Source of the DNA: Takakia lepidozioides
Lineage: Eukaryota; Plantae; Bryophyta
Assembly: GCA_030704615.1 (NCBI GenBank)
Contig: CM060731.1
Span: 4,588,001-4,652,000, forward strand
DNA: 64,000 nucleotides
Direction of reading: 5' to 3'
The notes beneath the pieces are model-generated. The model saw only the letters and a program-made list of their open reading frames with translations, was not told the DNA's origin and searched no databases. The position numbers and the translations under genes are program-made. Positions 1 through 64,000 of this stretch are shown piece after piece (the first letter of the stretch is position 1; each line of letters opens with the position of its first letter).

Positions 1-150
1 CTGGAATGAATAACAGAATATGCACAGTCGTTATCTGAGCTTCCTCCGCCATATGCTCTGCTCATTCTTCAACTGTGTTCTGGAGACAGCAGTAAACCGA
101 TTTACACTAGATCTGCGATAGCAAGGTACAAACATACTCGAGGAAGGAAG

Positions 151-3100
151 ATGGCTTCCTCTGAAGCGGAGTTCTTCTCAGACGACAAACCAGTGCCGTT
201 CTCCCAGGAAGTCCTTGACAATGGATTTGCAATTGTTCTGGAACATGTCTTGGCTACCCGTTTTCAGCTGCAGAATGGCTCCATCTTTTTGGAGAAAGAG
301 GTTTACGATATGAAAGGGAAGTTGGTGAAATATTCTTTCCAAAACCGTGATGAGACGGCTCATATCAGCCAGTGGAGAGTGCGTCCTGGTCGATACAGAG
401 TACTTGGAGAGCCTCGTAGAAAGTCCCTTGGGTCATATGTGACGCCCGGGACTGCTGCTTCGGTCGTTGAAGACAAGAGGGAGGTGGTGGTGAAAAAAGA
501 ACAGACTTCCTCCACTCCAATCGTTGAGCTTTCGGATTCTTCCGATGATGACATAAGTGAAATTCCAAATCCAGTCCTTCCTACTGTGGTTGCAGAAGCT
601 GATGAAGAAGAGATTTGTAGTGTCATTCCAAAATTGCGGGCGATGGGAGGAATGGCTGGATTCAAAAGCGAGTTGCGGGGAATTGATTGGGAATCTTTGA
701 AGCAGGTGCCTGTGAAGTTCTTGCCGGAGACTTTTGATGGCGATATCCTATTCGAGCTGCCTCCTCCTCCGCGAGTTGGAGGTGTAACAATCATGATGCA
801 TGGAATGGACAAGAAACACGACGGGCACCCGTGGTGCAGAACAAAAACATCCAATATTCAGAATGATGACAAGCTTGTTTTCAGGAGGACAGTTTGCAAT
901 GGACACCTTAGGTGTGATAATTTGAATTGCAGACACTTTCTTCAGTCTGGAGTTCATAATCAAAGCGAATGGGAGGGTCTGGCGGAGAATCCATTTCAGC
1001 CTGGGACTGCACCTCCACCGGCAAACACTTTCGTCTGCAAATTCTGCAAACTTGTGCCATCCTGCTGGCGCTCTGCGGAGCAAGAATGTACTATGTTGTC
1101 CACCGTTTGAATACAATGACGAGAGCTTGTGTGCATTTTGGATTCCATAACCATCATGTCTCGAAGGGGGATTACAGGGAGAGTGTTGAGACAGTATCGA
1201 GGTTGATCAAACAGGAGTTCGGGAGAAACCCATCCGCAACAACATCTGCAATTGCTCTTGGCGCAAGCAAGTCCTTCTTGGAAAGCCATATTTTGAGTGA
1301 AGGAGATTCTGTGGGGACTAAACTTGACGGTGCAGCATTGGACCTGGTCATGGATCATTTCTCCACTTTAAGTTCACCTAACATTCGGCATCAGATCAAT
1401 GCATTGAGAATGGGCTCTGGGATCAGAGGCTACATAGACAATATTTTGGAATTGAAACGACTGAGCAAGTACGATTACATCCAGGACAATGTATTCCCAG
1501 GTCAAGGTGCCATCAAAGTTTTTCTTTTCAAAATGTCGACTGTTGGGGAGGGCAGTGGGGTTAGCCTCGTGAAGCGGATGCAGAAGACTGGGGACTTGCA
1601 GAACTGTTTTCTTATGTTTGATCATGTGAAACGAGTGAAGGATTGGACGACAATGGCTTGTCATGTCTACGATCCAGTGTACCAACGAGTTATGACAATT
1701 GCAGTTTGTGACATGCAATCCGAGGATACGGAATCCCAGAAGCTCATGTGGAATTCCCTGATACGTGTCATGGGCTGCCATGGGCTGCCATCTCCAAATT
1801 TCGCAGGTTTCATGGCGGATAGTGCTCAAGCAAATTTCAATGCTATTCGTATTGTCTTCGGATCGGGCGACCCAAAAGTGCCTATGCCAGGAAGAGAGCG
1901 TACATGTCTATTCCATTGGACACAATCTCTGGAAAAACATACAAAGTCGGACATCAAACCAGAGATGCAGACTCAGCACCGTAAATTGTGCAAAGAGTAC
2001 AAAGATGCTAGAACAATGAAGGAGGCGGACACTTTGTTCCAGACAATTCGTGCCTGGTGGTTCTCTTCTGGAGCTGCATCACTTGAGAGTATGAGAGCAT
2101 TGGAAGATTGGCTGGCGTTTTGGCACTTCCGGTATAGACAGTGGGGAGCAGCCATGACAATGGTACGAGGCTTCTATTTCATGCTTTATTCATACATTTG
2201 CTTTCCATATTTTTGACTCATTGCTTTCTTTATGTTGTTTCCTGTGCACTATTCTGAAGTGTGGTTATCCTCTTTGCAGAACATGTCCATTGAGGAAATG
2301 GCAGACATGCCATCTTGCAATTTGGCAGAAACTGTGCACAATGCATGGTTGCAGCAGTCTGGGAAAAGAGGTCGGGATTTGTATGTGGCAACAACAGATG
2401 ATTTGATACGTGCCTTGCAACAACAAACCCGATACCGTGATTTCTTACGAGGTGGGGTTGGTGGCAAGGGTCCGGACAAATCAGAGTTGATGTTGCGTGC
2501 TGCAAACAGATCTGGGGATCCAATCAAGATAGCACGGGCGGTGAGCATGTATGCCCAGGGAACGCCACTTGTTTCTAGAGTTCCACATCTTGAAGGGGAG
2601 GAGAGATTCGGCTCCTGTAAGAGGAAATTGAACACTCCACCTGGTTCGGATTCAGATTCCCACAGGGCAGACCGTGATAACTTCTCGAAGCCTCGTGTTC
2701 CCCTGCATGACAGCTCCGTGTCCGGTACCTCCATTGTGGAGGAACCTCCAACACGACGGCAAGCTCCAGCATCAAACCGTGCCACTGAAATGGTGCAGGA
2801 GAGAAACAACCCCCTTGATGTGCTTGAGTCCGCATGCCCCGACCACGTTTGGCACATAGAACGCACAAGTGTCGGGTCTCGTGTGAAATGTACAGCGATC
2901 AGGGCAACTAATTTCGAGAAGTGCACTTCATCTATATCCAGAGGTGGTGCCCGAACTCCTGCTCCGACTTTCACGGGCTTGATGCGTCCATACGGTCAAC
3001 CAGAAGCCAAGAACCACAAGTTCTGGTTCTGCGCAGATGATTGTGCCAGATGTGTGCATGGAACTGTGCGTCCTTCCGTAGTGATGAAGCCATCTCCTCC

Positions 3101-3665
3101 AACCGTTTGGCCCGTGAAGGTGGGAACACATCTCAGCTTTCAGGAGATTGAAATGCTGGAGGAGGCAGGTTTTTCCCTTGCGAGACAACCCCAACTCCAT
3201 GCATGTGCTACTATTCCTGCGTCCTCCCGGGTCCCCCCGGCAAATCCTGACTTGTGGCCAACCAAACGAGATGGAAAGCTCGTTCGGCGTTTCCCTCCAA
3301 CCGCTGAACACTTTGGCAAAGTGGAGTCCGCAAGAATGCTCCAAGCTCGTGTCGGAAGCACCACGGAAGTACCCGATCCAGGATATGGTCGGGTATTCAC
3401 AATCATCACTTCCACATCTGCTGTTCATGACAGGACCTACGACATCACGGTTTCCAATTTCCCCAATTGCACATGTCCTGATTTTGTGAATATGCTATCA
3501 ACCAGTTTGGGCAAGAGAGGTAAATTCATACCCTGCAAACATTTGTATTTCATATTTTTGAGGAGGATGGTTTGCGATCCCAAACGTGACAACTTCATTC
3601 ACCAGGCCACTATGAGTTTCAACGAGGTCGATACTCTTTTGCAGCGGGATACAACACATGGGTAG
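151..3665 (+). pseudogene. MULE-like transposase: GCM/WRKY-like Zn domain + DDE core + C-terminal SWIM finger; one frameshift (~1065) and one intron (2163-2279)
   Basis: GCM-like CNGHLRC...CKFC...CGARM...HFGFHNH. DDE-type motifs MFD, FMADSA, CLFH, NLAETVH. SWIM CTCPDF...PCKH. A phase-0 GT-AG intron (gtacga...ttgcag, 117 nt) removes the stop at 2214 and joins ORF969 to ORF2232 in frame. Confidence 0.75.
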
Positions 3666-4084
3666 CATGAACTATGTAATGTGGTATGTGGATGACCATG
3701 ATTTGAAATGTGTAATTCACATCAATTCGTCGGCTGTGCAATGATATGGCCTCCAACTATACGGAGTGAGGTCTGAGTGACAACTTTTAGGTAGTGCACA
3801 TTTGTCATTGCACCTTTCGAAGTCTACATGTCTTGCTGTCGCTATGCACTACAATCATCTTTTGAAGATGATCATAACTCTCATTGTTATTTGAGGAGGG
3901 AAGAAGTCTTCTCGTGGCAGCCTTTATGGCGCACACTTTGTGAGGATATTTTGTCGTCTTCGTAATTGTAAAAGTGAAACAAACATTTGTAATTGCACAA
4001 TGTTGGATGCTGCAATTGTAGGCCTCAACGCTCGTCTTGATTCTATTTAGGCAAGATTCCCTGCATTAATTCCACGGTCATAGG

Positions 4085-4315
4085 ACCATCCACGGTTATA
4101 GGCGGCGCATGTTAATGCTGACGTGGCAGTTGACGGACAGTGCCACGTCATCATTTACCGCCACATCAGCATGCTGACATGACGCTCACGCCACGTCAGC
4201 ATGTGTGCAGGCTCACGCCACGTCAGCTGGCGTGAGCGTACGCTCACGCCACGTCACTCCTGCGTGAGCGTACGCTCGCGCGCTCACGTGCAACGCTCAC
4301 GCCATTGCGTCGTTG
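4085..4315. repeat. Subterminal palindromic repeat array (CGTGAGCGTACGCTCACG, GCCACGTCA, CCACGGTTATAGG)
   Basis: Same motifs, reverse-complemented, at 38351-38470 and 63219-63380. Confidence 0.8.
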
Positions 4316-4316
4316 A

Positions 4317-4500
4317 TTTCCAGCATTCCAGTATTCGAGTCGAGTTCCAGTATCTTGTACTCTTATCCATTGTTATAAAGATTATCTTGATTCATGTTTA
4401 CCCACCATGCATTCGGTCATACCGACCTTGACTTCTTGTCTAGTCTTGTACCTCTCGTCTGATCTCTTGTTTGTGTTCAGTCATGTTCTCGTCCTTGACA
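4317..4500 (+). repeat. 5' LTR remnant (3' part only)
   Basis: Near-identical to 10089-10272; ends ...CCTTGACA. Confidence 0.9.
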
Positions 4501-4538
4501 GTTTGGCGAGACTAAAGTTTGTTCCTTAGTTAGTTAAG

Positions 4539-5580
4539 ATGAAAGACACATTTGCGGAAATGGTCGCCACATTGCAAAGTCTTCAGCTCCAGATGCAAGA
4601 ACTTCGTACCTCTACTGCCCAATTGCAAGCTGATCAGTCTCAAGATCTTGGCAACGCTCTCCACAATTTGCAACAACAAAATTTCAGAGTTAAAGGAGTC
4701 GAACAATGGATCTTCAACCATGTGAGTCCCTACTGCAACAGCTCTTACTGTAACGGTTCATCTTCAACAGATTACGAGAGAACCAAAGATCAACATGCCC
4801 GAGAAATTTGATGGGACGAAATCAAGATTTCGTGGTTTTGTTCAACAAGTACGACTGTTCCTACGACTACATCCACAACGCTACCCCGATGACGGTGTTC
4901 AAGTGGGATTCGTGGGCACCTTTCTATCAGGCAGTGCCCTATCTTGGTTTGCACCGCTATTAGAAAAAAATTCGTATTTACTATATAATTTTGAAACATT
5001 CATGTCCGAGTTCACTGCAACATTTGGAGAGAATGATAGAGAGAGAGTTGCAGAGACAAAGATGCGAAATCTTCGACAAGGAGCACGTCCTGCTTCCGTT
5101 TATGCTGCCGAATTTCAACAACTTGCGTGCGACCTTGACTGGAATGAGAAGAGCCTCATTAGTCAGTTTCGATATGGGCTAAAAGATGATGTAAAAGATT
5201 TGTTGTTGACAATGCCAAACGTGAGCACACTGAGTGAATTCATCACCCAAGTCATTGCATGCGATAATCGTTTGTTCGAAAGACGTCAAGAGAAGCGATC
5301 TGGATGGTCGACGACGCATCATGCCGCTGCTACTACGGCACTAAACACAACGATCCATTAGACATCCGGTAGTCATCCTATGCATATTGATGTTGTCCGA
5401 TTCAAGCCATTGATACCACAAGAAAAACAAAGACGGCGTTCGAATGGATTATGCCTCTATTGTGGAGAAGAAGATCACATAGCATTAAACTGCCCCAACA
5501 AGAGAAGATTCAAAGCTCGGGGCGCAACTCAAGTGTTCGATACGAGGAGGTCGGAAAACGAAGATGTCAAGTCACAGTAG
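4539..5580 (+). pseudogene. gag: Chromovirus gag with zinc knuckle
   Basis: Retrotransposon gag motifs across ORFs 4539, 4795 and 5380; CX2CX4HX4C knuckle. G GAA AAC near 5553 precedes pol in the -1 frame. Confidence 0.9.
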
Positions 5581-8500
5581 GGACCATGCGGCTGGACACC
5601 ACAAATTCTTCACCGAAAAAATGTCTCTTTCTACCTCCAGACCCTGCACCTTGCTTCACAGTTCCGGTAAAAATCAGAGTGTAAAATCGAGATATCTCTG
5701 TAGAAGCACTTTTGGACTCGGGGGCTTCAGCTTGATTTATGGACAAAAACTTTGCGAAACAACACAATTTAACGCTCGTAAAGAAGAAACTATCGGCCCC
5801 CGTTGAAGTCATCGATGGACGACCGTTAGCATCAAGAAATGTGGACCATGAAACTCGACCACTTGAAGTAAAGCTTAAAGATCAAGCATCACATATTGTT
5901 TTCAACGTCATCCAGTCTCCAACGAATCCGGTGATCCTTGGACTTCCCTGGTTCGTACTTCACAATCCTGACATCGACTGGCGATCGCGAAAAATTTCTA
6001 CAAGACAAAAATGTAGAAATATCAAAGGTATTCAATCTCTGTTCCTTGAAGCTAGAGCTTTCATGAGAGCTACCAAAAAAGATGCGACATTTGCACTTTA
6101 TGCGATCCAATCAAGACCACAACAGAGAAATGTACTTCAACATTACCCGCTCAATATCAAGAGTTCAAGGATGTATTCGAGAAGAAAAATGCAGACATAT
6201 TGCCAGAACATCGACCTTATGACTGTGCAATTGAGTTACAAGAAGGAGCCCAACCACCATTCGGCCCAATCTATAACTTATCCCAGATGGAGTTGGCTGC
6301 ATTACGTGAATACATTGATGAAAATTTGTCGAAGCACTTCATCCGACATCCAAAATCACCTGTGGGGACGTCTATCTTGTTTGTGAAAAAGAATGACGGA
6401 TCATTACGCATGTGTGTAGACTATCGCGGTCTCAACAAAGTCACAATTAAGAATCATTATCCGTTGCCGCTGATTTCTAGGCTTCTCGACCAGCTGGGAC
6501 GAGTGAAAATTTTCACCAAAATTGACTTGAGATGAACTTATAACCTTGTACGGATAAAAGAAGGAGACGAATGGAAAACAACTTTTCGAACAAAGTATGG
6601 ACATTTTGAATACAGTGTTATGCCTTTCGGTCTTACAAATGCTCCAGCAATTTTTCAACATATGATGAATGACATCTTTCGAGAATTTTTAGATGACTTT
6701 GTAGTCATCTATTTGGACAACATTTTGATATTTTCACAGAATGAAGAAGAACATGGCCGTCATGTACGCATTGTCCTTGATAAATTAAGAGAAAGAGGAC
6801 TATATGTCAAGTTGGAAAAATGTATTTTCCATCAATATGAGGTCGAATTTCTAGGCTACATTATTTCCGACAAAGGTGTCTTTATGGATCAGAAGAAAGT
6901 ACAAACTATCATCGAGTGGATTAAACCAACTTCGGTCCAAGATGTACAATGTTTTCTGGGATTTGCAAATTTCTATAGAATCTTCATCAATGACTACTCC
7001 AAAATTGTTGCACCATTGATACGACTCACAGGGAAGGACAAATTTGTATGGGACGAGAAGGTTGACCAGACATTTGAAAGGCTAAAGCAGACATTTACAA
7101 CGGCTCCAATACTGGTACATGCAGACCCATCTAAACCATTCTTCTTGGAAGCAGATGCATCGGACTTTGCGCTTGGCGCTATAGTCTCTCAATACGGTCC
7201 GGATGGCCGACTTCATCTTGTTGGTTTTCGTTCTCGCAAATTTTCCGCTGCAGAGTTCAATTATGACATCCATGACAAAGAGCTTCTAGCGATCATTGAT
7301 GTTTTTGAGGAGTGACATCATCTACTAGAGGGAGCTAAACATCAGGTCACTGTCTACACTGATCACAAAAACCTCGAATATTTTATGGGTGCTCGTGTTT
7401 TGAATCGACATCAAGCCAGATGAGGTATGTCACTAGCAAGGTTTAATTTTGTTATTACCTATCGCCCCGGACATCTTCAAGGGGAAACCCGATGCTCTTT
7501 CTCGACGATCGTATCTTGCGCCGAAAAAATGGGAGACAGCTTTCGACCAACAGAAATCCATCATCTTGAAACCAGCAAATCTCCAATTGAATATGCTATC
7601 CATGTCCACCTATGACGATGCAGAGATCATAAAGAAGATTCAGGAAGCATTGAAGAGCGATCAATTTGCTACGATACTACGAAGTCAACTAAATCGACCT
7701 TGAGACAACCCACATGTTACAAACGACTTCGAATTCAAAGATGACTTATTTTATTTCAAGGGACTTCTCTATGTACCTCCAAGACCTACACGACTTCGAA
7801 TTCTTCAAACATGTCATGATCTTCCGGCTGCAAGACATTTCGGCTTCAACAAAACAATGGAATTGATATCCAGGGACTATTGGTGGCCGTAGATGTGGAA
7901 ACTCGTGAAAGAATTTATAAAATCTTGCGACACCTGTGCTAGAGCGAAGGGGCCACGACATCGACCTTACGACCTTCTTCAACCATTACCCATTCCTAAG
8001 GGTCCATGGTCGTCCGTGTCTATGGACTTTATTACGGACCTTCCAATTTCCAAGATCACCGATTCAATCCTTGTTATTGTAGATCGTTTTACAAAGATGA
8101 CACATTTCATTCCATGTATAAGACGGTTACCGGCGAGGAAACTGCAAGACTCTTCCTCAATAATATCTACCGCATTCATGGACTCCCGAAGGACATCGTA
8201 TCTGATCGAAGACCACAGTTCATATCAAATTTTTGGAGGGGATTATTTCACATATTGGATACTAAGATCAACCTCTCTACAGCTAATCATCCACAGACTG
8301 ATGGTCAAACCGAACGGGTAAACCAGATTTTGGAACAGTATCTTCGCTGTACGATAAATTATCACCAAGATAATTGGACGGACCTTCTCTCATTGGCTGA
8401 GTTTGCCTACAACAACACTATACATTCTTCGACCAAACAAACTTCATTTTTTTCCAATTATGGTCATCATCCTCGAGCAAATCATTTCCACATGAAGACT

Positions 8501-9050
8501 GTTGGAAGCCCTGCTGCAGAAAACCTTGCTACTCATCTTGCTACGATTCACAAGGAGCTTACATTCCACCTCGCAGATACAAGGAGTATGCATATCAACA
8601 TTGTCAACTCCAACCCCAGTTCAAGGTCGGAGATCGTGTGTGGCTTCTTCGACGGGACATACAAACCTCGCGTCCATCAAAGAAGTTGGATTATCAACGC
8701 CTGGGACCATTCAAAATTATTCGACAAATAAATCTGGTCAGTTTTCGGCTTGAATTCCCACGAAGTATGTGCATCCATCCAGTCTTTCATGTTTCATTAT
8801 TGGAGTTGTATCATCCATCGAATATTCCAGGGAGAGTCTCCGTACCATCTCTACCTATCGAAGTCAATCAAGAAATTGAGTATGAAGTCGACGAAGTCCT
8901 AGACTCTTGCATTAAGTATAAACGTGTATTTCGTACATTGGAAATGCTACGACATCAGTAAACGAATGTGGGAACCTTCATCCAACCTCGCCAATGCATC
9001 TGACAAAAGTCCAAGAGTTTCATCAACAATATCCAGCTAAGCCCCGAACT
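5553..9050 (+). pseudogene. pol: Chromovirus pol (PR-RT-RH-IN-chromodomain)
   Basis: Fragmented ORFs 5739-8961 carry the canonical motifs. Confidence 0.9.
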
Positions 9051-9100
9051 ACACGTCAATAAGACGTCACAACGATGATGTCAGTCAAGTTAGCTTCAAG

Positions 9101-9640
9101 GTGAAGACTCCACATTCAATGTATCTGATACACGCTAAGGAGAGAGGAACACCACATATACTAGCTACACTTCCAGCACTATTGCATCTTGTATTGACAA
9201 CATGGAGTCACAAGAACCAGATACATTGGAGTTGTCGCTTACCCAACTACCAGATCAGCCGTTCCGACTCTCACGACCTTCAACTTCACGCCGATGCTCG
9301 AAACGATGGGCCACCAATGCGACGCGTACTTCCTCGTCTGGACCCTGTACGATGGCAAGTGAAGCCTACTCGAAGTTTGATAATTCTATTGGAGGTTGAG
9401 GCTTCGGACCCAGAGGGCAACGAAATCATGTTTGAAGGCAGCTTCAAAAATCAAAATGCTCAAATCACTGCGTGGTCCCAAGTTCATGGTGTTGGACACT
9501 ATCGATGGTTGCAGGGACCTATAAATCATTTGAGTCAAGAACGAAGAGCCGAGTACCATTCGCAAGTACCATTCGCAGAATTTTGGATTTTCTTCAACTC
9601 TAAGCAAGTCCAAGATTTTACCGCTCATCAAGGAACTTGA
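9101..9640 (+). CDS. Extra ORF of unknown function between chromodomain and PPT
   Basis: 179 open codons inside the element, ending just before the PPT; no recognised domain. Confidence 0.35.
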   Translation: MKTPHSMYLIHAKERGTPHILATLPALLHLVLTTWSHKNQIHWSCRLPNYQISRSDSHDLQLHADARNDGPPMRRVLPRLDPVRWQVKPTRSLIILLEVEASDPEGNEIMFEGSFKNQNAQITAWSQVHGVGHYRWLQGPINHLSQERRAEYHSQVPFAEFWIFFNSKQVQDFTAHQGT

Positions 9641-9658
9641 CGCTAGAGGAGGGGATGA

Positions 9659-10272
9659 TGTCACGGACATAGCCCAGAGGAACTTACCAGGAGTAAATAC
9701 CAGAAGTTATCAAGTTACCATGTTACCGGAAGTTACCATGACTTATCATGATTTATCATGATCTACCATGATTTACCATTAGTTACCAAGTTACCGGAAG
9801 TTTATCAAACTACCAAGATTAACTTGGGAAAATGCTCAGGAAGCTTCTTTTGGAGGAAACTTCTTCATCAAGATACCTCATTTGTTTAAGGAAGCCTCTC
9901 CATCAAGAAACCTCTATAGGTGAAGCTTCTTAGGAAACTTCTTAGTAGCTAATATATATAGGAGGCGAGACTGGACACTCTTCAGTCTCGCCAACATAAG
10001 TTCGAGCTACTCTTGTTCCCAATCCTAGTACTCCAGTCCAGCTTCCAGTACTCCACTCCAGTTTCCAGTATCTAGTACCCCAGTCCAGTTTCCAGCATTC
10101 TAGTATTCGAGTCGAGTTCCAGTATCTTGTACTCTTATCCATTGTTATAAAGATCATCTTGATTCATGTTTATCCACCATGCATTCGGCCACGCCGACCT
10201 TGACTTCTTGTCTAGTCTTGTACCTCTCGTCTGATCTCTTGTTTGTGTTCAGTCACGTTCTCGTCCTTGACA
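9659..10272 (+). repeat. 3' LTR (TG...CA, 614 bp) of the chromovirus
   Basis: Starts TGTCACGG after the PPT, ends TTGACA; TATA-like run at 9952-9960. Confidence 0.95.
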
Positions 10273-11470
10273 GTGTAGGCTTGCTCTCCACAGTCAATAC
10301 TTCCCCCTCTGCATTCTTGGGCAGCTAGGCGTTGATTGCCCTGCCTTTGCATCCCGCTTACTATGCAGCCAATGACCCCTGCTCTGCATGGACCCCATTG
10401 CTCACGTGGACACTGACATCTTCCCTTTCCAACAACATCTTCGTTCTGCACGAGATCTTCTTCCGGCACCAGTACGATCGCATCTTCCTCCATTCGAGCA
10501 GTTGTTTGCTTATGGCATAAAGGGGGCAGTAGCCGCAATGCGAAGTGGCTCTTAGTTACGGCGGTCCTCTGACTGGAGTCTTCTCTCTCTCTCTGCCCAA
10601 GGCATCGATCACCTACATTAGACTATCGTGGACCGCGTGCACCGACCCTCCTTCTCCGGCATGTTTTCCAATAGCTCATCTTTTAATGTACATCGTGCTA
10701 GGTTTTTATCTTTTGTAGGCTAAGTGCAGGCGCATGCAGGCTGTCGGCGTGACCCACCATTACCCCATTTTGTTTGTCATCATTCATCTTTGTCACAGCT
10801 CTTCGTTTGTGACTTGGGCTACCGCATGCCTCTGTGTTTGGGCCTATGACATTGTGTTTGCCACCAGCATATTGACACACTTGCTATTCACCTCCTTTGA
10901 TGTCTATGTGGTGGAGATCGCACCACCATCCATGATGTCGTCAGAAACGCTGTCGCATCGATTACGCGAGATGTTGATTTTCATGTCTTGCGAGAGCAAT
11001 GTCATGTCCTCCCTTCTCACATTTGTAGTCAACGATGCGTCGACATTATTCTGTCTTTAGATGGTTTTTGCACCCTAGTCGACGTTGTAATTGTAGACCC
11101 TACCCGATCCGACCTATTTTCACGTTCGACATCCTCCCAGGGCTCTGCGGCTTTGGTTGCTGCTCAAGTCAAGGAAACGCGACTAACGGGACAGACATCC
11201 TAGTGCCCCTTGGTTATGGAGGCATTTGGATATCTCCATTGCCAATTTGACAACCTACTCCGTTCATGTGCCCATCAAGCGGCTCAAAACAAGACCACGG
11301 GCATTCCATATGCTTCTGTTCTTGTGGCTTTTTACAGACAAAAAATTGTCGTTGCATTACAAAGAGCTCAGGCAATGTCCATTTTACATTGGGCAAATGT
11401 AACCCATTGGATTGGCTTCATCCCACCTCCCAACTCTCCCGGATGTTATGCCCATGTTGCCCTCTGACCT
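10273..11470 (+). mobile_element. Degraded 3' end of an RLE-type (CRE/NeSL-like) non-LTR retrotransposon
   Basis: Across frames: HD.VR, R.VDII, DVVIVDPTR, PL..EAFG, VALQRAQA.SI, typical of a C-terminal Zn-finger plus restriction-like endonuclease. Confidence 0.6.
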
Positions 11471-12069
11471 ACTTCAGGCAATAGGTTGGGATGACTGATC
11501 AGTTTGAATAGCTTAGTTTAGCTTGCTTCTCTTTCCTCCTTTATTTGTTCTTCCCCAGGTTTTGGGGTTTTTCTATCCTATGTTCAAATACCTCATGTTT
11601 CCTGTAAATAAAGCTGTACAGGATTTCCTCATTGTTCAAGCTTCACATAGGTTGATGCATGAGGAAATCTCTCTTGAGGTCACGCAACATCCTTTTCAAG
11701 AAAATGTAGTAAAGGTGTTTAAAAAGGACATATTTGCCTTTCTTGCCAAGACTCATGGACATACATCACAATAAAATCTAGACAACTGCATGAAGGACTT
11801 TCCCCACTACCACATTTACATACTCTGCAGCACGGTTCCTGTTGAAACTACAATATACACTCTCCTATACCTCTAAAACAAGCTATCTCGTATTTGCATC
11901 CGTGATCCACCATTAGTGCTCTATGTCTAACAACCTTCCCATTGCGCTTTGTGGGGTAAACATCTACCTCTGGTGTAGGTTCATGAAGAGATAGAATGGG
12001 ATTAGTAGATCCCAGACTGCCGGTGGATCATTTCTGCCGAGTTATGTCGAGCAAGTCCAAACCGACCTA

Positions 12070-12790
12070 TCAATCAGCAGACAACATGGGAATGGCAGGG
12101 TTCAGCAACTTTCCCAACGGGCTGATGTTGCCAGATAATTCTTAGGGGTGGACATGCTCTGAGGTGCAAATGGCAACCTGCCTGTAAACAAAGAGTGATT
12201 ATTTGTGGGCTAATGTTTGAGCTGTGCTGCGGTTTCTTGTTTTGTTTCTCAGGTTCTGGTTCTCAGATTACATTTACATTGGCCAGCTTTATTAGTTTAA
12301 GCTGAGTCAACCTCCTCTTCTAACTTCATCTTCTGCATTCTACAATGTTAGCCAGGCCCTCTGTTAAAACTGAGAGCATTCAGTGTCCACAGAGTCCCTT
12401 GAGACTATAGAGTAAACGACCCAGGCAAATAGTAAGTGGCTTCTTCTTTCCAATCAAGCAAATGGTTTTACTGCAACTTCACCTGTGGTGCTTGACAGGT
12501 GGCATATCTGGGGGATCCAAATATAAAGGTGAAGATGCTTGAAAGTTTGGCAATTGCAGAATATTTTGTGCACCACATATGCCTTGCCACAAGCCTAGAG
12601 CCACAAGCCTTAACTTGGTGCAGCTGTGGGAAGGCTCCAGTACAAGTTATCATTCCAAAGTGTTTTCAGATGTCTGGCCCATTTGCGACAATCTTCACTG
12701 TAGATCTGTGGCTCTAAAATACGCCATGCAAAGGTGCTCTGGCTGGAGCAGGGAATGTAAATCTAATTGTAAATCTAACTGCCGAAGTGT
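12070..12790 (+). pseudogene. Inverted diverged copy of the last intron, last exon and 3' flank of the GST-N gene (source about 26020-26690)
   Basis: Colinear similarity to the reverse complement of 26020-26690. cttgacag|VAYLGDPNIKVKMLESLAIAEYF vs APYLEDPNTGVKMFESAAIAEYV, followed by a frameshift. Confidence 0.85.
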
Positions 12791-12976
12791 TCTCTCCCCC
12801 TCACACTAATCAACATAGACCAACACTGATGTTACCTGCCTTGTTATCAGCCGTGCCGGATCTCCGAATCTCCTCTGGTTCAGCAAAAATACCAGCCCAT
12901 AGTTCTACAGTGGCAAGTCAAGTCTCCGTGACAAGCCAGTAGAAGTGTTTGAAAAGATGGGGCCTTGAATAAGATG

Positions 12977-15900
12977 TTAACATTCACGCTCCCTAAGCTT
13001 GCTTCTTTTCCTGTGCCTCTCCTTCTCTTCAGAACTGTACAAACCCTCCCTGCTAGAGTGTCCATGATCATGATGACCCTGACCCCTGTTCTTTGAAGAG
13101 ACTTTCTTGTCATCTTCCCGTCTGTGGTGCTTAGACTCACGCCTGTGGTGCTTTCTGTGTCTGTCTTCATCTCCAAGATCCAATACATGCGAATCTCTCA
13201 AATCCTCCCTGTGCCTTTTGTCCCTAGGTTCATCCGCAACAGGCCGCTCTCGTGTATCCGTAATTTCCTCCCTGTGCTTTCTGTCCAGAAATCTTTGGCT
13301 GATGCCATCCTCAACATAATGATCATGAGAGTGCCTTCTGACCCTATCTTGAACCCCAACATCACGGTCATGTGTATCTCTTGTTCCCTTCCCATGCCTT
13401 CTGTGCCTGTCTTCCAAATGGGGGTGAGTATCTCTCACTTCCTTGCGATGATGCGAGGCCTCTGAAATCCCTCCCTTTAATGCAGGAGGTTCAAACCCAT
13501 CTTTATATGAATCCCTGAAAGCTTCAGATCCTCTGAGTGATTCAGGCATTTGATCCGGGCCTCTTCCTGAAGAGATATGGTGTAACACAGAGGATCTATG
13601 CGAAGACTTCTCAACCCCATGCCTCTGTTCGTATTCACCAGTTCTTTCCAATTTCCCCTGTGGTGGTGGAGGGATCTGCACCATTCCAAGCCAGTCTCCC
13701 ACTTTGTCGATGGACACACTCTTCATTCCATGGTAAAAGTTTTGGCGTGTAAGGTCTAACAGTTTAACTCACAAAAGGTTCTTCAATCTATCGTGATCAG
13801 CTGGTGTCTAAATTTGTCCTGACGAGTGTGTCCGAACTGGGTGTTCCTAATCACTGTTGGTGTCATTCACGTACTACAAACGGTACAAGATAATATGGGG
13901 CTCGAATATCCAGTCTTTCATGCATCACATAGAGGTTTTACTCAAACTTGCTAAACCAACTGTCAGCATCTTGAGACACAAAATGTTTCACGGTTTGCAC
14001 CTTTGCACCTTTTAGGATTATAAACACACAGATAATTAGGTCAAACGCCCTAAACAGGAAGAGAGATGGAACACCTGAAACCGAGTCAAGTATTGACCCT
14101 CAGGAGGCAGAGGAATGCCCAGCTTCCTTAATTCATCATGAGGGATATGTCGCCTGCACCATTTCCCCAATATCACACCTACCTCAATAGATGTGCACTC
14201 TTCTCCCTCTGTCCTTTAATGTCTTACGCAATTCATGGAGAGAGATAATGTATAATTCAAACCTCAATTGCAATGCCTCAAAGCCCCCTGCAAATAGTCC
14301 TAAGATGTAACCCTGCCCACAGTAAGATTTCCATTCCTGCCTCAACAACTACTTCCAAACTCAGGTGTGCAAGTCCACAAACAGATCTGCATAGAATTAG
14401 AGAATCTTGCTGCAGTCACAAGTTTTTGAAATGGGTAAGATAGAGAAGGTCAGACCCTTACAAAGGTGCCCGGAATGGACGATCACGGCCTCCAAACCGA
14501 AGTTGACCTGATTCCTTCTTCCCCCCTAACCCTCCCCCTGCCCCAAAAGCACACCCGCCCGGAACTGGAAATTCGGCGCCGTATTCCAGTTCTAGGCCCT
14601 ATTGCCGTCCAGGGACTTAGCCATAACATGACATCATGCATAGATGATGAGAAACTGGATGACATTCCAACTTTCAAAGGCCTAAAATGAATCGCAGCAC
14701 ATTAGGTGCTCTTCCACATCTCAAATGAATCTTTTAGGATGATAGGCCTACCAAGTCTGCGGGGGATCCACCCATGCATCAGCTGCTGGCGATTGTAGTC
14801 CACCAATATCTGGCTGCCATCTATGACGCTGTGATGCGCCACCTGCATTCAACCCAAATGCATCGAACATCCAGCATTTATAGTGAGATCAACTGTGAAA
14901 GAAAGTGCAAGAAATGCTGCTGTTTGTCAGAAAACTACTTCCATGATTCGGAATAAGATGAACTATCTCAAATCTGTATAGGAGTGCATTGAAAGGGTCC
15001 ATAGAAGATTTAGTTATCCAAAGTGACAAGCACCCAACTTTTGAGCTGCAAGCCAGGACCAATCTCGGTGCAGCTGCCAACTGCCAGGCTAGACCTGTCT
15101 TCATCAGCATTTGACATTAATTAGCTGGCCCCCAATAGTCCTTGTGAGAGAGACAGCAAGGTCACAGAGTCCGAGAAGAGCTTTTATCCTCAAGCAAGAG
15201 TTTACCTCATAAGCATAGAGCATGTCCTTCTCTGTTTCATACTCAACAAATGCATAGCCTCGAGATGCCCCTGTCACTGTCACAAGCCACCAAAATTTCA
15301 CTCTATCTGAATGTGGCAGCACTGCTGAAAGGTAAAGGCATGTTCCTTATGGCGGGTGTTGTGCCACTTACTGGGTTTTGGAGAGGATAACCATGTTAAC
15401 AGAAGAACTAGGTAGGAAAGACAGAAGCCAACTGACCAATGTGGCGCACTAGCCGAAGATTCTTCACTCGACCATATTTGCTCATAGCCTGCACCCTAAG
15501 CACAACATGACTGGGTAACTCGTCTTCATAACTGGATGAGAACAAGTGCTGACACTCTGGAGTTGTATAAGAATCACCCTTTGACAAAGGTGGTGGCTAG
15601 GACCTCTTTAATATGACCACAAAGTGCTGATATGTGGCTCTGAAGATTAGATGCGAATTAGGATTGAAACTTGGGTCTGCAGCAGGTATGGAAGTGGTTA
15701 TAGCTGATGGAACGAGTTATGAGCCACTTGGGCTTGTTTCGGTTCCTGTTGATATGCATGGTAAAGAAGTGCTTCTCACCTGTATAGTAACCATGGGGAA
15801 TAAGTTTTTGTTAGGCCTGGACTGGATGAAGGGGGCTGCTGCCGGGCTACTGAGTGTGTATGGTTAATACCTTCTTTAGTGAATCCTCGGTAGTGTTGCT

Positions 15901-16533
15901 AGAAAGTCGGCCTACAAACACTGTGCAATACGGATCTCCCTCTACCTTAGGATCGCCTGTTGCATCATCTGCACATACAGTCGCTGCAGGTTTCAAAACA
16001 GACCACCAGATCGGCTCCTAAAACATTTCATTTGAATAGTAGAAAGAAAGAAAACGTGAGAAATGTAACAAGGCCTCGGAGGCCTAAATTGAACACAATC
16101 GAGAATTTTTACATCTCCCTTGGAACGATTTGCTCTATCTCTGAGCTTGAACTACGTTCCGACCCCTAGACCCTCTGCGTCGAAGAACGTTCTGACAAAG
16201 AGAACGCCATCAAAGATGCGGTGTTCAGAGTGAGAGTAAATCGAACCAAGCAGCAATAGCCAAATCTAGGGGGGCATGACTGCAACCAATGAAACATGTG
16301 ACCGCAAGTGTGAGCATCTAATCCCTGCAGAAAATACACCATATAAACGTCCCGCAGATCCATAAAAGGAAAGACAAGGACATACAGAGGCCAGCAGAGG
16401 AGGCCAAGAGGGCCCGATAGACAGCGTTGTCATGTGGAGTGACATCAGTGCCGTCGATGCTCCCAGCTTGTATGGGATGGTACGTGGTTGCATAGAATAC
16501 TCCATTCATACTCCCTCCCACTCTCCCTGCCAT
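12977..16533 (-). CDS. SNRNP35: U11/U12 snRNP 35 kDa protein, 8 exons: 16533-16386, 15968-15871, 15488-15437, 15276-15206, 14842-14752, 14537-14462, 14153-14075, 13675-12977
   Basis: Spliced translation [19 protein letters not shown]...[12 protein letters not shown]...[11 protein letters not shown]...[31 protein letters not shown] plus R/H/D/E-rich tail; all introns GT-AG with consistent phase. Confidence 0.95.
15650..15845 (+). pseudogene. Gypsy aspartic-protease fragment inside SNRNP35 intron 2 (antisense to the gene)
   Basis: [22 protein letters not shown]...LLGLDWM aligns with GIEVTIANGTSYEPIGLVSVPV...LLGLDWM at about 19980-20150. Confidence 0.8.
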
Positions 16534-16968
16534 CTCTCCTATCTCAACTCCAGATCACTACAAGGCATCTCACACCAAAACTTCCAAAGTCTTTTGTGCC
16601 ACGGTTTAGACTCCTCCTCCGACTACCGACAGAATACTTTCGCATCGTCGATGCCGTTCTTTCTGTTGATATGCCCGAGTTTGATCGACATAATCGCTAA
16701 ACACTTGGATGTTCAATTGTACTCGACAGAATTTGTTGTTCATGTTAGCAACCAAGCTTTGGGCTCTGCCAAAACATTGAAGAACTATGGAGGAGCAAGG
16801 TGAGCAAGCTCATTTCAAAACTCGACTCACCGTTAGGAAATCCTAGGCCATTTTCGAAGGACTAGAGTTCAAAAAGCTGCGATCAGTACAATGAAGAGTC
16901 GCAACAAATACTCAGATAGACAGCAGGCCAGCAACCCAAGAGATCACCGGCAAGATTTTCCCAAAGGG

Positions 16969-17451
16969 TGTGGAGCTCCAGATTCCATGGCGGTGCATAT
17001 GCTCTCCTGTCATACCCTTGGATGAAAAGCATGGGGTTGTTGGACATTAATGATAACAGGGACTATCTTTGGTTATGTGATTGTCCTACGTTAACAGTCA
17101 CGAGATAAGCCAACCTGGAAACTGAGCTGGCGGATGTGAGGTCTTGTAATCTGCATGTCCAATAAGAGTGCTGCATCTGGATCTCCAGATTAGCCTCTCC
17201 CGATTATTTAAATGAAGAGATCATCAGGCTTAGGCAGGATGTTTTTGGTGTACAAACTGGTGGAGTGGATGTGTGAAGGACGTTGGATGAAACTGTGTTG
17301 ATGCTTTGCTGCGTGCAACGATTGGCTTAGATTGTATGTGTGCTCTGCAATAGATCCTTCCCTGTTAGCTTGGCAAAGTTCTATAGTTTACAATCCCCTG
17401 TGCATGACTTAACCCGCAGAGGACGAGAGCATATCCTTGCGTCGGGGTTCT
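16969..17451 (+). repeat. LTR segment A (5' copy, 483 bp)
   Basis: Highly similar to 24347-24829; ends GGGGTTCT rather than CA. Confidence 0.95.
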
Positions 17452-17452
17452 T

Positions 17453-17475
17453 TGGTGGAGATGGGGGGCATTGAA
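17453..17475 (+). promoter_or_regulatory. Primer-binding site, probably tRNA-Ala
   Basis: TGGTGGAGATGGGGGGCATTGAA is complementary to a tRNA 3' end of the ...CATCTCCACCA (Ala) type. Confidence 0.75.
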
Positions 17476-17679
17476 ATCTAACGGCTTGGGTGTCCTGTTA
17501 ATGATTGCCTAGGTTCTATGTGGCTATGGTGGAAAGACGGCTGTACGGGAAATCTAGAAAGATGGCTACGCGATCCACTATGTTCAATCATTTGTCCCTC
17601 CTGGTGTATGTTGTTTCTGCTGATTTTGTGTGTCTTGTGTCTTCCTGCTTTGTGAGTGAACACTGTACAAACGGCGACC

Positions 17680-18570
17680 ATGGCTTCCAGTTCAAATGAT
17701 GCTGCTTCGTTTGTGATTTACGACGATTCGTTTGAAGCTGTCTTCCTGAGTGTTGTGCATGATACTGCGTCCTCTGAAGTGCTAAGGCCTTACGAGGGAG
17801 AACCGCCAGTGAGGGGAGACGCTGAGATTCCACTTGACGTGCCCTCGGCTTACTGGATAGAGAAGTTTGAGCAGACGACCGTTGATGAAGCGCGCAAGAC
17901 TGTGAGTTCTGAAGGAGAAAAACGCGAGCAGCGTCGCAATATTGCTGAAGCCAAGCAGGGTGCGTTTGCTGGCAGACTGCTGCAGAAGCTGCATGCAAAG
18001 GAAATCGCCAAATGCTTACCTCGGGAGGTCATCCGTGAGCGACTTGGACAAGACGAGCTGCTCACTTGGCCACAGATTGGAGTGCCCAAGTTTGTTGTCA
18101 CGCGACATCGCACCAACAACCTTGAGAGCTTTCTGCACCCAAAGGTTCCTAGTGGCTATCGCTTTTGGGAGCTTGTCTGAGGTGGGAGTGCAGCGGCGCT
18201 GACAAAGATACGCCCTGCCTGGACTGCCGATCAGCCTGCTGATGATTTTTCGTGGATTACTGGCGTCCCACAACACTTATTTCACCTCTCTGCGCGGGAT
18301 GTTGTAATTTTTCCTGGCAAAACCTTTGATCAAGAAAAGGTTGGGCTCTGTCGAGTCCAGACTCCTATTGACAAGTATCCGTTGCACTCCCTGGTAGTTA
18401 AGGAGAGGGTAGTGCGCACGGTGACTCGTGTTGCATTTTGGCTGAAGGTGGCTCAGTCACTCTGGCATCTGCAGGGCGAAGCTGTGTATCTCAGTTACAA
18501 TCATCGTTTCATCTCTTCCTACACCGTCACGGATTGGGAGAAGTGCATGCTGCATCCCAGTGACAGGTGA
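17680..18570 (+). pseudogene. Extra ORF upstream of gag (about 296 codons, one internal TGA at 18178)
   Basis: ORF17656 continues in frame past the single TGA into ORF18382. Confidence 0.6.
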
Positions 18571-18611
18571 TTTTCTCTGTGCCTTGATCTTCATTTACGT
18601 TATCTTAGTGG

Positions 18612-19745
18612 ATGCTGACCAGGCGACGTGCTAAACTGTTGGAGTCTGAGAGTGCTAAGATGAGTGAATGGAAGGAAGGGATAGAAGAGATATTTGGTGA
18701 TGACTCAGTTCCTGGCCCTGAGACACAACCTGCTGCGACATCAAGAGGCATCAATCATCCGGATGGGTTGGACTTACAAGATCTTTGTGATGCCATGAAA
18801 ACTACCTCTGATTGTCCTGCTCTGTTGGAACTTTTGTTGAACAAACAAACTAATTCTACACAAACAGTTGCCAAACCTCATGAATTCAAACCTGTCAAGC
18901 AGCCATACCCAGAGTTTAAGCTGGGTGACCATTTTGATAATTTCTTGAGGTTCTTTGAATTAAGCATGAAGATGAATGTTGTGCCAGCGGAATTTATTTC
19001 CAGCACGTTCAGATTTTGTTTGAAATGAGAGGCTCAGATTCTGTTTGAAGCTAGTATCCAGGATATGGGAGAGATCTCTTGGAAGGTGGCCAAAGAATTG
19101 GCTCATCAGCTGTTTCAGGAGATTAAACCTACCCACTATGCCATTCCTGAAAGAAAGTTTTGCATAGGAGAGAGTGTGTGGAAGTACTATGCAGAAATCA
19201 GGACTTCAGTATGCAAGGCAGTACCAGTGGTGGCTTAGAGACCATTGGCCACCAAGATTTCTTTCATCAAAGGGTTACCACCAGCTGAACAAGTGTTCTT
19301 GGAGAAAAGCTCATACAAAACGGACAAGGAGATGGTTCAGCTCATTGAGGAAAGAGCTCGCATCAAGGCAGCAAAGAGGGGCTTAGCTCCTGCCAAAAGG
19401 TCTCAGGTCATGTTGCATGATGTTGATACGTGTGCTGGTACTGATTGGGATGAGGGCTGCCTAGAATTGTTGCCTGCTGTTGTGAGAAATGTGCAGGATA
19501 CTGTAAGGACGGAGCTGCAGGCTTTCAAAGCTGAAAGTCATTGGCGGACTTCTGATGATGGTGAAAGGAAGGCAGGTCATAGAGGTCGAACCAATACTGG
19601 TTCAGGTTATCAAGAAAGAGCAGCCTGCTTGATTTGTAAGAGCACTGGGCACTGGACCAGGTTTTGCCCCATGCAGCCAGACTTATCTGCCATCTATGAG
19701 CAATGGAAACGAGATCAAAGGGGTAAGGGTGCTTTAAACGAGTAA
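18612..19745 (+). pseudogene. gag: gag with zinc knuckle
   Basis: CLICKSTGHWTRFC knuckle; one stop and one frameshift. Confidence 0.85.
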
Positions 19746-19795
19746 GGTCATCTGCTACGGAAGGGCCAGGTGATCACAGGTGTAGACCTTCTAAA
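19733..19795 (+). promoter_or_regulatory. -1 ribosomal frameshift signal (T TTA AAC plus downstream stem or pseudoknot)
   Basis: Heptamer is in gag phase; the -1 frame is open into the pol ORF19808; GGTCATCTG can pair with CAGGTGATC. Confidence 0.7.
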
Positions 19796-22700
19796 CCCTC
19801 AGCTACTTTGCTCGTGTCCACCAATTTCAAATTGCTCTATACTGAGGTGTTGAAAACCAAGAATAGAGAGTGTATTCACCCCTTGATTGCACAGTGTCAT
19901 ATTGGTCACTTATCTTTTCAATGTGTCATAGACACGGGCTGTACAATATCTGCCATTCCTTTGCATGTGGTTCAAGTTCTGGGTTTGAAAATGTCTCCAG
20001 CCAAGGGTATTGAGGTCACCATAGCTAATGGTACTAGCTATGAACCCATTGGTTTAGTTAGTGTGCCAGTAAGGATTAGTCGCAAGGTTGTCACTATCGC
20101 AAGGATTGTAACCATGGGCGAACAACTACTTTTGGGGTTAGATTGGATGTCTGAAGCCATGGCTTCCATTGATCTGTGTACTAATGTCATGACCTTGAAG
20201 GATGGTGAAGGTGGCAGCTGCAAAGTCAATTTGAATCAGATCCCTATCCTGACAGGCAGTGGGACCAGACATCTTGCTTGCATGAAGGCTGTCTCACGTG
20301 AAGTTAGGCAACGGGCTGGAGATACATACAACTGGACTCGCTTCTTTGGTTTTCAGAGCACCCCAACGATGCTTTTACACCAGTGGCACATACCTGCTGT
20401 TGGCTGCAAGACTGGCACACCCATGCCTGTCGAGGGTGACACCCTTCTTCTTAGAGCCCCTGCTAATGTTCAATTACCTGCTATGTCTCAAGTCATTGTG
20501 TCTACAGGCCTTGCCTTCATCTGCCCACAAGGCAAATATCTTGAGATTGAGGGTTGGAAATGCCTGTCATTACAAAAACATTGCTTGGTTGCATCAGGGC
20601 TTTTGGATAGGGGTTTTAGGGGTCATGTTTGCATTCTGATTGCCAATCCAGAGCGTATGCCTGTCACCATCAAGAAGGGTCAAGTGCTGGCCAGGCTCAC
20701 TGCTGTGCCCATCAGTGACATATCCTCGGTGGAGCCAGCTTTACATCTACGAGATATTGGTCTGGAAGATGATCCTCTGGATGGTCTGATTGCTATGACC
20801 AGTTTAGCTGCAGCCCCAACAAGTCACAGCCTCACTACTGAGCAAGAAGCTCATTTTCAACAGGTACTGGCTGAGATTAAGGTGGGTGAACTGACTGATT
20901 CTCAGCAAGCTCAATTACATTTGCTGCTCAAAAGGAATTTGGACATATTTAGCAAAGGTTCACATGACCTGGGCTGCACAAAGATACTTAAGCATGAAAT
21001 TATTACTGAAGGAAAACCAGTCAAACAATATGCTTACAAAGAATATGTCCGTGAAAGAGCAGTCATTCAAGAAGAAATTAGGAAGATGTTGGATTCAGGA
21101 GTGATAAAACCTTTTGTTTCCCCCTGGGCTGGTCCCATTGTGCTTGTGGGGAAGAAAGATGGCACCACACGCTTCTGTGTGGACTTTCGAAGGTTGAATG
21201 CAATGACTGCCACGTATCAACGAGACCCTAGACCAACTTAATGGGGCAACTATTTTTTCTTCCCTTGATTTAGCCTCTGGGTTCTGGCAAGTTCCACTAA
21301 CGGAGGACTCCAAAGAAAAGACTGCATTTACCTGCAGGTATGGTCTGTTTCAGTACGAAACCATGCCGTTTGGGCTTTGTAATGCCACTGCTACCTTCCA
21401 AAGGCTCATGGACGTGGTCCTTGGTAATTTAAGATGGGAATGTGCTCTTGTATATGTAGATGATATCAATATTTATTCCAGCAGCTTTGCATCTCACCTT
21501 TTGGACATGCAAAGAGTCATGAGCAGGTTACGAAGTGCTGGACTTAAAATTAAGGCAAAGAAATCTGATTTTTGTATGTTGGAGTTGCGCTTTTTGGGAC
21601 ACGTTCTTTGTGGGGATGGCATCAAACCTGACTTAACCAAAGTCCAGGCAGTTTGGGATTTTCCTATCCCGCAGGACAAACATTGTGTAAGAGCATTCTT
21701 AGGCCTTGCATCTTATTATAGAAGGTTCATCCTTCATTTTGCTAAGCTAGCTGGTCCCTTGTTTTACTTGCTTTACAAAGATGTTAAATTTCAGTGGGGT
21801 AAGGCAGAAGCGTTGGCCTTTGAGAGACTCAAGATAGCCTTGACTTCTGCTCATATATTCCTCATATTTCCTGATTTCTCCATTCCCTTTCTGTTGCAGA
21901 CTGATGCTAGTGACCTAGCTGTTTCAGCCATCCTAAGCCAGAAGAAGGATGGTCGTGAGCATGTTGTTGCTTATGCATCTAAACGGCTCGATAAGCATGA
22001 GAGAAATTATAGCATTACCGATAAGGAAGGCCTAGCAATTATATTTGGTGTCAAACACTTCCGTCAGTATTTACATGGTTGTTATTTTACTGTTGAGACT
22101 GACCACCTGCCTCTCAAAGCCTTGAAAACTCCACGAGAATTATCAGGTAGATTGGCTTGCTGGTCTCTTCTTCTACAAGGGTTTGAATATGACATTGTAT
22201 ATAAGAAGGGCAAAGAAAATGGTAACGTTGATGCATTGACAAGAGGGGAAACAAAGGTTCTCACCCCTTACTCTTCTCTTGATGATTTAATTGCTTTACC
22301 TGCATCTGTTCCTACTTCTACCATCACTGCAGATCAGCTTTTGTTTTGTAGCTTGCTTGATGAGATGCCTAGGTCCATGAACTTGTTGGATGATTGGGAT
22401 CTCATGACATTTGACCCTGGTTGATCATCTTGTGGGTGGAAGGGTGTGCAGCAGATCGCATCTGCAGATTTCAGAGTGGTTGTATCTTCTTAGCTTAGGC
22501 ATATCCTGTCTTTTCCATAGCTGCCATAGTGATCTATTCCCCTTAGGACCTGTGCTTCAGCCCTGCCTGTTACCTCCATGACCATGTTCAGATGTGGTAT
22601 GAGACTCTTATGTTATAGGAGAACACAGAGGCGGACACTCCTATCTCCTCATATTAACCCACTGCTTGCTGGTCTTGCTAAGTGTACAGGTATGGAGGAT

Positions 22701-23970
22701 CAGTTGCATTTGGCTCTACTCCATAAGTGCATGACCGGCACTCAACTTCCAGGCATATCCAAGGCTACTCAAAGACATGTTAACTATCATTTTCCTCATT
22801 GTGAGGCACGTGAAGGTAAACTATCATGAGGATTGCCTTGGAAGGTCAGACCCATGCTATGGAGGTTCCTAATAGGGATTCAGTTTCAGAGTTGCTTGAG
22901 TTGCATCATTCTTCTGCTTTTGCTGGTCACTTGGGCATCACTAAGACCTTGAAGAGGCTCCAAGAGAGGTATCATTGGAAAGGGATGGTTCAAGATATTA
23001 CACACTTTATCTCTTGTTGTGTGGAGTGCCATTCTCAGACACTACTTCCTAGGGCCCGCTTCACTTGCTTTGCAACCCATTCCGGTGTTTGAACCATTCG
23101 CCAGAGTGGGCCTAGATCTTGTTGGGCCACTCCAGCCTACGATTAAAGGACATTGTTGCATTGTTGTGGCAACTGATTACCTATCTAAGTGGGTGGAGGT
23201 TCAACCCATGGCTGCTAAGGATGCAGACACTGTGGCACAATTCTTTTTCAACGAGGTCATTTTGCGCCATGGCTGTCCGATCAAGGCTCTGAATTTTGTA
23301 ATCAGTTCATGCAGATTGTGTGTTTTAATTTGGGTGTTAAGCATCGTACGACTGCACCCTATCATCCTCAATGCAATGGCTTGACTGAAAGGTTCAATCA
23401 TACCATGTGTGCTATGCTTGAGAAGACAGGGTCACTCTTGGGTGATTGGGATACTACTCTACCCACTCTAATTTTTGTTTATCGGCCTCTGTACACTCTA
23501 TCACCAGGTATTCTCCATTTGAGTTACTCTATGGTAGAAAGGCTCGCACTCCCCTGTATAATACTCCGTTGCTCACTCCCATTGCAGAGCCCACTGATTG
23601 GCAGCAATTTGTGGATGCTATGCTTTCCAAACGGCTTGTTTTTGAGACTAAGGCCAGGACTAACATTTCTCGGGCTCAGGCTGTGCAGGCTCGTAACTAC
23701 AACAGGAAAGTTCACTACTCAAAGGAATTTTTGGTGGGCCAAACTGTGTGTGTCCGTTTGCAATCTGGGAAAATTATCTCCAAAGCTTCGAAACGCATTG
23801 AGGGTCCTTATCTCATCACTGAAAAACTTCGTGGGAGGAAGTTCCTGTTGCTTCCCCAACATCATTCCACGACACCCATAACTCACCATGTGCATGTGGA
23901 CTCCCTGGTGCACAGCAGATTGGTCTTCGATCTCACCTGCATCAATGTAGAAGGCAGGACGACTGGCTGA
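19739..23970 (+). pseudogene. pol: pol: PR - dUTPase-like - RT - RNase H - integrase
   Basis: IDTG; STGL...GLLDRGFRG...GQVLARL; YVDD; LQTDAS; HHCC; GLDLVGP; YHPQCNGLTER. Confidence 0.9.
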
Positions 23971-24335
23971 TTTTTGTGTGTGATTGAGTGCAGGGATTAA
24001 AGGCTGGAGTGTTGCAGCCTTGTGTGTTTTCTGGAGGTTCAAGCTATGGCCTCTCTTATGTGTTTTCTGATGGTTCAACCGTGGCCATCTCTGGTGTTGT
24101 GTGGTGTGCAAATAATGGTCTGCTACAGACCTGCGACATGTGGTGTTAGAGGAGGCGGACGAACTTAGCACAGGCTTTAGCTTCGTGTTAGTGATTTGCA
24201 TCACTATTGTAACGTGATAGGGGTTTTTCATCCCTCTCGTGCCGGATGCTAGTATTAGGTATGGTGTGATTTACTTAGCTTCGGAAGTTTGATATTTTAG
24301 TTAGCTCGCAGGAGCTCGCTTTCCTAGCGGGGGCA

Positions 24336-24838
24336 AGCTTTACATATGTGGAGCTTTAGATTCCATGGCGGTGCATATGCTCTCCTGTCAGTCCCTTGGA
24401 TGAAAAGCATGGGGTTGTTGGACATTAATGATAACAGGGACTATCTTTGGTTATGTGATTGTCCTACGTTAACAGTCACGAGATAAGCCAACCTGGAAAC
24501 TGAGTTGGCGGATGTGAGGTCTTGTAATCTGCATGTCCAATAAGAGTGCTGCATCTGGATCTCCAGATTAGCCTCTCCTGATTATTTAAATGAAGAGATC
24601 ATCAGGCTTAGGCAGGATGTTTTTGGTGTACAAACTGGTGCAGTGGATGTGTGAAGGACGCTAGATGAAACTGTGTTGATGCTTTGCCGCATGCAAAGAT
24701 TGGCTTAGATTGTATGTGTGCTCTGCAATAGATCCTTCCCTGTCAGCTTGGCAAAGTTCTATAGCTTACAATCCCCTGTGCATGACTTAACCCACAGAGG
24801 ATGAGAGCATATCCTTGCGTCGGGGTTCTAGCTTTACA
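24336..24838 (+). repeat. 3' repeat block: B(24336-24344) - TA - A'(24347-24829) - B'(24830-24838)
   Basis: AGCTTTACA lies on both sides of A'; PPT-like AGCGGGGGCA immediately precedes B. Confidence 0.9.
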
Positions 24839-24870
24839 AGGGAATCAAGGTTACTTCAAGTGGGGGGATC

Positions 24871-24938
24871 CGCACTCATTGACATTCGCATGGCTAGATT
24901 TAGGCGCACTCATTGACATTCGCATGGCTAGATTTAGG
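24871..24938. repeat. Exact 34-bp tandem duplication
   Basis: CGCACTCATTGACATTCGCATGGCTAGATTTAGG x2. Confidence 0.9.
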
Positions 24939-26185
24939 CGCTCGAAATCAGCCCTTTGTTTCTCAATTCTGCTAGGGCTACAAAATGCTGGGGATAAGTG
25001 CGGAGGTGGTGACTATTACAATGTCCACTTGGATCCTCCTTGGCTACAGGTTTGCTGATCTAGTGTACAATATGGCAATTTTTTCACAGCATGTATAGAT
25101 TGCACAGGCGACACATCTGGAAATGGGGGCAGAAATAGGTGACTCCAAGAGCCCATGTATTGTTGAAAACTAGCCATCATGAAAATGCGAGGATAACATT
25201 TCAGGTACCATAGCCCAATTTCAAGGAGCAATCTGGTACTACTGACTCAAGTGAAACAACAGAGTTTTAGGCACCATAGCCCAATTACAAAGAACAATCT
25301 AGCACTACTGACACAAGTGAAAAAACAGAGTTGTAGGCACCATAGCCCACTAAAAACATGCATTCTGGCACTAAAGAAACAAGTCCAGAAATGGAAGCCA
25401 ACCACCATGGCCTGAAGAGTGGAACACATCCAAATGGCCTATGTAAATGTCGGGAATGTCACTACACTTGCGGAAATGATGGAAACAAAGGGAGAGCTCT
25501 GCTTTAGCAAATCAGAGTTCTCAGCTACACTACAAGACACAAATTTCTACTTCTATTCAAACCGTCCATAACTCCCAAGGCACAACCCCCCTTCAGTTGT
25601 CAAAACAGGCATCATAGGGAAAATTGTCCAGACCAAAGAACTTTTGGCCATACATTCCCATGACCACTGGCAGGTGCGGATCCAAAGCGGACCGCAGCTT
25701 GCTCTTCAGAAATGACAGAGACAATAACATTCTCGAGAGAATTTGGAGCTTAATTATCCTTCTCGTATTCAGATTATCCTAGCACTTGTGGTCCTCTGCG
25801 TCCGGCTTAGCAAATGCGTGGTTATTTTGTAGTGAGGTGTGCTCAAGTGTCTATAGTCCGATTTGTTATCACGCCTGGTTTCTTTCCTATCCCTAAATCG
25901 TTTCATTTTAACATTCTTGAAAGAATCGGAGCATAATTATCCTTCTCATATCCAGATTAGGATTCCAAGAAAAGTCTGGTTTTGCATTAACAGTAGAACA
26001 ACACTATTGCATGGCCAAAAAGTGGCAATTAGATTTACACTCACTGCTCCAGCTGGACTACCTCTGCACCGCGTACTTTACAGCCACGGTATCCACAGTA
26101 CAAGATACTCACACCAGACATCTAAAAACACTTTGTAATGATAACTTGTACTCAGAGCCCTCCCACAGCTGCACCAAGTCTAGGC

Positions 26186-29100
26186 TTAAGGCAATGCATA
26201 TGTGGCGCGCACATACTCCGCAATTGCTGCACTTTCAAACATCTTCACCCCTGTATTTGGATCCTCCAGATACGGCGCCTGTCAAGCACCACCGGCGAAG
26301 TTGTAAGGTTTCATTGGAAAGATGAAACCACTCACTCTTTGCACTTCTGGTCGCCTACTTTTTAGTCTCATGGGACTCGTGGATACTGTATGCACTGGTT
26401 TTTAGCAGAGGGCCTGGCTAACATTCTAAAATGCAGAAGATCAAGTTGGAAACGAAGAGGAGGTCAACTCAGCTTAACCCAATAAAGCTGGCCAATATAA
26501 TATGAGAAAAAGAACCTGAGAAACAACACAAGGAACCCCAGCACAGCTCAAACATTACCCCACTACATTTACGGGCAGGTTGCCATTTGCACCTGAGAGC
26601 AAGTCTAGCCCTGACAATTATCTGGCAACATCAGCCAGCTGGGGAAGGTGCTGAACCCTGCCCTTCCCATGGTGTCTACGCATCAGTTTGGGAGACAGGT
26701 AGAGAGGAGAGATGTGGCTTACTAGGCCAGTACACATGATACACTTCAAGTGATACCACCTTATTATGAGGCCTCGTGCATAATGCAAAGCTCAGACTGG
26801 CCAATGTCAGGAACCTGAGTCTCAGTGACTTTCATACCCTCACTGGTGCTATCCACTTAACCAGTCCAGTTTTCAAGTTGAAAAGTTGAAATAGCGAGAT
26901 TACTAACATCCATTGCGACATAAGAGTTTCGAGTCCCCTCTTTTTGGTGTCAACGATGAGGACTAGGACCAACCTGGAATTTGCCGGTCTTCTGCTTCAA
27001 TATGTCTCTCTTGGCACTTCCCCGTGCACAACTATCACCCCCAACATGTAGCAAAGTGTTGATGTTGGTAGAAGATATAAACTTGGATCTACGGGTTTTC
27101 AGGTTTGAGAACATTGCAGGAAAAAACATCGGTATTGAAAAGCAGCGCATTTGGAAATAGGTTACCTGTGATAAACATGTGGTATTTCCAATTCTGACAA
27201 GACCTCCCTTACGATCTTGCAGAAGGGTGATGCCTGCACCCACAATCCATCGGACCTATTTGTGAGCTACAAGCACATGTGGTCTCAAGGAAATATTAGG
27301 AGAACTGTAACTCATCACAGATACCTATGTGGTTTTTTACAGCCCCTTAACCAAAGGAATGTAAACTGGTTTTTGAAATGGTTCAGACGATTGGGTGTGC
27401 ATCAGCACGGTGGAACCAACTTCCTCACCAGCCTTTCTCAGGTTCCAACTCAGAAATTGAATAGGGCCATTTCTGTTAGCCTTTTTGAGGCAAACACAAT
27501 ACACTCCAATTTCAGAATGTACAAACAACTTGAGATAACAAAAGTGAGACACCAACCTCATAAGCCCAAACCTCCAGAGGGATTTCAGGCACTCTTGACG
27601 GCACATAGGTGGAGCCCTGCACTCACATACCAAAAACTAAGAAATCATGTGACTTATTAGCATCTGGTACTTGAGGTGCCATCTGCAGTCCTTGTATCCC
27701 TACTTGTTTGACACCATTTGCATAGATACTGCTGATATACATGGCACAATTTCAACCCAAAGCTGGAAAGGTCTGAAATCTATTGTGCTCAGTGCAGGAG
27801 CTCCCACATATGGCCCCAAATATTTGGAGAGAACAAATCGAGGTGGAAATTGCAAGGTTGGACATGGCCTATAGACTTTGTCCAAACCATCATCTTGGCA
27901 GCTGTCCTAAGCTGTCAGATAAGCTGCCAGTCCATTCCCGAATCCGACTTACTAATGACTTATCTGATGCCGAATGTTGCAACTTCTTGTCTACCTATTT
28001 AATCCATTTACCAGCTGAGGTATTTAAAATGGAGATAGTCCCTTAATCGAAGCAGAGAAGAAGAAGGGGGGAGAAAGGGCAGACTGCATGCCTTGCCTCC
28101 ACGACCAGCCAAAGCCAAGCCTGCAGTGAGCGTCTGCCATATCATAACCAGAATGTGTCACTCACTGGGCCATACCAGAAACAAAATCCTTGGACATCAA
28201 TATTACTTATTCACATGGATGCAACCTGGCCTGGTTTACCCAAACTAACTGAATAAGATTCTGGTGATCACAACCTGTCTCACTTCACAGCTGAATATCC
28301 TATAGAGCACTTATTTGACGTCAGGACTTCACAGAATATTTATGATGAGGACAGGGCTTAGGCCACTTCAATCTGTAGGGCACTGAAGTTAGAGCATGAT
28401 GCAGGAAGTTAGAGCAAGTTTGTGCTGAATCTTACAGTGAAGAGTCCAAGTCTGAGCGTAAGAGGGACTTGCCCATCACCTGCAGCATCATTATCATGTG
28501 CTTTTGAGTTGGACCACAGAGGCAACGTACTTGAAATCTACTGCCATACTTTGCCTAAGAATGGAAATACAAGAGAGTGACGAAGGGAAAGAGAGAGAGG
28601 ACAAATGAAGCTTCATGTGGGGTATATGCCCTTTTGTTGCCACCAAGAAAGTGAGATCATGACAAACACCCCTATGGGAGTTCAAGATCAAAATAAAATT
28701 TAGAGTCAACTAGGTTAAGCAACGAGATAGGCAACATGCTTCTGCAAGTGGTCCAACTAACCATATTTGTCAACTAAATACTTGATGATGCCATCTGATT
28801 CGTACATCGACACACCCGTGTTTGGATCTACCTGATCCCACAAATATCCAGCCCTTGATGAGTACACCACATTGCAACCTCTCGTAATTAGCCACCAACA
28901 TGTTCGTCATAACTCAAAAGGGAGTGCCTTCATTACTAGTCTTCATTACTGTAAGTGCAGTGTTTATCCACACGAGAGGTAACCACATAAAAGAGGATAC
29001 CACATCCAGGGAAATTTTGAAGCTCTTTGGAAGACTTTGTGAACCAATCCAACAATAGGCCAGAGAGAGGCAGAATACAACTTCATGGGAAAAGAAATGA

Positions 29101-31614
29101 AAAATGAAGACTGCAGCCTCATATAGAAATCAAAGAGTGCACGACGATTCTATTTTCCTTCCATTGCAATGCTACCTGCTAAGATTCCCCACAGACATCC
29201 TCAGTTCCCAACAGTAGGTGCGTATGTTATTCAGTTTCTGTCATCTTCCAGAAGGATAATAGGACAACTTTGAGAAGGAAATGTGACTACTATTATGACA
29301 AGGGAAAAAAGCCCTATAAAACAACAAGGAGCAAAAAAATCAGAGAAACCACTAGAATGAACAGTTGAGAAGGAAAAATACATATGTAAGGGAGTAAACA
29401 AAGTTGCCTTTTACATTTTGAACAGACCAAAGACATAACACAATGCAGTTGCCATGAATTGACGCAAAAAGAACCCAAAAAGAGTCTTTCCATGCTGCAA
29501 AGTTGCAAAAACCTGAGGAATGGGGATTTGGATTTTACCACATAGGTTGAAAATTTTAGAGTCAACATAACCATTCAGATCATATCAATACCAGAGTGTA
29601 TCAGATGGAATTTTTGCACATACCATATAAGGAAACTGTTTTTTCCCACCGAGCTCAATGGCCTTGGGCCGAAAGTTTGGGCCATTCTTTGGGCAGGGGT
29701 AGAACAGCACGTCCAGGTCCAAAATGGATACAATCTCTCTCACCTGTTAGCCCACGGTGTTGCAGCCACCCTCCATCAACTTTTGTGCACAATGTCCTGA
29801 CGCAACAGACCTAATGGCTGTGTCAAAGCTCTTGACAACTACTTTTCTCCCTAGCAATTAGGGACTCAAGATATAGTGGAAGGAGATGAGAAACAGATGG
29901 AGGAAGGTCATGATATAGACTGAAGACCAGAAGGAAGGCTCAGAAATCGACGTAGACCTCCACACTCACAGAAACAAGGCAATCCCATGCTGCTGATGCA
30001 GCGATGAGGCTAGTGTAAGGTAGGAAGAGACCAATGTATTTACCTTGCGGCAGAAAGGGCAACTTTAACGTGTCACATGCCCCCACAGCCACCCCGCACC
30101 AAAACCAACATACTCTGTCAGTAGAATTAAGACAATTAAAACAATCATACAGTAGACCTAATTTGACAAGAAACGGAAAACTGCAGAGCTTGCCACCAAC
30201 TTTTAGAAAACCATCACATAAGTGCAGTGCAAACCCTTCAAACTCATAAATCTCAATGGGTTTCTCTGGCCGTGGTCCTGGATATCCTGTCTCCACGAAC
30301 TTGCGACCTGCAAAAATTGCATAAGGTGGGAAGACAGTCCCTACAATGAGCATTTCCACCATTCACCAAGTAGGATGGAGCAGAAACCATGCCAATTGCT
30401 ACATCACCTAAGTAATTTGCATACAGAACCAACAGCTTTACACCCGTGTGCTGCCACCCTATGTACAAGCGTTCAATGTCACCATGTGTGGACCTCACAC
30501 TAGTCATGGGGCAAACCTTGCAGAAGGTTGAAAAGTTTGAATTTGACACAGTTTACTAGGCACTCTGTGCAGGTTACAAACAAGAGGATGAGACAGAATT
30601 ACCTGCAAAAGGAATGGCATACTTTTCATCTGAAACCTCTGCCGCAGGAGAAGACTCAATTTTGTACCTACAAATCACATAAGGCATACGCCCCAACAAG
30701 ATCCAGCAGAGAGATAAGTTGTTTGTAGAACGCTATTATTTACTAGCAACACGAAAATAATATAAAAATTAGGTGTGATATTAAAGATGAACAAGATATA
30801 CCATAAGTGTCTCAGAATGGTGAAACCGTTAAGTATAGATTGGCTTAGTTATTGAAGGAAGCACCGGCCCTAGTATTTCAGAATCCTGGATCTTCGTATA
30901 GATCCGGTCAGAGCAGCTAATAACTGCAGAACCGCGGTCTACCTCACTTGTAGTTCCCTCACAGCTGGAACACTGATGAAAAAGTATAATTTGAGCCAAA
31001 GGTCCTATTCTGACCATCATTCCCCTGGAAAATCGGTTACCTACAGCAATGCTGCAGACTTTGGGGGCTTGGGAATCCAAAAAAGAAAACCCCTGCAAGT
31101 CCTACATGATCAAAAGTGCGAGAATGACACACCTGAAGGGGTGGGAAGCCAGGGGAAAAGGAAAAAGAGAGAAAAAGGTGGAGCAATGTTCGCGTGCGTC
31201 CCATACAGAAGGATGAACAAGAAGCTAATCAATCAGCCGGCCAACCAAAACCACAAAGAGAATCCCACTTTACCCTTTGACAAATGTGCCAGAGCCGAAG
31301 CGGAAAGGCAAGCCCAACGAGCTGCTAAGAACAGCACCGATCTGATCAGGGCGAACACTAAAGGGCCCACCCTTGTAACCAGAGGAAGAGCCCTCGCTGG
31401 AGCTGCTAGGTATTGAAGAGGGACCTATCTCCTCCACCGTTTCAGGCTCCTTCGTATCTGTGGTAGACGAATTCTTGAGCTCAGCACTTGGATTCTTCAC
31501 AGACCTGGTGGTAGTTCCCATGGGACGACGTCCAGCTACCCCCCCACCTGTAATTCCAGATACCAGCGATGGCACGGAGGCGGGCGAACGCATCCATGTT
31601 GTACCTCCCCCCAT
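26186..31614 (-). CDS. Plastid-type thioredoxin-fold protein with two GST N-terminal domains (At5g03880-like). 12 exons: 31614-31274, 30667-30603, 30307-30235, 30062-30044, 29743-29624, 28831-28762, 28479-28436, 28133-28092, 27616-27557, 27233-27166, 27031-26974, 26278-26186
   Basis: Spliced translation GPRPEKPIEIYEFEGCPFCRKVRE...QFPYMVDPNTGVSMYESD...WAYEASPFCKIVRE...CARGS...PYLEDPNTGVKMFES; S/T/G-rich transit-like N-terminus. Confidence 0.92.
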
Positions 31615-32459
31615 CGGAGCCCTTGCCCAAGCTTGAACCTTTCTTTCACAACAATCTTCAACAGTAATCCACCTCCTAGAGAGCTTTTCAGCGTGTACCT
31701 ATTCCCTAATATATCTATGTCAATTCCTTGCTATCAATGTCCTGATCCGCTCAAACAACACCTCTCGATCTCTCGCTCTCTCTCGCATCTGTCGCTTCTC
31801 TCGCAGTCTCCATCGACAAAAGTACTTACCATTTCACTTCATCTCTCATCTCGAGTGTTGTGTACAGCGAAGCCCAAATATGCAATGACATCCTGCCGCG
31901 TGGTGATGAAATACCGCACCACGTGGGATAGCGAGATAGCCCACCAAAGAAAGTAAAAAGTGGGATACTCTTCCCACTTAAGTTCCACCCCATTCGCAAA
32001 GAGAATCCCACTAGGTGATTTGAGAAACAGCACGAGTGGCTACTGGGTTTTGCAAGAAATAGCCGTATATTCTGTTCATCCACTGAAATTTGGATAGAAT
32101 CATTCAGGCTCCTCTGCACTTTCATTCAGTGTTGTTATCCATATTTGGCAAATTTATACATAATTTATTGTTTATTTGGAGAAGGTTGTGGTCGAAATTT
32201 GGCCAAGAAAAAAAATGTGGAGTTGTGAGTCTTTTCTTTTTCATTTTTTATTTTTTAGGGGGAAACGGGACTGTGCCTCATCCGTCACTGCAGTTTAGGG
32301 ATGATGTGGTTGCCCGGATACCTTTTTGTCCATATTTTTGTAAATTCATGGATTTTGTCTACATCTTCCGTAGATTGCAAGCTGATTATTATTATTATTT
32401 TAAAGAAAGGGGATGGAGGCCCGTAAGATACAACTTGGATTCCTTGTGGGCTCTCTCTA

Positions 32460-33945
32460 TCTTTCGAAACAATCTTTCTATCTTCTTTGTGCAAGAAACC
32501 ACTTACGAGTCTCACTCTATCTTCCCATTCTCCATAGACCCTTCAACAATGTCGCTGCAGCTCCTCTCGGACCAGCCCCTCAGCATCCCCTTGTCCCCTC
32601 TCACCCCAGTCAGGATCTGTGGATGGACATTAGCCACAAAAGAAATGAACCCTATCCCACCTCCTCTGTCCCCTCTACCTGCTTGGTTGAAATCGAACAG
32701 ATTCTTCTGGGTATTGGGCAGACCTTTAGCTGAACTCCCCCTGGACCCTAAAGAATGGTCGTGGAACTTCCCTAGGGGGCCTCATCCCTTCTTCACTTAC
32801 ACAACCAAGAAGGGTTACAAAGCCCTTCTCAATGCCCAACCTATGCAGTCTAAATGGGATTCCAAATGGCACCACCAGGGGTTTCTAAATGAGAAGTGGC
32901 CAATCATCTGGGGATCTGTATGGATAAAAACCTGCCCAGCTAAGGTGGCGGCCTTCCTCTGGCAGATTGTCAACAGAGTCCTTAAGGTAGGAGAGTGACC
33001 AGGTTTTTCGGAAGTTTTCGTAGATGACTGCTGCTGCTAGTCCTTGTGAAACGCGTTGAATGTCTGCACAGAGTTTGGCCCAAGCTTTGCGGGATTCAAT
33101 AATTAGATCATAGAAGACAAGAGTGAGGAGAGCAGAAATGGAACTGGTGGTGTTAGAGAATGTCTTGGAGCATCTAGCCTTCCAGAGATGCCAAAAAACA
33201 GAGCCTCGGAGAGTTTCAAACACAGGGCAGTTCACAGCTTTCTGTTTGGTTTGGGGATCATAGTTGAGCAAGAGGTTAGTGACAGAAAGGTGCCTTAGGC
33301 TCCAGTGGTGATAGAAACCTCTCACAAGTGGCCAGATGGATTTGGGAGCCAGACAGAAAAGAAGAGCATGTTCTATGGTTTCCAGAATTCCTGATGGGCA
33401 GCATAAACCGAGAATGGAGGTGGGATCATCTGTGTCACCTCCTCGGAGGACTCCTGCTCATGGTCAGAGCTTCCGCCCTTATAATGGAGGAACAAGCGCG
33501 CATCAATTCACTGCATCCCCGGAGTTTGACCGGGAGGTTAACTGGAAGCACCTGAAGACCTCGGCGAATGCCTCCAAGCTTAGCTATCGTTGAGCACCAA
33601 TAATTCTGGGGATTCTAATCGCTGCTAATCCCTAGGACTCCTCCTTGTCGGATTAGGCTCATTATGGTTAGATACTGGTCCTAATCATCCTGATCTGGTC
33701 CCCTTAAGTTTCTTTTCAGTGTCATCCACGCCCCCGTTCTCGGGGGTGGCAAAGTTCATCCAACTGCCAAGATCTTTCTTCACTGATTACGGTGTGTGTG
33801 CCTTACGGCGTCTATGGGGTTTTAATTTTTTTCCCCGAATAATCCTACATAAATTGTAAGGGCTATTGCCCCACAAACTTTATAATAAAAGTTCACTAGG
33901 GCTATAATCCCCCTGTTGTTATTAAATAAAAATAAAAATAAAAAT
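32460..33945 (+). mobile_element. Degraded L1-type LINE 3' end (zf-RVT region), segment of about 33000-33325 inverted
   Basis: YTTKKGY...W..W...PAKVAAFLWQ on +; FWHLWKARC..TF on -; (TAAAAA)n tail near 33925-33945. Confidence 0.55.
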
Positions 33946-34026
33946 CCTACTCTGTTGTAGGCCCTATAAATAAATTTCGTATCCAAATGACATGAAATTC
34001 ATGGCACAGAACCTGCTCCATCATGT

Positions 34027-34544
34027 ACTAGGGTAGCCTGTGTTGTTGGCCCAAGTGTCCAGTGTCATCTAAGCCCATGTGCAATCTCCTATGTATCCAA
34101 GCGCGTCTCCTATGTCGAGGCCCAAGTGCGACCTCTAGGGTAGCTTGTGCCGTTCGCCCATGTGTGAATAATTGAAATCTAAGACCAAGTGCAATTTCCT
34201 ATGTCCTATGTCCAAGCCCATCTAAGCCCAAGTGTAATCTTTTATGTATCCAAGTGCATCTCCTGTGTAGAGGCCCAAGTGTCCACTGTCATTTAAGACC
34301 AAGTGCAATTTCTTATGTATCCCAGTGCGTCTCCTATGTCGAGGCCCAAGTGCGACCTCTAGTGTAGCCTATGTCGTTGGCCCATGTGTGAAACTTGGGC
34401 TTAGATTTCAATTCTTCACACATGGGCCAAATGGCACAGACTACCCTAGATCTCCCAAACATTAGGGTCTCTGGATACATAGGGGATTGCACTTGGACAT
34501 AGATGACACTGGACACTTGGGCCAACGGCACAGGCTACCCTAGT
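34027..34544. repeat. Foldback/MITE-like element with about 75-bp imperfect inverted ends and internal degenerate repeats
   Basis: ACTAGGGTAGCCTG... vs ...CAGGCTACCCTAGT; recurring GGCCCAAGTG. No clear TSD. Confidence 0.6.
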
Positions 34545-35334
34545 TGATACCTAAATTATCAGATTTTTTGGGTACCTCCTATTGAGGTGGGGTACAGCAT
34601 CTTCCAAGAATATCCTAGAAAATATTTCAATGCAAAATGAAAACACCCACATGCCATGATGTGGGGCAAATGTCATGAAATGTCTGCTCATTTGAGCATA
34701 AGCAACCCAAAATTTACATTTCCAATAAATAAATAAATACAAATAGAATTAACAGTTAAAAGATCAGGGTATGAAACCATTCTCCGATTGTCGACATCAA
34801 CACACCAAGCACCAGTCAGTAGCTCAGTCGGATAGTGCACTAAGTGCCACCTAGATGATTATGGATCAAATCCTGCCATATATATACATATATAAGCCTC
34901 CCAAAGGAAGAATAAATTATGGTGTCTCTTGACCCCGAAGGACTAGTGCCTTCCACTAGGAAGGTGGACACCTTTGTGACACCAATGGGTGGATTGAACT
35001 CACAACCACTTCTGAGGTAGTGTCGTAGTGGAAGGGCAGATTAGGCACTTCAGTGCCTAATAATTATTAAATCTGGAATATTCTCTTTAGGCACTTCCAA
35101 GAAGAATTTATATAGATTATACACACGTCATCCATGATTTCTCATGTTTAGGCACCTTTCATCACTTGGAACTCTCTCCTTTCATCCCCCTCCCTCTTCT
35201 TTCCCAAGACAAACCCTAGCACAAGTCCTGTCCTTTGCAACAGTGCTCTCTCTTTTGTAATGGAGATGGCGTCAGAGAGCACAGTACACGACACGGACCA
35301 GTGTTGGCCAGGTATCATGTTTTGTAGAGACTTT

Positions 35335-35520
35335 CCGGTTCAGGTTATGGAATCTCTTCTTAGTGGAGGCAGTGGGTGTTATCAATAAGGTTTATAATCT
35401 GAAAGTGAGCCCATTTAAGGTTCTCAACACATGAGTTATAAATTCTTTGCAACGGATATCCATTTGCCGGTTATTGTAGGGCATTCACCGCCGGTTATAA
35501 GTTCGGGTTCTCCATCCCTA
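35335..35520 (-). repeat. hAT-type terminus (TAGGGATG on the minus strand) with CCGGTTAT subterminal motifs
   Basis: ...GGGTTCTCCATCCCTA ends at 35520; partner end not identified. Confidence 0.45.
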
Positions 35521-36599
35521 CACCAAAATACAAGGTGGGCAATTGGAAAGAAATTGACGTATTATTGGCATAACTATCAATCTGATACCTTGAAATAGAT
35601 AAAATTTCAACACATTAAGAAACCTATAGGGGTTTAGAGAGTTTAGAGTGGCTAAAATAAATCTTCACATCAACCACTTCAAACCCATTGCAAGATTGTA
35701 CTTCAGGGTGATTGTAGGCTATGGTGAATATATTTTTGTGTCACAGCACGTGTTTTACAGGGCATAGTTTGATTCAATTGTACCTTAGAGACAAATTTTT
35801 ATTACAGTAATGAAATGTGACTCACTCTTATGTTTCCAACTACTACAAGCTCTAATCTTTAAATTCTCACCAAAAAATGAAGTTGATTTGTCGAAGTAAT
35901 GGACTTTAGAAAAGTGCATACGACAGTGTCACAGTGCATAAAAAAGGGTCTTATGGACTTTTTGCACTCACTATAGAAAACAAATATGATAAAAGGGACT
36001 CATATTAGTATTGCTCTACTCCTAAAGATACTAAAGTCCTATAGAGACCATCACAAAAGTAAAAGTTCTTACTTCTATATATTATTGTGAGCCTTCGAAA
36101 AACTGATTTTTGCCAAAGTACATGAATGCATGGAAACAAAATAAAACAATGGACTTGTTTCACTAAAAGGTACATTTCATGTAGATGAAGATTAGCTTGA
36201 GTCCCACTATGCGATATAATAAAAATATAAAAATATAAAATAAGAAAATAGATATAATGTCTGTTACTAGGAAAAATAGAAATAATGCCATAGTATTTGT
36301 TACTGTCAACTTTAGACGGTCCATATCTTTCAACATGGATGAATCTAGCGACTATAATTTTTCCATAATTAAAACACCTTGGGACTTCTTGTGTAAGCCA
36401 CCCCGTGACTTTTCTGAGCCACCGTAGCCTGCAGTCACCCTTGATGTATGTAAAATAATGGAAGGACCTAATCAAACAAATTAGTGTGTCCTTCACCAAC
36501 CACCAATTTCTTCGAAATACCCTGATTCTTCTATCAAATCAGAGTTATCCTCCATTAAGGCTGCCTCTGCATCCATAAAAACTTTGTAGTCGATGTAGG

Positions 36600-38350
36600 A
36601 TAGCAACCAAGTCGAAGGTCATATGGTCAGTTCTTTGACAAGCATTACCAGACGATCTAAATTTTATGTCTGCAATCGGCAACGCCTAAGAGATGTTAGC
36701 ACCCCTGCAATACTGAATACTCGTTCAGTCTCTATCTGTGAACCAGTGATGCCAAGTATCTGCTTGGCTAAGAAGGCACAATTTCCAAATTGCGCTTCAT
36801 GGTCATTCCATCAAGCAAGGGGATTTAAAGAGTCAACAGTAGAAACGGACAGTCGCCTGAAGAGAGACAACTCGTTTTTTACTAAAGCGCTCGAAGACTC
36901 TTCCTCCGAAGTCCCTACACTAAAAAGGCTTTGACTCCTTAACCATTTCAGAGGCGGCTGCATCCTCACACGCACATGCACGGGGATTTAAGAGCTTGAA
37001 GCAAATCAGAAGCCAGGGGATGAGTGACTTGGAGTCATAATCAGAGACCACACGAATGGTTGTACCACGGCCCACATAGTCACTAACTAGCTTGAGCCCT
37101 TTGAAACAAGGATCTAACATAGTGCTAACATGTTATGACATTTGTTGGCATTAAAAGAACCTAAAAACTGCAAAAAAAGGTTCCAAGACATTGATCACTT
37201 CTTGTCGCATCCTGCACTGCAAAGTAATGAGCTCCGTATCAAACACATTTGGCCCTTCAATTTCATCCTCAAACTGCATTTTTTCTTCTTTCATGCGCAT
37301 TGTCAACATCACAACAGTGCTGAACGCATCATAGAGTAGCCAGTGACCTCGGCTTTCATTCATGATACATGATGTGACTACAAAATTCAATGATGAGGTT
37401 ATTGCCTCTGCTATGGCCCAGACCTGCGGCTTTGGTAGCCTTGCCTACAAGGATGAAGTTTGTCTGGTGATGATAGCTTCCTTGAATTCAAGGGTTTCTT
37501 AAAACATAATAACTTTGGAGGCAAATGTTGTTTTCACAGTCCTGCAATGCGTGCACGGCTATTGCACCCATTGAACGGATGTGGTTGAAGCCCCTCTTTT
37601 GTCCGCATGTGCTTGAACATGTGCGGAGACACAACCGACGAATAAATCATTTGCCTCCCCATCGACACCAAGCCATTCCATAATGTAATTGAATTTAAAT
37701 TAATCTGTCTTCAACTTGCGGGGCCGTATGCCAGAATCAATACATGCTTTGTTCCATTCAAGATGACCTTTTCCACTCTTCTTTGTCCAAGTAATAGTTT
37801 TATGTAGAGCTGCTTGCGCATCTTTCACTGAGGCTGCCCTGAAGCCAACACTTACCTTAAGGTCATTTGTAGCATACTGGCAAGCCTTTGACATCACATG
37901 TCCAAAGCATGTGCCTTCAAAAATTGAGGTAAGAGATAGGGGCACACATGAAACAATTGACCTCAAAGCTATCGCCATAGTATTCAGGTTGTCACCTTCG
38001 TCTTTCATAAAGGCCACGACACGCTGAGTAAGACCATATTTGTCCAATAGTGATTGGAGTTCAACTGCCATAACCGCCCCACATGTATCAGATACTTCGA
38101 ACAACCCTATGGTAACATGAACGGGAAGTTCCCAGTTCTCATTCAAAACGTTGACTACAAGCGCAAATGTGTCTATGCCACCCCTGCTCATCCATAGATC
38201 AAAGTTGGCTAAACAAGTTACACAACCCACCAAAGCAGGTAGCACGAACTGCTCCATGGACTTAGAAACCATCGCTGGCAGGACCTCATGAACAAAAACA
38301 TGGCGAGAAGGAAATACTACACGAGGAGATTGCCTCAATACTAACCTCCT
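36600..38350 (-). pseudogene. hAT transposase, decayed and 5'-truncated by an insertion
   Basis: FDLWMS, KDEGDNL, CFGH, MLDP.FK, and hATC-like SQIETERVFSIAG. Confidence 0.85.
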
Positions 38351-39070
38351 GAGAGAAGCTACCGCGTGAGCGCGCTCACGCTTAGCGCACTAAGCGTGAG
38401 CACATTCCCCTAAGCGTGAGCACATTATTAGCGTGAGCACATAAGGGAAGCGGTGTCTATAACCGTGGAAGAAGCAGGGCCTTGTCGTGGGCGCAAACTT
38501 GTGCAAATTGGAGGGTAACATACCATGGCCGGGACCGAAGACGCCGAGCTCCATGCAAGAAATTTTGAGATGAATGTGCGACGAAAAACTTCTCGATGAA
38601 GCAAGCAAGGATGAATGACAAATAGAAATGGATGAATGTAGGATGAATGTGGGATGAAAAATGATTGGATGAATGTACCACGAATAATTGTGAGGACGCC
38701 TAGAGATCATGCTTGCATTAAATGATTTTTTTTTTTTTTTTCATCCAAAGTTCCTTGTGAGGACGCTTGGAGATCATGCTTGCGTCAACACAAGCATGAT
38801 TCGAAGTTTTTTTTTTGTTTTTTGTTTTTTTCCAAAGTTCCCTGCGATGACTCCTGGGGATCATCCTTGCGTCAACGCAAGCATGATTCGAATATATATA
38901 TATATATATATTTGGGTGGGCCAAAGTTCCCTTTGAGAAGGCCTGGAAAGCATGCTTGCGTCAACGCCAACATGATTTGAAGTTTTTTTTTTTTTTTTTT
39001 TTTTGTGGGCCAAAGTTCCCTTTGAAGTTTGAGGAGGCCTGGAAAACATGTTTGCGTCAGAGTAAGCATG
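38351..39070. mobile_element. Terminus of a MULE-like family member followed by 60-70-bp degenerate tandem units
   Basis: GCTACCGCGTGAGC...CTATAACCGTGGA is shared with 63226-63375 and, as reverse complement, with 4085-4315. Interrupts the hAT ORF. Confidence 0.65.
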
Positions 39071-39525
39071 ATTCAAAGTCGGTTTTTTAAAGCAAACATT
39101 AATTTCGAGTGGAATGGCTTCCATGTCATTTCCCTTACCTGGTCCTAGCAAATCCATTGCCATTCCAAACCTCTATATTTCATTCACTAAGTCAACCAGC
39201 ATTGGCATAGACTTGGAGGAAGTCTGAGAGGTAGAGGTCAAAACCAGAAACAAAAGTAAATGCCAGCTGGAGAACATGAGAAGAAGACCACATCTCGGTT
39301 GGAACGTAGGAGGAAAAGAACATGTCGCGAAATTAGCGATTTTGTCTCGCATGAATGGATTTTCTTCTTAATCCGCGCCTACAAGATAAAGAAGAAAATG
39401 GACTATATCAGGCAAATTCCAGGAGTTCCTCATTCAAGATCCGTTGACGTATAACTCCATTCATCCATATTTTATGCATTCATTAGAGAGAGAGTGAAGA
39501 CTCCGGCCGAAGCCGGCGTATATAA

Positions 39526-39930
39526 CACTACAACAGATGAGCGTTTTTATGACTGCAAATATGACTATTTTTTCAGTCCTATATGCGTTCATGACTACAT
39601 GACTCTGAAGTGAAAAAAACGGTGTGATAGCGACTAGTCTTTAGGACTCCGTTTTGCAAGTCATAGCCGTGACTGCGTGCGTGGCACCTGGAGTCATGCA
39701 GAGGAGAGTGATGTAGTCACAACACTATGATTTACATATGACTAACTATATGACTACATTGTCTGCTGAGCGTTGCCTACATGGAGAGGCTTCAGTGGAA
39801 CACGTATACCACTGCGCAAGCGACACGTCACGCATTCGTGAGGGGATCGTATGACTATATGTCTGCAGAGCGATGCCTACATGGAGAGGCGCCGGATGGA
39901 CACGTGCGCCACTGCGGATTTGACACGTCA
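39526..39930 (+). mobile_element. CACTA left end with subterminal ATGACT repeats
   Basis: CACTACAACAGATGAGCGTTTTT matches (22/23) the inverted end at 58971-58993. Confidence 0.8.
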
Positions 39931-40599
39931 TTTTTGAATTATTTTTGAATAATATTTTTAATTTTAATAAATCAAATTACAAAATTATAAAATTTAGATT
40001 ATTAATTGATTTAAAGTCTTCATTATATTTTTGGGAAAATAGAATGGAAGGCCAACGGGGCTTGTACAAGTCTTGTAAATCATATTACAAAATTTCAAAT
40101 TGGACAAGCATCCCCACAGATGCCTCAAAGTCTAATGCGGAGCAAAAATGAAGCCAACCGACACAAGGGCAGAAGTTTTTTTAGTACTACTATAGTTCTG
40201 GTATACTACAATGAAGGACTCTATTTACAACTATCGAATGCAATACTCCTTACAATTGCATTTGGCCAACAACTCCGAAACAAACTTGGTGGCAGTGTGG
40301 CAGTCACCACACACCCGAAGATTCTTCACGAAATGGAGAGACATCCATGCAGCTCATCAACCCAAAACCTCGATTGTCCCACCATTGACTGGGGTCAGAA
40401 AAGTTCCACAACTTCTCCTCGTCTCTGTTACCTATTTTTGGATACTTTCATGTTGTCACGTTGGCAATTTCATGTCAAAGTCACTCCAAACTATCAAAGG
40501 TTCACTCAACCAGCTAACTTGTAGAATTCATAATGAAAATTGAGGGCCGATTCTGATAGGAGGGAAAAACAGGGTGAAATGTGTTGAAGAATGTGCCTT

Positions 40600-43500
40600 G
40601 ATTAACAGTGCCTGATTTGATCAATTGTGTCGCTGCTGCTGTGGCTTCCAGTTGACCATCTATCCATGCAGGTTTCTTGTACCTATCATTCCACAGCGAA
40701 TCATAGGTAATCTGGAGCATGAAATTCGGCCCTCTGGGATGAACTTGGACCCACACTCTATCCCTGCTCCTTCAGCTATCCATGCCTCTGCACAAAATCA
40801 TGCATACATCCTCGCATTGCTGCTAGCAGCTGACAATGACAGCCTAGAATTGTTCCAGCAAACACCCCAACCCTACTTATCACACTAGTTCATATGCTCA
40901 ATTGCATCTGCTACTCTCTATAATCCAACAGGCGTTCACCTTCTTGCCTCAATTGTCCCACCATTGACTGGGTTAGAAAAGTATTCATTCCACAGCTTTT
41001 CCTCGTCATTTGCCGCTAGGTCTCCCAAGCCTCCATCTTGCGCCCTTGCTGTGCATATCCTGCAATCATCACACTCCACAACACCACATGTCGTTCAGCC
41101 ATAATGTCGAACACTCCTTTTGCATTCTCAATGCACCCACATTTGGCATACATGTCCACCAGGGCAATGTTCAAAATGATATCAGGTGCAATTCCAGATT
41201 TGATGATGTCACCTTGGATCTCTTTGCCCTTTTCCAGGGCTTCCAGGCTTGCACAAGCATTGCAAACACACATAAACGTGATCTGGTTATGCTTCACCCC
41301 TTCCCCCATCATAGGTCTCCAAGGCCTCCATCCCGCGCCCCTCCTATGCATCTCCTGCAAGTAGGGCATTACATGACACCATATCTTGTTCAACCATACT
41401 GTCGAACACTCCCTTTGCATCCTCGATGCACCCATATTTTGCATACATATCCACCAGGGTATTGTTCAGAATCGGGTACAATCTAGCTCTGAAAATGTCA
41501 CCATGGACCTCTTTGCCCTTTTCCAGGGCTGCCAAGCTTGTAGAATCATTGCAAATGCACACAAACGTGATGTGGTCAGTGGGCTTCACCCCTTCCCCCA
41601 TCATTCGATCATAGGTCTTCAAAGCCTCCATACCATGTCCATGCTGTGCATATCCTGCAAGCATCGCGTTCCACGACACCACAAAATGTTTAGCCATAGT
41701 GTTGAAAACTCCCTTCGCATCCTTAATGCACCCACATTTGGCATACATGTCCACCCACTACAGCAAAAGGGGGGGGGGGTTTGCGACGCCAGCCGTGCCC
41801 CCACGCCCCGCGCGGCGCCGAGCCCGCGACATTTTTTTGCGACGTCCCGGCGTCGCAATCCCCCGCTGCGACATCATTACGACGCCCAGCCGTCGTAAGG
41901 TGGCATGAAGGGGGAAAGAGGGCCCTCGCTGCGACGGATTTTTTTTCTTGTGACGCCCAGACGTCGGAATATATATATATATATATATTTATTATTTTTT
42001 TGTTAAAGACGTTGCGACGCCTCAGCGTCGCAAAAGCGTCATTAAAGGCATCCCAGCGCCTCTGCAACGCCAAGGCGTTGCAATAGCATTACCACAGTGG
42101 GAGTTTTTTTTTTTTTTTTTTTGGCTTTGCGGCCTTCAACTTCACAAAAGCGTCACTGGGGGCGCCCCACGCTGGGACGCCCAACGTTGCGACGTCAGGG
42201 GTCGCCACAGGGGTTCGCAATGGTGTTATGGTCAGCTTAGGTCCACACAAGGACGTCGCTTGGGGCACCTAGCGGTGGCGGGGTACAACAACGGCGAGGA
42301 TGCTGGAGCTGGGGCTAGGACTGGGGCTGGGTACTAAGGCTGTGGAGACGCTTTTCCAGGAGCAATCTCGCTTATATATATGTGGCTGGATCACAGCTCT
42401 CCTCACCTACATAATTCCCATAGATTAGACACGTGGGTCTCCTTCAACGCTCCATCTGGTTACGGATTAGAGTCCAGCGTGGGGATACTCCCCGGCGTCA
42501 CAAGAGAGACCCCCTTAGAAGGAACTTGAAGGAACTTGAAGGAACTCTTTATATGTATATATATATACTTCTTTTGCGATACATAGATGTAGTGTAGGTG
42601 TGTTGGTTAGTTTGTAGTGTCTTAGAAATGTTATAACGTGGAGGTCTTAGGTTCAAATATGCGGTGCATGATATATGTAGAACAATGAACATATCGTCAT
42701 TAGACAGAACCGGAGTCAATGGTCAACAAGTTTTTGAAATTCAAGTTTCAAATTCAAATTTTTCCTGCCTAAATTCAAATGTACCCCCCTTAAATTGTGG
42801 CGTCTGGGCACTTTGCGACCCCCGGCCGGTGCTAATTCTGCATTGCAGAATAGGGGTTTTTTTTTTTTTTTTTTTTTTTTTCGACACCCAGGCGTCGCAA
42901 ATCGCAGTTTCGCATATTTGCGACCCCCATTGGTCGCAAATTTGCGACGTTTTTTTGGCGACGGGCTTGCGACGCCCAGACGTCGCAAATTTGGTTTTTT
43001 TTCCCGCCCGAAAAGGGCTGTTTTACGACGCCGCGGCGTAAAAAAAACCCCCCATTTTCCTGTAGTGACCAGGGCAGTGTTCAGAATGACATATGGTACA
43101 ATTCCAGTTTTGACGATGTCACCATGGACCTCTTTTCCCTTTTCCAGAGCTCCCATGCTTGCACATGCATTGCAAACCCAAACAACTGTGTTGAGCTTCA
43201 TCCCTTTGCGCATCATTTGCTCATAGGTCTCCAAAGTTTTCCTACCACACTCATGCTTGGTAAATCCTGCCAACATTATATTCCACGTGATCAAATATCG
43301 TTGAGGCATTCTGTTAAACACTTGGTGAGCATCCATGATGCTCCCGCACTTAAGGTGTTGAGTAGAAAAACATTTGGCGTGAATCCACTTTGGATAATGT
43401 GAGTGTGCACCTGCTTTCCAGCTTCCAGACCTTCCATCTTGATGCACTTAAGCAAGAGACAGACATACATACCTGAATCTGCTGAAATGCCTCATTGGTC

Positions 43501-44522
43501 TAAAGTTTGTAGAGCCTCTGTCACTCTGCCTGCCGCAAAGCATCTTCACATGCCTAGAAGTGCAGCCAGAAGAGGCATTGTGGACTCCCTCTCTTGATTC
43601 TCTTTCAGAAGCTGTGGGCATGGTTGAGGTGTCTGGTTTTATAAACTGTGTTGCTGCAGCTGCAGCCTTTAGTTGACCATCTACCCATGCAGGTTTTTCT
43701 TGTAGCTATTGATCCACAGGGAATCGCATCTAATACAATTCTAGCTTTGGCGATGCAACCATGCACCTCTTTGCCCGTTTCCAGGGCTTCCAGGCTTGCA
43801 CACGCACTGCAAACGCACACAAACCTGATGTGGTCGGGCTTCACCCTTCCCACATCATTTGCTCATAGGTCTCCAAAGCCTCCATCCCGTGCCCCTGTTG
43901 TGCATACCCTGCAAGCATCGCATTCCACGACACCACATCTCGTTCAGCCAAAGTGTGGAATACTCCCTTCGCATCCCGAATGCACCCACATTTGGCAAAC
44001 CTGTCAGTTTAGGATGACATCTGGTACAATTCCAGCTTTGACGATGTCAGCATGGACCTCTTTCCCCTTTTCCAGGGCTCCCAGGCTTGCACACGCATTG
44101 CAAACACCAACAAAGGTGATGTGGTTGGGCTTCACTGGCCCTTCGCGCAACATTTGCTCGTAGGTCTCCAAAGCATTCCTACCACACCCATGTTAAATCC
44201 TGCCAACATTATATCCAACGTGATCAAAGTTCGTTGAGGCATTCCGTTGAACATTCGGTGTGCGTTCATGATGTTCCTGCACTTAACATACATGTTCACA
44301 AGGGTGTTGAGGAGACAAACACTTGGCGTGAATCCACTTTGGATAATGTGAGTGTGCACCTACTTTCCAGCTTCCAGACCCTTCATTTTGATGCACTTAA
44401 GCAAGAGACAAACATACATATCTGAATCTGCTGAAATGCTCCTTGGTTTAAAGGTTGTAGAGCCTCTTTCAGTCTGCCTGCCTCACAAAGAATCTTCACA
44501 TGCCCAGAAGAGCTAGAAGAGG
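40600..44522 (-). pseudogene. Scrambled PLS-class PPR gene fragments (repeated N-terminal leader plus P/L/S motifs)
   Basis: ALVDMYAKCG.IEDAKGVF..M, VVSWNAML.GYAQHG.G.EAL, ITFVC.CNACASL.ALEKGKEVH. Multiple frameshifts; no E or DYW domain seen. Confidence 0.9.
41756..43067. mobile_element. Non-autonomous CACTA element inserted in a PPR motif
   Basis: CACTACAG...CTGTAGTG ends, 3-bp TSD ACC on both sides, GCGACG subterminal repeats. Confidence 0.95.
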
Positions 44523-44849
44523 TGTCAAGTTATTTTACCACTAGTGTGAAACTAGCTAGGAAATAGCTAGCTTTTACATATTGACATTTGGGATTGGCCC
44601 AAGTGTCAATCCAGGGGTCAAGGCAGATTTAGGCCCTGGAGTGGTTATCTTCACGGCAAGCGCGGGAGGCTCATCTTTCTCGAGTTGAGCCTCACCGCGC
44701 CTACCTATGGCGCCGTAGTGTGGATTCCCCATGGCGTGGGGTGCACTTGGCTTGACTTGTATTTGAGTGATGAGGTTATATATGCATGAGTTTATGCTTC
44801 AGCTTTGTGAGCTCGCATGAGCTTGTGCTTGTATTCTTCTTCTTTATCA
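44523..44849 (+). repeat. LTR segment A (5' copy)
   Basis: About 4 differences from 55892-56216. Confidence 0.95.
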
Positions 44850-46380
44850 CTCGAGAAAGATCAGCTCGTATCTGTGAGTGCCAGATATGAGTTAGTTGTA
44901 GCACTTGTGGTTTTTGCTTGAGAATGAGAGAAACCAAGTTGTTATGCAAGGAGCACCGTGGAGCTCTTGGTTGCTAGAAGCGGAGGCGATGTGGGTTACG
45001 AGGTGGTAGACCTTGGCATTCGATCTTCAGCTTCAGAGATGAAAGCACCATGCTGCAGGTAATTCCAGAGCACCTTGATGGTTCCAGATTGTGTACATGC
45101 ATGAGCAAGCACGATTGGGAAGAGGACCAGTCAAGAGCAAGTTATAGTGGCTTTGGTGGCAAAGCTGAGAACTGGACTTGGGAATGCGAGCTTTCATTGT
45201 GTGAAGGATTGCAAGACCAAGCGAAAGGGCTGATTTGGCTTGGGGCAAATCAGTGCACTTTATGGAGTATGGTGAGATTGGGTTTCAATCTCGAGCTTCA
45301 GCATTGAGAGGGCTCTTGTCATGGCAAGAGCAGGGCTGGAACAGGAGCTAAGAGGTGCGGCAAGGCCATGGAATGTGCACCTAGGGTTTCAGAGCTTGGA
45401 AGAAGAGCTCTTGCACCACAAGAGAAGTGTCTTGTGGCTGGAAATGTAAGCCTTAGGGTTTCAGGAGCTTGGCAAAGGCTGTGGAGTGCTTAGTCTTGTC
45501 TTAGAGAGCATCAAGAGCCAAGGAGCCAAGATAGGGGGCTGATATCTCTTGTGTGAAGAGGTTGCATGTGTGGAGCATGTATTCAGCTCATTGAAGCTTC
45601 CATCTTCAAGCTTGGAGGGCAAGCAAGGAAGAGGGAAGGGCTGACTTCCCTTATGTGAGGGCAATGCATGTGTGGAGCATGCTATCAGCCTGATGAAGGC
45701 TTGCACTTTCAGGTGTGGGAGTGCAAGAAAGGAAGGAAGGGGCTGGTTTCCCTGTAGGGCATGTGGAGCATGCTTTCAGCCTGCTGAAGCTTGTATTTTC
45801 AGGTTTGTGGGTGCAAGAAATGAAGCAAAGGAGCTGATTCTCTTATGGTGAGAGTGGGGCATATGTGGAGCATGCCTTCAGCCCATTGAGGCTCTTGTTT
45901 TCAAGCTTTAGAAAGCTAGAATGGAAGGTCTAGGGCTGGTTTCCACTTGGAGTGAAAGAAAAGCACTTGTAGGGCCTATGTGAGTTGGGGTTTCAACTTC
46001 AAGCTTGAAGGGAGCGCAACTCTTGAAGCAGCAGGTGTAGGGGGCTTGAATAGGCTCTAAGACAGATGTTATGGCCAAGGAGAGTGCTTGAATGAGTGCT
46101 CACAAGGGCTGGGAACCAGCAGGGCTTGGTTGTTTGCCATTGAGTTTAGTGGCGTGTTTGGGGAGGCTAAGTGAGAAAGAAGGCTTGGTTTGTGGCAACC
46201 ACCTCATGGCTTAGGGCTACTATGGTGGTGTGTGGGAGCCGAAAGAGCAAGAATACCTTGCTGATTTCCTCACAGCCACCATAGCTCGGTGGAAAGAAGC
46301 CTAGAGTCCAAGAGACACAAACCCTAGCTTGGCATGGCTAAACCCCTTAGAGAAATGGCTAAACTGCCAGAGCGGCCATG

Positions 46381-47640
46381 GATGGGGCTGTGACGGGCTG
46401 TGCTTGAGGCTGTGAGGGGCTGTGACAGGCCGTGCCTGAGGCTTGTGGGGCTGTGACAGGCTGTGGCGAGCTGTGACGGGCTGTGAGGGGCTGTGACAGG
46501 CCGTGCCTGAGGCCTTTGGGGCTGTGACGGGTTGTGACGGGCTATGTCAGGCCGTGCCTGTGGCCTGTGGGGCTGTGACGGGCTGTGAGGGGCTGTGACA
46601 GGCTGTGCCCGTGGCCTTTGGGGCTGTGAGGGGCTGTGATAGGTTGTGCCTAGTGGCCTGTGGGGCTGTGACAGGCCGTGCCTGAGGCCTTTGGGGCTGT
46701 GACGGGCTGTGAGGGGCTGTGACAGGCCGTGCCTGAGGCCTTTGGGGCTGTGAGGGGCTGTGAGGGGCTGTGACAGGCCGTGCCTGAGGCCTTTGGGGCT
46801 GTGATGGGCTGTGAGGGGCTGTGTCAGGCCGTGCCTGTGGCCTGTGGGGCTGTGACGGGCTGTGAGGGGCTGTGACAGGCTGTGCCCAGTGGCCTGTGGG
46901 GCTGTGATGGGCTGTGCGGGGCTGTGACAGGCTGTGCCCAGTGGCCTGTGGGGCTGTGACGGGCTGTGATAGGCTGTGGCGAGCTGTGACGGGCTGTGCG
47001 GGGCTGTGACAGGCTGTGCCCAGTGGGCTGTGGGGCTGTGACGGGCTGTGCGAGGCTGTGACAGGTTGTGCCCAGTGGCCTGTGGGGCTGTGATGGGATG
47101 TGACGGGCTGTGACAGGCTGTGCCCATGGCCTTTGGGGCTGTGATGGGCTATGAGGGGCTGTGACAGGCCGTGCCTGAGGCCTTTGGGGCTGTGACGGGC
47201 TGTGAGGGGCTGTGACAGGCCGTGCCTGAGGCCTTTGGGGCTGTGACGAGCTGTGAGGGGCTGTGACAGGCCGTGCCTGAGGCCTTTGGGGCTGTGACGG
47301 GCTGTGACGGGCTGTGTCAGGCCGTGCCTGTGGCCTGTGGGGCTGTTACGGGCTGTGAGGGGCTGTGACAGGTTGTGCCCAGTGGCCTGTGGGGCTGTGA
47401 CAGGCTATGCCCAGTGGCCTGTGGGGCTATGACGGGCTGTGCCCAGTGGCCTGTGGGGCTGTGATGGCTATGAAGGGCTGTGAGAGGCTGTGCCCATGGC
47501 CTTTGGGGCTGTGAGGGGCTGTGACAAGCCGTGCCTGAGGCCTTTGGGGCTGTGAGGGGCTGTGAGGGGCTGTGACAGGCTGTGCCCAGTGGCCTGTGGG
47601 ACTGTGACGGCTGTGACCAGTGAGCTGTGTGGGCCTGTGC
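46381..47640. repeat. GC-rich minisatellite (GGGCTGTGA[C/G] 10-mers in 50-60-bp higher-order units) in the element leader
   Basis: Directly visible tandem array. Confidence 0.95.
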
Positions 47641-48441
47641 TGGTCTGTGGTGGCCCGTGTTGACCTGTGGACGGCCTGTGCTGACTCGTGGAGGCACTGG
47701 TGGACTGCCTAAGGACTGGCATGTGGTCTGGAAGGCCGAATTTTGAAGCTCGTGGAGGGCGGTTTGAGGAGTATCTTCATGATATTCCCATGGTCATGCA
47801 AGTGAGGGAAGAGATGAGAGGAAGAGTGTTGGGATGAGGGCATGCTGGGGTTAGGAATTGCTTTAGCTTCTCTTCCTCGTAGTTTCCACCCTCTCATTAG
47901 GCCAAGACCTTTCCGTAGGTGGAGGCAAGAGTCAGTCCGGGTTTGGGCTGGGGTGTCCTTGCAGGAGCAACACCGTGGAGTTGTTTTTGGTGTGGGGGAG
48001 TTGTCGTTCTGATTTCTTGTGTTTGGATCCCCTCCATACCTACATGCTTGACTGTGCGCCATGCTAGTTTTGTGTGGGCGCTTGTTTTTATAGGTGATTG
48101 GTCCAGATTTGATCACCGGCCAGTCCTAGAGCATGCTGTCGATGGTGAGGCTGGGGTGATGACCAGCCAGACCATCATTGTTTCTCCTGTGGTGAGGTTG
48201 GAGGTGATGACCAGCCAACCATAGGAGTGCTTGCGGTGGATGCAGGTACAGGTGTAGGCTATGTTAGGAACTTAGTATTCCAAACCATAAGCCGCAACAG
48301 GTTCTCTACCCGGTTACCTTGTGGAGAGGGGGTTATGGACATGTTCATGACCGGTTGAGTGTCAACACGGAGGTGCCACTAGTTGCTGGGGACAGTGTCG
48401 ATTCAAGCACTAGCGATACTAGTGGGTACACGAGATGAGGT

Positions 48442-50346
48442 GTGCGGTTTAGGCCACCTTCACCTCCTGTGTCTTCCACGGAAGGTTCTGATTCGGATTG
48501 TGAATCAGGAGGACTCATACCGGCGGTGCAAGTTGTTTCTTTGCCATTGTTGTGGGACACAATGGAGGAGATGTATGGAGCTACCAAGGGGCCACGAAGG
48601 TACTCTGGGGCGGTGGGCACCATCGAGTTGGATGATTTTATCCAAGAGTTTGATAGTTGGTGTGATTTGCAGCAAATGCGCAATCCACAACTATTTACGC
48701 CGTTCATGGCATGGAAAGGGCTGTTTCAGCACCTTGAGGGGCCGCCTATGGATGATTACCATGAGTTCAGGCGGGGGCATGAGGTTGAGATCAAGGAGTG
48801 GAGGATGTACTGGTCACCCGACTATGTCTCCATCACTAGGGGCACTAGAGCCACGAGGGCAGTGGCTACACCTGCCGCTGCACCGGCAGCTTCAGCAAGT
48901 AGCAGTGGAAATAGTGGGACTGGTGGTACAGTAGCTACGACGTCCACCCAAGCCACTACCGCACCAGCACTAGCACCCGTGCCTGCCTTCAACCCTGTTG
49001 TGGAGTTCTTCGAAGAGTTGAGAGGGAACTACCAAGGGGTGAGGACAGAGAAGTTGCGGAGTTTGCAAGAGTTCCAACGGAAGCCGACCGAGAGCTTGAG
49101 GGAGGCTTTCACTCGCATGAGGCGCTTGATAAATGTAACCCAAGGGGTTACGGAAGCTCAGGCAGTCCAATTCTGGTATGGGATATTGGACAAGGAGCTG
49201 AGGAGAAGGGTGCGGGGTGCAACTCTCCTACAAGCGGCCCAACCCACCTTAGCAAATGTGTTTTTGCTGGCAGAGCGGATAGAGCTCAACATGGTGGAGG
49301 AACGAGTGGTCATGGTGGGATTTGCTAAGGAGACACCACGGGGTAGTGGTGCTCCTAGCCAACCACTACCTCAACGTGCTCAAGGCAACAAGGGGGCTCA
49401 GGTGAAGCTCAGGGAAGGGCAGAGAGGACCTCAGATGCAGGGGTCTCTCCCTTCATTTGCTGGCCAACAACGGGCGGATGTGGTGTGCTGGACATGTGGA
49501 GGACCCCATGTCAAAAAGGATTGCCCAGAGGGAGGCAAAGGGTCGGCACATGCACAGCCTGCACAGTTGCAGTGTGGGCATTGTGGCAAGCACGGGCATG
49601 GAGAGGCCCAGTGTTATGGTTTGCATCCTGAGTTGCGCCCAGGCCAGTTCCAAGGGAACAATGGTGGCCGGGGGCGAGGTGGAGCAGCCCAGAGAGGACG
49701 AGGTGGCCAGCCACGAGGCCAAGGGCAAGCTCAATGTGGCCAAGGACGCGGAGGTCAGGGTGTTGACCAAGGCATGGCCAACCGGCTTCAGCAGCTAGAG
49801 CAGAGGCTCGCTGCCATGGCTACAGCTCAGGTGGTACCGGCTCTAAGGCCGGATGGTCCACCTCCCGCTCCTGAGGGAGGAGATATGGGAGGCATGGGAT
49901 TCATGTGTGGAGCAGCACTACCACTAGTGCAGGTGGAGTCTGCTGCAGCCGTGACTCGAGGAGCAGCACGAGTTCCTGAGCCACGAGGTGCAGAGGTGGA
50001 GTTGGATCCACAGCGTGGGGAGGCAAGCCGTCAGGCTAGGCTTCCTCAGTCATTCACATTGGCGGAGACAGTGTCGACGCCATCCATGGCACCTAGTTCT
50101 CGCCCGACGGTTACCGAGGCGGAGGTTACTATGCCATTGGGGAGAGCTACACGGGTAGCACCACTACCTAGTGTTGCCAAGGCTGTGGCAGCTAGTGTGC
50201 TGCTAGGAGCGGCCACATCTGTGTGCCAGGCTCCATTGTTCTCGGCTACCATGATTGCGACGCCGGGGGTAAAACCAGCTGAGGTGTTCAGGCTGGCAGC
50301 TACACTCTGTGAGAGTGGGAGGTTACTTCATCTTCTGCGGAGATAG
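48442..50346 (+). CDS. gag: gag with two zinc knuckles
   Basis: LQEFQRKPTESLREAFTR; CWTCGGPHVKKDC; CGHCGKHGHGEAQC. Confidence 0.85.
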   Translation: MRFRPPSPPVSSTEGSDSDCESGGLIPAVQVVSLPLLWDTMEEMYGATKGPRRYSGAVGTIELDDFIQEFDSWCDLQQMRNPQLFTPFMAWKGLFQHLEGPPMDDYHEFRRGHEVEIKEWRMYWSPDYVSITRGTRATRAVATPAAAPAASASSSGNSGTGGTVATTSTQATTAPALAPVPAFNPVVEFFEELRGNYQGVRTEKLRSLQEFQRKPTESLREAFTRMRRLINVTQGVTEAQAVQFWYGILDKELRRRVRGATLLQAAQPTLANVFLLAERIELNMVEERVVMVGFAKETPRGSGAPSQPLPQRAQGNKGAQVKLREGQRGPQMQGSLPSFAGQQRADVVCWTCGGPHVKKDCPEGGKGSAHAQPAQLQCGHCGKHGHGEAQCYGLHPELRPGQFQGNNGGRGRGGAAQRGRGGQPRGQGQAQCGQGRGGQGVDQGMANRLQQLEQRLAAMATAQVVPALRPDGPPPAPEGGDMGGMGFMCGAALPLVQVESAAAVTRGAARVPEPRGAEVELDPQRGEASRQARLPQSFTLAETVSTPSMAPSSRPTVTEAEVTMPLGRATRVAPLPSVAKAVAASVLLGAATSVCQAPLFSATMIATPGVKPAEVFRLAATLCESGRLLHLLRR

Positions 50347-51245
50347 TGGGAGGTGTAGTGCCGGAGGGATCCTCGGATTTGAGGGTCAAGACTGCCACGG
50401 CGGCGCCATGGCAAGCTGCAGCTGCCAGGTTGATGGAGCTGCCAGCTAGGCCAGCCATTGAGCGCGCCATGGTGACACTTGGAGTTGTCATGTTAGACAA
50501 CCAGGATGGCATTTTCTGTTTGAGTGGACCGGCAGGCAAGAGGTACCGGCCACTGCGGGTCTTGTTGGACTCGGGAGCTCAGCCATTGATGCTGGGCAGA
50601 GCTGCTATTGCAGGCTTGGGCCTCACGGAGGCGGATATGGAGCCTTGTCCTTTCCAGATACAGACGTCTTTGGGAGGATCGGAGCAGGCTCGGGGCATGA
50701 CACGGCGTGAGTTGGCTATCAGACTACGGCCGGATCACCCTACAGATGGCTCAGTGATGCGAGCCAAGGCCATTGTGACAGACACAGTCTCATACGATGT
50801 CCTGGTTGGTAGGGCAGTGTTGTACCCCATGGGCTTCACCCTGGATTTTTGGGAGGAGTCAGCTTCCTATAGGCCTGTATGGCAATCAGGGGAGGGCCGG
50901 CGTGTGCAGCTCCCTGTGACGTTCATAAGAGGAGTTACGGTTGCCCAGCGAGGCAAGATGCCGACACTAGCAGCATTCACAGCGGCAGTGAGTTGGCCTA
51001 GAGAGTTGCTTGAGGGCAATGCTCATTCAGAGGATGTACCACCTCCGGGAGAGCAGGATGACATGTATGGTATGGCGGAGTTGCCTACCATGGTTGCTCA
51101 GACTCCATTGTGGGGCACGAGCAAGGATTTGCAGCGGGATGCTGATTGACGGGTGCAACAAGCCTGGGTGGAGGCTTTTGTACCGTCAGGAGAGGAGGAG
51201 AGTGTGGGGATTGCACCAGGACCTATTGTGTGGTAGTATCCGGAC

Positions 51246-52200
51246 GAAGGCATTTGTCTTCTGGACTTGTTTGGCGGGATCAGCACCGGATTGGCTGTTG
51301 TGTTACAAGCAAGTGTACGAGTTCGGCGTTACCTGTATGTGGAGAGGGATGAGACTGCACGACGCGTTTCACTTCGCCATGTTGCTCAGTTGGTGCAGCG
51401 GTACCCTGAGTTGTTGTCGGTGTCTGCAATTCGTGGATATCAGCAGGCTTTGCCAGCAGACATTTCGTTGCTGGGGGCGCAGGATTTGGAGCGAGTTGGC
51501 TCCATTGATCTGGTAGTGGCAGGTTGGCCCTGCCAAGGGCATTCATCAGCCGGGCATGGCAATGGATTGCGAAACTCGAGGTCGGGTCTGTTTTGGGAGA
51601 TGGTGCCGGTTTTGCGCCACTTGCAGCTTCATCAAGCTGTATCTCCAGCATACATCTTGGAGAATGTGTCACTGATGGGCGATTCTCGGGCCAGGGTGAT
51701 GGCCAGTGTGCATCAAGTCTGGTCGTGGCTTGGGTCAGCAGTGTTGCTAGATGCAGCTACAGTGGGGTCACGGGCTCATCGTCCACGGCTATGGTGGACT
51801 AACTTGATGCCACCCGCACTGCTCAAGCGTGCATTTGATGGGGTGCAGCGGCCAGCACATCTCACAGTGGATAACATTCTGAACACAGGGAGGCAGTCTC
51901 AGCGTGTGAGACACGATGACCGTTGCCTTTGGCAGTGGTCAACAAGGTGGGTCAACCACGAGCAGCATTACCTACACTGCTCAGCTTCCCAGGATCGCAT
52001 GCTTTCCGGGATAGTGGACCTGGCCTTTTGTGGGATGCTCAGTTGCAGCAGTTAGTGGAGCCTAATGCTGACGAGCGTGAGCGGGCAATGGGTTTTACCA
52101 CTGGTACCACGGCGGTGTCGTCTCTTTCTGAGGCATCACGTCGTCAAGTGTTGGGGCAAGCAATGGATCTCAATTGCTTGACCTGGATTATCAGCTTGGC
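51246..52200 (+). pseudogene. DNMT3-like C5 cytosine methyltransferase domain within pol
   Basis: Motif I LDLFGG, II YVE, IV GWPCQ, VI ENV, VIII AHRPRLWWTN, IX-X ERERAMGF...RRQVLGQAM. Confidence 0.92.
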
Positions 52201-55200
52201 TCTGGCTGAGCAACGCAGAGTGCGGAGTACACTTCCCTCAATGGTCTCTCTACCTACCGAGACGGTACAGGCAGTGAGTGGGGGCGAGCATGTGAGGACC
52301 ACGGGGTGCATGCATCCATGGCACACGTGGGAGGTGCTCGAGGTTCAGAGGGAGTTGGCAGCCAAGGCGACTGTGATGGATGAGGTTGGGGATTCTTCTC
52401 GGGTTGAGGAGGTCCTCAAGGATGAGATGATGGGGCAGGATGAGGCCTTGTCATTGACTGAGCAGGCAGGGAGTACTGCTCAAGAAGTTGCAACATAGCA
52501 ACCACTGGACGCGTCCTCTACCTCTAAGCCCACTGGACTTAAGGCAGTTACGGAGGACAATTGGGAGCCTGACATTGGACCGATTGTCACCGGAGGAGAG
52601 AGACGACGTATACGGCGGTTCCTGAGGGCTTACAGGAATTGCTTTGCCTTCAGTTTGAAGGACTTGGGAGCACTGAAGGGTCAAGAGATCCGTATTGAGT
52701 TGGCCACTGACACGCCAATCTTTCGGAGACCCTATAGATACAGTGACATGGAGAGGTCTTTGATTCAGATGAGGACTCAAGATCTCTGGGAGGCAGGTTT
52801 GGTGGAGCTCTCTCGTGGAGAGTATGCTTCAGCCACAGTGATGCCAACCAAGAAGGATGTCTATGGCAATTGGACGGAGAGACGTATGTGCGGTGATTAC
52901 CGGCCTGTAAATCGTCAGACCAAGTCCGATAAGTATGCCATGCCAACACCAGAGGAGATCTTTGATGCCATCGGGCATGCTAAGGTCTTTAGCACTTTGG
53001 ATTTACGATCCGGATATCACCAGTTGCCAATCAAGGAGGCGGACAAGCAGAAGACGGCATTCTGGGGGATCAATGAGCACGGCAAGGATTGCCTATATCA
53101 GTGGCGGTTCTTACCATTTGGGCTTAAGAATGCTCCTGCAGAGTTTCAGAGAGTCATGGATAGGATTCTAGCAGGGGTGGACTTTGCTCGGTGCTACATA
53201 GATGACATCATCATCTTTAGTGTTACGATGGAGGAGCATGAGAGACACCTTCAGGTGGTATTGGAGTGCTTGAGAGCGCACGGATTGAAGTTGCATCCGG
53301 GGAAGTGCAAGTTTTTCCACAACCAGATTGAGTATCTGGGTCACATGATATATCCTGGAGGATTGGGGGTACAGCAGACTAAGGTAGAGGCCATTGCACA
53401 AATTCCACGCCCCACGGATGTGAGCCGAGTTCGAGCTTTCATGGGGTTGGCAAACTATTATAGACGGTTTGTCAAGGGATTTAGTACCATTGCAAAGGCT
53501 CTAACCAAGCTGACCAAGGTGGACCAGGAGTGGCAGTGAGAAGATGGCTGCAGAGGCTAAGTACAGCTCATATGAGGGAAAGTGCTTAGCTATAGTGTGG
53601 GCCGTGGCACACTTCAGGTGCTATCTATATGGCAATCTTTTCACCCTTGTCACGGATCACCAGCCACTCAAGTGGTTGATGGAGTCAGACAAGCTTACGG
53701 GGAAGCTTGCACGGTGGGCACTTATACTCCAGGAGTATGACTTTCAGGTTGTGCATCGACCGGGTTTGGTCAATCGGGATGCGGATGGATTGAGTCGCAA
53801 TCCATGCATGAGCCAGCAGGATGACACTGGAGCTCGGTGGCATGGTGAGACGGACGAGGAGATGGTGCCGGGATGGCACGCATCTGCATTTTTGTGTATC
53901 TTGGCATTGGGAGGTCAGATTGGACCTACAACAGGGATGACTGTAGACGGAGTGTCTGAGGACCCTGAGGCTAGTGATGAGCTAGGTGGTGCCAGAGATA
54001 TACATGAGGATTCGGCTGTGTTGGACTACCTCCGCACGGGAGACACGGCAGCCATTGTGACTGCCAGGGAGAGGGATCGGATCCTGCAACGAGCCAAGAG
54101 GTTCAAGTGTGAGGGGATACACCTACTTCGAGTGTGGGAGGATGGTCGGGTGAGGATTGTGCCTCACCCCACACAGCGTGCACGGTTAGTGCGGCATGCC
54201 CATGAGGAGTTGGGGCATTTTGGAGTGCGACGCACTCACAATTTACTGCAGGGGCAGTATTGGTGGCGTGGTATGCATACAGAGGTGCAACAGTTCATGG
54301 CTAGGTGCATGGTGTGTGACAGGGTGCGTGCTTCATTCAACGCCCCTACACCACAGTTGCATCCTTTACCAATCATGGGATTGGGCTACAGGTGGAGTCT
54401 TGACTTCGCAGGACCGTTGCCACTGACTATGCGCCACCACAGATATGTGTTGGTGATGGTGGAGCACTTCTCCAAGTGGATTGAGTTGGTTCCATTGCCT
54501 GACAAGGCTAGTGAGGGGGCTGCGTATGCATTCTTGGATCGTGTGCTTAGCCGATTTGGTGCTCCAGCTGAGGTACTCACGGACCAAGGGAGAGAGTTTT
54601 TGGGGGAGTTTCAGGCTTTGTGTGATAAAGCCTTGATAGACCACCGCACCACTTCTCGGGATCATCCTGAGGCCGATGGCTTAGCAAGAGAGTTGTTCAG
54701 ACGGTGAAGAGGGGTTTGCGCAAGTATGGCTTGCAGAAGGGACACCTAGGAGATTGGGATCTTCAGGTTCCTTGGTTAGCCATGGGCTACAGGTTCAGCA
54801 AACAAGCATCACTTGCCTCCTTCTCACCATATTTCCTTCTCTTTGGCCGAGAGCCGGATTTGCCTGCAGCCATTCGTAGGGACACTGCTCAAGTCCTTAA
54901 CCTTGACGATCCGGACGTGTGGGTACGTGCATGTGATCAGCGTGCAGAGTTGTTCAAGAAAGTCATGCCCATGGCTTTTGAGAACCTTGCCATTGCACAG
55001 CACCGTGATACGTTGAGGTATGCCACTATACGTGGTGGAGGATATCGTCCTGGGGTTCGGAGGTTTAGCCCTGGTGACTATGTTTATTTGCAGCAGACTG
55101 CTCCTACGACTCTGGATGTTACTGCAGGGCGTGTTATTCTGAGGGTTCGAGAGGTGTTGCCCTCAGGGGTCCTGATCTTGGAGGGTCGGGATGGCATGAC

Positions 55201-55297
55201 TTGGAAGGACCATGTGCGTAATTGTGCGCCATGTCACCTTCCCAATGTCGATGGCAGAGTTGACCCAAACTTGGCAGTGGTACCTGCAGGTTTGAGG

Positions 55298-55432
55298 TGC
55301 ATGCTCTGTGGGTCTGCCAAAGGGGCAGCCACCATGCTGGTGTGTGATCGATGCTCAAGGGGTTGGCATATGGGATGCTTGACACCACCTCTTGAGAAGG
55401 TTCCTGACGGAGATTGGTTGTGTCCACACTGC
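55298..55432 (+). other. PHD finger (C4HC3) at the integrase C-terminus
   Basis: CMLC...VCDRC..GWHMGC.....VPDGDWLCPHC. Confidence 0.92.
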
Positions 55433-55701
55433 TTGGGATAGTGGCAGTGGACATGACTGGAGGCAGCTAACAAGACATGGGAGGCCAAGCTCATAGGAGT
55501 CAATACATGAGATCTCAAGCTCAAGTTCACAGGTTGCAAGACGGCGACTAATGATGGGGCAACTCTTGCACCCGGCCTCTTGATCTATCGAGTTTGAGTG
55601 TAGTAGGGATAGTGGTGGAGGACTTAGTGAGGCTATGGTCACTATCACATCTTGTGGCTACCTGGACTTAGAGGGACCTAAGCACCAGCTAGGGGGGCGA
55701 T

Positions 55702-56407
55702 TGTGTGGACTAGTGACTGCCATAGTGGGCAGCATAGTGGCAGCCTAGTGACTGACTAGTTGTAGCCTAGTGGTTGGACTAGTGGCTGGACTAGTGGTGG
55801 ACTAGTGGTATACTAGTGTGTGGTGTGCACATGTGTTGTGTGGTTTTGGACAGCGATGTAGTTGTGTAGCGATATGTATGCGCACGACAGCTGTCAAGTT
55901 ATTTACCACTAGTGTGAAACTAGCTAGGAAATAGCTAGCTTTTACATATTGACATTTGGGATTGGCCCAAGTGTCAATCCAGGGGTCAAGGCAGATTTAG
56001 GCTCTGGAGTGGTTATCTTCACGGCAAGCGCGGGAGGCTCATCTTTCTCGAGTTGAGCCTCACCGCGCCTAGCTATGGCCCGTAGTGTGGATTCCCCATG
56101 GCGTGGGGTGCACTTGGCTTGACTTGTATTTGAGTGATGAGGTTATATATGCATGAGTTTATGCTTCAGCTTTGTGAGCTCGCATGAGCTTGTGCTTGTA
56201 TTCTTCTTCTTTATCATTGTGTGGACTAGTGACTGCCATAGTGGGCAGCATAGTGGCAGCCTAGTGACTGACTAGTTGTAGCCTAGTGGTTGGACTAGTG
56301 GCTGGACTAGTGGTGGACTAGTGATATACTAGTGTGTGGTGTGCACATGTGTGTTGTGTGGTTTTGGACAGCGATGTAGTTGTGTAGCGATATGTATGCG
56401 CACGACA
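55702..56407 (+). repeat. 3' repeat block: B(55702-55889) - GC - A'(55892-56216) - T - B'(56218-56407)
   Basis: B and B' differ by one substitution and a 2-nt indel; PPT AGGGGGGCGA precedes B. Confidence 0.95.
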
Positions 56408-57480
56408 GAGGCATTATGGACTCCCTCTCTTGATCCTCTTTTAGAAGTTGTGGTCATGGTTGAGGTGCCTGATTTAAATCAAGGCTGCCAGGCCTACAAT
56501 GCACACAAACATGATGTGGCCGGGCTGAACCCCTTCCCCCATCTTTTGCTCATAGGTCTCCAAAGCCTCCATCCCATGTCCCTACTGTGCATACCCTGCA
56601 AGCATCGCACTCCACGACACCACATCTCGTCCAGCCATAGTGTTGAACACTCCCTTTGCATCCTCGATGCACCCACATTTTGCATACATGTCCACTATGG
56701 TATTGTTCAAAATGACATTTGGTACAATTCCAGATCTGAAGATGTCACCATGGACCTCCTTCCCCCTTTCCAGAGCTGCCAGGGCAGTGTTTAGAATGAC
56801 ATTAGGTACAATTCCAGCTTTGATGATATCCCTATGCACCTCTTTGCCCTTCTCCAGGCCTGCCAGGCCTGCAATGCACACAAACATGATGTGGCCGGGC
56901 TGAACCCCTTCCCCCATCATTTGCTCATAGGTCTCCAAAGCCTCCATCCCACGTCCCTCCTCCTTCCCCCTTCCCAAAGCTGCTAGGGCAGTGTTTAGAA
57001 TGACATTAGGTACAATTCCAGCTTTGATGATATCCCCATGCACCTCTTTGCCCTCTCCAGGGCTGCCAGGCCTGCAATGCACACAAACATGATGTGGCCG
57101 GGCTGAACCCCTTCCCCCATCTTTTGCTCATAGGTCTCCAAAGCCTCCATCCCGCGTCCCTGCTGTGCATACCCTACAAGCATCGCACTCCACGACACCA
57201 CATCTCGTTCAGCCATAGCGTTGAACACTCCCTTTGCATCCTCGATGCACCCACATTTTGCATACATGTCCACTAGGGTATTGTTTAGAATGACATTTGG
57301 TACAATTCCAGCTCTGAAGATGTCACCATGGACCTCCTTCCCCTTTTCCAGAGCTGCCAGGGCAGTGTTTAGAATGACATTAGGTACAATTCCAGCTTTG
57401 ATGATATCCCCATGCACCTCTTTGCCCTTCTCAAGGGCTGCCAGGCTTGCACAAGCATTGCAATGCACACAAACATGATG
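56408..57480 (-). pseudogene. PPR fragments, continuation of the interrupted cluster; internally tandem-duplicated
   Basis: Same PLS motifs; the unit at about 56485-56960 recurs from about 57060. Confidence 0.9.
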
Positions 57481-57979
57481 TGAGAGGGCAAAACAGGCTG
57501 AAATAGGTCAAAGAAGAAGGTGCCCTCACCACATTGTCCTTGAGCTTGTGTCATGACTTGACCGACCATCAACCCACAAGGACCTCTTCTGTGTGCTGCT
57601 TGTGTCTGTAGTCAGGTAATGTTGGATTGGTTTGTGAGATCGAACCACCACGGTGCAGCTGAGTAGGCAGAGATTGAAACACGGTCTGCTAAGACCAAGC
57701 TGACTCTCCCAAGAACGGCGAGCTCGCAAGAATGTTGCGAGCTTCTCCTCATCTCATCTCCTCCTCCTCTTCTCCTTCCCGCATCATTTGCTCAATGCCT
57801 CCATCCCACGCCCCTGCATATCCTGCTATCATCGTGTTCCATCCCTCGCCTACATGGTGTGGCGAAGGAGACAAAAAAACGCCAAGTCCCAGCCCTCCTC
57901 TGTGTTCACGATTACCCTAATGGGCAACCTTATTAGCAACTTTTTGACTTTTTAACCTTTTGCACTTTGATTCATTCTA

Positions 57980-58355
57980 GATCAGAGGCTAAAATCCTCC
58001 TACCAGGCTGTCTAGAAAACCAAAACACCACGTAGACAAACATTTGATAGTGGTAGTAAAACATATTACCATTGGGCTGGTTTGAACACATTAGTAAAGT
58101 TATAGTAGAAACTTTCACTTTGAGTTATTGAAATTGAAATATATATTACCAATTATATTTTCAGAATTACAACTGTCAATGTTTGACTTTGACAGAATAA
58201 AGGACTCTGTAGTGAAACTTTTGATAGTTGTAGTGAATTGTTTTATTAATATCAGCACATTTCACTACGTGGTGCTAGAAAATAGTGAAAAGTGACAAAT
58301 AATGAAATTCATAGTGAAATACCGACGGTGCTGAAAACCATAGTGTGTTGTAGTG
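57980..58355 (-). mobile_element. CACTA right end of a second subfamily (GTAGTGAA subterminal repeats)
   Basis: ...CATAGTGTGTTGTAGTG ends at 58355 (reverse complement CACTACAAC). Confidence 0.6.
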
Positions 58356-58619
58356 GCCTCGCTATGCCTATCCTCGCCCCTTCCTGCATCATTTGCTCAA
58401 GAATAGGTCTGCAAAGCCTCCAACCCACGCCCCTGCACATCCTGCGATCATCGCGTTCCATGCTCTAGGCTCATGGATACTAAGAAAACATATGGTGTGG
58501 CGGGAGACAAAAAAAAAAACCCAAAAGGAGGCCAAGTCCCAGCCCTCTGTTCACGGCTGGCACCCTAATGGGCAACCCTATAAGCAATTTTTTGAAAAAA
58601 TTTAACATTTTGCACTTTT

Positions 58620-58993
58620 GATCATTGATGAATGAAATTACCCAATAGATGAATACATTCGTGTGTGTGCCTTCAAAATGACACGTGTATTGACGCAGTC
58701 GTATAATTAGAGCTGTGAAACCAAATTCAGTCATGAAGTCATACGATTCTAGGAAAATTCATCCACGTGTCGTCCTCGATATGACGTGAGTCATATTAAC
58801 CATCCCTGTCATCGTGGTCAACAATGTTTGACCAATGCTCCCTACCTTTCCGGAGTCATGTAGTGATATCCATTACCACAGAGTAATAAAACTATGACTG
58901 TAACGCATTTCAGTGTTCTGTAGTCGTGTACCTAATGCCGTTTTTATGACTCCGCAAAAGTCGTAGTCCTAAAAACGCTCATCTCTTGTAGTG
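58620..58993 (-). mobile_element. CACTA right end matching the 39526 left end
   Basis: AAAAACGCTCATCTCTTGTAGTG; ATGACT/AGTCAT subterminal motifs. Confidence 0.8.
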
Positions 58994-61900
58994 ACTAAGA
59001 GCCACTTCACCTTGCGGCTACTGCCCCCTTTCGGGGGTAGGCCCCAGAAGAAATACAGGTGTCCTGTAGGACACCAGGTAACCGTAGAAATAGATGTACA
59101 AATGGTACCCCTGGGTACCCTGGGGTACCGAGGGTACCGTCGTAGAGCTGGATTCCAGTTGGCGTTTGTTGGTGATAATAGTGGTGAGGGAACGGAGCGC
59201 CGTGAGGTGAATTGCTTTGAAACATTTATGGATAGGGGGGATGGGGATTTTGAAGTTATTATGTATAGCATCGATACTAGCATTGTGGATGCCACCTCTA
59301 GTTCCAGCAGTGATGACGGTTAGTGGGCCAGTGTTCCAGCCTTGTCGGCGGATTGCAAGGATGAGCGGGGCATATTTCTACCGTTTTTCCAAGATAGAGT
59401 CGTGGGGGTATCGATCATGACAGTATGTAAATTCAATGAAATGGATGGTGAGTTTGTGAGGATGGTGTAGTGGGTGGCGGGGTGTTAGTGGGTAGGCCTA
59501 AAACCAGTAGAATATCCGGGCAGAGCCTAGCGAGGCAGGTGCATGGTGATCGGGTACACGTACAAGGAAGCAACCATGGTGGTACAGTGTGGTCTGGGGG
59601 CCGGCCTTGGTAGGTACCGGCGTTAATGAGTGAGAACCATCTAGTTTCAGCACGGCTTAGAAAGAGTTTATGGAGGTGCCAGACTGCGTGATTGTGGCAA
59701 GTGATATGAAGGCCATGAATGATTGGATGGGTACATTGACTGAGGAGGTGTGGCCAGGTGTCACATTCATGGTGGGTATTTGAGCATAATGGGCAGTATG
59801 GTGATGGGAAGAGATGCGGCCAAAAGATATGTTTACGCTGGTGGCCCATGTATTGGGCGTACCTGAATTTGAGTGTTTGTCGGATTTGTGCATCAGTAGT
59901 GACTTTGGTGTGCCAAAAGTAGTTTGATAGCTTGTGATGGAGCACTATGGACTGAGTCCTTTTCTAGATGTGTACTTTGGTGTGGCTTATAGATGCAGCT
60001 TATTTGTTAGCTTCACGGGTGAGGGTTTTCAGAAGATTGCGGATGGGTCAGGGTCTGGGGGGTCTGGGACTGGGTGTATGAGCCAAAAGGGGTGGGTATG
60101 AGCGATGTGAATAAGGTCGTCTATGGGGTCCACAGGGGGGTTTAGAAGCACCTGTTTGGGCAAGCAGGTCTACTGCCTCATTCCCCTTGATACCAGTGTG
60201 TGAGTGAACTTTGAGGAAATGGACGGGGTGGCCTTTGGAGATAGCGAGCGTGACAATGGCCGCAATGAGATTGCGGTCTGGGTGGTGATGGTGGGAGGAG
60301 GGACGGGAGATGTGGTTCCGGATAAGGAAGAGTGAGGTAAGACTATCTGTAAAGATATAATATGGGGGGGGGGAGGCATCGAGCAAAGAAAGTGCTTCGA
60401 GAATAGCCATAAGTTTGGCACGCAAAATGGTGGCGGGGCCGGGGAGCCTGAGGGCAGTGCCCTGGTTAGTGGTGGCGTGGTATACACCGTAGCCGGGTAA
60501 GTGAGCCATCAGTATAATGAGAGTTGGGTGGGGAGTATCTGAGGGGAATTTTTTGTCGGTATATTGGGGGGATGGGGGTATAAGTATTGGTAGATTGGCC
60601 TGGGGGGAGGGGGGGGTGCGGCAACACCCTCCCCCAGGCTTTGTTTGGTTTGATGTTGGGAAACGGGGCCGATGAGTAGGTACATGAGGGGGTGGGAGAG
60701 CTGTGGGTGTTTGGGTGATGCGTATTAGCTTTCATTTTATGCGTCAGGGTTAGCAGGCGGTTTAAGTGATCCAAGAAGGATGTTGGTATATTGGGGGGGG
60801 AAAAGTGTTGGACATGTAGAATTAAGGTGAGAGAAGGTTCCTTCAGCCGGAGGTATTTGGGAAGGGGTGGGCTGTGTACGTATTTAAGCTGGTTTGGTTT
60901 GATTGTGGCTAATAGATTAACACCCTTCGAGAGGCGTAGGAGGGGGTGAGAGTCGTTAAGAGATTTTTGTTGTGTGAGTATAAGTATTGTTAGCGCATGA
61001 GGAGATGAGTGGGCGGCAAAGCGCGCCCATTGGAGAGCTTCGTGGATGGAAGTGCCAAGGGGGGGGAGGCAAGGCCTCTGTCAGCCCAGGTGTGTTGAGT
61101 GGCAGTGCATGTAGCTCCAAAGATGGAGTCCCTATGGTGTGGGCTGGAGAATGTGTTTAATTCTATAGGGCATGTGAGCTGACTGGAGTAGTATGAGTGA
61201 GTGAGGTGGAATGAGTTGATAAGTAGTGCAAGAATATCCCGGGGAACAGTGTTGTGGGCGCATGCCGTTTCCAATCTGTTGACAGTATGTGGTTTCTTAG
61301 GGGGGGCATCTTTGAGGTAACGGTCAACAAGCCAACACAATTCGGTGGCAAAGTCTTGTTTGGGAGGTTGTAAGATGTGCGGGTTTGTGTATGCAGTAGA
61401 ATACATGTCCCATAGCCATGCTAGCTGATTATTGGGGATATGGCCCATGAAGCGCCCATATTGAGCGTAGATATTGGAGAAGCGGGGGCCGGTATATATT
61501 GTTGGCAGGTCATGTGCGATGTCCTTATCAGGGTTGCATTTGGTGATACATACGTGTATATTGGGGGCAATGATCGGGTTGTGTACGTATCGATTGTCTA
61601 TAGGTTGGGCAGGGGAGGCATGTTGTTGATGGATCCAAGAATAGCTTCAATAATGAAGGCGTTGGGGTTTTCGGGGTGGTGTGGGGAGGTTGAGGGAGAC
61701 GTGGGAGGGGTTGGTTGGAAATGGGTAGGGGTCCTTGACAAGTCATTGTAGGGGATTGGTGTAAGGTGAGGGTTGTTGTGGTCAGGTAATTCAGAAGTTT
61801 GCATAGAGGGCGACTGAGAGGGTGAGTTGGATGTGGTGGGTGCGTAGGTGTTATTATCATATGACGCTTTAAGTTTTTGGAGTATGGAGGCAGCTAAGGT

Positions 61901-63041
61901 AGTTATGTATTGGGGTAGCAGGTCTTGGGGTGTGTGGGGAAAGTGGGAACAAGGGAACTCACAATCAAGGGTGCATGATGCTGAGGGATAGCAGAAAAGA
62001 GTGCAAAGATGGTGTAGGTATCGGCTTGTTTTGGCCGTAGCTCTTGAGTATTTAAGGGTAAATTCACTTGGCTTCAGGAGACGGTGCCCCGCGGCGGTGG
62101 TGAGTTGGGTGAGAGTGGTGATGTGCCGCTCTTTGAAGTAGGTGAGAATGGGTATTTTTTGTTTAGGATGAGAAATTTCGAACTGAGAAAGAAAGGGGCT
62201 TGTGAGCCATGCCCTTTCTAGTATTGACAAGATATTAGGGTAATTCGGTAGGTTTGTATACTAATTTTCATTTGACGTTGTATGAGTAATGTACGTGCGG
62301 TAGGAGAGTGAAGGCAGGCTTGTGGGTGTAGTGATGATAGAGAGTAGAGTCCATTGTACTTTAAGGCAAGGAACTTAAGGAGTCCTTGGTAGATTAGGCC
62401 TTCCATTAATTGTGTGCCTAAGGTGCGAGCATATGAGATGATTAAGGGGCTTGAGCCAATCCCGTAGCTGTCAGTGGGAAGTTGGGTGAGGGCATTAGGG
62501 GTGCTGGTAGGTAGGCCACAGACACGCTTCGTGAGTTGAATAATACTCTTGTCCAGTTTTTTTAATGTGTGGGAGGGAGAAGGGTGCGACATGAAACGAA
62601 TATTGGAGTTGGGTTCTTAGTACTGATTGTATGATTGACAGTTTAGGTCGGATGGCAATGGGGGATTTGAGGAGAGCCAAACTTTTGTTGGCTAGTTTGG
62701 ATGATGTGGAGTCTTTTTGGACGTGCCAGGTGAGGGAGGGGACCAGTTGGATGCCCAGGTAAGTGTATGGTTCATCTGGCCCCAGGAAGGGGAAGGGTTG
62801 GTTCTGGTAATGCACATAAAGTTTGCAGTGGGAGGCGATAGCAGTCTTGGTGAGTCGGCTATGATGTGTTGTTGCGGTAATGGCACATTTGTGGAGACTA
62901 AGTTCCATACCGGACCATTGGTTGAAGCGGTATAGTTTGGTAACTTGTCAATTTAGGTGTTGCGGTTTATGAGCGAGGATAGCGAGGTCATCGGCGTATG
63001 CAACAGCGGATATTTCGCTTGAGGAGGTTTCATACTGGTAG
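58994..63041 (-). mobile_element. Decayed non-LTR retrotransposon with RT, RNase H, Zn finger and restriction-like endonuclease (Dualen/RandI-like architecture)
   Basis: AYADDL, YTYLGI; YTDGS...IFTDS...KVHSHTGIKGNE; CPLC...HLLSQC; PDILL...FIEF.YC. 5' part cut by the CACTA end at 63042. Confidence 0.75.
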
Positions 63042-63218
63042 CACTACTACGTTTAGGGGGGGTTAGCGACGCCAGGACCCCGGACGTGCTAGACGCGCCG
63101 ACCCCCCTGCGACTGTAGCGTCGCGCAAGCGCCCGGCCCGGACTTGCGACGTCGGGGCATCACAACACCGGCGCTCAAACGACGTTGTGGCATCTTGCGA
63201 TGCCATGCCGTCGCCGGA
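63042..63218 (+). mobile_element. Left end of a non-autonomous CACTA related to 41756-43067
   Basis: CACTACTAC...GGGGGGG..GCGACGCC, with GCGAC repeats. Confidence 0.75.
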
Positions 63219-64000
63219 CAACGACGCTACCGCGTGAGCCTAGCGCGTGAGCGCGTGAGCGTACGCTCACACAACAATGACCTGGCATGAGCCTACGCTC
63301 ACGCAGCTGACGTGGCGTGAGCCTGGTCCAGGTCATGCCATGTCACCACTAAGAAGGTGGGCCTATAACTGTGGAGCCTACAACTACTGATTTCACCACA
63401 TGAAGGTGAAACGGATGAAGGGTTTCGGGCTTTCCTGGAGTTCAACCTTCTGTTAACAGGAGCTTCATTTCCTAGAACTGAAATGAACGTTGTGTTAACA
63501 CGAGGTTGTTTTCATGGAACAAAAATCAACATCGTTGTTTTCTTAGAACTAAAATCAACCTTGTGTCGACACAAGGTGGATTTGGAGAACTTCAAGTGAA
63601 CCTCGTGTTAACACGAGGTTGATTTGATCATTTGTCTATCTGAAGGTCGTTTCTTGTGTTTGCTAATGAAAACAGAATGACAAACCAATGCGACAAATGC
63701 GTTGACCCACGCATAGCAAAGATGTTGGACGATATACATTGAGAGACACTGGACTTGAACAGTCATTCCATTACAAGTTGTAGTCAAGGAAAACACAGAT
63801 TTCTTCATGTCAAGTGCATGTTGTCTATGGGCTTGTATCCCGCTGTAGAATTGTGTTGACTTTGTTGAAACTCATAGTGGCTTGGTGAATGAAGAAGTCG
63901 CGCTTTGGATCACAAACCATCCTTCTTAAGAAGACGAAGTAAAGGTGTTTGCACGGTATGAACTTCCCTCTCTTTCACAAACTACTTGAAAGCATACCAA
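63219..64000 (-). mobile_element. Second copy (3' end) of the MULE-like GCM/SWIM transposon
   Basis: 64000-63825 on the minus strand reads KRGKFIPCKHLYFVFLRRMVCDPKRDFFIHQATMSF, near-identical to about 3510-3665. Terminus CAACGACGC as at 4315. Confidence 0.85.

Follow-up and report, generated by a model that had tools for sequence, protein, structure and literature searches.

The window analysed here, a stretch of 64,000 nucleotides from Takakia lepidozioides, contains at positions 16969-24838 a broken copy of a Ty3/Gypsy element, here called E1. Its layout is AGGG-[A]-T-PBS...PPT-[B]-TA-[A][B]-AGGG, in which A is a long repeat, B is the 9-bp sequence AGCTTTACA, and PBS and PPT are the putative primer-binding site and polypurine tract. 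The following features were recognised in E1 and at its borders:

16965-16968, + strand: left target-site duplication (TSD), AGGG, read from the letters
16969-17451, + strand: A1, the 5' repeat, with a TG start and the end GGGGTTCT, without B
17453-17469, + strand: putative tRNA primer-binding site with a TGG start; the identical sequence stands directly after A in other contigs
17656-19742, + strand: broken frames in the gag position, without a Pfam match
19727-21238, + strand: frame with aspartyl protease (PF13975, 1.2e-07) and dUTPase (PF00692, 3e-11)
21207-22421, + strand: frame with reverse transcriptase (motif YVDD) and RNase H
22820-23967, + strand: integrase in four frame pieces, with H2C2 zinc finger, D,D(35)E core and GPY motif
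24326-24335, + strand: G-rich site resembling a polypurine tract (five G followed by CA), with a function assigned from its position
24336-24344, + strand: B1, the 9-bp right integrase tip as it occurs inside the element, AGCTTTACA
24342-24349, + strand: internal att-like palindrome ACA-TA-TGT, a predicted staggered cut site
24347-24829, + strand: A2, the other copy of the long repeat
24830-24838, + strand: B2, terminal 9-bp tip with the CA end, present at four other loci
24839-24842, + strand: right TSD, AGGG

The coding part is interrupted by stops and frameshifts. Its domains follow in the order protease, reverse transcriptase (RT), RNase H and integrase, which is that of Ty3/Gypsy elements, with a dUTPase placed between protease and RT, and the D,D(35)E motif of the integrase is present, split over two frames of this broken copy. 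No match to a tyrosine recombinase was obtained in the E1 frames scanned; DIRS-order PAT/Ngaro elements are characterised by such a recombinase without a DDE integrase, a combination that E1 does not have. E1 is also devoid of a Dnmt3-type methyltransferase, the trait of KnitGypsy-Dnmt3. Its closest protein relatives (P0001, P0003, P0004, P0008 and P0133) are 57-62% identical over RT and RNase H, and P0133 carries a dUTPase as well; no Chlamydomonas names occur among the protein matches listed. In an RT tree built by a quick method from 64 of about 240 rows and 149 columns, E1 clustered with six relatives (97), apart from E2, a second Gypsy element of the window that forms a long branch. A search for the DNA of these relatives by protein pattern covered 125 metagenome stretches and 7 viral ones and confirmed none, and an exact 22-base scan of metagenome contigs gave 0 matches.

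The two long repeats differ at 16 of 483 sites, with no gaps. The TG...CA termini and the short TSD, the latter seen for the window copy only, are those of a Ty3/Gypsy element. The canonical arrangement of two complete TG...CA long terminal repeats (LTRs) delimited by PBS and PPT is, however, not that of E1, whose 5' repeat lacks the last 9 bp; those 9 bp stand after the PPT instead. E1 is thus Gypsy by its proteins and a variant by its ends. Both ends read letter for letter as the original prediction had described them, including a PPT-to-PBS repeat without a terminal CA and a CA end that exists only where A is joined to B. In PAT/Ngaro tyrosine-recombinase retrotransposons the split direct repeats have the order A1-B1-A2-B2, and their intermediate is probably a circle that opens at B|A. 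The split repeats A1-B1-A2-B2 are found in E1 too, which differs from those elements in having a DDE integrase, a PBS, a PPT, TG...CA ends and a 4-bp TSD. Several contigs of run X3 cover the right flank of E1 (24839-24940), which contains a 42-base tandem duplication.

At the 5' end, the TGG start of the PBS is kept in other copies, and the site may be tRNA-Ala-like; the window has zero tRNA genes. The order A-T-PBS, as first proposed, holds for the letters of the window copy but not as a fixed trait, the extra T at 17452 being confined to that copy: the PBS abuts A without a spacer in seven contigs (three of X3, three of X4 at 24829, and one of X1). Because of this abutment, the A|B join has the primer-defined end on its A side.

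Other copies of the family were sought in public runs, where 60 contigs aligned to the 3' end of E1 (33 in X3, 24 in X4, 3 in X6 and 0 in X2); X2-X4 are one sample, which may be the window's own source, and X6 belongs to a separate study. Fourteen of the 19 loose-end rows at this end were examined. Four of them exit on the 5' side, within the repeat; among the ten that leave the 3' end of the repeat, four enter the PBS and six pass through B into new flank, and in none does A run directly into unrelated DNA, the outcome that was to expose B as a one-off match. The six B rows represent four other loci from two studies, one locus being found in both. At one locus a diverged, T-rich end of A is followed by an exact B, and at the remaining three the alignment spans B with 2-4 differences in 50-53 bases, the nine letters not being resolved individually. 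The B tip is therefore real and family-wide. Position 24838 is A at 5/5 loci, and the base after it is A, A, G, C and A; since the former is constant and the latter varies, the family ends in CA with a 4-bp TSD. The same comparison led us to reject an alternative 5-bp TSD, AAGGG, that had been offered for the window copy. In the listed contigs of 4/5 loci the A|B join is free of gaps. Two contigs may represent a second 5' flank with the same TG start, although their agreement is weak (0.65).

The junction between B, TA and A had been described as an imperfect palindrome of 20 bp, and 16 of its 20 positions do pair, with a perfect core, ACATATGT. That description stands for the letters and is not supported for the 20-mer as a functional unit: its hairpin is not significant against shuffled sequence (z -0.54) and is missing in E2, for which reasons the hairpin was rejected. 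What the compared elements have in common is CA-NN-TG, with a spacer that is self-complementary in both of its forms (TA and GC). B is complementary to the first nine bases of A at 7/9 positions, or 8/9 with the variant G24350A found in four contigs, and on these letters it is readable as the inverted-repeat arm of a putative att site. Two other origins were considered and dismissed. A fold-back origin of B2 is contradicted by B2 being equal to B1 and not to the complement of the start of A; a realignment between the PPT and the A end, which are both G-rich in E1, does not apply generally, as they are not so in Gypsy-7a of Chlamydomonas.

The second Gypsy element with an E1-like layout, E2, consists of the following parts:

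44523-56407, + strand: E2 as a whole, TSD GAGG
44523-44848, + strand: A1
44849-44865, + strand: self-priming-type site, directly after A1
55700-55889, + strand: B1 (190 bp), followed by a GC spacer
55892-56215, + strand: A2
56216-56407, + strand: B2

Its internal site is CA-GC-TG, and B1 begins directly after a G tract. Positions 44849-44865 are complementary at 16 of 17 sites to 44669-44685 in the element's own repeat and, since this self-priming-type site begins right after A1, the A|B join of E2 also lies at the primer-defined end. The identities of B1 with B2 (98.4%) and of A1 with A2 (98.5%) are similar, as would be expected if B2 were recopied from B1 at each insertion. E2 carries C-5 methylase and PHD domains. 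The RT identity between E1 and E2 is only 40%, equal to that between E1 and E3, a further Gypsy element of the window, and the layout thus spans distant families.

E3 (4317-10274) has canonical ends and serves as an in-window control: its CA-ended repeat is followed by a short spacer and then by a site that has a complement of 11-13 bases near 9984-9996; its 5' repeat is shortened. Beside it, the stretch 10-4315 holds long frames without a Pfam match; it has a Cys/His motif near 3460-3545, is rich in palindromes at 4080-4315 and has an inverted relative at 63219-63996 (79-86%), at the opposite end of the window. It resembles a DNA transposon that has inserted into E3. The interior of E2 includes a GC-rich array (46380-47610) with units of about 51 bases, and degenerate repeats of about 290-300 bases flank the element at 40940-44460 and 56470-58460, which suggests that E2 inserted into a repeat-built region.

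Comparable ends occur in Chlamydomonas reinhardtii, where Gypsy-7a_cRei is active, with 86 new insertions, and is drawn, according to the legend of Fig. 6, with a left LTR that lacks its last 8 bp (Craig et al., 2023; PMC9940879). The ends of the Chlamydomonas library entries were taken from Supplemental Dataset S15 of that paper, in which families 1-13 could be judged and families 14 and 15 were not judgeable. An E1-type layout is present in nine of the 13 numbered families (2, 3, 5, 6, 7, 8, 9, 10 and 11) and lacking in families 1, 4, 12 and 13. All nine have CA-GC-TG, and six have a B of 6-8 bp; Gypsy-2 and -11 have no G run beside B, which counts against the reading favoured below. Closest to E1 are Gypsy-7a_cRei and the library families Gypsy-2, -8, -9, -10 and -11 (PMC9940879). 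The short-tip traits of Gypsy-7a_cRei, namely a tip after a G tract, a 2-base spacer and a PBS abutting the left repeat, are all found in E1; Gypsy-7a_cRei differs in its spacer, GC in place of TA, and in a PHD finger in place of the dUTPase. As to tip length, the families with a short B (E1, Gypsy-2, -7, -8, -9, -10b and -11) begin their internal part with TGG or T-TGG, and those with a long B (E2, Gypsy-3 and -6) do not; tip length may go with primer type. KnitGypsy-Dnmt3 of Klebsormidium nitens resembles E1 in combining Gypsy domains with a DIRS-type repeat arrangement, its repeats being called DIRS-like (de Mendoza et al., 2018; PMC5890265); it carries a Dnmt3 domain, in which E2 is comparable to it and E1 is not.

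For the origin of this layout we favour a route, at a probability of about 0.55, in which the cDNA ends are joined to each other and integrase then opens the molecule at the internal CA-TA-TG. Priming by a tRNA and at the PPT would give, through standard reverse transcription, a linear cDNA B-TA-A...B-TA-A without a terminal CA. The A end on the right would be joined to the start of B on the left, most simply as a 2-LTR circle, and a staggered cleavage of CA-TA-TG, on each strand after CA, would leave two recessed CA-3'OH ends, whose 2-base 5' overhangs would have the shape of normally processed ends. Strand transfer would then produce A-PBS...PPT-B-TA-A-B with a 4-bp TSD, the product that is seen. 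The left internal site would be the favoured one, perhaps by becoming double-stranded first or by adjoining the joined ends.

An integrase probably requires an end longer than 9 bp. As the PPT-to-PBS repeat is without a terminal CA, and as a tip of 6-9 bp is likely too short to be held as an end of its own, the right tip was probably attached to A before insertion. A free circle would offer two equal sites and thus predicts a mirror isomer, A-B-TA-A-PBS...PPT-B, whose absence counts against a free circle: its joint was not encountered among the rows listed for 128 contigs, a listing short of 23 loose-end rows and a kind of sequence that drops rare forms, and 0/6 B rows continued into TA-TG after B. 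Retroviral RNase H cleaves where the G run ends; if the same were true of E1, two bases would be missing from the join, the place of the RNase H cut within the PPT being uncertain by a few bases.

The integrases of foamy virus and HIV-1 are reported to cut a palindromic att-att junction in a 2-LTR circle, which gives processed ends (PMC1180852; PMC4372172). There the cut falls at the end-to-end junction itself, across a 4-base spacer, as a side path that leads to a provirus with normal LTRs, whereas in E1 the site lies within the repeat, apart from the join, with a 2-base spacer, and the route would be obligatory. Processed linear retroviral ends carry 2-base extensions, a 4-base overhang is predicted for the classical circle junction, and the linear form has been shown to be the integration precursor of retroviruses (PMC11054761).

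RT could instead make the join itself: the finished plus strand would jump, end to end, to the left end of the minus strand and copy B, and integrase would cut the resulting nicked or non-covalent circle at the adjacent site. We regard this as possible, if doubtful. It needs no host ligase before insertion, it agrees with the gap-free A|B joins, and it would tie cutting to the left site, which fits the missing mirror isomer; against it, the predicted ends share no microhomology in E1 or in E2. It is unlikely that integrase cuts the left internal site while the cDNA is still linear, keeps the B fragment and inserts both new ends, leaving host repair to join A to B in the chromosome. This order of events would yield the same product without a circle and could operate in E2 with its B of 190 bp, yet B has only 9 bp in E1, and 6-8 bp in six of the Chlamydomonas families, which is probably not enough for it to remain paired and bound, and if a chromosome break were being repaired, scars at the join should be more frequent than is seen.

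If, in the manner of PAT/Ngaro elements, the RNA already contained the A-B junction and jumps from one split repeat to another copied it, the junction would not be rebuilt from cDNA ends. The order A1-B1-A2-B2 matches, and the naming of the Klebsormidium Gypsy repeats as DIRS-like (PMC5890265) speaks for it too. We nevertheless consider it very improbable. With the PBS directly next to A1 and the G tract directly next to B1, A2|B2 would be left uncopied under standard priming; a template jump would have only 9 bp to work with, which is very little; and E1 has a TSD and a DDE integrase. Finally, the 9-mer as a chance or one-off match can hardly be credited: AGCTTTACA does have two further occurrences elsewhere in the window, but the chance of this 9-mer at its fixed site is 4e-6, or 5e-5 allowing 11 offsets, B is found at four other loci, and the layout recurs in E2 and in Chlamydomonas.

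Extended beyond E1, the favoured route of joining followed by an internal cut would mean that in several green-lineage Gypsy families the att site is separated from the cDNA ends and integration proceeds obligatorily through an end-joined 2-LTR circle, with a DDE integrase opening an internal CA-NN-TG and the tips of 6-9 bp pointing to joining as the earlier event; we put this wider reading at even odds. A route of this kind was proposed for retroviruses in 1984 and later abandoned. The layout itself is already in print twice (PMC9940879; PMC5890265), in both cases without a mechanism in the parts of these papers used here, and those of Craig et al. (2023) make no mention of the internal copy of the tip. 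A mechanism of joining followed by an internal cut was not found for a Gypsy element among the titles and abstract openings of the open literature, a scope that leaves out subscription papers and Repbase.

In annotation, LTR finders built on the assumption of two equal TG...CA repeats will put the 3' end of such elements, and their TSD, in the wrong place. If the favoured route is true, the normal substrate of a DDE integrase would here be end-joined cDNA, which is regarded as at most a side path for retroviruses, and a circular route long held to be a dead end would be in use. The short tip sharpens this claim and, as an element of the same layout is active in laboratory Chlamydomonas, the question is directly testable.
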